From UHGV virus genome UHGV-0188207: 27,934 nucleotides of DNA. One strand, written 5' to 3'. The position numbers were made by a program, and so were the translations under genes. The notes below the pieces were generated by a model, which saw only the letters and a list, made by a program, of their open reading frames with translations, did not search any database and was not told the DNA's origin. This stretch comes from a virus. This document shows positions 1 through 27,934 of the stretch, one piece after another; within the stretch, counting starts at the first letter, position 1, and every line of letters starts with the position of its first letter.

Positions 1-4
1 AAGG

Positions 5-495
5 ATGAATATGAAAAAAGCATTAATTACAGGTATTACAGGTCAAGATGGTTCCTACTTGGCTGAATTCCTTCTTGATAAAGGGTATGAAGTGCATGGC
101 ATTAAACGTCGAGCATCTTCATTTAATACAGAGCGTGTTGATCACATTTATCAAGATCGCCACAATCAAAATCCAAATTTCTTTCTTCATTACGGTGATT
201 TGACAGATACTTCAAACTTGGTTCGCCTCATTAAAGAAATCCAACCAGACGAAGTTTATAACCTTGGCGCTCAATCTCATGTAGCGGTTTCATTCGAATC
301 ACCTGAATACACTGCTGACGTGGATGCGATGGGGACTTTACGTCTGCTGGAAGCGATTCGTATTTGTGGGCTAGAGAAAAAAACACGTTTCTATCAGGCA
401 TCAACTTCTGAACTCTTCGGCTTAGTTCAGGAAATCCCGCAGCGAGAAACAACACCATTCTACCCTCGTTCGCCTTATGCTGTTGCGAAGATGTA
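5..495 (+). pseudogene. gmd: GDP-mannose 4,6-dehydratase, 5' portion (about 164 codons) truncated by IS3 insertion
   Basis: Translation [51 protein letters not shown]... matches the Gmd N-terminal Rossmann region (GxTGQDG motif); the reading frame runs into the IS3 terminal repeat at 496 and ends inside the IS. Confidence 0.8.
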
Positions 496-525
496 TGATC
501 CTACCCACGTAATATGGACACAGGC

Positions 526-1392
526 CTAAGCGAGGTTCTTGTTTTCAAATTGTTCCGGACTGAGGCCGCCACACCAACTGTGCCGCCGCCACCGATTGTA
601 ATCACATTCGATATAATTAAACACCGTTGCCCGCATTATTTCCCGGCTGATAAAGTGTTCTCCATGGATACATTCCACTTTCAGCGAATGAAAGAAGCTT
701 TCCACGCAGGCATTATCGTAGCAGCAACCTTTTGCGCTCATACTTCCACGCAGATTATGCCGCTTCAGTTGCGCCTGATAATCTGCTGAACAGTACTGGC
801 CTCCACGGTCCGTGTGAACGATAACGTTCCGGGGCCTCTTACGCCGCCACAGCGCCATCTGCAGGGCATCGCAGGCCAGTTGCGCCGTCATGCGTGGCGA
901 CATTGACCAGCCAATAACGGCACGTGACCACAGGTCAATGACCACTGCCAGATACAGCCAGCCTTCATCTGTACGTAAGTACGTGATGTCTCCTGCCCAC
1001 TTCTGGTTCGGGCCACTGGCGTAAAAATCCTGCTCCAACAGATTTTCTGACACAGGCAGGCCGTGTGCGCGGTAGCTGACCGGGCTGAACTTCCGGGAGG
1101 CCTTTGCCCTCAGTCCCTGACGGCGCAGGCTTGCCGCCACGGTTTTTACGTTAAAGGGGTAACCCTGAGCACGCAGTTCATCCGTCAGGCGTGGGGCACC
1201 GTAACGCTGTTTTGACCGGGTAAAAGCCGCGAGGACAACGCTGTCGCAGTGTTGGCGGAACTGCTGACGCGTGCTTATCCTTGTCCGCCGCTGACACCAC
1301 GTATACCAGCCGCTGCGGGCCACCCGGAGCACGCGGCACATTGCTTTGATGCTGAACTCAGCCTGATGTTTTTCAATAAAGACATACTTCAT
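526..1392 (-). CDS. insF: IS3 transposase OrfB (DDE catalytic domain)
   Basis: 288-aa [39 protein letters not shown]...; IS3-family OrfB recognised from sequence; overlaps orfA in the -1 frame. Confidence 0.9.
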
Positions 1393-1688
1393 TTCAGGCG
1401 CTTCGCGAAGTATGTCGCGGCCTTTTGGAGGATAGCCAGCTCTTCATCCCGTTCTGCCAGCTGGCGTTTGAGACGTGCAATCTCGGTAGACATCTCCAGT
1501 TCACGTTCAGAAGACGTCTGCTGATTTTGCTGTTTACTGCGCCAGTTGTAGAGTTGTGATTCATACAGGCTGAGTTCACGGGCTGCGGCAGTAACACCGA
1601 TGCGTTCAGCAAGCTTCAGGGCTTCACTGCGAAATTCAGGCGAATGCTGTTTACGGGGTTTTTTACTGGTTGATACTGTTTTTGTCAT
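1389..1688 (-). CDS. insE: IS3 transposase OrfA (HTH DNA-binding subunit)
   Basis: [55 protein letters not shown]...; start taken at the internal ATG of the 102-aa track ORF. Confidence 0.85.
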
Positions 1689-1754
1689 GTGAGTCACCTC
1701 TGACTGAGAGTTTACTCACTTAGCCGCGTGTCCACTATTGCTGGGTAAGATCAC

Positions 1755-1790
1755 AAAAAAGCCCGCAGGGCTTGCGCCGTGCGGGCTCTT
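1755..1790 (-). terminator. Rho-independent terminator (GC hairpin plus T-tract on the minus strand)
   Basis: Minus strand reads AGAGCCCGCACGGCGCAAGCCCTGCGGGCTTTTTTG: stem CCCGCA/TGCGGG followed by T6; lies directly 3' of the ssrA-like fragment. Confidence 0.5.
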
Positions 1791-1833
1791 AGGACTTCAT
1801 CGGATGACTCTGGTAATCACCGATGGAGAATTT

Positions 1834-1878
1834 TGGTGGAGCTGGCGGGAGTTGAACCCGCGTCCGAAATTCCTACAT
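1834..1878 (-). other. ssrA: Attachment-site core: 45-nt copy of the 3' end of the tmRNA gene (ssrA), without the rest of the gene
   Basis: Minus strand reads ATGTAGGAATTTCGGACGCGGGTTCAACTCCCGCCAGCTCCACCA, which matches the tmRNA 3' acceptor/T-arm end as I recall it; sequence further 5' does not match tmRNA. Confidence 0.7.
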
Positions 1879-1963
1879 AGCATTTCAATGTCTGTAAAAA
1901 CAATGATTTGCTTTGATTTTCAGTTGGTTAGATTTATGCGGTGTCTGTCCGTTTTATGGGTTT

Positions 1964-2632
1964 TTAACTTTCTGCCGCCAAAGTGCCGCCACTGCATTTG
2001 TCGCCTAAACGCCTATTCGAAACGATTAATCTCTCGGCGATCTTAATCTTGGAGAGCTTATCTAGGCAGATAAAGCATATTGCTACTCCCGATACCACAA
2101 AATAGCTGCTTAAACCAAAGTATTGCCAAGTAGTTAGATGGTTTATCTTCTCCATCATCTTAGCACTTACTACAACAGAATAACTAAAAGGAAGTGCTAC
2201 GATGAGACTGCTCATGAAGTAAATTAGAGTTGTTATGAATTTTATTAATTTTCTATATATGCTGTATTTATATCTTTTTTTATTCCATGCGAATATTTCT
2301 TTATGGGTGGTAATGGAAATTAGACTTTGACATTTGGAATAATTATCTATATCGCTAACGGGGTTTGTTGTGTTGAGTAATATTAATCTTTGTTTTTTTG
2401 TCAATGTGTTATCTTTGGTTAATGCAGCAATGCCGTAATCTTCCGCCAGTTTTTTGAAGGTCGGATCTTCACTGCTTTTATACATCTGATATGAAAATTC
2501 GCTAATGTTTTTACGTGATGTGAATAGTTTATCTTTTTTATAAGTCCACCCTGTTTTAAGCCCTAATAAGGATATAATGGCAGATAGGGAAGGGAATAAT
2601 ATTTTTATAAGTAACTCTAGTTCGCTATTCAT
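1964..2632 (-). CDS. Hypothetical membrane protein (about 3 predicted TM segments), AT-rich cargo gene between integrase and att
   Basis: 222-aa ORF; start ATG 10 bp after the int stop with a GAGGT RBS; hydrophobic stretches LIKILFPSLSAIISLLGL, LIKFITTLIYFMSSLIVALPF, YFGLSSYFVVSGVAICFICL; the 3' end runs into GC-richer att-flanking DNA, so the true stop is uncertain. Confidence 0.5.
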   Translation of the reverse strand: MNSELELLIKILFPSLSAIISLLGLKTGWTYKKDKLFTSRKNISEFSYQMYKSSEDPTFKKLAEDYGIAALTKDNTLTKKQRLILLNTTNPVSDIDNYSKCQSLISITTHKEIFAWNKKRYKYSIYRKLIKFITTLIYFMSSLIVALPFSYSVVVSAKMMEKINHLTTWQYFGLSSYFVVSGVAICFICLDKLSKIKIAERLIVSNRRLGDKCSGGTLAAES

Positions 2633-2642
2633 AAATTACTAC

Positions 2643-3659
2643 TTACCTCAAATTAAATAAAGGATTTTTAGTTACGGCATCTTCTAAATGGTCTGGGGCG
2701 AAGTGTGCATAGACCATGGTCATTTTTATATCTGAATGTCCTAGGATATCCCGCAAAACCAATATGTTTCCACCATTCATCATAAAATGGCTAGCGAATG
2801 TATGACGCAGAACGTGAGTACATTGACCCTCTGGCAGATCGATACCAGCCCGCTTTACTGCACGCTCAAAGGCTTTTCTGCATGGGGTGAATAACTTCCC
2901 CCTATTCTTAGGCAGTTCTTCATATAAATCCTTAGAAATAGGCACAGTTCGGTTTTTCTTGCCTTTGGTCTTGGTATAAGTGATACGGTATTTTGATACC
3001 TGATGACTCTGCAGGTTTTCGGCTTCGCTCCAGCGTGCGCCGGTGGCCAGGCATATTTTTGCAATCAAAAGCAGGCTGGAGCTTTGAGAATCGGCGCAGG
3101 CATCCAGCAGACGTTTAATTTCTTCCGGGGTCAGGAACGCCAATTCACTCTCAGCAATTTTAAATGTTGGCAGCCCAGCAAGCGGGTTGGGGGCTGACCA
3201 GTGGCCCAGCTTTTTCAGTGTACCAAAAACAGATGATAGATTGCGCTGTTCAAGGTTTACCGTGCGGGGCTTAACGGGCGACATAAACGTGCCATCTTCA
3301 TTTCGTACTTCACCTTTTAACCGTGCTTCGCGGTATTTCGTAAAGTCACCGGCTGTCAGTTCTGAGGCGATGGGGTCGCCTAGACCATTACAGATAATTC
3401 TAAGTTTCGCCATGAGGCGCTTGGGGTCTGCGAGTGTCTGACCATACAGGGAATACCAAAGCTCAATTAATTCTGATAGGTGTCGCCGATCATCCTTTTC
3501 TCCTAACCACGGTTTTTTGTTCACTTCTTCCATTGTGAAGCTTTCAAATGCAATGGCTTCGCCTTTGGTAGCAAATTGCTTACGCACGCGCTTACCATTG
3601 CGTCCATTGGGATAGCACTCACACAACCATTTTCCGTTCGGCTGTTTTCTGATGGTCAT
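2643..3659 (-). CDS. int: Tyrosine integrase, P2/186 family
   Basis: 338-aa ORF with C-terminal catalytic region HVLRHTFASHFMMNGGNILVLRDILGHSDIKMTMVYAHFAPDHL (R..H..R..Y tyrosine recombinase signature); adjacent to the att core. Confidence 0.9.
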   Translation of the reverse strand: MTIRKQPNGKWLCECYPNGRNGKRVRKQFATKGEAIAFESFTMEEVNKKPWLGEKDDRRHLSELIELWYSLYGQTLADPKRLMAKLRIICNGLGDPIASELTAGDFTKYREARLKGEVRNEDGTFMSPVKPRTVNLEQRNLSSVFGTLKKLGHWSAPNPLAGLPTFKIAESELAFLTPEEIKRLLDACADSQSSSLLLIAKICLATGARWSEAENLQSHQVSKYRITYTKTKGKKNRTVPISKDLYEELPKNRGKLFTPCRKAFERAVKRAGIDLPEGQCTHVLRHTFASHFMMNGGNILVLRDILGHSDIKMTMVYAHFAPDHLEDAVTKNPLFNLR

Positions 3660-3662
3660 AAG

Positions 3663-4295
3663 TTAGAGGTTCTTGATTACTTTGACTGCACGTCCTACGA
3701 CTTCCACATCATCTACAGAACATTCAAATGAAGTGTCATCTTGGCTAACTACTATTTTGTTTCCGGGTATGCGCGCAATTTTGACGATGCTTTTAACTCC
3801 GTCCATATCGACTAACCAGAAGCCATTACTGACTTGTTTAACGGACGTATCCACTACAAAGCTATTATTAGCTGTTTTAACAAATAAAGCGTTGGATGAG
3901 TCACCATCGAGCAGGCTGCTATCAAGAAGAATTTCATCACTTGCCTGCAGTTCGCCGTTCTTCAGTTCAACACGTTTGATGCTAGGAGCAACGATCTTAG
4001 AAAGTGGTCTTACAGTGACGGGAGGTTCATTTTTGAGATTTGTTTCTTCGTTCTCACACGCATACATATCTCCTTGACCAGTAGCCAGCCATAGAAGGGA
4101 AGCTCCTGTTTCAAGGGCACATTGAATTACCCATTCGGCAGGAAAGCTATCCCTTAAGTATCTGTTAGCCATAGTGCTTTTGGATACTTCCAGATGTTCG
4201 CAGAGCTGCTGTCGTGAGCTGAAGTTGTAAGCCTTAATAAGCCTGTTAATTGCATCGCGCCCACCACTATCATTTCCCGCTTTGATTAAACTCAT
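3663..4295 (-). CDS. cI: Immunity repressor CI (186-like CI with HTH N-domain)
   Basis: ORF MSLIKAGNDSGGRDAINRLIKAYNFSSRQQLCEHLEVSKSTMANRYLRD...; 3-bp gap to int; divergent from the early lytic operon; start set at the ATG with a GAGG RBS. Confidence 0.7.
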   Translation of the reverse strand: MSLIKAGNDSGGRDAINRLIKAYNFSSRQQLCEHLEVSKSTMANRYLRDSFPAEWVIQCALETGASLLWLATGQGDMYACENEETNLKNEPPVTVRPLSKIVAPSIKRVELKNGELQASDEILLDSSLLDGDSSNALFVKTANNSFVVDTSVKQVSNGFWLVDMDGVKSIVKIARIPGNKIVVSQDDTSFECSVDDVEVVGRAVKVIKNL

Positions 4296-4306
4296 AATCA
4301 AACCTC

Positions 4307-4335
4307 TTGACGTATATAAAAAGTGATCTTAATAT
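4307..4335 (+). promoter_or_regulatory. Candidate early lytic promoter (pR-like): TTGACG-17 bp-TAATAT
   Basis: -35 TTGACG at 4307-4312 and -10 TAATAT at 4330-4335, upstream of the Apl-like gene and overlapping the cI translation start; AAACC-rich repeats follow at 4360-4405. Confidence 0.45.
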
Positions 4336-4411
4336 CCATTCATGGTTTGAAAAGCAAAACCAAACCACATAAAACAAGATAAAACGAAACCAAACTAAGA
4401 GATACTGCACT

Positions 4412-4654
4412 ATGAGTACTGATATTTCAATTCGAGTACCAAAAGAGATGGCAACGCCTGCTGAGTTCGCTGAATGGGAAGGTATCTCCCGCGGCTCTGT
4501 GTATCAAAAAATTCACCATGGTCAGCTTGCTAAATACATGGTCAAGAAGGAAAAAAACAAAGGCCGCGTAAGCCTGCGTTATTTAATGTACAAAACCGAT
4601 CAGGTCCGTGAATCCCTCGGTCATTCCAACTTCCGCGTCATTGTTGGTAAGTAA
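4412..4654 (+). CDS. Apl/Cox-like excisionase/transcriptional regulator (first gene of the early lytic operon)
   Basis: 80-aa ORF divergent from cI with HTH-like segment EWEGISRGSVYQKIHHGQL; position equivalent to 186 apl / P2 cox. Confidence 0.55.
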   Translation: MSTDISIRVPKEMATPAEFAEWEGISRGSVYQKIHHGQLAKYMVKKEKNKGRVSLRYLMYKTDQVRESLGHSNFRVIVGK

Positions 4655-4686
4655 GTTCAATTATGAGAACTTTCTAAGGGGGTAGC

Positions 4687-5196
4687 ATGTTTGATTATAA
4701 GATTTCCAAACACCCGCATTTTGATGAAGCCTGTAGAGCTTTTGCACTTCGTCACAATATGGCGAAGCTGGCAGAACGTGCAGGAATGAATGTCCAGACA
4801 CTGCGAAACAAACTCAACCCAGATCAACCGCATCAGCTCAATGCGCCAGAAATCTGGCTGCTTACCGATCTGACTGAAGATTCAACGCTGATAGATGGTT
4901 TTCTGGCACAGATTCACTGCCTACCATGTGTACCGATTAATGAGGTGGCAAAAGAGAAGCTGCCGCATTACGTCATGAGTGCAACTGCAGAGATAGGGCG
5001 TGTCGCGGCAGGTGCGGTTTCTGGCGATGTAAAAACCAGTGCAGGCCGTCGTGATGCGATCAGCAGCATTAACTCTGTTACACGACTGATGGCGCTGGCT
5101 GCTGTTTCATTGCAGGCCCGTTTACAGGCTAATCCTGCGATGGCGAGTGCGGTTGATACCGTGACTGGCCTCGGTGCTTCATTCGGTTTGCTGTGA
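4687..5196 (+). CDS. cII: CII-like regulatory protein (186 CII family)
   Basis: 169-aa ORF (the size I recall for 186 CII) directly after the apl-like gene; N-terminal HTH-like region. Confidence 0.6.
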   Translation: MFDYKISKHPHFDEACRAFALRHNMAKLAERAGMNVQTLRNKLNPDQPHQLNAPEIWLLTDLTEDSTLIDGFLAQIHCLPCVPINEVAKEKLPHYVMSATAEIGRVAAGAVSGDVKTSAGRRDAISSINSVTRLMALAAVSLQARLQANPAMASAVDTVTGLGASFGLL

Positions 5197-5203
5197 GGTG
5201 CTT

Positions 5204-5500
5204 ATGCTGACGAAAGAACCATCATTTGCATCGCTGCTGGTAAAACAAAGCCCGGCAATGCACTACGGTCACGGCTGGATCATGGGTGAGGATGGTAAAC
5301 GCTGGCATCCGTGCCGTTCACAAGATGAATTGCTGTCTGAATTGACCACGAGGAAACGGAGAAAGTCCAAATGTATGCGGCAGAAAATGAAGTGGTTTAT
5401 CACTTTCGTTACAGAGGGGAGAATTATTCAGTACCTGAAGATGATTTGCTCAGTTGCTATCCGTCGTTGTCGGGCGATGGTAGCTACTTTTTCACGCTAA
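5204..5500 (+). CDS. Hypothetical early protein (possibly Fil-like); 3' part overlaps the next ORF in another frame
   Basis: GAGGTG RBS 6 bp before the ATG at 5204; N-terminal 57 aa look protein-like (MLTKEPSFASLLVKQSPAMHYGHGWIMGEDGKRWHPCRSQDELLSELT), the tail is compositionally odd. Confidence 0.35.
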   Translation: MLTKEPSFASLLVKQSPAMHYGHGWIMGEDGKRWHPCRSQDELLSELTTRKRRKSKCMRQKMKWFITFVTEGRIIQYLKMICSVAIRRCRAMVATFSR

Positions 5501-5595
5501 AGGATGGAACCTTTATACGTGGTGAAAAAGTACAAGAAGTGATGCGTATAAAGACATCACCTCTTGAACGTTATCGGCGAAATATTTATCGGTAA
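5371..5595 (+). CDS. Hypothetical early phage protein
   Basis: 74-aa ORF MYAAENEVVYHFRYRGENYSVPEDDLL... with a GGAGA RBS; protein-like composition. Confidence 0.5.
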   Translation: MYAAENEVVYHFRYRGENYSVPEDDLLSCYPSLSGDGSYFFTLKDGTFIRGEKVQEVMRIKTSPLERYRRNIYR

Positions 5596-5834
5596 CGATC
5601 TATCAGTGTCTGTATCAGATGAGTGAATTCTTGTTGTTTAACCGAACCTAAAGGAAGTTTGTTTAATTCTTCGCGGAGGAGCTCAAAAAATGCTGATTGA
5701 TTTGCTGAGTCAGTTCGAAATAAGGAGTGGATCAGACCTGAAACAAGAATTCGTTGAACAGCAACCTCATCGCGAAGACTGGAGATCTCGTTTTCAAGTT
5801 GCTCTATACGCTCTCTTTCAACCGGGTTCAACAT
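5586..5834 (-). CDS. Hypothetical small helical protein encoded antisense to the early operon
   Basis: 82-aa ORF MLNPVERERIEQLENEISSLRDEVAVQRILVSGL... with an AGGAA RBS 5 bp upstream of the ATG; convergent 10-bp overlap with the preceding plus-strand ORF. Confidence 0.45.
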   Translation of the reverse strand: MLNPVERERIEQLENEISSLRDEVAVQRILVSGLIHSLFRTDSANQSAFFELLREELNKLPLGSVKQQEFTHLIQTLIDRYR

Positions 5835-5916
5835 TGATGATTCCTTCTAGCTATCAATATGTTGGTAATGGATCATATCAAAAATTTTTTAGTAGATGTG
5901 TTGTGGGGATGCATAA

Positions 5917-6258
5917 ATGGCTATTGAAAGCGCTGCGGCGACTGTTCCATTAAGCCCCGGTGAACGCCTGAATGGACTTAATCACATTGCGGAGTTAAGG
6001 GCGAAAGTATTTGGCCTGAATATTGAGTCAGAGCTTGAGCGGTTTATTAAAGATATGCGTGATCCACGGGATATCAATAACGAACAAAATAAACGGGCAC
6101 TGGCTGCTATATTCTTTATGGCAAAAATTCCAGCTGAACGTCATAGCATCAGCATTAATGAGCTGACCACTGACGAAAAGCGGGAGTTGATTAAAGCAAT
6201 GAATCATTTTCGTGCAGTGGTGAGCTTATTTCCCAGACGGCTAACCATGCCGAATTAA
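5917..6258 (+). CDS. Hypothetical early protein
   Basis: 113-aa ORF in the early operon; no recognisable motif. Confidence 0.5.
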   Translation: MAIESAAATVPLSPGERLNGLNHIAELRAKVFGLNIESELERFIKDMRDPRDINNEQNKRALAAIFFMAKIPAERHSISINELTTDEKRELIKAMNHFRAVVSLFPRRLTMPN

Positions 6259-6325
6259 CCAACTAATGAAATTAATGGCGTAAACCCGCCGGGTATCCCT
6301 TTATCTAAATTCAGGAGAATTGATT

Positions 6326-6559
6326 ATGCGTAATATTGAAACCCTCACGACTAAAACCGGACCGGATGATGCTGGGCTTAATATTTTACTGACAGAGGCT
6401 CGTCTGGAAGAACGCCGGGCAAGGGCTGAAGCAATGGCAGCTCGCCTTGATAGCCTGGCGTGTCATATCACATCCCGCCAGCTAAACCACGTCGAAGCAG
6501 CAGAACTACTGCGTGTAACTGCTGAAGCAATCCAGAACGAAGCGCAGGAGATCCACTAA
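6326..6559 (+). CDS. Hypothetical early protein
   Basis: ORF MRNIETLTTKTGPDDAGLNILL... with an AGGAGA RBS; its stop overlaps the next start (TAATG). Confidence 0.5.
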   Translation: MRNIETLTTKTGPDDAGLNILLTEARLEERRARAEAMAARLDSLACHITSRQLNHVEAAELLRVTAEAIQNEAQEIH

Positions 6560-6786
6560 TGGCTGATGCAATGGATCTCGTACAGCAGCGCGTTGAAGAA
6601 GAACGTCAGCGCCATATCCGTGCTGCCCGTGCCAAAACGCCGGGCGTGTCCCGCGTGCTTTGCATTGAGTGTGAAGCGCCAATTCCGCCAGCACGCCGCC
6701 GCGCCATTCCAGGTGTGCAGCTTTGCATTACCTGTCAGGAAATCGCAGAGCTGAAAGGCAAACATTACAACGGAGGTGCTGTATGA
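6559..6786 (+). CDS. TraR/DksA-family C4 zinc-finger protein
   Basis: 75-aa ORF with CIECEAPIP...CITCQ four-cysteine motif, as in small TraR/DksA-like proteins of P2-like phages. Confidence 0.7.
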   Translation: MADAMDLVQQRVEEERQRHIRAARAKTPGVSRVLCIECEAPIPPARRRAIPGVQLCITCQEIAELKGKHYNGGAV

Positions 6787-7640
6787 GCACCATCCTGAAA
6801 TGGGCGGGAAATAAAACCGCCATTATGTCCGAACTGAAAAAACACCTTCCTGCTGGCCCGCGACTGGTTGAACCTTTCGCGGGTTCCTGTGCTGTGATGA
6901 TGGAGACGGATTACCCCAGCTATCTGGTTGCGGATATTAATCCTGATTTAATCAACCTCTATAAAAAGGTTGCCGCTGATTGTGAATCGTTTATATCTCG
7001 CGCCAGAGTTTTATTTGAGATCGCAAACAGGGAGGTGGCTTATTACAACATAAGGCAGGAGTTTAATTACTCCACTGAAATTACTGATTTCATGAAAGCG
7101 GTATATTTCCTGTATCTCAATCGTCATGGTTACCGTGGATTATGTCGCTATAACAAGAGCGGGCATTTCAACATTCCGTACGGTAATTATAAAAATCCGT
7201 ATTTCCCTGAAAAGGAAATTCGCGCATTTGCAGAGAAAGCCCAGCGTGCAACGTTTATCTGCGCAAGCTTTGATGAAACGCTGGCGATGCTGCAGGTGGG
7301 GGATGTGGTGTATTGCGATCCGCCGTATGACGGTACGTTTTCCGGCTATCACACTGATGGTTTCACTGAAGATGACCAGTATCACCTGGCATCCGTTCTT
7401 GAACATCGGTCATCAGAAGGACATCCGGTCATTGTTTCTAACAGTGATACATCCCTGATCCGTTCGCTGTATCGCAATTTTACTCACCACTACATCAAGG
7501 CAAAACGCAGCATCGGTGTAGCAGCTGGTGAGAGTAAATCTGCAACAGAAATCATCGCTGTTTCCGGGCCGCGCTGCTGGGTGGGATTTGATCCTTCGCG
7601 TGGCGTGGATAGTTCTGCCGTGTACGGAGTGCGTGCATGA
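6783..7640 (+). CDS. dam: DNA adenine methyltransferase (Dam-like, D12 class)
   Basis: [18 protein letters not shown]...FAGSCAV...[11 protein letters not shown] (DPPY catalytic motif and FxGxG AdoMet motif); ATGA-coupled to flanking genes. Confidence 0.8.
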
Positions 7641-10051
7641 GCCATGCTGATATGAACAACTGCAGCGGCTTTAACGAGGTCGCCGCAGCATTCTCATGGA
7701 ACAGCCCGAAAAAGGCCATTAACCCTTATCTGGACCCGGCGGAAGTTGCGCCGGTTTCTGCGCTTTCAAACCTGATCACTCTGTACGCTACTGATAACGA
7801 GCAGGAACAACTGCGCCGCGAGGCACTGAGTGATCAGGTCTGGGAGCGTTATTTCTTTAATGAATCCCGTGATCCTGTCCAACGCGAAATGGAGCAGGAT
7901 AAGCTCATTAGCCGGGCAAAGATGGCGCATGAGCAGCAGCGTTTTAATCCGGACATGGTCATTCTGGCCGACGTCAACGCCCAGCCTTCCCATATCAGCA
8001 AGCCGCTGATGCAACGTATTGAATATTTCAGCAGCCTGGGCAGGCCAAAGGCTTATTCCCGCTATTTGCGTGAGACGATTAAGCCATGTCTGGAACGACT
8101 GGAGCATGTACGCGACAGCCAGCTATCTGCATCTTTTCGTTTTATGGCAAGCCATGAAGGGCTGGATGGTCTGCTGATCCTGCCTGAAATGAGTCAGGAT
8201 CAGGTGAAACGCCTGTCTACCCTTGTCGCTGCGCATATGAGCATGTGTCTTGATGCCGCTTGTGGTGATTTGTACGCCTCCGATGATGTTAAGCCAGAAG
8301 AAATCCGCAAGACATGGGAAAAGGTGGCTGCAGAAACCCTGCGACTGGATGTCATACCGCCTGCGTTTGAGCAACTCCGCCGGAAAAGAAACCGCCGCAA
8401 ACCTGTGCCCTATGAACTCATTCCGGGTTCGCTGGCGCGTATGCTGTGCGCCGACTGGTGGTATCGGAAATTATGGAAGATGCGTTGCGAATGGCGGGAA
8501 GAGCAGTTGCGTGCTGTCTGCCTGGTCAGCAAAAAAGCATCTCCCTATGTCAGCTATGAAGCCGTGATGCATAAACGTGAGCAGCGCCGTAAGTCGCTGG
8601 AGTTTTTCCGTTCTCATGAACTGGTGAACGAAGACGGCGACACGCTGAACATGGAGGATGTGGTAAACGCCAGCAGCAGCAACCCGGCGCATCGCCGCAA
8701 TGAGATGATGGCCTGTGTTAAAGGCCTGGAGCTTATCGCGGAAATGCGTGGTGACTGCGCCGTTTTCTACACCATCACCTGTCCGTCACGTTTCCATTCC
8801 ACGCTAAATAACGGCAGGCCAAACCCGACCTGGACCAACGCGACAGTAAGACAAAGCAGCGATTATCTGGTCGGCATGTTTGCTGCATTTCGTAAGGCTA
8901 TGCACAAAGCCGGGTTGCGCTGGTATGGCGTGCGGGTGGCTGAGCCGCATCATGACGGCACAGTTCACTGGCACCTGTTGTGTTTCATGCGTAAAAAAGA
9001 CCGCCGCGCCATTACTGCATTGTTGCGTAAGTTTGCCATCCGTGAAGACCGCGAGGAGCTGGGCAATAACACGGGGCCACGCTTTAAGTCTGAGCTGATA
9101 AACCCGCGCAAAGGAACGCCGACAAGCTACATTGCGAAATATATCAGTAAGAATATTGACGGGCGTGGTCTGGCTGGCGAGATCAGTAAGGAAACGGGTA
9201 AATCCCTGCGTGATAACGCTGAATACGTTAATGCCTGGGCGTCTCTGCATCGTGTTCAGCAATTCCGCTTCTTTGGCATTCCGGGGCGTCAGGCTTACCG
9301 TGAACTGCGATTGCTGGCTGGTCAGGCGGCAAGGCAACAGGGTGACAAAAAAGCAGGTGCGCCGGTACTGGATAACCCGCGCCTTGATGCCATCCTGGCT
9401 GCTGCTGATGCTGGTTGTTTTGCCACCTACATCATGAAGCAGGGCGGCGTACTGGTTCCCCGCAAATATCACCTCATCAGAACCGCTTATGAAATCAACG
9501 AAGAGCCAACCGCCTATGGCGATCACGGTATTCGTATTTATGGCATCTGGTCACCCATTGCAGAGGGCAAGATCTGCACTCATGCAGTGAAGTGGAAAAT
9601 GGTTCGTAAGGCCGTTGACGTTCAGGAGGCGGCAGCCGACCAGGGCGCTTGCGCCCCTTGGACTCGTGGCAATAACTGTCCCCTTGCTGAAAATTTGAAC
9701 CAACAGGAGAAAGATAAATCAGCTGATGGGGACCCCAGAACGGACATTACCCGCATGGATGACAAGGTGTTGCACGATTACCTGCACAGTATGAACAAAA
9801 AGGAGCGCCGGGAATTGGCTGCAAGGTTACGTCTGGTGAAACCGAAACGGCGTAGAGACTACAAACAGCGAATTACAGACCATCAACGACAGCAGCTCGT
9901 CTATGAACTGAAATCCAGAGGATTTGATGGCAGCGAGAAAGAGGTCGATTTACTCCTTCGCGGCGGCAGTATTCCGTCAGGAGCAGGCCTGCGTATCTTC
10001 TATCGGAACCAGCGTTTGCAGGAAGATGATAAGTGGCGGAACCTGTATTAA
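7637..10051 (+). CDS. A: Replication initiation endonuclease gpA (rolling-circle HUH nuclease)
   Basis: 804-aa ORF with the HUH motif [11 protein letters not shown] and the size/position typical of P2/186 gene A. Confidence 0.85.
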
Positions 10052-10144
10052 TTACGCTGGTTAACAATTCGTGCTCTTAATAATATCAGGCATATCAGGC
10101 TGATAAGCGTAAAAAAAACGTTTTACATCAGTAAGATTATTATA

Positions 10145-10164
10145 TACTGTAAATATAAACAGTG
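10145..10164. promoter_or_regulatory. LexA (SOS) box TACTGTAAATATAAACAGTG
   Basis: CTGT-N8-ACAG with an AT-rich spacer, close to consensus TACTGTATATATATACAGTA; overlaps a candidate promoter (TTTACA at 10122-10127) about 40 bp upstream of the ORF at 10206. Confidence 0.65.
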
Positions 10165-10205
10165 CTTATACATACAGTATTGCGTGTGGTGTCATAGGAG
10201 GAAAG

Positions 10206-10394
10206 ATGCAGGACTATTTTTTGGAGTCTTTGAAGCTCCAGCGCATTGATTTTTTTCTTAAGCTTGTAGCGGCTAGTGAGTGCGATGATGAAGAGAAGCG
10301 GCTTGCTATCCAGTGGGTTTCGGAGCTGACCGATGAGTTAATGGCGAAAATCCGTACTCATGAGTACAACCGTTCAATGGATCTCCCCGGTTAG
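10206..10394 (+). CDS. Small hypothetical protein downstream of the LexA box (candidate SOS-induced factor, Tum-like antirepressor position)
   Basis: 62-aa ORF with a strong AGGAGG RBS; the assignment is by position only. Confidence 0.4.
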   Translation: MQDYFLESLKLQRIDFFLKLVAASECDDEEKRLAIQWVSELTDELMAKIRTHEYNRSMDLPG

Positions 10395-10979
10395 GCTTAG
10401 GAACGTTGCTGGCGTTAGGACTTGATTCTGACGCTAGCAAGGTTGATCAACGAGCCATGCGAGGCGTTAGTCATGGGCAAAAAAATAGTAACTTCCAGAT
10501 TTTGCTTCGTGCCAGGTATTGAGTAGTTTTATCGCCAGAGGGGCTGTTAGCGCTCAAACTACTAATGGAGCCACACCTTAGATGAGTGATTTGGCTTAAG
10601 CTATGATTATATAGTTTCGCTGTACGGCGGCCTTGCTTTTTATTGAAGCGACCAGACTGGAACAACGGCGAAAGGAGACTAACGATACGCACCAGTTTTT
10701 TGAAAAGGTACAGTTATCTAGATTGGTTGCCAATTTTCGTTGAAACCTGACATACCATTAGGTCATTGCTTTAGAAAAATTAATACTTGATGTGAGAATT
10801 GCTTCAAAACATCTAGAATTAAAGTTTCTTTACTAGTATGCTTCATCACTTGGTCGTTGGGTTGAGTGCAAAAGCTAAGGCTGATGCCCAGTACGCTATC
10901 CGCATTATTGCCAGAGAACCGATTCGAAACCGGAATCTGGCAGAGCATGGGCGCAAGTGCTGGCTTCCCAACGGCCTCG

Positions 10980-11948
10980 TTATTTATAATATGCTGACTT
11001 CAAAACCACTCGTCTTTCAACCTGCTGTGATAGCATTACAGCGTTAGTCCAATCTTTTGGATACCTTATTTCTTCTATAACACGAATATAAGCACATACT
11101 TTATTTTTTCCCTCTCCTTTGGCATAAGTAACCTCTAGATTATTAAATTTCAATAAGTGCTCTCTTCTTTGGTAAGTAAAACAGCCGTAATCACGGACAT
11201 CAGAAGAAGTAATAGCATGAGTTGAAGGAAACCGAACTAGTAAATTTCTCAAGTAGGGAATAATGTCCAAACTCGTTGCTTTGTTTTCTTCTCTGCGACT
11301 CTTTCTGAACATATGTCTCCAACCCAGCCGTGTAAGCTCGATTTTCCCAAGCACCGGAGATGTGATTTCTTTCTGTTCAGAATAACGTTTTTTAACAAAC
11401 GCTCGCCGATTATTAAGTAGTGAGTTTCTTCTTCTTACATGGATTCCTTTTGCTCCAGTTTCACCTGCACGTACCATGGACATACAGCGAGCCAGGTCAA
11501 ACCGTGTGGCCGGAGTGATTAAGTGATATTCTCCATAAGTTTGGTTTTTAAGGGTAGTGTTTGGATGTATATAGGCCCAAAATGCTTTACGATTAGTTCT
11601 GTCAACCCAAACGACACATATATGGTGAGTTGTCCTTTTGGCTGCTTTTTTTGCGGCCGAATTTAATACAAAACCTTTCTCTAATAAATGACCATAAGTT
11701 GCCCCTGATTTAACTTGCGACAATATAAGCATTCTTTCTTTTGATGCCCATGGATGTTCGAAGGATAATATTAAATCTATTTTTGAATTGTCGTCTTCCC
11801 TGGAACCCCAGTGCCCCTCTCCTCTACAAGCAAGAATGAATTGACTCATTGCATAAGATTCGGCGTCACTGCCGTTAACTGAGTTAAACTGTCTTGTTTC
11901 TAGCACAGTTGGTATTGGTCGTGATGCAAGTAAACTGAAAGATCCCAC
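10980..11948 (-). CDS. Hypothetical protein in the AT-rich accessory region (candidate defence/cargo gene)
   Basis: 322-aa ORF with a GTG start and GGAGA RBS; low GC compared with the phage core; possible nuclease-like D...QxK pattern (KIDLILSFEH...LSQVKSG), which is very weak evidence. Confidence 0.55.
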   Translation of the reverse strand: MGSFSLLASRPIPTVLETRQFNSVNGSDAESYAMSQFILACRGEGHWGSREDDNSKIDLILSFEHPWASKERMLILSQVKSGATYGHLLEKGFVLNSAAKKAAKRTTHHICVVWVDRTNRKAFWAYIHPNTTLKNQTYGEYHLITPATRFDLARCMSMVRAGETGAKGIHVRRRNSLLNNRRAFVKKRYSEQKEITSPVLGKIELTRLGWRHMFRKSRREENKATSLDIIPYLRNLLVRFPSTHAITSSDVRDYGCFTYQRREHLLKFNNLEVTYAKGEGKNKVCAYIRVIEEIRYPKDWTNAVMLSQQVERRVVLKSAYYK

Positions 11949-12021
11949 TTATAGTTCTCTCCAAAAAATTGCATAATCTTGAACGCTAAAAAATAGTATA
12001 CAAACTAAAGTATTTTTTCAT

Positions 12022-12240
12022 TTAATTCAATGTATTGGCTAAAATTAAGACATTTATAGCTATATGTACTAGATAACATAGCGTTGTTTTCCTTTTGAAA
12101 TCTCTTCTTGTGGTAACACAACAGTATTTACTCAAGTAGTTTGTCACTGCATGGGGAGATTTTGCTATGTCCGCGGCATCATACAGATGCGATAGATTTT
12201 CAGCATGACCTTGGGTAGCAAATCTGTAGGTATCATCCAT
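12022..12240 (-). CDS. Possible small ORF upstream of the 322-aa gene (uncertain)
   Basis: 72-aa ORF on the same strand 73 bp upstream of the 322-aa gene; marginal RBS spacing. Confidence 0.25.
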   Translation of the reverse strand: MDDTYRFATQGHAENLSHLYDAADIAKSPHAVTNYLSKYCCVTTRRDFKRKTTLCYLVHIAINVLILANTLN

Positions 12241-12385
12241 TGCACCTCAAAGTAACTCTGGTGCATACCTATGCTGCATGAAAATGAATGATCGCTAGTG
12301 GATCGTTTATGTCGAAGCCTGCCAGTTCTGACGGGCTTTTGCTTATGTTATGCAACTGCATGAAAACCACTACACAAAGCGGGCA

Positions 12386-12404
12386 GGCGTGGCGGGGATA
12401 CGAG
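12386..12404. other. Candidate cos (cohesive end) core GGCGTGGCGGGGATACGAG
   Basis: First 13 nt GGCGTGGCGGGGA match the 186/P2 cos 19-mer as I recall it (GGCG[T/A]GGCGGGGAAAGCA[T/C]); the 3' six positions diverge. Confidence 0.4.
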
Positions 12405-12556
12405 CGCGCGCTAAGTCATATAAGAGTTATATATTGATTTGATTGCTGGACATGCATACAGTATCGCTCTATCATCTAATAAATCTTAGAGTATTTGACA
12501 ATGTTTGGATAAAATGGAACCTAACTTATTCATAATCCGCTAAACAGGGATGTCAG

Positions 12557-13471
12557 ATGCCATACCAATTGGTAGAGCTTAGCCCCGTAGCTAACGATCT
12601 TGAACAGTTAGGAACCAAAGAGAAGTTTTGGTTCTATTTCTCCGATGACACTGTAAATTTGCAGTTGTTTAAGTACTCTAGGCCAGGTACTGGCGAGCAT
12701 TGGTCTGAAAAGTGTGCTGCTGAGTTATGTCATTTGCTTAACATTCCACATGCTAGCTATGATTTGGCGCGATACAATGGTCGATTCGGTGTGGTGACTC
12801 AGAATATCATTCCATCTGGTTTCCGGATGGTAATGGGAAATGAAGTGCTTCACAGTTCGACATTCGATTATCCTGGGCCTTTACAAGCCGGGGAAAAGCC
12901 GGTAAGGGTCAGAGAACACACTGTCACAAGGGTATTGGGTTGTTTGGATAGGGAATCTATCAAGCCTCCTCCGAGTGTATATGATCTAACCGGGCTAAAT
13001 GCAGCAGATGTATTTTGTGGATATTTGATGCTCGATGCACTTGTGAGTAATCAAGATCGCCATCATGAAAATTGGGCGATCATGCTTAACAATGAAACTG
13101 GTGAGCAGTTTTTGTGTCCAACATACGATCATGCCGCTAGTTTAGGAAGGGAGATGTTAGATGATGAGCGTAACGAACGGCTTAATACTAAAGATAAAAA
13201 TCGACAAATCCCATGTTTTGTAAGAAAAGCTCGCTCTGAGCTATTCAAAGCAAAAACTGATAAAAAGCCCTTGCTGACCGTTGAAGCATTTCAACATGCA
13301 GTTGAAGGGAGAGTTGCCGCTCGCGACCATTGGTTAGGTAAGTTGAGCGTTTTAACAGAAGATTCCATTACAGATGTGTTTAACCAAGTGCCTTCATCGT
13401 GTATATCCGACAGTGCACGTAGATTTGCAACGTTAATGGTAATGGAAAATCGCAGAAGGTTACTAGAATGA
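12557..13471 (+). CDS. HipA-family (HipT-like) Ser/Thr kinase core lacking the HipA N-terminal subdomain
   Basis: 304-aa ORF with LGTKEKF (cf. HipA GAQEK loop), DALVSNQDRHHENW (catalytic loop, cf. HipA GATDGHAKNF) and CPTYDHAAS (cf. HipA PFYDIIS); AGGGA RBS; motif comparison from memory only. Confidence 0.6.
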   Translation: MPYQLVELSPVANDLEQLGTKEKFWFYFSDDTVNLQLFKYSRPGTGEHWSEKCAAELCHLLNIPHASYDLARYNGRFGVVTQNIIPSGFRMVMGNEVLHSSTFDYPGPLQAGEKPVRVREHTVTRVLGCLDRESIKPPPSVYDLTGLNAADVFCGYLMLDALVSNQDRHHENWAIMLNNETGEQFLCPTYDHAASLGREMLDDERNERLNTKDKNRQIPCFVRKARSELFKAKTDKKPLLTVEAFQHAVEGRVAARDHWLGKLSVLTEDSITDVFNQVPSSCISDSARRFATLMVMENRRRLLE

Positions 13472-14208
13472 CTAATACAAACTCCGTTTACGTCGCATGG
13501 CAGGCACCAGATACCAGAGACTGGCATGTTGTTGGTAACTTGCAAGAGCGCAAATCGGGGTATGTTTTCAGGTATACCAAAGGTGCTCTTAAATCTACTA
13601 AATTTACAAAGTTTAGCGGCATGAGTGATGTTCGTGAAACTTATGTTTCGGAAGAATTGTTTCCTCTTTTTAAAAATCGCCTTTTATCACCGAGACGTCC
13701 AGAGTATCCGAGTTTCATTAAATGGCTTGGATTTGAAGAAGATAAGGTAAATCCTATCGATATTCTTGCTCGCTCGGGAGGCTTACGAAGCACTGATCAG
13801 CTGCAGATTTTCAAAAAAATTGATGTTGATTCTGATGGTAACTTTGAGCATTTTTTCTTCTTACATGGACTTGGTTACTTAAATAGCTTAGCTAATGCTC
13901 GTGTATCTGAATTGAAACCGGGGCAAATTTTGCGTCTTTGCTTGGATCTTCAAAATGAATACGATGGGGATGCTGTTGTCGTTCGTGCAGATAAACCAGC
14001 TGAAATCGTTGGTTACTGCCCTAGGTATTTAAGTAATGATATCAAGAAGATGTTATTGGATGATCCAAAATCAATCACTTTAACGGTCGAAAAGATTAGC
14101 GATGATGCTCCTCATAACTATCGGTTATTATGTAAATTATCAGGAGTACTAAGCCAAGCCTGTCAATCGACGCTGATTCCTCAGGATGAGTTTGAACCTA
14201 TTGAGTAA
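13468..14208 (+). CDS. Protein with C-terminal HIRAN-like domain and an N-terminal region resembling the HipA N-subdomain (HipS-like)
   Basis: 246-aa ORF, ATGA overlap with the kinase gene; C-terminal DGDAVVVRADKPAEIVGYCPRYLSNDIKKML resembles the HIRAN signature; N-terminal FPLFKNRLLSPRRP / NPIDILARSGGLRSTD resemble HipA FNFFDNLLPDSP / FDLLSEIGRDSVG. Confidence 0.5.
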   Translation: MTNTNSVYVAWQAPDTRDWHVVGNLQERKSGYVFRYTKGALKSTKFTKFSGMSDVRETYVSEELFPLFKNRLLSPRRPEYPSFIKWLGFEEDKVNPIDILARSGGLRSTDQLQIFKKIDVDSDGNFEHFFFLHGLGYLNSLANARVSELKPGQILRLCLDLQNEYDGDAVVVRADKPAEIVGYCPRYLSNDIKKMLLDDPKSITLTVEKISDDAPHNYRLLCKLSGVLSQACQSTLIPQDEFEPIE

Positions 14209-14211
14209 ATG

Positions 14212-14242
14212 AAGAAAAGCCACCAAACGGTGGCTTTTCTTA
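14212..14242. terminator. Bidirectional hairpin terminator between the convergent HIRAN-protein gene and the portal gene
   Basis: AAAAGCCACC-aaac-GGTGGCTTTT stem-loop flanked by T-rich sequence on both strands. Confidence 0.5.
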
Positions 14243-15283
14243 TTATGGGACTATATCTAGCGAGTAGGTATTAAACTGTATCGCCTCCTTGCCAAGCCAA
14301 TCATTCATCTCCTGTAATCGCTTTTGTAGTGGCATTAGCTCATTTCGGACGAATACACGGCTTGCCTTTTCCACATCCCCAAACCCCCCAACATTATTCG
14401 GCATAATCCCCATCATTTGCGGCGGCACGCGGTGCGCTGCCATCATGTCATCCCGACTCACGTTCTTGATGTTAAGAAATTCATCCTTCGCCGCGACTTC
14501 TGACAATGGGATGATCTGAAGCCCGTCTTTTTTGCCGTTAGGTGAGTACATAAACAGGTTGCGGAAGTTGCCTGGACCTTTGGCGCTTTTCATCGCGTTG
14601 CGGAGGTTGTTCACATCCTCCTGATTCTGCGCGGCATCGGTCATGTACATGATGAAGCCTGCATGGCTGCCGTTGATGTAATACTTACGGCGGAACAACG
14701 TGGCGGACTCGTTGAGCAGGGCTGACGGAATGGCAGAAAGATAACCGGGCAGGCCGTAGATCTCTTGGTTAATATCCGGTTCCATCAGATGAAAGATGCT
14801 GCCTTTCGTGAACTGATACGGCTGCGTAGTCATGCCGTATTGCACAAACCAGTAGGTATCCAGGTCTAACCCGCGTCGGGTGTATTTTGCCAGCGCAGGT
14901 TCAAGGGCGATAACTTCACCGAAGCGGTTCGTGCGTTTCTCCAGGTAGGCGTTACCAAATACCAGATAGTCCTGCACAAAACGTGAAAAAGCCTGCTGGC
15001 TGAGCAGCGGGTGAGGGATATAGGTGCTGGTCAGAATGTTGCACTTTACTGCAATCGGTGAGCTGTGGTGTACGGCGGCGCGGAATGTTCGCGCCAGGCC
15101 GTCGAAACTCACAGGCGGCTCATACCAGCGGTCCATCTGTACGCATTCCACATAGTCCAGCAGTTCGCGACGGTCCAGAACAGGAACGGGATCGCCGAAG
15201 CTGAATGCTTCGGCTGAAGTCTGGCTTTTATGCTGGATCTGATTCATCGCCGCTGCGCGGTTTTTCTTACTCTTTCCCATCAA
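14243..15283 (-). CDS. Q: Portal protein gpQ
   Basis: 346-aa ORF; size, position (divergent from the O-N-M-L operon, next to terminase) and sequence family typical of P2 Q. Confidence 0.85.
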   Translation of the reverse strand: MMGKSKKNRAAAMNQIQHKSQTSAEAFSFGDPVPVLDRRELLDYVECVQMDRWYEPPVSFDGLARTFRAAVHHSSPIAVKCNILTSTYIPHPLLSQQAFSRFVQDYLVFGNAYLEKRTNRFGEVIALEPALAKYTRRGLDLDTYWFVQYGMTTQPYQFTKGSIFHLMEPDINQEIYGLPGYLSAIPSALLNESATLFRRKYYINGSHAGFIMYMTDAAQNQEDVNNLRNAMKSAKGPGNFRNLFMYSPNGKKDGLQIIPLSEVAAKDEFLNIKNVSRDDMMAAHRVPPQMMGIMPNNVGGFGDVEKASRVFVRNELMPLQKRLQEMNDWLGKEAIQFNTYSLDIVP

Positions 15284-17046
15284 AAAATCTCCACAATATT
15301 GCTGGTATTGGCGGATTCGCCCTGCAGCGGTTCGTTAAACAGTGCGTGCATCGTTGCCCATGCCAGATCGGCGTGGCTGGCTTCTTCGCTGCGGCTGGCT
15401 TCATAGGTCGGGCGGTTGCCACTGGCGGTGGTGGAGCGACGGATTGCCATAAAGGACTGCGCTATGTCGGTGTGTCCGGCGTCAAACTCCAGACGGCGGT
15501 GGCTGATAATGTCGTAGGCCTTGAGTACCAGGGCGTTTTTAACGTTGGGGTTGTAGACAAACTCCCGGACGGCAGGAAAGAACGCTTTCACGTTCTCGTA
15601 AACCCCGTGACCAACGCCGGTTGAGTCGATGCCGATGTAGGTCACGTTGTACTGCTCGGTCAGTTTTTTGATTGCGTCCGCCTGGGCACGGAAGTCCATC
15701 CCGCGCCACTGGTGACGCTCAAGAATGCGAAACTTACCGCCTGGCACGGCTGGCGGTGCCACCACCACGCATCCGGCGCTGTCGCCGTTCTGCGTACCTT
15801 TTGCCGGGTCATAACCGATCCACACTTCGCGCCAGCCAAATGGGCGCAGGGCCAGAGCATGAAAGTCGGTCCAGACTTCCCAACTGTCCACCATGCACGC
15901 CTGCAGCTCGCTGAGCGGAAACACGGACGCGAGATCGTCCACAAACTCGCACATCAGCAGGTTCTGGTATTCGTCCGGGCTGTACTCCATGCGCAACTGG
16001 TCAAGGTCGAACAGGTTACAGCCGCCGCGCACCGCATCTTCCACGGTGACTATCTGGCGGTATTGCCCGTCGGCGCACAGCTGGCCGGGGGCCAGATTGC
16101 TGTGGGACAGGTCGATGTCCACCTTATCGGCTTTGTTGCGCCCACGGTTGAACAGCGCACCGGACCAGAACGGATAAGCACTATGAGTCAGGCTGGATGG
16201 CGTGGAAAAATAGGTTTGTCGCCATTTCTTGTGAATAGCCATACCGGAAGCCACTTTGCGCAGCTCCTGGAATTTCGGTATCCAGAAATATTCATCCAGA
16301 TACAGGTTGCCGTGATAACTCTGGGCAGTGCGGGCATTGGTGCCGAGGAAGTAAAGCGTGGCCCCGTTAGGAAGCACCATCGGATCGCCTTTCAGCTCCA
16401 CCTCCACTTCTTTGGCGAAGTCGATGATGTACTGCTTAAAGACATGGGCCTGAGCCTTGCTGGCGGAAAGGAAAATCTGGTTACGCCCGGTTAGCAGGGC
16501 GTCAATCAGGGCTTCACGGGCAAAATAGAAGGTCGCGCCGATCTGGCGTGACTTCAGCAGGTTGCGGATGCGGTTGGTTTTTCCGGCTTCCCACCAGTGG
16601 CGCTGGTAGTTGAACATGGAGGAATGGAAGATTTCTTCCAGCTTCTCAATCTGTTCATCGGTGAAAACGTTCTTTTCCGGCTGACGGCGCGGGCCTTTGT
16701 TACGGTTGGCGACGTTAGGGTTTAAGTCGGCTTCGTTGCCGCCATTGTTAAACTTGCCGATCCGCGCGTGGCGTTCCGACTGGCGCGCCAGCAGGTCAAT
16801 CTCTTTGAAATCTTTCCCTTCTTTGTGCTCCTTCATAATGAGCTGGCAGTAGCGTGCGGCGGTGGTGAGCTGCATCTGATCCAGCGGCCCATAGTCACCC
16901 CACTTGTCGCGTTTTTTCCAGCTGTGAACGGTTGAAACTTTCTCTCCCAGCATTTCAGCAATGCGGGCGACGCGGTATCCCTGAAAGTACAGCAGCATGG
17001 CCTGCCGACGGGGATCGAGATCTGCGGGTGTCAGTGTGGTGTTCAT
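15280..17046 (-). CDS. P: Terminase large (ATPase) subunit gpP
   Basis: 588-aa ORF upstream of Q on the same strand, ATGA-coupled; P2 P-like. Confidence 0.85.
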   Translation of the reverse strand: MNTTLTPADLDPRRQAMLLYFQGYRVARIAEMLGEKVSTVHSWKKRDKWGDYGPLDQMQLTTAARYCQLIMKEHKEGKDFKEIDLLARQSERHARIGKFNNGGNEADLNPNVANRNKGPRRQPEKNVFTDEQIEKLEEIFHSSMFNYQRHWWEAGKTNRIRNLLKSRQIGATFYFAREALIDALLTGRNQIFLSASKAQAHVFKQYIIDFAKEVEVELKGDPMVLPNGATLYFLGTNARTAQSYHGNLYLDEYFWIPKFQELRKVASGMAIHKKWRQTYFSTPSSLTHSAYPFWSGALFNRGRNKADKVDIDLSHSNLAPGQLCADGQYRQIVTVEDAVRGGCNLFDLDQLRMEYSPDEYQNLLMCEFVDDLASVFPLSELQACMVDSWEVWTDFHALALRPFGWREVWIGYDPAKGTQNGDSAGCVVVAPPAVPGGKFRILERHQWRGMDFRAQADAIKKLTEQYNVTYIGIDSTGVGHGVYENVKAFFPAVREFVYNPNVKNALVLKAYDIISHRRLEFDAGHTDIAQSFMAIRRSTTASGNRPTYEASRSEEASHADLAWATMHALFNEPLQGESANTSNIVEIF

Positions 17047-17092
17047 GGCACAAACCTACAGCCTTGAATGAAGGCTTTCCCCGCCTGCGGTT

Positions 17093-17110
17093 TGTGTGGT
17101 TGTCGGTACA
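17093..17110. promoter_or_regulatory. Late-promoter activator site (TGT-N12-ACA) in the P/O divergent intergenic region
   Basis: TGTGTGGTTGTCGGTACA; this dyad pattern is the known Ogr/B/Delta activator half-site arrangement of P2/186/P4 late promoters. Confidence 0.45.
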
Positions 17111-17188
17111 AATACCGCGCATTGTTTCACTGCCCCCATCACCGCAACCATAAGGCTCCAGTAAGTTTTTTCTAACGGAGCACGGCTC

Positions 17189-18022
17189 ATGACAGTGAAA
17201 GCAAAGCGTTTTCGCATCGGGGTGGAAGGTGCCACCACCGACGGACGCGAAATCCAGCGTGAATGGCTGGAACAGATGGCAGCCAGCTACAACCCGGCGG
17301 TGTATACCGCGCTGATTAACCTTGAGCACATTAAGTCTTATCTGCCGGACAGCACCTTTAACCGCTACGGCAAGGTGACGGCGCTGTTTGCTGAAGAAAT
17401 CACGGAAGGTCCACTGGCAGGCAAGATGGCGCTGTATGCCGACGTTGAGCCAACGGAGTCCCTGGTGGAGCTGGTGAAAAAAGGCCAGAAATTATTCACC
17501 TCTATGGAAGTCAGCCCGAAGTTTGCTGATACGGGCAAAGCCTATCTGGTCGGTCTGGCTGCCACTGATGATCCCGCCAGTCTGGGTACGGAAATGCTGA
17601 CATTCAGCGCCAGTGCAGCCCATAACCCGCTGGCAAACCGCAAGCAGAATCCCGCCAATCTTTTTACCGCTGCAGAGGAAACGGTGATCGAACTGGAAGA
17701 AATCCAGGAGGACAAGCCGTCCCTGTTTGCCCGCGTCACGGCGCTGTTCACCAAAAAAGAGCAGTCCGATGATGCCAGGTTCTCTGATGTGCATAAGGCC
17801 GTGGAACTGGTCGTCACTGAGCAGCAGAACCTGAGCGCACGCACCGAAAAATCCCTGTCTGAGCAGGAAGAACGCCTGTCTGAGATGGAGACTGCCTTGC
17901 AGGCACAACAAGCCGCCTTTAACGAACTGGTGGATAAGCTGAGTCATGAAGACAGCCGCCAGGACTACCGCCAGCGTGCAACAGGCGGTAACGCCCCCGC
18001 TGACACTCTGACCAATTGCTGA
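17189..18022 (+). CDS. O: Capsid scaffolding protein gpO
   Basis: 277-aa ORF MTVKAKRFRIGVEGATTDGREIQREWLEQM...; P2 O-like, first gene of the rightward late operon. Confidence 0.8.
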   Translation: MTVKAKRFRIGVEGATTDGREIQREWLEQMAASYNPAVYTALINLEHIKSYLPDSTFNRYGKVTALFAEEITEGPLAGKMALYADVEPTESLVELVKKGQKLFTSMEVSPKFADTGKAYLVGLAATDDPASLGTEMLTFSASAAHNPLANRKQNPANLFTAAEETVIELEEIQEDKPSLFARVTALFTKKEQSDDARFSDVHKAVELVVTEQQNLSARTEKSLSEQEERLSEMETALQAQQAAFNELVDKLSHEDSRQDYRQRATGGNAPADTLTNC

Positions 18023-18038
18023 TGGAGCACAAAACCCG

Positions 18039-19097
18039 ATGAAGAAGAATACCCGCTTTGCTTTTAACGCTTACCTGCAGCAGCTGGCGCGTCTGAACGG
18101 TGTGGCAGTTGAAGAACTGTCCAGCAAATTCACCGTGGAGCCGTCTGTGCAGCAGACGCTGGAAGACCAGATCCAGCAGTCTGCCGCTTTCCTGACGCTG
18201 ATTAACGTCACGCCAGTGACTGAGCAGTCCGGTCAGCTGCTGGGGCTGGGTGTTGGCAGCACCATTGCCGGAACCACTGACACCTCCGCGAAAGAGCGTG
18301 AACCTGTCGATCCGACGCTGATGGTCGATGTGGAATATAAATGCGAGCAGACCAACTTTGACACGGTGCTGACCTACGCGAAGCTGGACCTGTGGGCGAA
18401 GTTTCAGGATTTCCAGGTGCGTATCCGTAACGCCATCGTGAAACGTCAGGCACTGGACCGCATCATGATCGGCTTTAACGGCGTGAAGCGTGCGAAAACC
18501 TCCAACCGTAGCGAAAACCCGCTGCTGCAGGATGTGAACAAAGGCTGGCTGCAGAAAATCCGTGAGGATGCACCGGATCACGTCATGGGCAGCACCACCA
18601 CGGGCGGTGAAACCACACCGGGTGCGGTGAAAGTCGGTAAAGGTGGCGAATATGCCAACCTGGACGCAGTGGTGATGGATGCCGTCAATGAGCTTATCGA
18701 CGTGGTCTACCAGGACGATGACGATCTGGTGGTGATTTGCGGTCGTGAACTGCTGTCTGACAAGTATTTCCCGCTGGTCAACAAAGAGCAGGAAAACAGT
18801 GAAAAACTGGCTGCCGATATGATCATCGGCCAGAAACGCATGGGTGGCCTGCAGGCCGTGCGTGCGCCGTTCTTCCCGCCGAATGCGCTGCTGATCACCC
18901 GTCTGGATAACCTGTCCATCTACTGGCAGGAAGCCCCCCGCCGCCGTTCAGTTATCGACAACCCGAAACGTGACCGGATTGAAAACTTTGAATCCGTTAA
19001 CGAAGCCTATGTGGTTGAGGACTACCGCTGCGCCGCACTGGTGGAAAACATCCAGATTGGCGATTTCAGCGCCGCTGCAGCAGAAGCCGGAGCGTAA
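18039..19097 (+). CDS. N: Major capsid protein gpN
   Basis: 352-aa ORF following O; P2 N-like size and order. Confidence 0.85.
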   Translation: MKKNTRFAFNAYLQQLARLNGVAVEELSSKFTVEPSVQQTLEDQIQQSAAFLTLINVTPVTEQSGQLLGLGVGSTIAGTTDTSAKEREPVDPTLMVDVEYKCEQTNFDTVLTYAKLDLWAKFQDFQVRIRNAIVKRQALDRIMIGFNGVKRAKTSNRSENPLLQDVNKGWLQKIREDAPDHVMGSTTTGGETTPGAVKVGKGGEYANLDAVVMDAVNELIDVVYQDDDDLVVICGRELLSDKYFPLVNKEQENSEKLAADMIIGQKRMGGLQAVRAPFFPPNALLITRLDNLSIYWQEAPRRRSVIDNPKRDRIENFESVNEAYVVEDYRCAALVENIQIGDFSAAAAEAGA

Positions 19098-19100
19098 TTC

Positions 19101-19751
19101 ATGAGCCTGAGTCCCGCACGGCAGCATCGCCTGCGCGTTCAGGCTGAACAGGCCGCCCGTGAGGGCGGCAGTGTTCGCCACGCGTCGGGCTATGACCTGA
19201 TGCTGCTGCAACTGGCGGAAGACCGCCGCCGTCTCAAGGGCGTTCAGTCCACGGTCAAAAAAGCGGAAATCAAGGTGGAGCTGCTGCCGAAGTACGCCGC
19301 CTGGGCGGAGGATGTCCTGGCTGCCGGAGGCGCTCAACAGGATGACGTGCTGATGTACGTGATGCTGTGGCGCATTGATGCCGGAGATTATGCCGGGGCG
19401 CTGGAGATCGGGCGTCATGCCCTGCGTCATGGCTGGGTGATGCCGCTGGGTAACCGCAACGTGCAGACCGTGCTGGCAGAGGAAATGGCAGACGCGGCGC
19501 AGAGCGCAATGCTTGCCGCCACCGGCTTCGATGTCGATCTGTTGCTGCAGACGCTGGAGCTGACAGACGGTCTGGATATGCCGGACCAGTCACGGGCGCG
19601 TCTGCATAAAGCGATTGGCGCTGTCCTGAGTGAAAGCAATCCGGCTTCCGCCCTTAATCATCTCAACCATGCGTTACAGCTCGATCCCCGCTGTGGCGTG
19701 AAAAAAGACAAACAGCAGCTGGAGCGCAGACTGCGCAATGACAGCCGCTGA
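19101..19751 (+). CDS. M: Terminase small (endonuclease) subunit gpM
   Basis: 216-aa ORF following N; P2 M-like. Confidence 0.8.
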   Translation: MSLSPARQHRLRVQAEQAAREGGSVRHASGYDLMLLQLAEDRRRLKGVQSTVKKAEIKVELLPKYAAWAEDVLAAGGAQQDDVLMYVMLWRIDAGDYAGALEIGRHALRHGWVMPLGNRNVQTVLAEEMADAAQSAMLAATGFDVDLLLQTLELTDGLDMPDQSRARLHKAIGAVLSESNPASALNHLNHALQLDPRCGVKKDKQQLERRLRNDSR

Positions 19752-19846
19752 CAGAACGTGTCCCTGCGCACGGGCGGCACGGGGTGGCGAAAGGCACTGC
19801 CACATCAAAACCCCGTCCACCGCCCTCTATTTCAGGAGAAAGCAGC

Positions 19847-20311
19847 ATGAAGTTTGTTGCGCCAGAACAGGCACCGGAACAGGCGGAAATCATCAGAAAT
19901 ACGCCGTTCTGGCCTGATGTGGACCTGTCGGAGTTTCGCAGTGTGATGCGCACTGACGGCACGGTGACGCAGCCGCGTTTAAAACAGGTTGCCCTGTCGG
20001 CAATTTCGGAGGTCAACGCAGAGCTGTATGAGTTTCGCAGACGCCAGCAGATGCTGGGATATGCCTCGCTGGCAGAGGTTCCGGCAGAACAGCTGGATGG
20101 GAAAAGTGAGCGCATTCAGCACTATTTCAACGCGGTTTACTGCTGGGCACGCGCCATGCTCAACGAACGTTACCAGGACTATGACGCCACGGCATCCGGT
20201 GTGAAGCGGGGCGAGGAACTGGCGGAAGCCAGCGGTGATTTATGGCGTGACGCCCGCTGGGCCATCAGCCGGGTACAGGATGCGCCGCACTGCACTGTGG
20301 AGCTTATCTGA
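19847..20311 (+). CDS. L: Head completion/stabilisation protein gpL
   Basis: ORF MKFVAPEQAPEQAEIIRNTPFWPDVDLSEFR... with a GGAGA RBS; start moved to the internal ATG of the track ORF. Confidence 0.75.
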   Translation: MKFVAPEQAPEQAEIIRNTPFWPDVDLSEFRSVMRTDGTVTQPRLKQVALSAISEVNAELYEFRRRQQMLGYASLAEVPAEQLDGKSERIQHYFNAVYCWARAMLNERYQDYDATASGVKRGEELAEASGDLWRDARWAISRVQDAPHCTVELI

Positions 20312-20514
20312 TGAAAGTGCGTGCGCATCAGTATGACACGGTGGACGCGCTTTGCTGGCGTCATTACGGGCGCACGCAGGGTGTCACGGAGCAGGTACTG
20401 AAGGCAAATCCGGGGCTTGCCGAATACGGCCCCTTTTTACCTCACGGGCTGCAGGTGGAGCTGCCGGACATTCCGACAACCACCACCGTGCAGACCGTCC
20501 AGCTATGGGACTGA
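20311..20514 (+). CDS. X: Tail protein gpX
   Basis: 67-aa ORF MKVRAHQYDTVDALCWRHYGRTQGVTEQVLKANPGL...; P2 X-like. Confidence 0.75.
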   Translation: MKVRAHQYDTVDALCWRHYGRTQGVTEQVLKANPGLAEYGPFLPHGLQVELPDIPTTTTVQTVQLWD

Positions 20515-20517
20515 ATT

Positions 20518-20733
20518 ATGACGCTTGAGCGAATCAGCGCCTTTATCACGTATTGCATCGCCGTCGTGCTGGCCTGGCTGGGCGATTTGTCCATCAAGGA
20601 TGCCTCAACGCTGGGCGGCCTGATGATCGGTGTGCTGATGCTGGCTATCAACTGGTACTACAAACACAAAGCCTACCAGCTTCTGCGCGACGGGCAGATC
20701 ACGCGGGAGGACTATGAATCCATCAATCGTTAA
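20518..20733 (+). CDS. Holin (71 aa, two TM segments; pinholin-like)
   Basis: Hydrophobic segments ISAFITYCIAVVLAWLG and LGGLMIGVLMLAINWYY with a charged C-terminus; directly upstream of the endolysin. Confidence 0.6.
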   Translation: MTLERISAFITYCIAVVLAWLGDLSIKDASTLGGLMIGVLMLAINWYYKHKAYQLLRDGQITREDYESINR

Positions 20734-21226
20734 ACGCTGCCTTGTCGGGGTCGTGCTGGCTATTGCTGCCACGCTGCCGGGTTTTCAGCAGCTTCACACC
20801 TCCGTGGAGGGACTGAAACTGATTGCCGATTACGAAGGCTGTCGTCTGCAGCCGTATCAGTGCAGCGCGGGTGTCTGGACCGACGGCATTGGTAATACAT
20901 CGGGCGTCATTCCCGGCAAAACAATCACGGAACGACAGGCAGCAGAAGGGCTGATCTCCAACGTGCTGCGTGTGGAGCGGGCACTGGAAAGGTGTGTGAA
21001 GCAACAGCCACCACAGAAGGTGTATGACGCTACGGTGTCGTTTGCCTTCAACGTGGGGACGGGCAATGCCTGTAGTTCCACGCTGGTGAAATTGCTCAAT
21101 CAGCGGCGCTGGGCGGATGCGTGCCGACAGTTGCCGCGCTGGGTTTATGTAAAAGGTGTGTTTAATCAGGGGCTGGATAACCGCCGTGCGCGGGAGATGG
21201 CCTGGTGTTTACAGGGAGCAAACTGA
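20714..21226 (+). CDS. Endolysin (phage lysozyme) with N-terminal signal-anchor-release (SAR)-like hydrophobic segment
   Basis: 170-aa ORF; N-terminal LVGVVLAIAATLPGF, then EGLKLIADYEG...GVWTDGIGNT lysozyme catalytic region. Confidence 0.75.
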   Translation: MNPSIVKRCLVGVVLAIAATLPGFQQLHTSVEGLKLIADYEGCRLQPYQCSAGVWTDGIGNTSGVIPGKTITERQAAEGLISNVLRVERALERCVKQQPPQKVYDATVSFAFNVGTGNACSSTLVKLLNQRRWADACRQLPRWVYVKGVFNQGLDNRRAREMAWCLQGAN

Positions 21227-21228
21227 AA

Positions 21229-21605
21229 TGAAAAAGAAATTAATCAGCGGACTGTTTCTGATGTTATGGATGGCGCTGTTAATCGCAGCAATGGTGTATC
21301 CGCAGGGGATCTTTCCGGTACTGGCAGCGTCCGGCGTTTGGGTAGCCTGTTTGCTGACATGGGCGGTAATTCCGGTAGCACTGGCTGCGTTAATTCAGAA
21401 TGGCCCGCTCTGGCAGGAGTTAAGGGCATCTTTGCTGAAGACAATTACCCGAAAAGAAAACGTATTTATCAGTTGGGTGATGCGATTGCTGATTGTTGTA
21501 AGTCTCGCATGGACGGGGTGGGCTATTACCCTGGTCTTTTATCTACTGACCGTTATTGCCTTCTGGATCACCCGTAATCAGATGGCGCAACAGGTAGCAG
21601 CATGA
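21229..21605 (+). CDS. lysA: LysA-like membrane protein (lysis timing)
   Basis: ORF MKKKLISGLFLMLWMALLIAAMVYP... with about 4 TM segments, following the endolysin as in P2. Confidence 0.6.
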
Positions 21606-22030
21606 ACCGGTTGCTGCTGGTTGTGCTGGCGTTATTACTGGCGGCGCTGGGCTGGCAGACGTGGCGGCTGGCTGATGCCAGCCAGACCATCAGCACGCAG
21701 GCAAACGAGCTGCAGAGCAAAAGCCAGGCACTGGCAAAGAGCAACAGCCAGCTTATCAGCCTGTCCATTCTGACTGAAACCAATAACCGGGAGCAGGCGC
21801 GGCTCTATGCCGAAGCAGAACAGACCAGCGCACAGCTGAGACAACGACAACGCCGGATCGAGGAACTGAAACGTGAGAACGAGGATTTACGCCACTGGGC
21901 TGATACTCCTTTGCCTGCTGACATTATCCGGCTGCGGGAACGTCCGGCACTCACCGGAGGTGCAGCTTACCGTCAGTGGTTGTCCGCGAGTGACGCCGTG
22001 TCGGCTGGAGCAGGCAGCACCGCGCACTAA
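21602..22030 (+). CDS. lysB: LysB (Rz-like inner-membrane spanin)
   Basis: 142-aa ORF with an N-terminal TM anchor and coiled-coil periplasmic domain. Confidence 0.6.
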   Translation: MNRLLLVVLALLLAALGWQTWRLADASQTISTQANELQSKSQALAKSNSQLISLSILTETNNREQARLYAEAEQTSAQLRQRQRRIEELKRENEDLRHWADTPLPADIIRLRERPALTGGAAYRQWLSASDAVSAGAGSTAH

Positions 22031-22163
22031 CGGTGATCTGAATGCGTTGCTGGATGAAACGGAGGCCGCCTGGGCGGTCTGTGCAGACAAAGTGGACATG
22101 ATTATTGCGTGTCAGGAGCGAAACAGTGAACAAACCACAATCCCTGCGCCACGCCCTCAATAA
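21873..22163 (+). CDS. lysC: LysC (Rz1-like outer-membrane lipoprotein spanin), embedded in and extending past lysB
   Basis: ORF MRTRIYATGLILLCLLTLSGC with lipobox LSGC in the +1 frame of lysB; start codon uncertain. Confidence 0.5.
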   Translation: MRTRIYATGLILLCLLTLSGCGNVRHSPEVQLTVSGCPRVTPCRLEQAAPRTNGDLNALLDETEAAWAVCADKVDMIIACQERNSEQTTIPAPRPQ

Positions 22164-22557
22164 AGCGGTGCCTTATGTCCGCAATAACCCGGACAAACTG
22201 CATCTGTTTGTGGATAACGGTTCGCTGGTTGCCACGGGGGCCAGCTCCATGTCATGGGAGTACCGCTACACCCTGAACGTGGTGATTGAGGATTTCAGCG
22301 GCGACCAGAATCTGCTGATGGCCCCGGTTTTGCTGTGGCTGAGTGATAACCAGCTCGATGCCATCAATAACCCGGCGTTACGGGAAAAGCTATTCACCTT
22401 TGAGGTGGATATTCTGCGCAACGATGTCTGTGATATCAGCCTCAACCTGCAACTGACGGAGCGTGTGCTGGTCAGCACTGACGGCAGTGTGTCGAGCGTT
22501 GAAGCTATAGCGGAACCTGATGAACCTGAAGAAATGTGGACGGTGAAACGTGGCTGA
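22126..22557 (+). CDS. R: Tail completion protein gpR
   Basis: ORF (GTG start, AGGAG RBS) MNKPQSLRHALNKAVPYVRNNPDKLHLFVDNGS...; P2 R-like. Confidence 0.75.
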   Translation: MNKPQSLRHALNKAVPYVRNNPDKLHLFVDNGSLVATGASSMSWEYRYTLNVVIEDFSGDQNLLMAPVLLWLSDNQLDAINNPALREKLFTFEVDILRNDVCDISLNLQLTERVLVSTDGSVSSVEAIAEPDEPEEMWTVKRG

Positions 22558-22996
22558 ACTGCAGAAAGTGGACGACTGGCTGAGTGCCTTGCTGGCGAAT
22601 CTGGAGCCAGCCGCAAGAAGCCGCATGATGCGCCAGCTGGCGCAGGAACTACGCCGGACACAGCAGCAAAATATCAGAATGCAGCGCAATCCAGATGGCA
22701 GCAGTTATGAACCGCGACGGGTAACAGCACGCAGTAAAAAAGGCCGCATCAAACGTCAGATGTTTGCAAAGCTGCGCACCACAAAATACCTGAAAACCGC
22801 CGCCAGCGCCGACTCTGCCAGCGTACAGTTTGAAGGCAAGGTGCAGCGCATTGCCCGCGTTCACCATTACGGCCTGCGTGATCGTGTCAGTCGCAAAGGA
22901 CCGGAGATCCGTTACGCAGAGCGCCGCCTGCTGGGTGTAAATGATGATGTTGAGGCAATGACCCGCGACATGATTCTGCAATGGCTGGCGGGGTGA
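22550..22996 (+). CDS. S: Tail completion protein gpS
   Basis: 148-aa ORF overlapping the R stop; P2 S-like. Confidence 0.75.
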   Translation: MAELQKVDDWLSALLANLEPAARSRMMRQLAQELRRTQQQNIRMQRNPDGSSYEPRRVTARSKKGRIKRQMFAKLRTTKYLKTAASADSASVQFEGKVQRIARVHHYGLRDRVSRKGPEIRYAERRLLGVNDDVEAMTRDMILQWLAG

Positions 22997-23000
22997 TCTT

Positions 23001-23018
23001 TGTATCAGCACTGATACA
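23001..23018. promoter_or_regulatory. Late-promoter activator site, perfect dyad TGTATCAGCACTGATACA (TGT-N12-ACA), upstream of gene V
   Basis: 18-bp perfect palindrome centred about 55 bp upstream of the V start codon, in the S-V intergenic region. Confidence 0.55.
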
Positions 23019-23064
23019 AGTTGCAGCACTGCCGCCTTTCTTCCCCTGATGGCAACCTTTCCCT

Positions 23065-23643
23065 ATGAACGCACAATTAACCGAAATCATGCGCCTTATC
23101 ACCAACCTGATCCGCACAGGGGTAGTCACCGAAGTGGACAGGGAAAACTGGCTTTGCCGGGTGAAAACGGGCGAGCTTGAAACCAACTGGATCAGCTGGC
23201 TGACGCTGAGTGCTGGGAATGCCCGCACATGGTGGCGACCATCGGAAGGTGAGCAGGTGGTGCTGCTGAGTCTGGGCGGCAATCTGGAAACCGCCTTTGC
23301 GTTACCCGCCATCTATTCGAATCAGTTCGCGCCACCGTCGACGTCGGCGGACGCCTGCGTGACAGAACATCCTGACGGTGGCTGGTTTGAATACGAACCC
23401 GCCACCGGGCGCTGGTATGTCAGGGGCATCAAATCAATGGTCATTGAGGCCGCTGACAACATCACCATGAAAACCAGTGAGTTTGTACTGGAGGCTGACC
23501 GCACGCGCATTAACAGCGAAGTGGTGATCAATGGTGGCGTTACCCAGGGAGGCGGAGCGATGAGTTCTAACGGGATCGTGGTTGATGCGCATCAGCATAC
23601 TGGCGTCCTGAAAGGCGGCGATACAACCGGAGGCCCGGTATGA
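23065..23643 (+). CDS. V: Baseplate spike/assembly protein gpV
   Basis: 192-aa ORF; P2 V-like, first gene of the tail operon. Confidence 0.8.
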   Translation: MNAQLTEIMRLITNLIRTGVVTEVDRENWLCRVKTGELETNWISWLTLSAGNARTWWRPSEGEQVVLLSLGGNLETAFALPAIYSNQFAPPSTSADACVTEHPDGGWFEYEPATGRWYVRGIKSMVIEAADNITMKTSEFVLEADRTRINSEVVINGGVTQGGGAMSSNGIVVDAHQHTGVLKGGDTTGGPV

Positions 23644-23999
23644 CGCTTTATAGCGGGATGAACAATACCAGCGGCAAAGTCATTACTGATATTGACCATC
23701 TGCGCCAGTCGGTGCGGGACATTCTGCTGACGCCGCAGGGTAGCCGCATTGCTCGTCGTGAATATGGTTCCCTGCTGTCGTCGCTAATAGACCAGCCACA
23801 AAATCCGGCATTACGCCTGCAGGTCATGTCGGCAGTGTATGTGGCGCTGAGTCGCTGGGAGCCACGGATGACGCTGGATTCCATCACCATCAACAGCAAT
23901 TTTGACGGTTCAATGGTGGTGGCGCTGAGCGGGCGGCGTAATAACGGTGTGCCTGTTTCCCTTTCCGTATCAACAGGAGCAGAGAATGGCAGTGATTGA
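23640..23999 (+). CDS. W: Baseplate wedge protein gpW
   Basis: 119-aa ORF, ATGA-coupled to V; P2 W-like. Confidence 0.8.
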   Translation: MTLYSGMNNTSGKVITDIDHLRQSVRDILLTPQGSRIARREYGSLLSSLIDQPQNPALRLQVMSAVYVALSRWEPRMTLDSITINSNFDGSMVVALSGRRNNGVPVSLSVSTGAENGSD

Positions 24000-24894
24000 C
24001 CTTTCGCAGTTGCCTGCGCCGCAGATTGTGGATGTGCCGGACTTTGAGACGCTGCTTGCCGAACGCAAGGCCGAATTTGTGGCGCTTCATCCGAAAGATG
24101 AGCAGGAAGCAGTGATCCGCACGCTGGAACTGGAATCTGAACCCGTCACCAAATTGCTGCAGGAGAACGCTTACCGTGAGTTGCTTCTGCGCCAGCGCAT
24201 TAACGAAGCCGCGCAGGCTGTGATGGTGGCTTACGCGATGGGCAGCGATCTTGACCAGCTCGCTGCCAACTACAACGTGAAACGCCTGACGGTGACGCCT
24301 GCTGATAATGACGCTGTGCCGCCCGTTGCAGCTGTGATGGAAAGCGATGAAGCGTTACGCCTGCGTGTGCCTGCAGCCTTTGAAGGGCTTTCAGTTGCGG
24401 GGCCAACTGCAGCTTATGAATTTCATGCCCGAAGCGCCGACGGTCGGGTGGCGGATGCCAGTGCAACCAGCCCGGCACCTGCAGAGGTGGTGCTGACTGT
24501 CCTTAGCCGCGAAGGCGATGGAACCGCAGAAAAAGACCTGCTGGACGTGGTGGAAAAAGCTCTGAACAGTGAGAACGTCCGCCCGGTGGCTGACCGTCTT
24601 ACGGTTCGCAGCGCAGAAATCATCCCGTATCGCGTGGAAGCCACCATTTTTATCTATCCTGGACCGGAAGCAGAGCCGGTAATGGCAGCGGCAAAAGCCA
24701 GCCTGCAGAAGTACATCGCCAGTCAGACGCGTCTTGGTCGGGATATTCGCCGTAGCGCCATCTTTGCCGCCCTGCATGTTGAGGGTGTGCAGCGTGTGGA
24801 GCTGGCTTCTCCTCTGGCGGCTGTGGTCCTGAACAAAACACAGGCGGCATCATGTACGCAGTGGAGCGTAACCAACGGAGGAACGGATGAATAG
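23986..24894 (+). CDS. J: Baseplate protein gpJ
   Basis: 302-aa ORF from the ATG with a GGAG RBS (MAVIDLSQLPAPQIV...); P2 J-like. Confidence 0.8.
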   Translation: MAVIDLSQLPAPQIVDVPDFETLLAERKAEFVALHPKDEQEAVIRTLELESEPVTKLLQENAYRELLLRQRINEAAQAVMVAYAMGSDLDQLAANYNVKRLTVTPADNDAVPPVAAVMESDEALRLRVPAAFEGLSVAGPTAAYEFHARSADGRVADASATSPAPAEVVLTVLSREGDGTAEKDLLDVVEKALNSENVRPVADRLTVRSAEIIPYRVEATIFIYPGPEAEPVMAAAKASLQKYIASQTRLGRDIRRSAIFAALHVEGVQRVELASPLAAVVLNKTQAASCTQWSVTNGGTDE

Positions 24895-25492
24895 TCTGCT
24901 GCCACCGGGTTCAACACCACTGGAGCGCCGACTGGCGCAAACCTGCAGCGGGATTTCTGATCTGCAGGTGCCGCTTCGTGACTTGTGGAATCCGGCAACC
25001 TGTCCGGTCAGTTTCCTGCCTTATCTCGCCTGGGCGTTCTCTGTGGATCGCTGGGACGAGGGCTGGACAGAAAGCGTCAAGCGCCAGGTGGTGAAGGATG
25101 CTTTTTATATTCATCAGCATAAAGGGACCACCAGTGCCGTGCGGCGGGTGGTGGAGCCGTTCGGCTTTCTGATCCGCATTATTGAGTGGTGGCAGACCGG
25201 AGAGGCACCGGGCACGTTTCGCCTGGATATCGGCGTGCAGGACCAGGGCATCACTGAAGATACCTATCTGGAACTTGAGCGACTGATAAGCGATGCCAAA
25301 CCATGTAGCCGCCACATGATCGGCATGTCCATCAATCTGCAGACCAGCGGCCCGCATTGGGTGGGAGCCGCCAGCTATCTTGGCGAAGAAATCACGATCT
25401 ATCCGTATATCAACGAAACGATTATTTCCGGTGGCACCGCGCATGAAGGCGGGGCGGTCCATGTTATTGACACAATGAGAGTGAATCCATGA
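24887..25492 (+). CDS. I: Baseplate protein gpI
   Basis: 201-aa ORF following J with a GGAGG RBS. Confidence 0.75.
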   Translation: MNSLLPPGSTPLERRLAQTCSGISDLQVPLRDLWNPATCPVSFLPYLAWAFSVDRWDEGWTESVKRQVVKDAFYIHQHKGTTSAVRRVVEPFGFLIRIIEWWQTGEAPGTFRLDIGVQDQGITEDTYLELERLISDAKPCSRHMIGMSINLQTSGPHWVGAASYLGEEITIYPYINETIISGGTAHEGGAVHVIDTMRVNP

Positions 25493-26910
25493 GCACAAAA
25501 TTTTATACCCTGCTGACGGATATTGGCGCGGCGAAACTTGCCAGCGCCGCCGCGCTCGGTGTGCCGCTAAAAATTACCCATATGGCGGTGGGCGATGGCG
25601 GCGGAGTATTGCCAACGCCGGACGCAAAGCAGACGGCACTGGTAAATGAGAAACGCCGGGCTGCGCTGAATATGCTTTATATCGACCCGCAGAACAGCAG
25701 CCAGATTATTGCTGAACAGGTGATCCCTGAAAACGAGGGCGGTTGGTGGATACGTGAAGTGGGCCTGTTTGATGAGTCCGGGGCATTGATTGCCGTGGGC
25801 AACTGCCCGGAAAGCTATAAGCCGCAACTGGCTGAAGGCAGCGGGCGCACCCAGACCGTGCGCATGGTGCTGATTACCAGCAGTACGGACAATATCACCC
25901 TGAAAATCGACCCTGCTGTAGTGCTGGCAACCCGTAAATATGTGGATGATGAAGTCCTGGAATTAAAGCTGTATGTGGATGACCAGATGAGAAACCACAT
26001 TGCCGCACAAGATCCTCATACCCAGTATGCGCAGAAACATAATCCGACATTTACCGGAGAACCAAAAGCGCCGACGCCTGCAGCAGGAAATAACACCACG
26101 CGGATTGCGACCACTGAGTTTGTTCAGGCCGCTATTACTGCTCTGATTAACGGTGCGCCAGCCACGCTGGACACACTGAAAGAAATTGCCGCAGCCATTA
26201 ACAATGACCCGAAATTCAGTACCACCATTAACAATACGCTGGCACTAAAAGCACCGCTGTCGAGTCCGGCACTCACCGGAACGCCAACAGCACCTACTGC
26301 GGCACAGTCGGTCAACAATACACAGATTGCCACTACAGCTTTTGTGAAATCAGCGATTGCAGCAATGGTGGGTTCTGCACCTGCGGCACTGGATACACTG
26401 AACGAACTGGCGGCGGCACTGGGGAATGATCCGAACTTTGCCACGACAATGCTTAATGCGCTGGCAGGTAAACAACCGCTGGACAATACGCTTACCAATT
26501 TGAGTGGAAAGGATGTAGCTGGTCTTCTCGCATACCTTGGTTTGGGAGAAGCAGCGAAACGGGGGGTGGGAACAGGGGAAAATCAGATACCGGACATGGC
26601 TTCTTTTGCCAGTGGTGATGGATGGATGAAATTACCAAACGGTAAAATTCTGCAATATGGTCGAGGTGAGGCTATGCCGAAATTATCGACGCAAACAATG
26701 AGGATTACATTTCCTATCCCTTTCCCTAAAAAAGCGGACTGCGCCATTCTTACCCATTCTGGTGATGGCGGTGCGCATTTAGGCGCTGGGCGAGGGTTCG
26801 TGATGACTGCAGAAGGCCCAACGTTAACCGGCTTTAATTCTGCTTACAGAACGTCATCAACCAGCGACACGGTATCTATGCATTACAGTTGGTGGGCTGT
26901 TGGTGAGTAA
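25489..26910 (+). CDS. H: Tail fibre protein gpH
   Basis: 473-aa ORF with conserved N-terminus MSTKFYTLLTDIGAAKLASAAALGVPLKITHMAVGDGGG..., two internal approx. 55-aa repeats and a divergent C-terminal region. Confidence 0.85.
   Translation: MSTKFYTLLTDIGAAKLASAAALGVPLKITHMAVGDGGGVLPTPDAKQTALVNEKRRAALNMLYIDPQNSSQIIAEQVIPENEGGWWIREVGLFDESGALIAVGNCPESYKPQLAEGSGRTQTVRMVLITSSTDNITLKIDPAVVLATRKYVDDEVLELKLYVDDQMRNHIAAQDPHTQYAQKHNPTFTGEPKAPTPAAGNNTTRIATTEFVQAAITALINGAPATLDTLKEIAAAINNDPKFSTTINNTLALKAPLSSPALTGTPTAPTAAQSVNNTQIATTAFVKSAIAAMVGSAPAALDTLNELAAALGNDPNFATTMLNALAGKQPLDNTLTNLSGKDVAGLLAYLGLGEAAKRGVGTGENQIPDMASFASGDGWMKLPNGKILQYGRGEAMPKLSTQTMRITFPIPFPKKADCAILTHSGDGGAHLGAGRGFVMTAEGPTLTGFNSAYRTSSTSDTVSMHYSWWAVGE
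26525..26550. promoter_or_regulatory. Candidate DNA-invertase crossover site (hix/gix-like 26-bp imperfect palindrome) inside gene H
   Basis: TTCTCGCATACC-TT-GGTTTGGGAGAA; half-sites match each other at 10/12 positions and resemble the hix/gix core (AAACC..GGTTT) as I recall it. Confidence 0.35.
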
Positions 26911-26930
26911 TTTTATTCAGGGTGATTTAT

Positions 26931-27374
26931 ATGAACGAATATGTTTATAGTGCCAGGCATAATGCTTTTTTCCCTGTGAATATGATTGATAAATATAAAT
27001 CAGTAGGATGGGATTTATCAGATGCTAAGGAGGTGAATCAAAATATTGTCAGTGAGTTTATGGCTGAACCGCCACAAGGAAAAGTCCGTATTACCGGAGA
27101 GGATGGACTACCTATGTGGGCAGATATTCCTCCACCTACTCATGAAGAGCTTATTGAAATTACTGAATCAGAAAGACAGCTACTAATTAACCAGGCCAAC
27201 GAATACATGAACAGTAAGCAATGGCCCGGTAAAGCCGCTATTGGTCGTCTGAAAGGTGATGAACTGGCGCAATATAATTTGTGGCTGGATTATCTGGACG
27301 CACTGGAGCTGGTCGATACTTCCGGTGCGCCAGATATTGAATGGCCTACGCCTCCGGCAGTTCAGGCCAGATGA
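26931..27374 (+). CDS. G: Tail fibre assembly chaperone gpG (Tfa)
   Basis: ORF MNEYVYSARHNAFFP... with C-terminus LVDTSGAPDIEWPTPP typical of Tfa proteins. Confidence 0.75.
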   Translation: MNEYVYSARHNAFFPVNMIDKYKSVGWDLSDAKEVNQNIVSEFMAEPPQGKVRITGEDGLPMWADIPPPTHEELIEITESERQLLINQANEYMNSKQWPGKAAIGRLKGDELAQYNLWLDYLDALELVDTSGAPDIEWPTPPAVQAR

Positions 27375-27934
27375 CATCCGGCGCTGTGCTGGTATCTGTT
27401 GCCGTCACCGCGTCAATGTAATCCAGCACAGCGTTAAGGCGGGTTGTTTCTGCCTGCGTCAGCTTCCGTCCGGCCTGTAATTTCAGTTGAATCAGACTGA
27501 TGGAGGCCATTGCAGTATCAATCAGCGACTGTCGCTGTGCTTCTGCTGCATCTACTGCTGCGCCGTGCTGTGCCTCGGTATCTGTCACCCATTTCTCACC
27601 ATTCCATTCATCGTATGGCGTTAACGGGGCGATAGTGGTTGTATTTTCAGGATAATCACCCGGAGCTGTGATTTCTTTCGATTCTCCTGTTTCGATGCTA
27701 TAGACGATTTCACCGCGATGATCTGGCACATATTCCCATGAATTTAAATTCACAGAACGACAGATTGCATAACCAACCTTATGTATGCCTGGTGCATCAA
27801 GACAGGAACATGCCGGAATACCGACACCAACAGCAAGATATTCAGTTGACGTGGAAATATATTCCCGTGTTTCACCATCGTAGTTATAAACGGTAACATC
27901 CCCTGCCTTTGTTGCAATAAGGTCACTATTTAAT
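27346..27934 (-). CDS. Second tail fibre assembly protein (Tfa') in inverted orientation; 5' end runs off the window
   Basis: Minus-strand frame is open from the window edge: ...YNYDGETREYISTSTEYLAVGVGIPACSCLDAPGIHKVGYAICRS-NLNSWEYVPDHRGEIVYS...DTSTAPDVIWPELPEA, resembling lambda-type Tfa; the in-window start of the track ORF (27753) is probably not the true start. Confidence 0.65.
   Translation of the reverse strand, partial: LNSDLIATKAGDVTVYNYDGETREYISTSTEYLAVGVGIPACSCLDAPGIHKVGYAICRSVNLNSWEYVPDHRGEIVYSIETGESKEITAPGDYPENTTTIAPLTPYDEWNGEKWVTDTEAQHGAAVDAAEAQRQSLIDTAMASISLIQLKLQAGRKLTQAETTRLNAVLDYIDAVTATDTSTAPDVIWPELPEA

Follow-up and report, generated by a model that had tools for sequence, protein, structure and literature searches.

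Organisation of the int-att region

The window, which is the whole 27,934-nucleotide stretch of the virus genome UHGV-0188207 that was analysed, contains the int end of a prophage of the P2/186/Fels-2 type (Peduoviridae) that has ssrA as its integration site. cI is the first gene of the leftward lysogenic operon; int and a further ORF, referred to here as the cargo ORF, follow it on the same strand (Table 1). Rightward beyond cI lie apl/cox-like, cII, fil, DUF5347, DUF2732, traR-like, dam and gpA genes. An earlier note on this DNA had reported a 222-aa ORF between int and the ssrA att core with a gap of 10 bp to the int stop codon; the coordinates are confirmed, and the positions of the two codons give the same gap.

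Table 1. Features of the int-att region in the window
Feature	Position	Strand	Remarks
Host ssrA intrinsic terminator	1754..1773	-	Stem 1773-1759, followed by T-tract
att core	1834..1880	-	Displaced copy of the ssrA (tmRNA) 3' end, ~45 nt; prophage/host junction
Phage-side attP arm	1881..1972		Conserved; between cargo gene and att core
Cargo ORF	1964..2632	-	222 aa; ATG start, TAA stop
Tandem repeats GTGGCGGCA (1992-1984) and TGGCGGCA (1980-1973)	1973..1992	-	Conserved phage backbone
Non-homologous insert (cassette)	1993..2642		~650 bp
ATG of cargo ORF	2630-2632	-	
Stop codon of int	2643-2645	-	
Tyrosine integrase, int	2643..3659	-	338 aa; Int_N and Phage_integrase domains
186-type CI immunity repressor, cI	3663..4301	-	Phage_CI_repr and Phage_CI_C domains

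The cargo ORF ends 83 bp from the ssrA 3' fragment. Within this fragment, the 40 nt at 1834-1873 (minus strand) match what we take to be the 3' end of E. coli ssrA; the chance expectation for such a match is 0. Rfam returns a partial tmRNA match at 1834-1923 (E = 4e-10), which, with just the 3' end present, does not reach the gathering score. ARAGORN finds no complete tmRNA or tRNA, as expected for a displaced partial copy. The tandem repeats GTGGCGGCA and TGGCGGCA are probably the Int arm-type sites of attP. Relatives with integrases 69-72% identical have another tandem repeat, TCCAYATTKTGWCCAC-like, in the same place; on this comparison, the arm-type repeats appear to co-vary with the integrase.

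The ORF differs from its surroundings in base composition, and the very low GC content described in the earlier note is borne out: 34.2% in the ORF compared to 46.4% in int, 42.7% in cI and 50.2% in the window as a whole. Within the ORF, the sliding-window GC falls to 0.30-0.31. With GC at 34% in the ORF versus 46% in int and 50% in the window, the composition is unlike that of the phage backbone.

The cargo ORF is a real gene under purifying selection and not a chance ORF. The dN/dS ratio is 0.12 against a homologue that is 84% identical and 0.085 against one that is 75% identical; other pairs within the family give values of 0.07-0.10. A putative ribosome binding site, GAGG, is located 13 nt from the ATG, a spacing judged longer than optimal. 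RefSeq E. coli genomes contain a near-identical ORF (99.7% DNA identity), annotated as the hypothetical protein WP_001083625.1; a literature search for this accession gives no match.

The gene is probably transcribed together with cI and int. A scan of the minus strand from 1700 to 4700 finds no promoter-like site. Nor is any terminator predicted between int and the ORF; going downstream from the ORF, the first one predicted on the minus strand is that of host ssrA. In phage 186, leftward transcription has been measured by an int::lacZ fusion (PMC7708051). A layout with a 10-bp gap, no recognisable promoter of its own and no intervening terminator fits co-transcription with cI-int, as do the unrelated cargo genes that repeatedly abut the int stop in related loci; the protein would consequently be made in the lysogen.

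The int-att interval as a variable cargo site

According to the earlier note, the gene is cargo inserted between int and the attachment site. This agrees with what is found in other prophages, since the same interval is empty in close relatives and occupied by unrelated low-GC genes in others. The comparison with prophages that lack the gene, which the earlier note had proposed as a check, also bears this out: homology in the flanks ends at the int stop codon on one side and at the attP arm on the other. Homology with RE-2010 (a Salmonella phage), Cartapus (an Escherichia phage) and L004 (an E. coli prophage carrying a paralogue, P0008) halts at the int stop; it restarts at the attP-arm repeats and continues to the att core. 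The conserved arm itself is common to RE-2010, Cartapus and L004-type prophages. The left edge of the cassette is thus the stop codon of int, and its limits run from the first base past this stop to the last base ahead of the conserved attP-arm repeats. The repeats supply the final 9 codons of the ORF (SGGTLAAES, then the stop codon), and most family members stop about 14 residues before the end of the window ORF; the C-terminal tail is therefore explained as a by-product of the junction.

Empty slots are seen in several relatives. In Xenorhabdus beddingii, whose integrase is 92% identical, the arm repeats begin 4 nt past the int stop, which means that the slot is empty. Among 80 genomes with related integrases, six ssrA-type relatives have an empty slot with approximately 130-160 bp from the int stop to the core match. 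In 20 of the 80, an unrelated ORF on the same strand (at least 150 aa, GC content 0.27-0.43) starts between -16 and +18 nt of the int stop.

Several of the alternative occupants can be identified. Occupants match the PADLOC models PDC-S49 (1e-119), Old (4e-27; an OLD-like ATPase) and Aga_Nuclease (3e-63). Another occupant gives a weak match to TIR-type effector models (2e-7 in PADLOC; 8e-6 in Pfam). One has a Pfam FRG domain, which is not counted here as a defence feature, and the Cartapus occupant is described as a RES protein by its depositors. Judging by these matches, the identifiable occupants are mostly known or candidate defence genes. The cargo ORF itself is, on the sequence comparison, a swappable single-gene module in the int-att slot.

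The slot itself is not new. The int-att interval has already been named as a minor defence hotspot of P2-like phages, with 3% of P2 systems (PMC13586616, NAR 2026); by that account, placement of a defence gene here is atypical but plausible. The present locus resembles that hotspot in its variable occupancy and in the recognised defence genes among the alternative occupants. However, the published count is of recognised defence systems, and the cargo gene is not recognised by PADLOC v2 models. In the same study, six of eight randomly chosen uncharacterised loci from P4 hotspots protected against phages, and 15-32% of uncharacterised P2 proteins scored as antiviral.

What the locus adds is a view, at base-pair resolution, of how the P2-like int-att slot is loaded. 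Cassettes fuse to the int stop; the int 3' end and the attP arm are the two places between which they recombine, which would put the cargo under the lysogenic promoter. On the IMG/VR contig L122 (4640-5000), a relic int 3' end (translation ...EDAVTKNPLTNL) is located directly upstream of a family homologue, and both stand behind a different, 328-aa membrane-like cargo gene. The relic points to recombination within the int 3' end as the way in which cassettes are stacked or exchanged.

Between gpA (7637-10051) and the portal gene (14243-15283; on the minus strand) lies the main P2 hotspot of the same prophage, a low-GC island (about 40% GC) at 10200-14400. It contains the PADLOC candidates PDC-M03A (12557-13471, HipA_C-like) and PDC-M03B (13468-14208, with a HIRAN domain), as well as a 322-aa ORF (10980-11948, minus strand) with no family match.

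Distribution of the gene and its homologues

A related int is present in 222 of 5,426 complete E. coli genomes. The cargo gene is found in 29 of these 222 genomes, an RE-2010-type gene in 11 and the P0008 paralogue in two. The set with an int of at least 95% identity coincides with the 29 genomes carrying the ORF, and in every one of them the ORF is full length, aligns in one piece and is annotated as a CDS. The earlier note had named absence or disruption of the ORF in otherwise identical prophages, with no difference in phenotype, as one observation that would refute its proposal; in complete E. coli genomes, none of the 29 copies of this int allele is accompanied by a missing or disrupted ORF. 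With all 29 copies intact, this test points toward function. Truncated variants do occur in the 90% cluster, with an 82-aa form on 13 contigs and a 173-aa form on four.

Homologues that are 47-67% identical occupy the same slot in Siccibacter, in Cronobacter and in the prophages that encode the E. coli/Salmonella protein P0008. On IMG/VR contigs, a family member is located directly behind int in 19 of 23 cases.

Homologues are also found outside this setting. Klebsiella quasipneumoniae and K. variicola have a stand-alone chromosomal homologue on at least 1000 contigs, with a monooxygenase gene on one side and a LysR regulator on the other; LysR genes also adjoin more distant homologues. Several homologues are found amid metabolic genes beside LysR, outside mobile elements or defence islands. 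Such a neighbourhood is as compatible with a role in housekeeping or stress as with defence.

The stand-alone chromosomal homologues indicate that one gene appears to be sufficient. A two-gene system was considered, based on a 306-aa gene that precedes the distant homologue P0094 and on further genes that separate int from the homologue in L115 and L122; it was not adopted, as most loci are single-gene and a partner is thus not required. The 306-aa protein has no Pfam match and is encoded 40 bp upstream of P0094 on three metagenome contigs (L094, L096 and L097, at approximately 311-1231). It could be a partner in the P0094 branch.

Database matches

The cargo protein is a member of phrog_21256 (PHROGs v4; E = 3.2e-154, 512 bits), with residues 1-222 aligned to positions 1-222 of the 222-position profile. 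This family has itself no function or category, so that membership means that the protein has been seen before in (pro)phage genomes and nothing more.

Pfam and NCBIfam scans of the cargo protein give no match. The sole match in PADLOC v2.0.0 is to Cas2_II (E = 0.0063, 14.6 bits), which is taken as chance. Pfam scans of 34 relatives at E ≤ 0.1 return scattered chance matches only. In Pfam, NCBIfam and PADLOC v2, there is consequently no similarity to a known defence, exclusion, holin or immunity family. Sequence and fold searches of the PDB return nothing specific. WP_001083625 and two further related accessions do not occur in the DefensePredictor supplements examined.

A tblastn search of 50,697 GenBank phage records gives no match; no sequenced isolated phage in that set therefore carries the cargo gene. 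The nearest phages, RE-2010, Cartapus, Fels-2 and Kp4865-2, match in the flanks and nowhere else.

The family is larger than a fast search suggests. A word-indexed search retrieves 22 clusters, and all named ones are from Enterobacteriaceae. An exhaustive profile search retrieves 76 clusters at the 50% identity level, mostly of about 200-230 aa; many match over nearly the full length and have the architecture in common. The named members of this wider set are from Enterobacterales, Orbaceae, Rahnella and Burkholderia, and all are annotated as hypothetical.

Predicted protein architecture

The product is predicted to be an inner-membrane protein with three helices, N-out/C-in. Kyte-Doolittle analysis (19-residue window) gives hydrophobic segments at approximately 5-27, 128-157 and 170-196; together with the helices of an AlphaFold model, these support the approximately three transmembrane (TM) segments proposed in the earlier note. 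The model, built from a 34-sequence alignment, has a pLDDT of 92.3 and a pTM of 0.80.

In the model, a long helix (2-54) comprises TM1 and a cytoplasmic extension. It is followed by helices at 57-72, 79-86 and 91-100, a beta-hairpin at 105-116, a helix at 124-154 that comprises TM2, a short helix at 157-164 and a helix at 168-214 that comprises TM3 and its extension. The predicted topology is accordingly TM1 (~5-27), a cytoplasmic alpha/beta domain (~28-127), TM2 (~128-154), a short periplasmic loop, TM3 (~168-192) and a basic C-terminal tail. The net charge is -1 at the N-terminus, +9 in the ~100-aa domain, where two juxtamembrane clusters have +4 and +5, and +3 in the C-terminal tail; this distribution fits the positive-inside rule and an N-out/C-in orientation.

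Only A70, L77, R82, W116, Y138, P148 and A199 are conserved at 90% or more across the family, and the whole-family alignment contains no conserved polar residue of a catalytic type. The sequence thus suggests no activity, and a binding or sensing role is favoured for the cytoplasmic domain. The order of secondary structure elements in this domain is winged-helix-like. DNA binding by such a fold was considered and not adopted; the PadR-type fold matches are weak and the would-be recognition helix is acidic.

Possible function

The gene may encode a lysogen-expressed membrane protein that excludes other phages; we consider this reading to stand at roughly even chances. It is an extrapolation from the slot, by context and by the membrane location of the product; on the same grounds, the suggestion of lysogenic conversion or superinfection exclusion in the earlier note is plausible. 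Several points weigh against phage exclusion: no match to a known defence or exclusion family in the searches above, no conserved catalytic-type residue, homologues beside metabolic genes, a putative ribosome binding site at more than the optimal spacing, and the small shares cited above of P2 systems in int-att (3%) and of P2 proteins scored as antiviral (15-32%). Under this model, a cargo module would have recombined into the int-att slot of a 186/Fels-2-type prophage at ssrA. There it would be the last gene of a leftward lysogenic operon (pL/pE, cI, int, cargo) that ends at the ssrA terminator. The product would insert in the inner membrane, with its conserved cytoplasmic alpha/beta domain clamped between the extensions of TM1 and TM3. 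At the inner membrane, this domain would recognise some component of the phage or the host, and the block would be executed by the helix bundle, which would serve as anchor or effector. Infection may be stopped as the genome enters (superinfection exclusion) or through permeabilisation of the membrane (abortive infection); the evidence is consistent with either, and does not separate an entry block from abortive infection by membrane collapse.

A broader form of the proposal is more tentative and somewhat less probable. Here the protein would be the founding member of a new single-gene membrane defence family, with a fold that has no close PDB relative; phage would be detected at the inner membrane, and the family would be spread by P2-like prophages and by chromosomal copies in Klebsiella and other Proteobacteria.

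The main alternative, which we regard as unlikely, is a host-physiology protein acting in lysogenic conversion, such as a stress, envelope or transport modulator that raises the fitness of the lysogen whether or not phages or toxins are involved. Copies stably kept in the chromosomes of K. quasipneumoniae and K. variicola, between metabolic genes and LysR, are in line with such a role, as is the strong purifying selection on the family. However, no transporter, enzyme or signalling domain is found, and the slot turns over fast among unrelated genes, which is typical of conflict genes. The GC content of the Klebsiella copy (45%) is also low compared to that of Klebsiella genomes (~57%) and suggests an acquired gene. 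Somewhat less probable still is that the protein is an orphan which gives immunity to, or protects from, a toxin acting on membranes (a pore-forming colicin or bacteriocin, for example, or a CDI/T6SS ionophore); the host would then gain resistance from the prophage to competitor bacteria rather than to phages. The immunity proteins of pore-forming colicins are likewise small inner-membrane proteins, have three or four helices and occur as orphans; members of the present family also stand alone in chromosomes with no partner. One of the 34 members examined gives a faint Pfam match to Colicin-K immunity (PF17500, E = 0.024), but this match is not significant, is confined to that one member and is not seen for the window protein. 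No toxin gene is located beside any locus examined, and colicin immunity proteins are not known to have a conserved ~100-aa cytoplasmic domain. A further point against this reading is that those other occupants of the slot that can be identified are known or candidate anti-phage genes.

An accessory role in the life cycle of the phage, through modulation of FtsH/RseP-dependent CII turnover, integration or lysis timing, is improbable. The ORF is placed in the cI-int operon, and its three helices in N-out/C-in orientation have the topology of class I holins; it lies outside the lysis cassette, however, and is approximately twice the size of a class I holin. Homologues also exist outside phages. 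Close relatives with the same cI/int/cII module have either an empty slot or unrelated genes, so the cargo is not part of the core circuitry. The CII protein of 186 is degraded by the membrane proteases FtsH and RseP (PMC7708051), which is a further point in favour of this role. A decaying or non-functional hitch-hiking ORF has the lowest probability of all and would be quite surprising. The low GC content, the hypothetical annotation, the 14 C-terminal residues read through into the backbone and the few truncated variants in the 90% cluster would all fit decay. Against this stand the dN/dS values (0.07-0.12), the intact copies in each of the 29 complete genomes, an architecture conserved across many of the 76 clusters and a confident fold prediction.

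If the protein excludes phages, it would be a compact defence module (~210 aa) that consists of one gene, is embedded in the membrane and has no recognisable enzymatic domain, a class overlooked by homology-based defence finders; in that case, entry block and membrane collapse could easily be dissected in E. coli. If there is no phage phenotype, the gene would be one more conserved prophage accessory gene, and the kept Klebsiella copies would point to physiology.

Comparison with known exclusion and membrane proteins

The P2 genes old, tin and fun(Z) are AT-rich and non-essential; they are expressed from the prophage and exclude lambda, T-even phages and T5. They differ from the cargo gene in location (gpA-gpQ and within the tail genes), and their products are soluble and have no sequence similarity to the cargo protein. 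The gpA-gpQ hotspot of the present prophage likewise carries candidate defence cargo, PDC-M03A/B.

P22 SieA, T4 Imm and HK97 gp15 are small inner-membrane proteins, several of them prophage-made, that act at genome entry. The cargo protein is similar in its predicted location and its probable expression context: three helices are predicted with a positive-inside bias, and expression in the lysogen is deduced from the operon layout only. It differs in that it has no Pfam match and consists of three helices plus a cytoplasmic domain of 100 aa.

Class I holins are proteins of about 100 aa that are encoded in the lysis cassette beside an endolysin and have three helices, N-out/C-in. Like S105-type holins and lambda RexB, a membrane effector of abortive infection, the cargo protein is predicted to form a helical bundle in the inner membrane; its three helices in N-out/C-in orientation have the topology of class I holins. 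In contrast to class I holins, the cargo protein has 222 aa, with a cytoplasmic domain of 100 aa, and is encoded in the lysogenic operon behind int; it shows no homology to holins or RexB. RexB needs the sensor RexA, whereas the cargo gene is single.

The defence protein SNIPE, a nuclease bound to the membrane, is constitutively located there, at the place where phage genomes enter, and cleaves phage DNA during injection (PMC13190303). It offers a conceptual model for a membrane-tethered cytoplasmic domain. SNIPE, however, has a nuclease domain, while the cargo protein has no nuclease or other catalytic signature.

Other features of the ssrA site

The start of the window (1-497) contains the first 166 codons of gmd, a gene of the O-antigen cluster, and is 100% identical to many E. 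coli genomes. An IS3 element (496-1753) interrupts gmd, and the far end of the element abuts the T-tract of the ssrA terminator. None of the complete E. coli genomes contains this gmd'::IS3::ssrA-terminator junction; gmd looks to have been inactivated by a rearrangement or deletion that IS3 mediated.

In several E. coli loci (L001, 4636-5877; L004-L007, ~6980-8260), a second integrase island, of the P4/CP4-57 type, is found after the displaced ssrA 3' copy that adjoins this prophage, which indicates tandem occupation of the ssrA site. This second island carries defence-like cargo of its own, with AIPR, NACHT or ParB-like genes.

What the first reader, a model, noticed from the sequence alone, without database searches (positions are those of the whole stretch)
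10122..10394. LexA box controlling a small ORF just downstream of replication gene A
A near-consensus SOS box (TACTGTAAATATAAACAGTG, 10145-10164) overlaps a candidate promoter and sits about 40 bp upstream of a 62-aa ORF with a strong AGGAGG RBS. The CI here looks 186-like rather than a RecA-cleavable lambda-type repressor, and phage 186 is induced through the LexA-controlled Tum antirepressor encoded after gene A. This module may be the SOS-induction switch of the prophage. The ORF is shorter than 186 Tum as I recall it, so it may be a distinct small antirepressor or a truncated remnant abutting the accessory insertion.
Basis: partly seen in the sequence, partly recalled or inferred. Interest (0 to 1): 0.45.

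Follow-up and report, generated by a model that had tools for sequence, protein, structure and literature searches.

The report
SOS-controlled Tum antirepressor of a 186-like prophage
This is the DNA-damage switch of a 186/P2-like E. coli prophage, a LexA-repressed promoter driving a 62-residue Tum antirepressor; it is real and well conserved, and it belongs to a system already shown to work in close relatives.

Summary
A 20-bp LexA box lies at 10145-10164. It is the only site in the window within 3 mismatches of the consensus (0 of 100 shuffles had one). It overlaps a TTTACA-17-TACTGT promoter that has the same layout as phage 186 p95. An AGGAGG ribosome-binding site and a 62-aa ORF (10206-10394) follow.

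The ORF is a real gene: dN/dS is 0.01-0.18 against 27 relatives where it could be computed. It is full length, not a truncated remnant. It is 89% identical to the 62-aa tum gene of E. coli HS prophage DuoHS, whose deletion abolishes mitomycin C induction. It is homologous to the N-terminal half of 186 Tum and to PSP3 TumA (hhalign probability 95.8%). The resident CI is 186-type and has no S24 autopeptidase domain.

- A second, overlapping SOS box at 10160-10179 gives a colicin-like double operator.
- The usual downstream dinI-like gene is absent here.
- A conserved hairpin at 10406-10440 closes the module.
- Tum sequence does not co-diverge with CI.

Verdict: a new member of a known kind, of low to moderate interest. 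A side finding may be more interesting. A conserved LexA box also precedes the PDC-M03 candidate defence operon at 12444-12463.

The parts
10122..10127 (+). -35 hexamer TTTACA of the tum promoter (equivalent of 186 p95)
   Evidence: It lies 17 nt upstream of TACTGT. TT[TC]ACA is conserved at 16-18 nt in 32 of the 37 box-carrying homologous loci, while the spacers vary. 186 p95 is annotated as TTCACA-18-TACTGT.
10145..10150 (+). -10 hexamer TACTGT, which is also the left half of SOS box 1
   Evidence: The hexamer and layout are the same as the annotated -10 of 186 p95. The generic scan did not call it.
10145..10164 (.). SOS (LexA) box 1, TACTGTAAATATAAACAGTG
   Evidence: It is the only site in the window within 3 mismatches of the consensus, and 0 of 100 shuffles had one. 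It is the best site in the window by an approximate heterology index. It is identical in DuoHS and Klebsiella relatives. A box is present in 37 of 38 homologous loci.
10160..10179 (.). SOS box 2, CAGTGCTTATACATACAGTA, offset 15 bp from box 1 and overlapping it (GTG-N10-CAG type)
   Evidence: It is the third-best locus in the window by approximate HI. It is conserved at the same offset in 22 of 38 loci, all close relatives. It fits the same composite pattern as the ColE1 cea double operator.
10196..10201 (+). Shine-Dalgarno AGGAGG
   Evidence: It lies 4 nt before the ATG. (A)GGAGG(G) is conserved in the relatives.
10206..10394 (+). tum (short, TumA-type antirepressor), 62 aa, predicted two-helix hairpin
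   Evidence: - 89% identical to DuoHS Tum.
- phrog_698, E 1e-36, with cross-hits shared with 186 Tum.
- hhalign probability 95.8% to 186 Tum N-terminus, PSP3 TumA and Yersinia tum.
- dN/dS 0.01-0.18.
- AF2 pLDDT 90, helices at 2-23 and 28-58.
10406..10440 (+). Conserved 15-bp-stem hairpin directly after tum; candidate transcript end or stabiliser and the boundary of the conserved module
   Evidence: Folding 10385-10470 gives -34.8 kcal/mol, z -3.7. The hairpin is kept in the five dinI-less variants compared, with some compensatory change. In the best-covering hits listed, homology with the E. coli relatives ends at about 10443. It has no U-tract, so terminator function is inferred only.
3663..4301 (-). 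cI, 186-type immunity repressor, the presumed target of Tum
   Evidence: Pfam Phage_CI_repr (E 8e-33) and Phage_CI_C (E 2.5e-40), with no Peptidase_S24. It is 32% identical to 186 CI and 40% to DuoHS CI.

Best explanation
This is the SOS-induction module of a 186-like (Peduoviridae) E. coli prophage.

In an undamaged lysogen, LexA dimers occupy two overlapping SOS boxes (10145-10164 and 10160-10179). The boxes cover the -10 region and the start of the transcript of a promoter that lies just after replication gene A, so the 62-aa tum gene is silent.

DNA damage activates RecA and LexA cleaves itself. The promoter then fires and Tum, a two-helix hairpin protein, accumulates. Tum binds the 186-type CI repressor and stops it binding its operators. 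This derepresses the early lytic promoter and starts excision and lytic growth. When SOS subsides, LexA shuts tum off again.

The double box probably makes repression tighter and induction later than a single box would, as in colicin operons. The hairpin after the stop codon probably ends or stabilises the monocistronic transcript and insulates the downstream cargo genes.

What is shown here: the sequence elements, their conservation, the homology, coding selection, and the CI type.
What is shown in relatives: the tum and LexA requirement for induction (DuoHS), and CI binding and inhibition (186 Tum).
What is inferred for this locus: LexA binding, Tum-CI binding, the effect of the second box, and the role of the hairpin.
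For: - Elements and statistics.
- Operator conservation. Box 1 is identical and box 2 near-identical in DuoHS, whose Tum is 89% identical.
- Function in DuoHS. Delta-tum and lexA(Ind-) both abolish mitomycin C-induced lysis (PMC12055606).
- Function in 186. Tum is expressed from the LexA-repressed p95 promoter and inhibits CI (PMC7708051; record annotation).
- The N-terminal half carries the activity. The Tum N-terminal half is the antirepressor part and is a separate gene in PSP3 and Fels-2 (PMC3121763). PSP3 annotates tumA and tumB.
- Homology. There are shared PHROG hits in the same register. hhalign gives probability 95.8%, E 7e-9 over residues 4-43.
- Comparative footprint. A LexA box is present in 37 of 38 loci, a -35 hexamer in 32 of those 37, and an SD in nearly all, across Enterobacterales and beyond.
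- Coding selection: dN/dS 0.01-0.18.
- A 186-type CI lies 4-8 kb upstream in most of the loci searched, and in this window.
- The double-box geometry is identical to the ColE1 cea operator. The literature says two overlapping boxes bind two LexA dimers and prevent untimely expression (PMC2994835).
Against: - There is no experiment on this exact locus.
- Pairwise BLASTP against 186 Tum and PSP3 TumA finds nothing. That homology rests on profiles only.
- The resident CI is only 40% identical to the DuoHS CI, so Tum-CI compatibility here is assumed, not shown.
- Box 2 has GTG rather than CTG in its left half and a poor approximate HI of about 10.9. Its occupancy is inferred from the colicin analogy and from conservation.
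- The generic promoter scan does not call the promoter.
- The hairpin lacks a U-tract.
Confidence: 0.82

Rival explanations
1. The module is a functional SOS-induced Tum, but it is not matched to the resident CI because the prophage is a mosaic. It would then be ineffective on this prophage, or would act mainly in trans on other 186-like prophages in the cell.
For: Tum and CI do not co-diverge: Spearman rho 0.23, p 0.29, n=24. E. coli SCU-115 has an identical Tum but a CI only 59% identical to this one. DuoHS Tum is 89% identical while its CI is 40% identical. Trans-acting antirepressors are known for Gifsy prophages (PMC3121763).
Against: The same near-invariant Tum sits next to many CI types, yet it stays under strong purifying selection everywhere. 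That fits a broad-specificity Tum recognising conserved CI features better than it fits widespread mismatches. The CI N-terminal domain keeps a conserved core across all partners.
Confidence: 0.1
2. The ORF is an SOS-induced small protein with a role other than antirepression, for example modulation of RecA or LexA, or host physiology. Some databases name it 'levan regulatory protein'.
For: No Pfam, NCBIfam or PADLOC family matches it. The PHROG families it hits are labelled 'unknown function'. The fold is a generic helical hairpin with no informative structural neighbour. UniRef uses the name 'Levan regulatory protein'.
Against: The 89%-identical DuoHS gene is required for prophage induction but not for SOS reporter activation. 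It is homologous to the antirepressor half of 186 Tum. It lacks any DinI-like part. In the phage records and genome loci examined where the neighbouring genes were checked, the gene lies after gene A of a P2/186-like element, and most genome loci carry a 186-type CI upstream.
Confidence: 0.05
3. The ORF is a decayed remnant of a fused Tum-DinI gene, truncated by insertion of the accessory genes, and is no longer functional.
For: 186 Tum is 146 aa with a DinI-like C-terminal half. Many relatives have a dinI-like gene 10-14 nt downstream, which is missing here. The homology break with dinI-linked versions falls in the last three codons.
Against: 62 aa is the full length of the functional DuoHS Tum and of most family members. 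The dinI-less form, with the same ...LPG/LLG end and the same hairpin, recurs in other genera and in other E. coli prophages. dN/dS is 0.01-0.18.
Confidence: 0.02
4. The LexA box is a chance AT-rich palindrome, and the ORF is expressed constitutively or not at all.
For: The 16-bp core alone occurs by chance in 26% of shuffles. The generic scan calls no promoter here.
Against: 0 of 100 shuffles had a 20-mer match. The box is conserved in 37 of 38 loci even where the flanks have diverged. Induction is LexA-dependent in DuoHS, which has an identical box 1.
Confidence: 0.01

Closest known systems
tum of E. coli HS prophage DuoHS (ECHS_RS04495; Phollow study, Nat Microbiol 2025, PMC12055606)
   Same: The length is the same (62 aa) and identity is 89%. 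The position after gene A is the same. SOS box 1 and the -35 hexamer are identical and box 2 is near-identical. Experiments show it is required, together with cleavable LexA, for mitomycin C induction.
   Different: DuoHS has a dinI-like gene 10 nt downstream, and this window has none. The last three residues differ (VIS against LPG). The resident CI is only 40% identical, so the immunity type is different.
Tum of coliphage 186 (LexA-repressed p95-tum; Shearwin, Brumby and Egan 1998; Lamont et al. 1989)
   Same: The genome position and promoter/operator layout are the same, with -10 TACTGT forming the left half of the LexA box. The N-terminal roughly 45 residues are homologous. The target is a 186-type CI.
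   Different: 186 Tum is 146 aa with a fused DinI-like C-terminal half and internal starts. It has a single SOS box and an 18-nt leader. Identity is only about 20% and pairwise BLAST finds nothing. In 186, orf97 follows in the same operon.
tumA/tumB of Salmonella phage PSP3 (and the split tum of Fels-2)
   Same: The architecture is split, with a roughly 60-aa upstream gene carrying the antirepressor/UV-induction function. A LexA box lies upstream.
   Different: PSP3 TumA is a distant subfamily member, about 12% identical in the alignment. It is followed by tumB (DinI-like), which is absent here, and it has a single SOS box.
Double overlapping SOS boxes of colicin operons (for example ColE1 cea)
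   Same: The composite geometry is identical, CTGT-N9-CAGTG-N9-ACAG, and by my own comparison of the two reported sequences 25 of 31 positions match. Both control a gene whose expression kills the cell.
   Different: In ColE1 the boxes lie just downstream of the -10; here box 1 includes the -10. The regulated products are unrelated. Cooperative LexA binding has not been tested here.
LexA-controlled antirepressors of Gifsy/Fels-1 prophages (GfoA, GftA) and N15 AntC
   Same: The logic is the same: LexA represses a small antirepressor that inactivates a non-cleavable repressor.
   Different: The protein families, the repressor family and the gene order (dinI first in the Gifsy prophages) are all different.

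Membership tests
Tum/TumA-type SOS antirepressor module of 186-like phages | The gene lies immediately downstream of replication gene A in a P2/186-like genome | tested here: met
   Gene A (Phage_GPA, E 2e-127) ends at 10051 and the ORF starts at 10206. The arrangement is the same in 186, PSP3, DuoHS and Klebsiella phages.
Tum/TumA-type SOS antirepressor module of 186-like phages | A promoter overlapped by a LexA (SOS) box | tested here: met
   Box 1 is unique in the window. It coincides with the -10 as in the annotated 186 p95. A box is conserved in 37 of 38 loci. This is sequence evidence only; LexA binding was not measured.
Tum/TumA-type SOS antirepressor module of 186-like phages | Sequence homology to the N-terminal (antirepressor) half of 186 Tum | tested here: met
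   There are reciprocal PHROG cross-hits in the same register: phrog_698, 8554 and 1993. hhalign gives probability 95.8%, E 7e-9. Pairwise BLASTP is negative.
Tum/TumA-type SOS antirepressor module of 186-like phages | A cognate 186-type CI repressor that is not RecA-cleavable | tested here: met
   Pfam Phage_CI_repr and Phage_CI_C are present and Peptidase_S24 is not. It aligns with 186 CI and DuoHS CI.
Tum/TumA-type SOS antirepressor module of 186-like phages | A DinI-like C-terminal domain (186) or an adjacent dinI-like tumB gene (PSP3, Fels-2, DuoHS) | tested here: not met
   tblastn finds no DinI-like sequence within 2.5 kb downstream, and the ORF has no DinI family hit. This is not required for antirepression: the PSP3 upstream gene alone carries that activity. 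About a third of the genome loci also lack it.
Tum/TumA-type SOS antirepressor module of 186-like phages | The protein binds CI and prevents operator binding, and it is required for SOS induction | not testable with these tools
   This is shown for 186 Tum and, genetically, for the 89%-identical DuoHS Tum. Nothing has been measured for this locus.
Colicin-type double SOS operator | Two 20-bp SOS boxes offset by 15 bp, so that the 16-bp cores share one base pair | tested here: met
   The window (10147-10177) and ColE1 (5063-5093) both match CTGT-N9-CAGTG-N9-ACAG with 0 mismatches. The pattern is conserved in 22 of 38 loci.
Colicin-type double SOS operator | Cooperative occupancy by two LexA dimers, giving tight and late induction | not testable with these tools
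   This is stated for colicins in the literature (PMC2994835). It has not been measured here.
DinI family (RecA filament modulator) | Match to DinI models | tested here: not met
   The ORF has no NCBIfam PRK10597 hit and no phrog_189 hit, whereas the 186 Tum C-terminal half and the Klebsiella downstream gene both match.
Lambda-type induction (RecA-stimulated repressor autocleavage) | A repressor with an S24 peptidase domain | tested here: not met
   CI has no Peptidase_S24 hit.

The most novel reading that the evidence does not exclude
The short Tum of this subfamily may be a generalist antirepressor. It stays 73-100% identical (over the first 59 residues) while the neighbouring 186-type CI ranges from 31 to 88% identity, with no co-divergence. 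It may therefore recognise the conserved core of the CI N-terminal DNA-binding domain rather than the parts that determine immunity. One SOS-induced Tum could then cross-induce heteroimmune 186-like prophages in the same cell. The colicin-style double SOS box would set a high damage threshold for that collective decision.
Probability: 0.3. Interest if true: 0.5.

Novelty: new member of a known kind. Interest (0 to 1): 0.22.

Why it matters
It assigns a function to a protein that databases call 'hypothetical' or 'levan regulatory protein'. A copy at least 90% identical of the gene A 3' end plus tum segment is present in about 1,100 of 5,426 complete E. coli genomes.

It predicts that this prophage, with its cargo of candidate defence genes, is mobilised by DNA-damaging antibiotics.

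The double SOS box and the lack of Tum/CI co-divergence give testable ideas about the induction threshold and about cross-talk between prophages. The basic mechanism is already established in phage 186, PSP3 and DuoHS.

Tried and rejected
- Pairwise BLASTP of the ORF against 186 Tum and PSP3 TumA found no alignment. Profile methods were needed.
- Pfam, NCBIfam and PADLOC scans of the ORF found no family. The only Pfam hit was a sub-threshold chance match to PPP1R21_C.
- A PDB sequence search with the family profile found nothing.
- Foldseek of the AF2 model against the PDB returned only generic helical hairpins, all with E above 1.
- An Rfam scan of the whole window found nothing.
- The generic promoter/terminator scan did not call the tum promoter. 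It found only a weak terminator-like site at 10617-10640.
- A literature search for 'tumA'/'PSP3' returned only irrelevant papers. Bunny et al. 2002 (PMC151935) is not held, so the split-tum statement is cited second-hand from PMC3121763.
- The heterology index was computed with a matrix I rebuilt from about 28 E. coli SOS boxes recalled from memory. It gives different values from the published HI (mostly lower; for example umuDC 1.3 against 2.77), so only ranks within the window are used.
- The longer 96-101 aa gene calls in some databases (start MNVKKRF...) were rejected. That extension covers the promoter and operator, and in this window it has no in-frame start codon after an upstream stop.
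- I took the 160-bp element conserved in about 1,590 E. coli genomes (12253-12415) for a possible RNA or regulatory element. It turned out to be the cos region.

Full report
**Context.** The window is a 186/P2-like (Peduoviridae) prophage of E. coli.
- The tum region is 99.8% identical to E. coli SCU-115.
- About 1,100 of 5,426 complete E. coli genomes carry a 90-95% identical copy of the segment spanning the end of gene A and tum.
- Gene order: int (2643-3659, minus strand), cI (3663-4301, minus strand), an apl-like gene, cII, several small early genes, a DNA adenine methylase (dam-like) gene, gene A (7637-10051), the small ORF (10206-10394), accessory genes, then portal and terminase on the minus strand and the late genes.
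- Gene A matches Pfam Phage_GPA with E 2e-127.

**Observation.**
- The -35-like hexamer TTTACA is at 10122-10127.
- The SOS box TACTGTAAATATAAACAGTG is at 10145-10164.
- AGGAGG is at 10196-10201 and the ATG is at 10206.
- The ORF is 62 codons and ends at 10394.

The minimal core CTGT-N8-ACAG is not significant on its own: 0.3 are expected per window, and 26 of 100 shuffles had one. The 20-mer consensus with up to 3 mismatches matches only here, and no shuffle produced a match. I also scored the window with a heterology-index matrix that I rebuilt from recalled E. coli SOS boxes. It is approximate and gives different values from the published HI (mostly lower), so I use ranks only. On that scale this is the best site in the window.

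**Promoter.** The generic sigma-70 scan does not call a promoter here, because TACTGT is a poor -10. The curated phage 186 record annotates p95 as TTCACA-18-TACTGT, with the LexA box starting at the same TACTGT. That is the layout seen here (TTTACA-17-TACTGT). I compared 38 homologous loci: phage records, E. coli genomes, and 30 further species, mostly Enterobacterales.
- TT[TC]ACA sits 16-18 nt upstream of the box in 32 of the 37 box-carrying loci, although the spacer sequences differ.
- A LexA box is present in 37 of the 38 loci.
- A GGAGG-type ribosome-binding site precedes the start codon.

This phylogenetic footprint is the strongest in-silico evidence that the operator is functional.

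**A second box.** A second SOS-like box, CAGTGCTTATACATACAGTA (10160-10179), lies 15 bp downstream of box 1 and overlaps it.
- It is the third-best locus in the window on the approximate index.
- It is conserved at the same offset in 22 of 38 loci. All 22 belong to the close (phrog_698-type) subfamily, which also has a leader about 25 nt longer.
- The composite CTGT-N9-CAGTG-N9-ACAG occurs once in the window, with 0.02 expected.
- It has the same geometry as the double operator of the ColE1 colicin gene, CTGTATATAAAACCAGTGGTTATATGTACAG. By my own comparison of the two sequences, 25 of 31 positions match.

[quoted passage not shown] I infer the same purpose here. Phage 186 and PSP3 have a single box.

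**The ORF is a real, full-length gene.**
- Against 27 homologues at 69-97% amino-acid identity over the first 59 codons, dN/dS is 0.01-0.18; in two further comparisons dS was saturated.
- In this window the frame cannot start upstream of 10206. The 96-101 aa versions in some databases, which run through the promoter, are gene-calling artefacts.
- AlphaFold2 predicts a confident two-helix hairpin: pLDDT 90, with helices at 2-23 and 28-58. It has no informative structural neighbour.

**What the ORF is.**
- No Pfam, NCBIfam or PADLOC family matches.
- In PHROGs the ORF hits phrog_698 (E 1e-36), phrog_8554 (E 8e-8) and phrog_1993 (E 5e-3). Residues 1-61 of 186 Tum hit the same three families in the same register: E 1e-22 for phrog_1993, 1e-11 for phrog_8554 and 2e-5 for phrog_698.
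- A profile-profile comparison set the window-type family against 186 Tum (N-terminal half), PSP3 TumA and an annotated Yersinia phage 'tum protein'. It gives probability 95.8%, E 7e-9, over residues 4-43.
- Pairwise BLAST is negative.

The C-terminal half of 186 Tum is DinI-like. The literature states that 186 Tum is a fusion of antirepressor and DinI sequences. It also states that Fels-2 and PSP3 have the two halves as separate genes, and that the PSP3 upstream gene carries the antirepressor activity (PMC3121763). The PSP3 record names the genes tumA ('UV induction of prophage') and tumB.

The most direct evidence comes from E. coli HS. The tum gene of prophage DuoHS is locus ECHS_RS04495. 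It is a 62-aa gene directly after gene A. It is 89% identical to the window ORF, and its box 1 and -35 hexamer are identical. Deleting it in frame, or making LexA non-cleavable, abolishes mitomycin C-induced lysis and virion formation, while the SOS reporter still fires in the tum mutant (PMC12055606).

**The target.** The window CI has the Pfam Phage_CI_repr helix-turn-helix domain and the Phage_CI_C domain, as 186 CI does, and it has no S24 peptidase domain. It is 32% identical to 186 CI and 40% to DuoHS CI. In 186, Tum is the anti-CI factor expressed when the LexA-regulated p95 promoter is derepressed by SOS, and repression returns when LexA re-represses tum (PMC7708051).

**Differences from the best-known relatives.**
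1. There is no DinI-like sequence downstream here.
   - In DuoHS, the Klebsiella Kapieceevirus phages and 16 of the 30 genome loci, a 77-aa dinI-like gene starts 10-14 nt after tum.
   - The dinI-less form is not peculiar to this window. It recurs in other E. coli prophages and in other genera with the same ...LPG/LLG C-terminus.
2. In the dinI-less form a 15-bp-stem hairpin follows the stop codon (10406-10440).
   - Folding 10385-10470 gives -34.8 kcal/mol, z -3.7.
   - It is maintained in the five variants compared, with some compensatory change.
   - In the best-covering hits listed, homology with the E. coli relatives ends at about 10443, just after the hairpin.
   - It has no U-tract, so calling it a terminator is an inference. 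186 has a partial terminator, t95a, at the corresponding place.
3. Tum and CI do not co-diverge.
   - Across 24 loci, Tum identity to the window protein (73-100% over the first 59 residues) is uncorrelated with CI identity (31-88%): Spearman rho 0.23, p 0.29.
   - SCU-115 has an identical Tum but a CI only 59% identical.
   - The positions conserved among these CIs cluster in the N-terminal DNA-binding domain.
   - This allows, but does not prove, a broad-specificity Tum. That is the basis of the novel reading.

**Verdict on the finding.** The 'truncated remnant' alternative is rejected. The module is an orthologue of an experimentally characterised system, so it is a new member of a known kind and its interest is low to moderate. 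The extra details are modest refinements: the double SOS box, the absence of dinI, the boundary hairpin, and the Tum/CI decoupling.

**Side observations.**
- The cos site is at about 12386-12404 (GGCGTGGCGGGGATACGAG). Its first 13 nt are identical to the 186/PSP3 cos site. The flanking roughly 160 bp match the ends of linear P2-like phage records and about 1,590 E. coli genomes. Cargo therefore lies on both sides of cos.
- To the left of cos is an unclassified 322-aa ORF on the minus strand (10980-11948).
- To the right of cos is the PADLOC candidate system PDC-M03: a HipA_C-like protein (12557-13471, E 2e-122) and a protein that PGAP annotates as HIRAN-domain-containing (13468-14208, E 3e-93).
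- The second-best LexA site in the window is TGCTGGACATGCATACAGTA at 12444-12463. It lies about 95 bp upstream of PDC-M03A.
- A CTG-N10-CAG box at -107 to -131 is kept in 33 of 38 distinct upstream contexts of PDC-M03A homologues from IMG/VR. This holds down to 67% protein identity, where the flanks have diverged. A -10-like TATnnT, sometimes TGnTATAAT, follows about 9 nt later. This suggests an SOS-regulated candidate defence operon. I did not follow it further.

Noticed in passing
window 12444-12463 (with 12557-14208): A second strong LexA box, TGCTGGACATGCATACAGTA, lies about 95 bp upstream of the PADLOC candidate defence pair PDC-M03A (HipA_C-like) and PDC-M03B (PGAP: HIRAN domain-containing). 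A CTG-N10-CAG box at -107 to -131 is conserved in 33 of 38 distinct upstream contexts of homologues in IMG/VR, down to 67% protein identity, and a -10-like TATnnT follows it. This suggests an SOS-regulated defence candidate.
   Followed up: partly
window 12253-12415 (cos-like 19-mer at 12386-12404): A roughly 160-bp segment conserved in about 1,590 E. coli genomes and 108 phage records is the cos region. GGCGTGGCGGGGA matches the 186/PSP3 cos site, and the hits fall at the ends of linear phage records. Cargo genes therefore lie on both sides of cos, and PDC-M03 is inserted between cos and the portal gene.
   Followed up: yes
window 3663-4301 compared with 10206-10394; loci L003, L010-L038: Tum is far more conserved than its presumed target. 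Identical or 97%-identical Tum proteins sit beside CI repressors only 41-59% identical to this one, and there is no correlation across 24 loci. The conserved CI positions cluster in the N-terminal HTH domain.
   Followed up: partly
window 10406-10440: A conserved hairpin directly after the tum stop codon is present in the dinI-less variants compared, with some covariation. In the best-covering hits listed, homology with the roughly 1,100 E. coli relatives ends just after it, at the start of the variable cargo region.
   Followed up: partly
window 10980-11948 (minus strand): A 322-aa cargo ORF between tum and cos has no Pfam or PADLOC family. The only hit is a sub-threshold one to LPD3. PGAP annotates a shorter version as hypothetical.
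   Followed up: no
L042 (E. coli Nico21(DE3), a BL21 derivative) 2286-2718: The defective P2-like prophage of BL21-type strains has a broken cII and gene A. It still keeps an intact tum, the same protein as DuoHS (WP_001154431.1), plus a dinI-like gene, next to a retron St85-family cargo.
   Followed up: no
database records for the family (L001 4064-4354): The family is annotated everywhere as 'hypothetical protein' or 'levan regulatory (domain) protein'. It is often called with a false 25-40 aa N-terminal extension that runs through its own promoter and operator. No curated family (Pfam or NCBIfam) exists for the short Tum.
   Followed up: yes
L032 (Erwinia piriflorinigrans) upstream of 10001: This is the only homologous locus of 38 where box 1 has lost its right-half CAG (TACTGTTTATATAAACATAT). 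It may be a decaying or differently regulated copy.
   Followed up: no

What the first reader, a model, noticed from the sequence alone, without database searches (positions are those of the whole stretch)
10980..12240. AT-rich minus-strand cargo gene (322 aa) with possible upstream small ORF in the gene A-cos accessory region
The region between replication gene A and the cos-like site is markedly AT-rich compared with the phage core. It carries a 322-aa ORF transcribed against the flanking phage operons, with its own RBS, and a possible 72-aa ORF upstream. In P2 the equivalent position holds the tin exclusion gene and is a known variable locus, so this is a likely slot for a superinfection-exclusion or defence gene. 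I could not assign a family.
Basis: partly seen in the sequence, partly recalled or inferred. Interest (0 to 1): 0.6.

Follow-up and report, generated by a model that had tools for sequence, protein, structure and literature searches.

The report
Prophage nuclease gene paired with small RNA
The flagged gene is a real, rare DNA-cutting enzyme carried as cargo in a prophage defence hotspot, and it always travels with a previously unannotated, conserved folded small RNA gene placed tail-to-tail against it, which suggests a nuclease held in check by its own RNA.

Summary
The 322-aa minus-strand ORF (10980-11948) is a real gene. It lies in a 1.78-kb insert (10471-12252) in the gpA-gpQ hotspot of a 186/Fels-2-like prophage. 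That insert is present in only 4 of 5,426 complete E. coli genomes.

The protein has two domains:
- An N-terminal DUF4365/Mrr-like PD-(D/E)xK nuclease domain with invariant E44, D58 and Q78-x-K80. This is the same effector fold as the SPARDA nuclease.
- A very basic C-terminal domain found only in this architecture.

The upstream 72-aa ORF is not supported as a gene.

The main new result is a ~125-nt structured element at 10853-10979 on the + strand, abutting the stop codon and convergent with the gene.
- Covariance models find it at that position and orientation in 38 of 47 distinct family loci across five phyla or classes, and nowhere else in about 0.9 Mb searched.
- It shows strong compensatory covariation.
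- It folds on the strand antisense to the nuclease (G·U 131 versus A·C 19; 30 of 31 copies).
- It has lineage-appropriate promoters at its 5' end.
- It is absent from Rfam 15.

Homologues sit in a Vibrio integron cassette and beside Gabija, CBASS, AbiH and a type I restriction subunit. The most likely function is a nuclease toxin restrained by a dedicated small RNA, acting as abortive-infection defence. Expression and phenotype are untested.

The parts
10980..11948 (-). Nuclease gene, 322 aa, GTG start, TAA stop at 10980-10982
   Evidence: ORF. 179 homologues; the N-terminal 33 aa are conserved, so the long start is correct. AF2 model pLDDT 92.4, pTM 0.87.
11454..11894 (-). N-terminal DUF4365/Mrr-like PD-(D/E)xK nuclease domain (about residues 19-165); invariant E44, D58, Q78, K80
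10983..11453 (-). Family-specific basic C-terminal domain (residues 166-322; motif GWRHMFRxxRxxxxK; pI 10.3)
10853..10979 (+). Conserved structured small RNA gene, convergent with the nuclease gene; its 3' end abuts the stop codon. Helices: P1 10853-10861/10967-10975; P1a hairpin 10868-10887; P2 10888-10894/10957-10963; P4 10908-10915/10936-10943; variable tip 10919-10933
   Evidence: Conserved non-coding DNA past the stop. RNAalifold -43.3 kcal/mol on this strand against -18.9 on the other. CM hits only here and only in this orientation. Covariation. G·U 131 versus A·C 19. 30 of 31 copies are more stable on this strand. MFE -49.8 kcal/mol, z -2.89. No Rfam family.
10792..10839 (+). Candidate promoter region of the small RNA in this copy (GTGAGA-16-TAGAAT at 10792-10819; TAGTAT at 10834-10839); weak
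   Evidence: Consensus scan and reading. In other loci the signal is positional. Proteobacteria: mean best sigma-70 score 7.77/12 with the -10 box ending 3-9 nt before the RNA start, against 5.3-6.35 in control windows. Bacteroidota: 9 of 9 have TAnnTTT[GA] ending 0-7 nt before the start.
11959..11962 (-). Shine-Dalgarno GGAG, 10 nt before the GTG start
   Evidence: Sequence read.
11988..12018 (.). 13-nt inverted repeat (5-nt spacer) in the nuclease upstream region; possible operator or promoter element
   Evidence: the repeat finder pair I4, 85% complementary. Not tested further.
10471..12252 (.). 1.78-kb insert relative to a sister prophage. It carries the nuclease gene, the RNA gene and their flanks
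   Evidence: blastn against L002: window 10399-10470 equals L002 4931-5003, and window 12253-15500 equals L002 5001-8250. The full segment is in 4 of 5,426 E. coli genomes.
12022..12240 (-). 72-aa ORF of the finding; judged not to be a gene
   Evidence: No family hits. No tblastn hit in phages. Called only within this insert. Upstream DNA is not conserved in L003. Not annotated in RefSeq.

Best explanation
The ORF encodes a two-domain nuclease. The N-terminal domain is a DUF4365/Mrr-like PD-(D/E)xK domain with an intact metal-site motif (E44, D58, Q78-x-K80). The C-terminal domain is strongly basic and occurs only in this architecture.

The gene forms a two-gene module with a dedicated ~125-nt structured small RNA. 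The RNA is transcribed from its own promoter on the opposite strand, and its 3' end meets the nuclease stop codon.

The module is mobile cargo. It is found in a P2-type prophage hotspot, an integron cassette, plasmids and defence islands.

Most likely it works as a toxin-antitoxin-like abortive-infection system.
1. In uninfected cells the abundant, stable folded RNA keeps the nuclease harmless.
2. It could do this by pairing with the fully complementary 3' end of the nuclease mRNA (type I-like), by binding the basic C-terminal domain (type III-like), or both.
3. When a phage shuts off host transcription or degrades RNA, the restraint is lost.
4. The nuclease then degrades nucleic acid non-specifically, as the DUF4365 effector of SPARDA does.

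Shown: gene, fold, catalytic motif, insertion, RNA structure, strand, position, promoters, co-occurrence.
Inferred: nuclease activity, toxicity, the restraining role of the RNA, the trigger, and the anti-phage phenotype.
For: Protein:
- High-confidence model.
- PD-(D/E)xK fold matches.
- Invariant E44/D58/Q78/K80, corresponding to the QxK active site mutated in SPARDA TmuRE (PMC10810196).
- The C-domain is restricted to this architecture and is basic.

RNA:
- It is conserved past the stop codon, with broken reading frames.
- It is more conserved than the gene DNA: 91.8% against 77.5% versus L003.
- All 39 CM hits in 531 kb lie tail-to-tail and antisense, with further hits. There is no hit in the sister prophage that lacks the gene.
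- 89.3% of cells are paired, against 71.6% in shuffles and 33-41% in slid controls. 34 of 43 pairs carry compensatory changes.
- The folding strand is fixed by G·U 131 versus A·C 19 and by an alignment-free test: 30 of 31 copies, p 1.3e-6.
- Promoters lie at the RNA 5' end: sigma-70 type in Proteobacteria and TAnnTTTG in 9 of 9 Bacteroidota.
- Divergent and distant family members keep an equivalent antisense-folding element whose sequence has changed. This indicates co-evolution of protein and RNA.

Context:
- P2 hotspot insert (PMC9122126).
- Integron cassette with a separate attC.
- Gabija, CBASS, AbiH and HsdR.
- PADLOC hits among neighbouring ORFs.
Against: - There are no expression data for either transcript and no phenotype.
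- The protein has no PADLOC, PHROG or NCBIfam hit. Its own DUF4365 score (12.9 bits) is below Pfam's cut-off.
- The RNA promoter in this E. coli copy is weak.
- Most covariation counts come from an alignment fitted to the model. A structure-blind MAFFT alignment of 25 copies recovers only helix P2.
- Neighbour defence hits were not compared with a background rate.
- There is no special complementarity of the RNA to its own translation start region, so a 5'-end antisense mechanism is unsupported.
- Known type I toxins are small peptides, and known type III antitoxins are upstream tandem repeats. Neither fits here.
Confidence: 0.5

Rival explanations
1. This is a selfish addiction (toxin-antitoxin) module. 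Its selected role is to stabilise the mobile elements that carry it (prophage, integron array, plasmid), not to defend against phage. The nuclease and RNA would work the same way, but the biological purpose differs.
For: It sits in a Vibrio chromosomal integron cassette array. Toxin-antitoxin cassettes are known to stabilise such arrays (bioRxiv 10.1101/2024.07.02.601686). It is also on plasmids and a chromid. The distribution is patchy and horizontally transferred.
Against: It repeatedly neighbours dedicated defence systems and sits in a hotspot shown experimentally to hold anti-phage genes (PMC9122126). The two roles are not mutually exclusive.
Confidence: 0.2
2. The nuclease is a stand-alone effector. 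The downstream element is only a 3' structure of the nuclease mRNA or a bidirectional terminator, with no function of its own.
For: The element closes with a GC-rich helix and is followed on the RNA strand by a U-rich run derived from the conserved ...YYK-stop codons. Both strands fold better than shuffles in this copy.
Against: Selection acts on the strand antisense to the mRNA. Internal loops are invariant across phyla. Promoters sit at its 5' end pointing towards the gene. Terminators do not normally keep 125 nt of sequence and covarying multi-helix structure across phyla.
Confidence: 0.1
3. The element acts as folded single-stranded DNA. It would be a recombination or mobility site, like an integron attC or an IS200/IS605-type hairpin, that moves the gene between elements.
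For: It is an imperfect palindrome of about 125 nt directly after an ORF. It folds on the strand opposite the gene, as attC bottom strands do. Family members occur as integron cassettes. DNA homology between loci ends sharply at its outer end.
Against: The terminal boxes are not RYYYAAC...GTTRRRY and vary between lineages (GTTGGG, GAGGG, AGAGAG). In the Vibrio cassette a separate VCR-like attC follows the element. Lineage-specific promoters at its 5' end argue for transcription. No recombinase is consistently adjacent.
Confidence: 0.05
4. The RNA is a positive cofactor (guide, scaffold or sensor) that the nuclease needs for activity, rather than a restraint.
For: The closest solved structures with this nuclease fold belong to an RNA-guided system, SPARDA. 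The C-terminal domain and the RNA are both family-specific and co-vary between clades.
Against: There is no Argonaute or APAZ partner. The variable part of the RNA is a hairpin tip, not a single-stranded hypervariable segment. The convergent, abutting arrangement is typical of antisense control.
Confidence: 0.12

Closest known systems
SPARDA effector (DUF4365/DREN-APAZ protein of short prokaryotic Argonaute systems; e.g. TmuRE, NbaSPARDA, XauSPARDA)
   Same: Same nuclease fold and the same D...QxK type active site. These are the best Foldseek matches (9qcc, 9vx6, 9jt2; E about 5e-7). In SPARDA the domain degrades DNA non-specifically once activated (PMC10810196).
   Different: There is no APAZ domain and no neighbouring Argonaute gene. 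The C-terminal domain is unrelated to any solved structure. The partner here is a dedicated folded RNA gene, not a guide loaded on an Argonaute.
Divona (Vibrio cholerae chromosomal-integron cassette with validated anti-phage activity; DUF4365 plus crr6 domain; bioRxiv 10.1101/2024.07.02.601686)
   Same: It is a single-protein DUF4365 nuclease and an integron-cassette cargo. Homologues are reported near integrases in E. coli. A member of the present family is likewise a Vibrio integron cassette.
   Different: No crr6 (PF08847) signal among the 25 top-ranked of 29 Pfam families matched by 120 members. No V. cholerae protein among the 120 best hits listed in each of two searches, nor among the ten distant relatives whose cluster names were looked up. 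The Divona sequence itself could not be obtained, so identity is not formally excluded. No RNA partner is described for Divona.
Type I toxin-antitoxin systems with 3'-overlapping antisense RNA on Bacillus prophages (bsrG/SR4, txpA/RatA; PMC3834814, PMC3531473)
   Same: Toxin gene and small RNA gene are convergent and meet at their 3' ends. They are carried on prophage-like elements, and the RNA has a defined secondary structure.
   Different: The toxin here is a 322-aa nuclease, not a small hydrophobic peptide. The RNA keeps covarying multi-helix structure and invariant loops across phyla, which is more than antisense pairing requires. Overlap of the transcripts is inferred from gene positions only.
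Type III toxin-antitoxin / abortive infection systems (ToxIN and relatives; PMC5772629, PMC3401426)
   Same: A nuclease toxin would be neutralised by a structured RNA that co-evolves with it, with an abortive-infection outcome when the RNA is lost.
   Different: The ToxN-type toxin is an endoribonuclease of another fold. ToxI is an array of tandem repeats upstream on the same strand. Here the RNA is single-copy, downstream and on the opposite strand.
P2 old and tin (cargo of the same gpA-gpQ hotspot; PMC9122126)
   Same: Same genomic slot and the same presumed purpose: exclusion of other phages by a lysogen.
   Different: There is no sequence or fold relationship. old is a TOPRIM/ATPase nuclease and tin targets T-even ssDNA-binding protein (own knowledge). 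Neither has an RNA partner.

Membership tests
DUF4365 (PF14280) / Mrr-like PD-(D/E)xK nucleases | Match to the Pfam model above its gathering score | tested here: inconclusive
   The window protein scores 12.9 bits, E 0.12, against a cut-off of 24.3. However, 91 of 120 family members match at E<=1 (best 9e-8), and precomputed PF14280 hits are recorded for several homologues.
DUF4365 (PF14280) / Mrr-like PD-(D/E)xK nucleases | Restriction-endonuclease-like alpha-beta-beta-beta-alpha-beta core | tested here: met
DUF4365 (PF14280) / Mrr-like PD-(D/E)xK nucleases | Catalytic acidic residues plus a (Q/E)xK motif | tested here: met
   E44, D58, Q78 and K80 are invariant in 120 sequences. The corresponding Q62/K64 are the proposed active-site residues (by sequence alignment) mutated to build the inactive TmuRE variant (PMC10810196).
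SPARDA (short Argonaute with nuclease-APAZ partner) | APAZ domain fused to the nuclease | tested here: not met
SPARDA (short Argonaute with nuclease-APAZ partner) | Adjacent short Argonaute gene | tested here: not met
   No Argonaute or PIWI domain among neighbours in any inspected locus.
Divona defence system | crr6 (PF08847)-like C-terminal domain | tested here: not met
   No PF08847 among the 25 top-ranked of 29 families matched by the 120 members at E<=1; the remaining four, matched by at most one member each, were not displayed. The paper used HHpred, which is more sensitive.
Divona defence system | Sequence homology to the V. cholerae N16961 cassette protein | not testable with these tools
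   The Divona sequence was not obtainable. Indirectly, no V. cholerae protein appears among the 120 best hits listed in each search or among the ten distant relatives whose cluster names were looked up.
Type I toxin-antitoxin (3'-overlapping antisense) | Small RNA gene convergent with the toxin gene and meeting it at the 3' end | tested here: met
   The RNA lies on the opposite strand, ending within a few nt of, or overlapping, the stop codon in every locus with a hit. Promoters are at its 5' end. The transcripts themselves were not observed.
Type I toxin-antitoxin (3'-overlapping antisense) | Toxin is a small hydrophobic membrane peptide | tested here: not met
   The protein is a 322-aa soluble two-domain nuclease-fold protein.
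Type III toxin-antitoxin (ToxIN-like) | Antitoxin is an array of tandem RNA repeats upstream of the toxin on the same strand | tested here: not met
   No tandem array in 10300-12500. The RNA is single-copy, downstream and on the opposite strand.
Type III toxin-antitoxin (ToxIN-like) | RNA binds and inhibits the toxin protein | not testable with these tools
   Only indirect evidence: a basic family-specific C-domain, and protein and RNA diverging together.
Integron attC site | Terminal RYYYAAC ... GTTRRRY boxes | tested here: not met
   The ends read GTTGGG...CCCAAC here and GAGGG/CCCTC or AGAGAG/CTCTCT elsewhere. A separate VCR-like attC follows the element in the Vibrio cassette.
Any Rfam 15 RNA family | Covariance-model match | tested here: not met
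   No match at E<=1 over 10000-14300, nor at the RNA element in ten other loci; the single sub-threshold hit there, sbrA at E 0.42, lies outside it.
Known or candidate defence proteins in PADLOC-DB 2.0.0 | HMM match | tested here: not met
   No families for the 322-aa protein at E<=0.1.

The most novel reading that the evidence does not exclude
The nuclease and the folded RNA form an obligate ribonucleoprotein. The family-specific basic C-terminal domain would read the invariant internal loops of the RNA, and the RNA would gate a DUF4365 nuclease. This would be a new kind of RNA-controlled immune or toxin module. It would be distinct from type I systems (peptide toxin, pure antisense) and from type III systems (repeat RNA, ToxN-fold RNase), and it would be conserved from Proteobacteria to Bacteroidota and Cyanobacteria.
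Probability: 0.3. Interest if true: 0.8.

Novelty: new variant of a known kind. Interest (0 to 1): 0.7.

Why it matters
The finding turns an anonymous 'hypothetical protein' in a well-studied prophage hotspot into a testable two-part system. One part is a nuclease of the fold used by SPARDA. The other is a new structured small RNA class that is not in Rfam.

If the RNA restrains or directs the nuclease, this adds a new design to RNA-controlled toxin and defence modules. It would also give the DUF4365 effector a second, Argonaute-independent mode of control.

The RNA lies where annotation pipelines place nothing or a spurious ORF. Similar partners of single-gene defence candidates may therefore be overlooked routinely.

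The module is small, about 1.2 kb, and occurs in E. coli, so the experiments are easy.

Tried and rejected
1. The 72-aa upstream ORF as a partner gene. Rejected: no homologues outside the identical insert and no conservation next to the nearest homologue.

2. A small protein gene downstream of the nuclease. Gene callers place a 70-aa ORF there in L004, and window ORFs of 61 and 69 aa overlap it. Rejected: the frames are broken by stops and indels between loci while the DNA stays conserved.

3. Integron attC. Rejected: wrong terminal boxes, and a separate attC is present.

4. Rfam family. None found.

5. Independent copies of the RNA on plasmids. None by blastn.

6. Pairing of the RNA with its own mRNA 5' region. 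No better than with unrelated loci, p 0.73.

8. Identity with Divona. Could not be tested directly. The indirect evidence is against it.

9. Experimental transcription start sites for the Cupriavidus metallidurans CH34 copy. The supplementary tables held for PMC7563307 were truncated before the chromid.

10. Structure-blind MAFFT alignment of 25 RNA copies. Only helix P2 was recovered, because variable hairpins misalign. Covariance-model alignment and alignment-free folding were used instead.
Full report
**Setting**

The window is a 186/Fels-2-like (P2-family) prophage. The genes identified are:
- integrase, 2643-3659 (-);
- CI repressor, 3663-4301 (-);
- CII, 4687-5196;
- Dam methylase, 6723-7640;
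- replication gene A, 7637-10051;
- portal gene Q, 14243-15283 (-).

Between A and Q the GC content falls from 52-63% to 38-43%. This gpA-gpQ interval is the published P2 hotspot. It holds old and tin in P2 and shows 1,650 gene arrangements among 18,150 E. coli loci (PMC9122126).

**The observation**

The 322-aa ORF is present at 10980-11948 on the minus strand, with a GTG start and GGAG 10 nt upstream. It is a real gene.
- A search of 5.8 billion proteins gave 179 relatives; the 120 listed are mostly about 320 aa, with E from 1e-87 to 1e-216.
- The first 33 residues are conserved (N22, N25, G26, D28, E30). The 289-aa RefSeq annotation therefore starts too late.
- The identical protein occurs in E. 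coli, Klebsiella grimontii and K. oxytoca. It is annotated as hypothetical or as 'DUF4365 domain-containing'.

The gene is an insertion.
- Only 4 of 5,426 complete E. coli genomes carry window 10400-12560, while 1,245 share the flank at 12253-12560.
- Against a sister prophage (L002) the window aligns up to 10470 and again from 12253. This defines a 1.78-kb insert, 10471-12252. A DinI-like gene present in the sister is missing here.
- Phage genomes share only the flanks.

The 72-aa ORF (12022-12240) has no support as a gene.

**The protein**

Sequence libraries give no match above a curated cut-off for this copy. Across 120 family members, however, PF14280 (DUF4365) is matched by 91 and PF18798 (LPD3) weakly by 67.

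An AlphaFold2 model is confident: pLDDT 92.4, pTM 0.87.

The N-terminal domain (about residues 19-165) has a PD-(D/E)xK fold.
- The best Foldseek matches are the DUF4365 nuclease subunits of SPARDA complexes, E about 5e-7.
- E44, D58, Q78 and K80 are invariant.
- In SPARDA TmuRE the equivalent Q62 and K64 are the proposed active-site residues, mutated to give an inactive control, and the enzyme degrades DNA non-specifically once activated (PMC10810196).

The C-terminal domain (residues 166-322) is distinctive.
- It models well on its own, pLDDT 92.1.
- It is very basic: pI 10.3, with 34 Lys+Arg in 157 residues.
- It carries the invariant motif GWRHMFRxxRxxxxK.
- A profile of this domain, searched against 1.84 billion representatives, found only 131 clusters. 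Almost all are 300-340-aa proteins with the domain in the same place.
- Nine of the ten distant relatives examined also match DUF4365 at the N-terminus at E<=0.1, five of them above Pfam's cut-off.

The architecture is therefore rare and fixed.

**The unexpected part: a conserved RNA gene**

DNA similarity between the window and loci encoding 61-82% identical proteins continues for about 125 nt beyond the stop codon. It ends sharply at about 10855. Over this stretch the reading frames are broken by stops and frameshifts. It is therefore conserved non-coding sequence.

The same pattern follows the stop codon in loci from Gamma-, Beta- and Alphaproteobacteria, Bacteroidota and a cyanobacterium. 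Compensatory changes are obvious, for example CCAGCAC/GTGCTGG, CCAGTGC/GCACTGG, CCAGTC/GACTGG and CCAGAG/CTCTGG.

*Folding strand.* RNAalifold on seven copies gave -43.3 kcal/mol and 43 pairs for the strand antisense to the nuclease gene, which is the window + strand. It gave only -18.9 kcal/mol and 28 pairs for the sense strand, where the broken pairs are A·C.

*Position and specificity.*
- A covariance model built from these seven copies found 39 matches in 531 kb of loci, searched on both strands. Every match lies directly after the nuclease gene and is antisense to it.
- Further matches have the same geometry in E. coli copies, Vibrio, Cupriavidus metallidurans CH34 and a Pantoea plasmid.
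- A second model found exactly one match in the whole window, 10853-10978 on the + strand. It found none in the sister prophage that lacks the nuclease.
- In total, 38 of 47 distinct family loci with downstream sequence have a model hit. Of the nine without, eight encode the most divergent proteins.
- Four of those eight carry a variant element that also folds better antisense, -22.8 against -8.8 kcal/mol.
- Two distant superfamily members, next to a type I HsdR and next to AbiH, have an element of about 130 nt. It is closed by a long helix that starts at the stop codon. Antisense z-scores are -3.9 and -4.1.

*Structure statistics on the model-based alignment (31 distinct sequences).*

| Measure | Observed | Shuffled | 3' partners slid |
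|---|---|---|---|
| Cells forming a pair | 89.3% | 71.6% (0 of 500 reach the observed value) | 33-41% |
| Covariation score | 0.429 | 0.168 | <=0.117 |

In addition, 34 of 43 pairs carry changes on both sides.

*Strand tests.*
- Within the pairs, G·U outnumbers A·C by 131 to 19.
- Without any alignment, 30 of 31 copies fold more stably on the antisense strand. The means are -46.4 and -38.1 kcal/mol, Wilcoxon p 1.3e-6.
- The window copy folds at -49.8 kcal/mol, z -2.89.

*Conservation and novelty.*
- The RNA is more conserved than the gene DNA: 91.8% against 77.5% versus L003, and 73.4% against 65.7% versus L004.
- Rfam 15 has no matching family.

*Evidence for transcription.*
- In 26 proteobacterial loci, the best sigma-70 match with a -10 box ending 3-9 nt before the element averages 7.77 of 12. 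In 13 control windows the average is 5.3-6.35. In 17 of the 26 loci the -35 box begins TTG.
- In all nine Bacteroidota loci, the phylum's TAnnTTT[G/A] box ends 0-7 nt before the element.
- The promoter changes with the host lineage but stays in place. This argues for an independently transcribed RNA running towards the nuclease gene.
- In the E. coli copy the candidates are weak: TAGTAT at 10834-10839, and GTGAGA-16-TAGAAT at 10792-10819.

*Not an attC.* The terminal boxes vary and are not RYYYAAC...GTTRRRY. In a Vibrio parahaemolyticus integron array the cassette contains the gene, then the element, then a separate VCR-like attC.

**Context**

Homologues lie in the following settings:
- next to Gabija GajA/GajB;
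- near a CBASS operon and a Fic gene;
- next to transposases and a giant helicase;
- in an integron cassette array;
- on plasmids and a chromid.

Among 118 neighbouring ORFs within about 3.7 kb in 32 loci, PADLOC models matched:
- mad3, four times;
- SoFic, PDC-S04, PDC-S24, Septu/PARIS-type ATPases and NERD-UvrD, three times each;
- GajA and GajB, twice each.

No background rate was computed. No other gene is consistently adjacent, so the module is the nuclease gene plus the RNA gene.

**Interpretation**

Three features are specific to this family and move together: the nuclease, its unique basic C-terminal domain, and the RNA.

The convergent, abutting arrangement means that any read-through of the nuclease mRNA is fully complementary to the RNA. 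This is the geometry of 3'-overlapping type I systems on Bacillus prophages (PMC3834814, PMC3531473).

The multi-helix structure conserved across phyla and the invariant loops go beyond what antisense pairing needs. They suggest recognition by a protein, as in type III systems (PMC5772629). Which of the two applies, or whether both do, cannot be decided here.

I found no special pairing of the RNA with the mRNA 5' end.

My best-supported reading is a nuclease toxin restrained by a dedicated small RNA and used for abortive-infection defence by the lysogen. The alternatives are an addiction role, a positive cofactor role, a mere terminator, and a DNA-level site. They are listed with their evidence in the rival explanations.

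**Comparison with known systems**

- It is not SPARDA: there is no APAZ domain and no Argonaute gene.
- It is probably not Divona, the validated V. cholerae DUF4365-crr6 cassette. There is no crr6 signal and no V. cholerae relative among the listed hits.
- It fails defining features of type I systems (peptide toxin) and of type III systems (upstream repeat array, ToxN-fold toxin).

I therefore rate it a new variant of a known kind: RNA-controlled toxin/defence modules with a DUF4365 effector.

**Limits**

- Nothing here shows expression, toxicity, RNA-protein contact or phage resistance.
- The covariation statistics rest mainly on a model-fitted alignment. A structure-blind alignment recovers only helix P2.
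- The alignment-free strand test and the promoter positions are independent of that alignment.

Noticed in passing
window 12557-13471 (+) and 13468-14208 (+): The rest of the AT-rich slot holds a two-gene candidate defence system. One gene is a HipA_C-like kinase (PADLOC PDC-M03A, E 2e-122; phrog_8728). It overlaps a HIRAN-domain protein (PDC-M03B, E 3e-93; phrog_8026). This pair, unlike the nuclease, is common in E. coli P2-like prophages: the flank is shared by 1,245 genomes.
   Followed up: partly
window 10385-10399, compared with L002 4698-4931: A DinI-like gene present at this point in the sister prophage (SCU-106) and in Fels-2/Klebsiella phages is missing from the window. The 62-aa phrog_698 gene (10206-10394) is kept.
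   Followed up: partly
window 11849-11948; L001 4581-5450: RefSeq annotates the nuclease as 289 aa, starting at the ATG at 11849. Other records use 311 or 322 aa. Conservation of the first 33 residues across the family shows that the 322-aa GTG start is the right one.
   Followed up: yes
window 14194-14272 (-): There is a sub-threshold Rfam match to BSnc120 (Brucella sRNA 120): 32.3 bits against a gathering score of 114, E 7.7e-5, full model length. It lies between the end of the HIRAN gene and the end of the portal gene. It may be a terminator or a cos-proximal structure.
   Followed up: no
window 1964-2632 (-): A second AT-rich stretch (33-35% GC at 2001-2800) lies next to the integrase. It holds a 222-aa ORF with no Pfam match, possibly another cargo gene at the attachment-site end of the prophage.
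   Followed up: no
window 5-1697: A GDP-mannose 4,6-dehydratase gene fragment (5-529) is followed by an IS3-family insertion sequence: an HTH_Tnp_1 ORF at 1389-1697 and an rve transposase at 526-1392, both on the minus strand. This lies at the left edge, just outside the prophage.
   Followed up: no
L015 8001-9072 and L024 4796-5867 (Nodosilinea sp. LEGE 06152): One cyanobacterial genome carries two copies of the nuclease gene, with downstream sequence identical over at least 230 nt including the RNA, on different contigs. This suggests recent duplication or carriage on a repeated mobile element.
   Followed up: no
L066 6500-7746 (Vibrio parahaemolyticus): In a chromosomal integron array the cassette contains the nuclease gene, the antisense RNA with its own promoter (TTGATA-17-GATAAT), and then a separate VCR-like attC. 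It is therefore a cassette that brings its own promoters, as toxin-antitoxin cassettes do.
   Followed up: partly
window 11988-12018: A 13-nt inverted repeat (AAAAAATAGTATA / TAAAGTATTTTTT) lies 40-70 nt upstream of the nuclease start codon. It could be an operator or part of the promoter.
   Followed up: no
L004 9046-9258; window 10763-10948 (-) and 10838-11047 (+): Gene callers and ORF lists place small 'proteins' (61-70 aa) over the RNA element. These are almost certainly false calls caused by the conserved non-coding sequence.
   Followed up: yes

Follow-up and report, generated by a model that had tools for sequence, protein, structure and literature searches.

Do two genes lying side by side in a P2-like prophage, one for a HipA-like kinase and one for a HIRAN-domain protein, form an undescribed defence or toxin-antitoxin module, and what might such a pair do? 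The locus belongs to the UHGV virus genome UHGV-0188207, of which one stretch of 27,934 nucleotides (the window) was analyzed. A preliminary description of the window, made from its sequence, had proposed a new system. We call the genes hipI and hipN, after the published module to which they are assigned below.

Genomic setting of the gene pair

Two coupled open reading frames are listed on the plus strand of the window, 12557..13471 (304 aa) followed by 13468..14208 (246 aa). The ATGA-coupled pair of the preliminary description is indeed present: ATGA at 13468-13471 serves as both stop and start, implying translational coupling of hipI and hipN. The locus is delimited by the following features.

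12386..12404, plus strand: P2/186-type cos site, 19-nt cohesive-end sequence (GGCGTGGCGGGGATACGAG; 14/19 positions identical to annotated P2 cosL, GGCGAGGCGGGGAAAGCAC, and flanking DNA aligns)
12447..12475, plus strand: promoter-like site, TGGACA, 17-nt spacer and TATCAT, about 80 nt upstream of hipI (consensus scan, 10/12 matches)
13468..13471, plus strand: ATGA overlap in which gene 1 stops and gene 2 starts (read from the sequence)
14215..14238, no strand assigned: GC-rich hairpin AAAAGCCACC-AAAC-GGTGGCTTTT between the convergent stops of hipN (14208) and the portal gene (14243) (read from the sequence)
14243..15283, minus strand: portal gene (ORF listing and annotation of the matching locus)

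The cassette lies, as first described, between a P2-type cos site and the portal gene, and in AT-richer cargo DNA: the GC content is 0.39-0.44 across 11001-14500 and 0.52-0.63 in the structural genes that follow on the right. Judged by its alignment with P2, the cos site is the left boundary of the slot in which the cassette sits as cargo. P2 itself has no gene within the 167 bp separating cos from gene Q; the distance from cos to the stop of gene Q reaches 1838 bp in the window, and by this comparison the 1838 bp are an inserted cassette. The host element is a P2/186-like E. coli prophage, and the cassette is accessory cargo in its cos-proximal hotspot between gpA and gpQ. A neighbouring 322-aa ORF (10980..11948, minus strand) was considered as a third component and rejected: it lies beyond cos, and a P2-like prophage of Klebsiella has the same cassette without it.

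The genes are oriented against the late operon. The site at 12447..12475 is a candidate for the cassette's own promoter, though weak evidence for one, and promoter-like sites are fewer in the whole region than in shuffled sequence. The hairpin downstream of hipN was missed by a scan of the region and was seen by reading the sequence only; it occupies the place of the annotated terminator tQ of P2 and is probably a bidirectional terminator.

Proximity to cos and the packaging genes, together with the DNA ends generated by P2 replication and packaging, raises the question of whether the cassette serves the lytic cycle of the P2-like phage itself, for instance by phosphorylating host factors in replication or packaging, while staying silent in the lysogen. 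We give this very little credence. The pair occurs in only 21 of 5426 complete E. coli genomes (at least 95% identity), and P2 has no gene at this position; the cassette runs against the late operon with low GC content and a promoter-like site of its own, and the same cassette occurs outside phages.

The first gene encodes a short HipA-family kinase

The preliminary description had read the first gene as a HipA-fold kinase lacking the N-terminal subdomain, with three intact family motifs. All three are found in the translation.

12557..13471, plus strand: hipI-type gene for a 304-aa Ser/Thr kinase of the HipA family, short and without HipA N-subdomain-1 (PADLOC, phrog_8728, AF2/Foldseek)
12602..12628, plus strand: Gly-rich (ATP-binding) loop EQLGTKEKF, aa 16-24, with LGTKEKF at aa 18-24 (homologue alignment; G19 and K23 invariant)
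13049..13075, plus strand: catalytic loop NQDRHHENW, aa 165-173 (alignments to HipA and CtkA; invariant in homologues)
13118..13141, plus strand: Mg-binding motif PTYDHAAS, aa 188-195 (alignments to HipA and CtkA; D191 and S195 invariant)

The product matches the PADLOC model PDC-M03A over its full length (E 2e-122) and also matches phrog_8728; its match to Pfam HipA_C is weak (E 3.6e-4, under the curated cutoff), and an NCBIfam search of the two proteins returned nothing useful. Sequence and profile searches of the PDB are weak for the kinase (CtkA, E 3e-4), and the fold relationships of both HipI and HipN are based on AF2 models compared by Foldseek. The model of HipI (pLDDT 84) retrieves CtkA (7e-9), HipA (9e-6) and HipT, and supports the HipA-fold reading. 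CtkA, a secreted kinase of H. pylori, is the best structural match, and HipT is a weaker one. Because the kinase is structurally nearer to CtkA than to HipA or HipT, an aminoacyl-tRNA synthetase as its target is only an analogy.

G19, K23, K39, D167, H169, N172 and D191 are invariant in homologues down to 22% identity, G19 and K23 being retained throughout the range of 22-38%. Invariant residues align with HipA K181, D309, N314 and D332: D167 with HipA D309 and CtkA D155, N172 with HipA N314, and D191 with HipA D332 and CtkA D179. The counterpart of the Gly-rich loop in HipA appears to be S150-VAGAQEK. When the kinase N-lobe is aligned with HipA by greedy hhalign, the result cannot be relied on near this loop, and E16 was placed at HipA S150 by hand, by motif. 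Taken with the fold matches to CtkA, HipA and HipT, the invariant catalytic residues indicate that HipI is likely an active kinase.

The second gene joins a HipS-like domain to a HIRAN domain

The second product matches the PADLOC model PDC-M03B over its full length (E 3e-93) and divides into two domains, in agreement with the initial reading of the gene as a HipS-like region followed by a HIRAN-like fold.

13468..13821, plus strand: hipN N-terminal domain, about aa 1-118, HipS-like / HipA N-subdomain-1-like (Pfam, Foldseek, hhalign)
13846..14151, plus strand: hipN C-terminal HIRAN domain, aa 127-228 (Pfam, Foldseek)

The N-terminal domain gives a match to Pfam Couple_hipA under the curated cutoff (E 0.018, aa 20-72), while hhalign pairs HipN 8-106 with HipA 4-96 (E 0.0012), and the HipN model retrieves the HipS chains 7ab3_E (2e-3), 8ezr_A and 7vkb_B by Foldseek with TMt of 0.63-0.72. 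The C-terminal domain exceeds the curated cutoff of Pfam HIRAN (E 1.1e-13) and is structurally matched by the HIRAN domain of HLTF (3e-5) and by lp_0118 (3k2y). The segment quoted for the HIRAN-like fold, DGDAVVVRADKPAEIVGYCPRYLSNDI, is present as aa 166-192 of the translation. Sequence and profile searches of the PDB with HipN returned no significant match. HIRAN domains are otherwise known from eukaryotic replication-fork remodellers.

The HipS-like domain may either inhibit the kinase or complete it. HipS neutralises HipT through direct binding, and Trp65 of HipS acts as the inhibitory wedge. In HipN the corresponding position appears, as in HipA, to hold a glycine, the invariant G104; the mapping is a transitive hand alignment through the HipA hhalign match, and it is weak. 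Inhibition by HipN may, on the basis of this apparent glycine, differ from the HipS mode. HipN W86 is not conserved among distant HipN proteins.

A different account draws on these observations: HipN would be no antitoxin but would belong to a split kinase, as a subunit it cannot work without or as the adaptor that targets it. The HipS-like domain would take the place that N-subdomain-1 has in active HipA and so complete the kinase. Through HIRAN, the holo-kinase would be brought to DNA 3' ends and would phosphorylate proteins bound to the DNA there, for example SSB or factors of phage replication or recombination; interference with the phage would in that case be direct and would not proceed through growth arrest. 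The alignment of HipN along the whole of HipA N-subdomain-1 fits this account, as do the hand-mapped G104 at the place of Trp65, the variable W86 and the recruitment by eukaryotic HIRAN domains of enzymes acting at DNA ends; the fused HipL chains, moreover, are hard to square with a labile antitoxin. By contrast, the HipS-like proteins that have been tested to date neutralise the kinase they accompany, the substrates known for Hip kinases are all translation factors and none is DNA-bound, and HipN was grouped with putative antitoxins by Gerdes et al. (PMC8262856). We regard the adaptor role as possible but rather doubtful. Two long HipN homologues were examined as fused HipL proteins and discarded: P0269 is a secretin chimera, and P0255 is HipN with a C-terminal extension weakly resembling a restriction-endonuclease fold.

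Distribution and conservation of the pair

Each protein has hundreds of homologues over its full length. Four further genomic contexts and two other phage groups show the same arrangement, the kinase gene first and then the HIRAN gene, with stop and start overlapping; the overlaps, of 4-14 nt, are kept in the homologous loci, giving five contexts with the present one. Since full-length homologues number in the hundreds and the order and overlap recur, the pair is not a chance association. The conserved overlap, the recurring order and the existence of fused HipL proteins also count in favour of functional coupling. A 100%-identical locus is found in another strain (RefSeq WP_001146828 and WP_000185757). 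Mobile carriers include the P2-like prophage, an AlpA/primase island, an integrase island, Vibrio Vinavirales elements and a C. difficile phage, the last two with the same gene order. A megablast search of the cassette against GenBank phages gave no match: the cassette is seen in prophages and not in close sequenced virions. The V. cholerae pair is set among housekeeping genes, with no defence neighbours and no element to stabilise.

The last case bears on a reading of the pair as a classical addiction module, which would stabilise the prophage or other mobile elements through post-segregational killing and have no role in phage defence, with HIRAN only tethering the complex to DNA or controlling expression. 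In favour of this reading, Hip modules belong to the type II toxin-antitoxin systems, several kinds of mobile element carry the pair, and about one quarter of P2 hotspots carry maintenance (partition) functions. Such a module is nevertheless unlikely here, for the V. cholerae pair is fixed where there is nothing to stabilise and the present locus is a validated defence hotspot. The pair also has no HTH or other sequence-specific DNA-binding autoregulator, and HIRAN binds DNA ends, not operators. No HipB or HTH gene accompanies the homologous loci; the HTH genes upstream of the C. difficile phage pair belong to the ImmA/XRE immunity region of the phage. The preliminary description was right on both the kinase-first order and the missing HipB/HTH gene.

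Prior cataloguing

The claim that failed is novelty. By architecture and by profile and sequence matches, the pair is a hipIN module, as well as PADLOC PDC-M03 and the 'HIRAN-kinase' of Rousset et al. The preliminary description had itself named an earlier catalogue entry as evidence against it, and such entries exist. Gerdes, Baerentsen and Brodersen (mBio 2021) defined hipIN as a HipI kinase with a downstream HipN of HipS-like and HIRAN domains, listed only 14 modules, known from sequence, and proposed the same, plausible mechanism as the preliminary description, in which HIRAN would detect the ends of phage DNA and activation of the kinase would abort infection (PMC8262856). In their scheme a HipI subclade, within main clade XI, covers Proteobacteria and Cyanobacteria. 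Rousset et al. (2022) gave the name 'HIRAN-kinase' to a homologue in a prophage hotspot of Vibrio crassostreae ZF-91, and their Table S5 of the P2 hotspot includes WP_001146828 and WP_000185757; no HIRAN entry appears in Table S2, the table of cloned and tested systems (PMC9122126). PADLOC PDC systems are unpublished, unvalidated candidates. No experimental work on HipI/HipN, PDC-M03 or a HIRAN protein with a kinase was found in the searchable literature, which leaves subscription-only papers outside it. At the level of sequence, our finding adds nothing beyond the cataloguing by three groups: hipIN is a predicted anti-phage or toxin-antitoxin module, and the locus is a good candidate, not a discovery.

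Proposed function

The observed folds, catalytic residues, pairing and hotspot make it reasonably probable, in our judgement, that HipI and HipN are a prophage-borne kinase toxin and its regulator, serving phage exclusion through DNA-triggered activation of the kinase and abortive infection. We infer the following sequence of events. The N-terminal domain of HipN, as the counterpart of HipS and HipA N-subdomain-1, would dock on HipI, and its HIRAN domain would bind DNA 3' ends. In the lysogen, the HipI-HipN complex would be held inactive. Upon infection by another phage, HIRAN would bind abnormal DNA ends or replication or degradation intermediates, altering the grip of the HipS-like domain on the kinase. 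HipI would then phosphorylate a host factor that the cell needs to live; analogy with other members of the family points to an aminoacyl-tRNA synthetase. Translation would halt, the infection would abort, and the lysogen population would be protected.

The gpA-gpQ region is an anti-phage hotspot with experimental support, and in P2 it holds old and tin. The validated hotspot counts for a defence function, together with the promoter-like site, the orientation against the late operon, the low GC content, the HipAD / DS-6 system and the precedent of HipS and HipT. P2 hotspots also hold non-defence cargo, including partition systems and a cytolethal distending toxin, and pFR108, a different HipA-containing system of the P2 hotspot, appears in the additional tested list of Rousset et al. 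and not in the validated list (PMC9122126); this cargo, the unvalidated pFR108 and the V. cholerae pair without defence neighbours count against a defence function. The proposed trigger has a difficulty of its own: DNA 3' ends are plentiful without infection and also during the rolling-circle replication of P2 itself, and the trigger would need some further feature to be phage-specific.

A trigger of another kind is suggested by Gram-positive bacteria, where about one third of the genes for diDNase, a deoxydinucleotide-specific nuclease, directly adjoin HipA and HIRAN gene pairs. On this lead, HIRAN of HipN might sense short 3'-OH deoxyoligonucleotides or deoxydinucleotides from degraded phage or host DNA and not long phage ends; hipIN would then be a kinase defence gated by a small nucleic-acid ligand, with HipN as an allosteric switch and not a labile antitoxin, and the neighbouring diDNase could be a signal-clearing enzyme. 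No adjacent DEDD nuclease was found at the gammaproteobacterial loci examined, and we hold this variant to be highly improbable.

If DNA-triggered activation through HipN were demonstrated, hipIN would be a kinase-based abortive-infection system with a DNA-end-binding HIRAN sensor, and would answer the question of whether a Hip kinase can be switched by a ligand through a HipS-like domain. The locus makes a handy test case, with an E. coli host, a compact 1.8-kb cassette, a promoter-like site, and a hotspot with validated defence cargo nearby.

Comparison with known systems

Among the Hip systems, canonical HipBA is set apart by the size of its kinase, about 440 aa with N-subdomain-1 included, and by a hipB gene ahead of it, whereas the present kinase has 304 aa, the domain is carried by its partner and hipB is missing; the locus is not of the HipBA type. 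HipBST of E. coli O127 and Legionella likewise splits the HipA fold into a core kinase, HipT, and a separate HipS equivalent to N-subdomain-1, and HipS is matched structurally by the N-terminal domain of HipN. The locus nevertheless falls outside HipBST, which has three genes including HipB (HTH) in the order B-S-T, with the regulator first; here there are two genes, no HTH gene, and the kinase comes first. HipS is a stand-alone protein of about 100 aa without HIRAN, whereas the HipS-like domain here is fused to it. At the residue level, the autophosphorylation sites Ser57 and Ser59 of HipBST appear, by hand alignment, to be replaced by E16 and L18 in HipI, and the Trp65 wedge is apparently not conserved in HipN, again by hand mapping.

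The E. coli system HipAD / DS-6, identified by DefensePredictor, similarly combines a HipA-family kinase with a non-HipB partner in two genes and has been validated as kinase-dependent phage defence; its partner, however, carries DUF3037 and DUF1829 in place of the HipS-like and HIRAN domains (PMC13092281). HipL contains the same three domains, kinase, HipS-like and HIRAN, but fused in one polypeptide from a monocistronic operon.

The closest likenesses are with the catalogued pairs. The Vibrio 'HIRAN-kinase' has the same two genes in the same order, and each of its proteins is 35% identical to its counterpart here along the full length. Models A and B of PADLOC PDC-M03 match the two proteins end to end (2e-122 and 3e-93), with adjacent genes overlapping by 4 nt. 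In hipIN the architecture is the same as here, a bicistronic operon without HipB in which the gene of a short core kinase lacking N-subdomain-1 comes first. HipI, at 304 aa, falls within the 279-321 aa range of hipIN kinases, has its Gly-rich loop near the N terminus and contains three of the four core motifs, the Gly-rich, catalytic and Mg-binding ones, the fourth of the family being the activation loop; HipN, by Pfam, Foldseek and hhalign, has the HipS-like and HIRAN domains of the hipIN partner. Between hipIN and the present pair we find no architectural difference.

A catalogued cassette in a P2/186-like prophage

The window is an Escherichia coli prophage resembling P2 and 186, in which the hipIN cassette and its surroundings comprise the following features:

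12386-12404: cos site GGCGTGGCGGGGATACGAG, matching annotated P2 cosL at 14 of 19 positions
12447-12475: promoter-like site
12557..13471, +: hipI ORF, 304 aa
12602-12616: aa 16-20 of hipI, within the Gly-rich loop
13468-13471: ATGA common to the end of hipI and the start of hipN
13468..14208, +: hipN ORF, 246 aa
14215-14238: GC-rich hairpin between the convergent stops of hipN and the portal gene, at the place of the P2 terminator tQ

The cos-like site noted in the preliminary description is genuine, as its flanks can also be aligned with those of P2 cosL. The distance from cos to the stop of gene Q is 167 bp in P2 versus 1838 bp here, the extra length being the cassette. GC content is 0.39-0.44 over 11001-14500, compared with 0.52-0.63 for morphogenesis genes. 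A locus of E. coli SCU-115 is 100% identical over the 1.9 kb that surround the cassette. Of 5426 complete E. coli genomes, 21 have this region at ≥95% identity, adjoined every time by the portal gene.

The pair had been taken for an undescribed system, which it is not: it is already known as hipIN, as PADLOC PDC-M03 and as the 'HIRAN-kinase' of Rousset et al. Gerdes, Baerentsen and Brodersen (mBio 2021; PMC8262856) defined hipIN, with HipI as a short core kinase, and proposed that HIRAN recognises phage DNA ends or replication intermediates, leading to kinase activation and abortive infection; the mechanism offered in the preliminary description is the same hypothesis. Both proteins match the models of the PADLOC candidate PDC-M03 end to end (HipI, E 2e-122; HipN, E 3e-93). 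Rousset et al. 2022 (PMC9122126) showed the gpA-gpQ region to be a defence hotspot, and their Table S5 contains WP_001146828 and WP_000185757, the RefSeq accessions of the identical SCU-115 locus. A Vibrio crassostreae homologue, named 'HIRAN-kinase' in their Table S6 (PMC9122126), shares 35% identity with each of HipI and HipN over the full length. PHROGs contains both families under the label 'unknown function'. The cassette is thus a genuine and catalogued, still unvalidated candidate system.

Domain structure of HipI and HipN

The earlier structural reading, a HipA-family kinase without the N-terminal subdomain and a HipS-like/HIRAN partner, is correct throughout, since profile and model matches (Pfam, AlphaFold2 with Foldseek, hhalign) agree for both genes. 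Gene 1 encodes a short kinase of the Hip family. The only Pfam match is a sub-threshold one to HipA_C (E 3.6e-4). The AlphaFold2 model, built from a 32-sequence alignment, is confident (pLDDT 84, pTM 0.86), and its best solved-structure match in Foldseek is the HipA-fold kinase CtkA (E 7e-9, TM 0.69/0.73), followed by HipA of E. coli and Shewanella (E 9e-6 to 1e-3) and then by the HipT structures 7wcf, 8ezr_B and 7vkc. As HipI resembles CtkA structurally more than it does HipA or HipT, a tRNA-synthetase substrate is an analogy only. In profile alignments D167, H169, N172 and D191 of HipI correspond to HipA D309, H311, N314 and D332, and the catalytic/Mg-site aspartates D167 and D191 to CtkA D155 and D179; K39 aligns with HipA K181 at low confidence. 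Residues G19, K23, K39, D167, R168, H169, N172, W173 and D191 are invariant down to 22% identity, among homologues that include one Clostridioides phage protein.

HipI begins right at the Gly-rich loop and therefore lacks the HipA N-terminal subdomain. In a hand alignment of this loop by motif, E16 and L18 apparently occupy the autophosphorylation serine positions of HipA and HipT, with E16 at the place of the regulatory serine (HipA S150, HipT S57). All 32 aligned sequences, which share 57-100% identity with the query, have E16. T20, right after the loop glycine, is invariant in the aligned gammaproteobacterial homologues and two Vibrio pairs, and is not kept in the C. difficile phage protein. 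Judging from these residues, HipI may be regulated differently from HipA and HipT.

Gene 2 encodes a HipS-like domain followed by HIRAN. Pfam HIRAN matches aa 127-228 above the curated cutoff (E 1.1e-13), and Couple_hipA, the HipA N-terminal domain, matches aa 20-72 below cutoff (E 0.018). In the model (pLDDT 88) the C-terminal half matches HLTF HIRAN (E 3e-5) and lp_0118, a HIRAN protein of bacterial origin. The model is also matched by HipS chains taken from HipBST complexes (7ab3_E, 2e-3; 8ezr_A; 7vkb_B; TMt 0.63-0.72), presumably via the N-terminal domain, as Foldseek gives no aligned ranges. With hhalign, HipN 8-106 aligns to HipA 4-96 (E 0.0012 for the pair).

Clustered at 50% identity, the HipN-like proteins with E 1e-30 or better make up at least 316 groups. 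Homologues of HipN carry the label 'restriction endonuclease' in several database sources. One 408-aa homologue (P0255) has a C-terminal extension that weakly resembles pPIWI_RE_REase, a fold of restriction endonucleases (E 0.0017, below cutoff). In another protein, of 419 aa (P0269), a fragment of HipN is fused to secretin domains, a chimera that probably stems from an insertion or from faulty gene calling.

Mobility of the pair

The cassette is a mobile two-gene unit. The order of kinase then HIRAN, with a stop/start overlap of 4-14 nt, is kept in four further contexts:

Klebsiella P2-like prophage: pair at the same site as in the window
E. coli island encoding AlpA and a primase: pair at 71% identity
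V. cholerae: pair flanked by housekeeping genes
Ectopseudomonas: pair in an integrase-bearing island

Similar pairs, each adjoined by an integrase, are found in two other loci:

L015, 2039-3732: temperate Vinavirales (tectivirus-like) elements of Vibrio cyclitrophicus, kinase then HIRAN with a 4-nt overlap
L016, 2092-3681: C. difficile phage phiCDKH02, kinase then HIRAN adjacent without overlap

The cassette is thus shared across virus realms as well as bacterial phyla. As had been noted, no HTH gene accompanies the pair, and neither a third gene nor an HTH gene travels with it in the homologous loci compared.

Other genes in the window

Further ORFs lie outside the cassette:

5-529, +: 174 aa, matching the first half of a GDP-mannose 4,6-dehydratase profile (positions 1-162 of 332)
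526-1392, -: rve-family (DDE) integrase-core transposase
1964-2632, -: 222 aa, next to the prophage integrase gene (2643-3659) on its outer side
6723-7640, +: prophage-encoded Dam-like N6-adenine methyltransferase of the D12 class, directly upstream of the replication gene gpA
10980-11948, -: low-GC orphan ORF left of cos, in the P2 old/tin slot (RefSeq call in SCU-115: 10980-11849, 289 aa)
12022-12240, -: 72 aa, and 12288-12437, +: 49 aa, flanking or covering the cos region

The orphan ORF has no match in PADLOC, PHROGs, NCBIfam, PDB or phage tblastn, and sub-threshold Pfam matches only (LPD3, E 0.042; DUF4365, E 0.12). It is missing from the Klebsiella prophage with the same cassette and is thus separate cargo; unannotated, it is a candidate for some other function of the hotspot. 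The two small ORFs show no family matches, the second overlaps cos itself, and both are probably not genes. For the 222-aa ORF there is a full-length match to phrog_21256, of unknown function (E 3e-154), and none in Pfam; it may represent a further moron, at the prophage's attachment-site end. PADLOC classes the methyltransferase as orphan (E 1e-111). The half-length ORF at 5-529 abuts the transposase ORF, which points to a possible disruption of a prophage-adjoining sugar-nucleotide gene by an insertion sequence; this left flank (5-1392) differs from the SCU-115 locus, which is identical over the cassette.

Function and known systems

We lean towards hipIN being a kinase toxin and regulator that act in defence. 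Three features leave room for alternatives: the closeness of HipI to CtkA, the residues E16 and L18 in its loop, and the glycine of HipN described below. No experimental test was found in the searchable literature, and hipIN is not among the cloned systems in Rousset's table (PMC9122126); another P2-hotspot system, 'Exonuclease + HipA', stands in their additional-tested list, outside the validated one (PMC9122126). Trigger specificity is a weak point of this model, because DNA 3' ends abound in healthy cells too and also arise when P2 itself replicates. In Gram-positive bacteria about one-third of deoxydinucleotide nuclease (diDNase) genes directly adjoin HipA and HIRAN pairs (NAR 2025; PMC11706625), an adjacency that is a possible hint about the HIRAN-domain ligand; the gammaproteobacterial cassettes examined have no such neighbour.

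HipAD/DS-6 is a validated, kinase-dependent defence with a HipA-family kinase like that of hipIN, but an unrelated partner. In HipBST, HipT is neutralised by direct binding of HipS with its Trp65 wedge, whereas HipN apparently has a glycine there: our transitive alignment through HipA places the invariant G104 at this position, where HipA has G94, and the nearby W86 is not kept in distant HipN proteins. Unlike HipS, HipN may, as these residues suggest, complete its kinase instead of blocking it.

Follow-up and report, generated by a model that had tools for sequence, protein, structure and literature searches.

Left part of a probable Din-family inversion switch in the tail-fibre gene H of a P2-like Escherichia coli prophage

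The 3' end of the window (the whole 27,934-nucleotide stretch analysed here, virus genome UHGV-0188207) very probably holds one side, the left, of an inversion switch of the Din family (Pin/Gin/Cin/Hin-type) lying in the tail-fibre gene H. The system is real but ordinary: how it works is established, e14, Mu and P1 are its known paradigms, and P2-like prophages are already known to carry it. The window contains the left two-thirds of the switch and falls about 500 bp short of where the second site is expected. The DNA further downstream was read from near-identical relatives, recovered by exact look-up of the G protein. Features located in the window are collected in Table 1.

Table 1. Features of the putative switch in the window
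Feature	Position	Strand	Basis
H, tail-fibre gene, 473 aa	25489-26910	+	ORF list, Pfam, synteny
Hc, constant part of H, outside the invertible segment	25489-26536	+	alignment to L007
Left 26-bp crossover site	26525-26550	none	pattern match, breakpoint role
Invertible segment, left 1397 bp	26538-27934	none	opposite orientation in L007, L005, L113
Hv, variable tip of H, expressed orientation in the window	26539-26910	+	Gp53-like_C domain
G (Tfa), chaperone of the gp53-like tip, 147 aa from ATG	26931-27374	+	Caudo_TAP, E=6e-29
Tfa', alternative chaperone	27346-27934, runs off the window end	-	Caudo_TAP, E=2e-31

A crossover site inside gene H

At its 3' end, the window runs into the tail module of a P2-like prophage of E. 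coli (Peduoviridae). We tested the P2-like tail order, V-W-J-I-H-G followed by FI/FII/E/T/U/D. Synteny comparison gave the order V-W-J-I-H-G, as in P2-like prophages, and Pfam searches of a contig 100% identical to the window (L003) returned Phage_base_V, GPW_gp25, Baseplate_J, Tail_P2_I, Phage_tail_fib and Caudo_TAP. Downstream, L109 and L110 carry genes for the sheath, the tube, the tape measure, GpU and GPD, while GPA and an integrase are encoded upstream, within the window. The host element is apparently a complete P2-like prophage and not a lambdoid remnant. In its present state, H is made of a constant N-terminal part and a gp53-like C-terminal tip, with Pfam matches to Phage_tail_fib at residues 1-150 (E=6e-65) and to Gp53-like_C at residues 381-472 (E=4e-12).

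The first-pass annotation had noticed a 26-bp imperfect palindrome in H, ahead of its divergent C-terminal region. The palindrome was confirmed, and it lies at the point where similarity to the H genes of other phages switches. Its sequence, TTCTCGCATACCTTGGTTTGGGAGAA, can be written TTCTCGCATACC-TT-GGTTTGGGAGAA, that is, two imperfectly symmetric 12-bp half-sites (10 of 12 positions symmetric) around a 2-bp core at 26537-26538, as in Din-family sites; within H it codes for the peptide LLAYLGLGE. It fits the invertase-site pattern with one mismatch, on the minus strand, and no equally good match appeared in 100 dinucleotide-preserving shuffles. A chance palindrome was ruled out by these shuffles and by the fact that the site is an exact alignment breakpoint. 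Of the 26 positions of the site, 23 agree with the left-hand e14 P-segment site as given in the K-12 record, and the AAACC-NN-GGTTT centre is also present in the gix sites that mark the annotated boundaries of the G segment in Mu. Pattern and repeat searches found no second inverted site within the window, which ends too early.

The breakpoint was seen with the prophage L007, which is 96-97% identical to the window and flipped exactly at the site. Window positions 23000-26551, including the constant part of H, align to it on the plus strand and positions 26534-27934 on the minus strand. Among phage sequences similar to H, the similarity likewise switches exactly at the 26-bp site, many records covering 25489-26551 only and others 26521-27934 only. 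A 40-mer taken from Hc was used to scan IMG/VR, and 100 loci were returned. Many of them join a window-type H to other cassettes (the constant part being 99.7-99.9% identical in such loci) or end at the site; 15 of 91 IMG/VR loci end inside it or at most 1 nt from its end. None of the 100 loci joins the H of the window to the segment of the window at more than 94% identity. Exact look-up of the H protein returned only two contigs, both 100% identical and ending at most 7 nt from the window end. Contigs of 100% identity are present in the ENA assemblies ERZ28598765 and ERZ27263560.

Two convergent cassettes in both orientations

Downstream of the variable tip, the segment carries the chaperone gene G, for which gene callers choose the ATG as start although an in-frame GTG is present at 26922. 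A second Tfa gene on the opposite strand, overlapping G at the 3' ends and related to it at the C-terminus, had been described from the sequence alone, and all of this holds. G and Tfa' are convergent, with a 29-bp overlap of their 3' ends; their C-termini read ...GAPDIEWPTPPAVQAR and ...TAPDVIWPELPEA, and BLASTP aligned them with 34% identity over 80 aa (E=3e-11). An inverted repeat at 27327-27384 was considered as a terminator and rejected, as it corresponds to the homologous coding ends of the two Tfa C-termini, facing each other. An earlier reading of Tfa' as a complete gene of 135 aa had to be abandoned: the frame is open through the last base of the window, and the protein is 200 aa long in the relatives. 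Since the start codon falls only about 14 nt past the window end, the alternative chaperone lies almost wholly inside the window (195 of 200 codons). It had been proposed that an alternative tip and chaperone pair was encoded beyond the window; this is right for the fibre tip and wrong for the chaperone. Tfa' is silent in the orientation of the window.

The two closest relatives, L111 and L109, are 99.95% and 99.94% identical to the window, with four substitutions each. They continue with a 200-aa Tfa', a 178-aa tip with a Collar domain, a second site and an invertase gene starting at 9585. The three elements to be sought downstream according to the first-pass annotation, namely an inverted second site, an alternative fibre tip and a serine invertase, were thus all found in these contigs. 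The second site is at 9504-9529 in both L111 and L109, at 9928-9953 in L002 and at 9946-9971 in L001; the latter two are complete genomes, 95% identical, with a matching layout followed by the tail sheath gene FI. The core of the second site reads AA on the plus strand, equivalent to TT when inverted, in agreement with the left core TT. The right site of L002 is identical to the right site of e14, from which that of L111 differs by 1 nt. On a composite of the window and L111 the full segment measures about 1909 bp from core to core. When the segment was flipped in silico, the reading frame was maintained, producing an H' protein with a Collar domain of 509 aa (L002) or 515 aa (window and L111); the 200-aa Tfa' comes next, the two frames overlapping at an ATGA. 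The flipped H' is annotated as an intact gene of 1530 nt in L007 and as a gene of 1500 nt in phage KC618326.

The window ends before the invertase gene. In the relatives, the protein has a Resolvase domain, the active-site serine and a C-terminal helix-turn-helix. It is 188 aa long in L002, L007 and L109 (Pfam Resolvase, E=7e-53; HTH_7, E=1e-15), aligns over its full length to the Gin structures 3UJ3 and 4M6F (E=7.5e-91), and its serine motif GYVRVSTNDQ, with the conserved S9, is aligned with that of Gin. It shares 85.6% of its residues with PinE and 73.5% with the Gin protein of Mu. Inversion presumably requires Fis and an enhancer, expected in the 5' part of the invertase gene; when the first 230 nt of pinE and of the invertase genes of the relatives were scanned for a degenerate Fis motif, one shared match appeared, at nt 71, and no clear pair at the expected spacing.

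The occurrence of both orientations, as expected from the first reading, is now documented in complete E. coli genomes, in sequenced phages and in metagenome contigs near-identical to the segment. The segment is flipped in L007, L005 and L113 (96.9%, 93.1% and 99.8% identity, respectively), where the variable tip lies on the minus strand beside the invertase gene, and unflipped in L001, L002, L006, L110 and the window. A relative of G, WP_021542075.1, is encoded on the plus strand in L002 and on the minus strand in L007. Phage KC618326 is flipped and phage pro483 unflipped. The flipped junction was found in 373 complete E. coli genomes and the window-type junction in 39, each at a coverage of at least 80%. 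The metagenome contigs L113 and L114 contain the recombinant junction at 99.8-99.9% identity. Another metagenome contig, L116 (1911 bp), consists of the segment alone; it is 100% identical to window positions 26537-27934 and its termini, TTGGTTTGGGAGAA...TTCTCCCAAACCAA, end at the crossover core. Segment-only contigs could also arise otherwise, because one segment may sit in two prophages of the same sample. Finally, both junction types are present in the scaffold L109, obtained from one isolate. Its layout with two invertase copies is probably not a true tandem but a result of scaffolding across mixed orientations, given that the join contains an N and that 663 bp recur as an exact inverted copy.

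Proposed mechanism and alternative readings

These data suggest the following scheme. A segment of about 1.9 kb between two inverted 26-bp sites contains two convergent cassettes, the first made of the gp53-like tip and G, the second of the Collar-domain tip and Tfa'. The serine invertase, encoded just past the right-hand site, would pair both sites, cut at their common 2-bp core (TT/AA), rotate the strands and religate them. Since transcription and translation would proceed into the segment from Hc, expression would be limited to whichever cassette faces H: the state of the window would give H(gp53-like) and G, and the flipped state the 515-aa H'(Collar) and Tfa'. As one H-facing cassette would be expressed per state, the particles released by a lysogen population would each bear one of two receptor-binding tips. 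The two tips probably confer different host ranges, and the switch would then represent host-range bet-hedging, a single prophage releasing particles with two receptor-binding tips. For annotation, such a switch would account for the frequent mis-calling or splitting of H and the genes that follow it, for assembly breaks at 26550 or within the segment, and for the "same" prophage showing different fibre genes across genomes.

The copy in the window probably still inverts. We consider it unlikely, although it is the most serious of the alternatives, that the working invertase has been lost and that the switch is frozen in the gp53-like/G state unless the Pin-type invertase of another prophage acts in trans. 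This reading arises because the window ends about 500 bp early and because L111 has a 2.4-kb deletion that truncates its invertase gene near codon 143, FI, FII and E being lost as well. In addition, the left site did not interrupt the assembly of the window, a hint that a single orientation dominated in the sample, and inversion of the e14 segment in trans by PinQ has been reported (PMC12529663). However, in the equally close L109 the 188-aa invertase and the tail genes are all intact, and flipped-state and segment-only contigs exist that are 99.8-100% identical to the segment of the window.

A further role of an active switch, which we judge improbable, would be that the H'(Collar) fusion serves the host as a receptor-masking defence, produced through resident or trans-acting Pin invertases. 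The idea comes by analogy with e14: a 2025 paper reported that inversion of the e14 segment yields a chimeric fibre, StfE2, which blocks adsorption of phage T2. The alternative cassette of the relatives is close to that of e14, with 96% identity to StfE for the tip and 92.5% to TfaE of K-12 for the full-length chaperone of L111 (200 aa).

Alternatively, a past cassette exchange could have left behind both the site and the convergent pair of Tfa genes, in a lineage without current programmed inversion. Exchange does occur at this boundary, as attested by the segment being carried at 99.8% identity by the Mu-like prophage L108 and by the other cassettes joined to the constant part of H in IMG/VR loci. 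A purely static mosaic is nevertheless very improbable: the sequences break at the 2-bp core within the 26-bp site, which matches sites that invert experimentally, an intact Pin-like invertase gene adjoins the segment in relatives, and both junction types are found at more than 99.8% identity, also within the scaffold of one isolate. As for a chimeric assembler join placing G beside an inverted Tfa gene, the window end is indeed repeat-rich, three assemblies breaking at most 7 nt apart in a 118-nt run identical to e14, but the same convergent overlap is found in the finished genomes L001 and L002, in e14 of K-12 (tfaP/tfaE) and in sequenced phages, and the complete genomes refute such an artefact in practice.

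Comparison with known inversion systems

The closest characterised relative of the predicted switch is the P segment of e14 with its invertase PinE in E. coli K-12, whose inversion has been verified experimentally by sequencing and PCR (PMC4272514). The gene order of e14 (stfP/ycfK-tfaP, tfaE-stfE, pinE) is identical to that of the window and its relatives: constant part, site, first tip, first Tfa, convergent second Tfa and tip, second site, invertase. The 3' overlap of tfaP and tfaE, 29 nt, equals that of G and Tfa'. The two systems differ in their host element and constant part, e14 being a lambdoid remnant whereas here the host is a P2-like prophage and the constant part that of a P2 H protein (Phage_tail_fib). 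They also differ in the first cassette, with only 26% identity between the gp53-like tip and StfP and 54% between G and TfaP.

A likeness to the G segment of phage Mu had also been pointed out, and reading of the Mu record (Sc, Sv-U, U'-S'v, gin) bears out the architecture. The 5' constant part of the fibre gene is outside the segment, as in the window; opposed cassettes of tip and chaperone are inside, 26-bp sites form the boundaries and the invertase gene is just outside. In contrast, the segment of Mu spans about 3 kb instead of 1.9 kb, its gix sites (TTATCCAAAACCTCGGTTTACAGGAA and TTCCTGTAAACCGAGGTTTTGGATAA) have other outer positions and another core than the site of the window, its chaperone genes do not overlap, and the phage belongs to a different family. 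The C segment of P1 with Cin and the Salmonella Hin/hix flagellar switch use the same recombinase family and the same 26-bp site design, but Hin flips a promoter and not coding cassettes.

Within P2-like phages, Fels-2 of Salmonella, with Fin, has an invertible tail-fibre locus of this type. The phages pro483 (KR073661) and KC618326 (a P2-like phage of E. coli O157:H43 T22) belong to the same family as the window, and their locus is likewise situated between H and FI. Their segments are homologous to that of the window (89-93%), lie in opposite orientations to each other and are accompanied by an annotated DNA invertase, although the constant part of their H is merely 68-72% identical. In P2-like prophages of the EPEC strain E2348/69, inversion and phase variation of the locus have been shown by whole-genome sequencing and PCR (PMC4272514). 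One of these EPEC loci has extra sites that allow four variants, whereas two sites are found in the relatives of the window.

Gene content and crossover site at the right end of the window

A P2-like tail module makes up the final 5 kb of the window. Upstream are found an IS3-family transposase gene, followed by a P2-type integrase gene, a Dam methylase gene, replication gene A and head and lysis genes, indicating that the window is one prophage arm on an E. coli contig. The first-pass annotation had described a second, convergent Tfa gene overlapping G and encoding a related C-terminus. This description was borne out: the 3' ends of the two genes overlap by 29 bp, their products end with related peptides (APDIEWP and APDVIWP) and share 34% identity across 80 aa. 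The Tfa' reading frame is open through the last base of the window and the protein is 200 aa long in relatives, which places the start codon about 14 nt beyond the window; a 135-aa ORF was rejected on the same grounds.

Coordinates of features in the window and in related loci
Locus	Position	Strand	Feature	Remarks
Window	1-1392		IS3-family transposase	Repeat at left end
Window	10980-11948	-	ORF adjoining PDC-M03
Window	12557-14208	+	PDC-M03	Candidate two-gene anti-phage system
Window	23065-25492		V, W, J, I	Baseplate genes
Window	25489-26910		H	473 aa; Phage_tail_fib N-terminus, Gp53-like_C tip
Window	26525-26550		Crossover site	TTCTCGCATACC-TT-GGTTTGGGAGAA
Window	26931-27374		G	Caudo_TAP chaperone
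Window	from 27346	opposite to G	Tfa'	Second Caudo_TAP gene
L108	7318-10152		Segment in Mu-like prophage	99.8% identical to window
L110 (sister prophage)	2081-3856	-	GmrSD_N-domain gene	Inserted between tail genes S and V
L111 (sister prophage)	15435-16208	+	Reverse-transcriptase (RVT_1) gene	After ogr

PDC-M03 is located in the P2 cargo hotspot, which is flanked by replication gene A and portal gene Q. Its protein A was detected by PADLOC (E=2e-122) with a weak Pfam match to HipA_C, and its protein B (E=3e-93) carries a HIRAN domain; the adjoining 321-aa ORF had no match in Pfam or PADLOC.

The palindrome noticed earlier within H does resemble invertase sites. Its half-sites are symmetrical at 10 of 12 positions, and it deviates by one mismatch from a crossover-site pattern for which 100 shuffles gave no equally good match. 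This pattern was validated on sequence records: it recovers both boundaries of the experimentally inverting e14 P segment in the K-12 record, as well as both gix sites that bound the annotated G segment of phage Mu. The window site is identical to the e14 left site at 23 of 26 positions. Similarity to other phages switches at the site, many records matching only 25489-26551 and others only 26521-27934.

Second site, alternative cassette and invertase in relatives

An exact look-up of the H protein retrieved two metagenome contigs only, both 100% identical to the window and ending at most 7 nt from its end. Among the loci retrieved in the same way with the G protein are two isolate assemblies, L111 (GCA_048243335.1, 99.95% identical) and L109 (GCA_002207085.1, 99.94%), each differing from the window by four substitutions across 7-8 kb. 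Past the window end, both complete Tfa' and then encode, on the - strand, a Collar-domain fibre segment of 178 aa. Next comes another site (TTCTCCCAAACC-AA-CGTTTAAGAAAA), inverted relative to the first, and a recombinase gene starts 55 nt beyond it. The inverted site, alternative fibre segment and serine invertase expected downstream by the first-pass annotation are all present in these two assemblies, and its interpretation as an invertible tail-fibre switch holds with small corrections. L001 and L002, two complete E. coli genomes with about 95% identity to the window, are organised in the same way, with the tail sheath gene next.

The recombinase of the relatives (188 aa; Resolvase and HTH_7 domains) aligns over its full length to Gin crystal structures (E=7.5e-91), conserves the GYVRVSTNDQ serine motif, and shares 85.6% identity with PinE and 73.5% with Gin. 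The alternative cassette is also near that of e14, with 92.5% identity between Tfa' and TfaE and 96% between the Collar tip and StfE. In RefSeq, H and the silent alternative tip are split or marked as pseudogenes (L001, 7001-8423 and 9727-9999; L002, 7001-8422) and H is labelled 'incomplete' or 'frameshifted', yet H of L002 is an intact 473-aa ORF; this appears to be an artefact of annotation of the kind that is typical for invertible fibre genes.

Evidence for inversion between the site cores

Several independent lines of evidence indicate that segments of this type invert, with breakpoints at the site core. L007, the prophage of E. coli ST130, is collinear with the window over 23000-26551 (+ strand, 95.7%) and inverted over 26534-27934 (- strand, 96.9%), and the switch between the two alignments falls inside the site; the identical G protein WP_021542075.1 lies on opposite strands in L007 and in the unflipped L002. 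The homologous segment has one orientation in the sequenced phage pro483 and the other in the sequenced phage KC618326, and a DNA invertase is annotated in both. With a 600-bp junction probe (coverage at least 80%), the flipped junction, joining the H constant part to the Collar tip, was detected in 373 complete E. coli genomes, some of which may hold another second cassette since L007 alone was inspected in full, and the window-type junction in 39.

Metagenome contigs gave further evidence: L113 (99.8%) reads invertase(-), site, gp53-like tip, G, and L114 (99.9%) runs from the invertase-side flank through a recombinant site, TTTTCTTAAACG-TT-GGTTTGGGAGAA, into the gp53-like tip. L116 (1911 bp) consists of the segment alone, 100% identical to window 26537-27934, and extends from core to core, beginning with TTGGTTTGGGAGAA and ending with TTCTCCCAAACCAA. 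Such segment-only contigs could partly reflect one segment shared by two prophages. Among 91 IMG/VR loci with this H gene, 15 end within the site or at most 1 nt past its last base.

In the single-isolate scaffold L109, H-site-gp53 tip and invertase(-)-site-gp53 tip are both present, joined by one N. Behind this N (position 6958, within 6654-10165), the site and invertase recur in inverted orientation as an exact 663-bp copy, and the gp53-like tip and G then appear a second time. The two junction types are best explained by mixed orientations among the reads of that culture; the contig is recorded in two samples, and three similar places exist beyond the matches listed. Flipping the segment in silico keeps the frame: H' is 509 aa long in L002 and 515 aa long in the composite of the window and L111, where the core-to-core distance is 1909 bp. 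Its C-terminus is a Collar domain, and Tfa' comes next with an ATGA overlap.

In L108, a Mu-like prophage with the baseplate genes Mu Gp45, Gp46 and Gp48, the window's segment follows a fibre constant part that is unlike that of the window and, at 220 aa, much shorter; the outer half of its left site also differs. This indicates that whole switch cassettes pass from one phage family to another at the crossover site. Five IMG/VR loci (L009, L060, L082, L083, L088) have an H constant part 99.7-99.9% identical to that of the window and other variable cassettes at the site; only the Tfa' half of the window segment matches them (88-90%).

State of this copy and comparison with known systems

The window is in the gp53-like/G state, and has no second site and no invertase gene. 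Its right end (27921-27934) falls within 118 nt that match the e14 tfaE/stfE junction exactly, so a repeat is the probable cause of the break; three independent assemblies break there, at most 7 nt apart. Part of window 1-12000 is matched by every E. coli genome. Assembly continued across the left site without a break, which suggests one dominant orientation in that sample.

This copy may be frozen, or dependent on a Pin-type invertase acting in trans, as has been reported for PinQ on e14 (PMC12529663). In L111 a 2.4-kb deletion cuts the invertase off at about codon 143 and takes out the sheath and tube genes as well, whereas in the almost equally close L109 the invertase, sheath and tube genes are intact. 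In L111 (9585-10066), the deletion joins the invertase to DNA upstream of T (tape-measure) at a short microhomology, with loss of FI, FII and E. This prophage would be tail-defective and its switch devoid of invertase, the deletion being either real or an assembly error.

By homology with Gin, Hin and Pin, the invertase would bind both 26-bp sites, cut their matching 2-bp cores (TT at left, AA on the + strand at right), exchange the strands and religate them; Fis and an enhancer in the invertase gene are assumed to be required. A scan for Fis motifs in the first 230 nt of pinE and of the relatives' invertase genes gave a single shared hit, at nt 71, and no clear pair of sites with the expected spacing. 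Late-operon transcription would enter through the H constant part and drive expression, so that only the H-facing cassette would be made. By analogy with Mu and P1, the two tips may confer different host ranges.

The locus is a Din-family invertible tail-fibre segment in a P2-like prophage, an ordinary result for a kind of system already known. Such loci in P2-like E. coli prophages have been shown to phase-vary (PMC4272514), P2-like invertible loci are annotated in sequenced phages, and surveys of programmed inversions recognise tail-fibre genes as a class (PMC9881135). The architecture is shared with the Mu G segment, and the closest known system is the e14 P segment with PinE.
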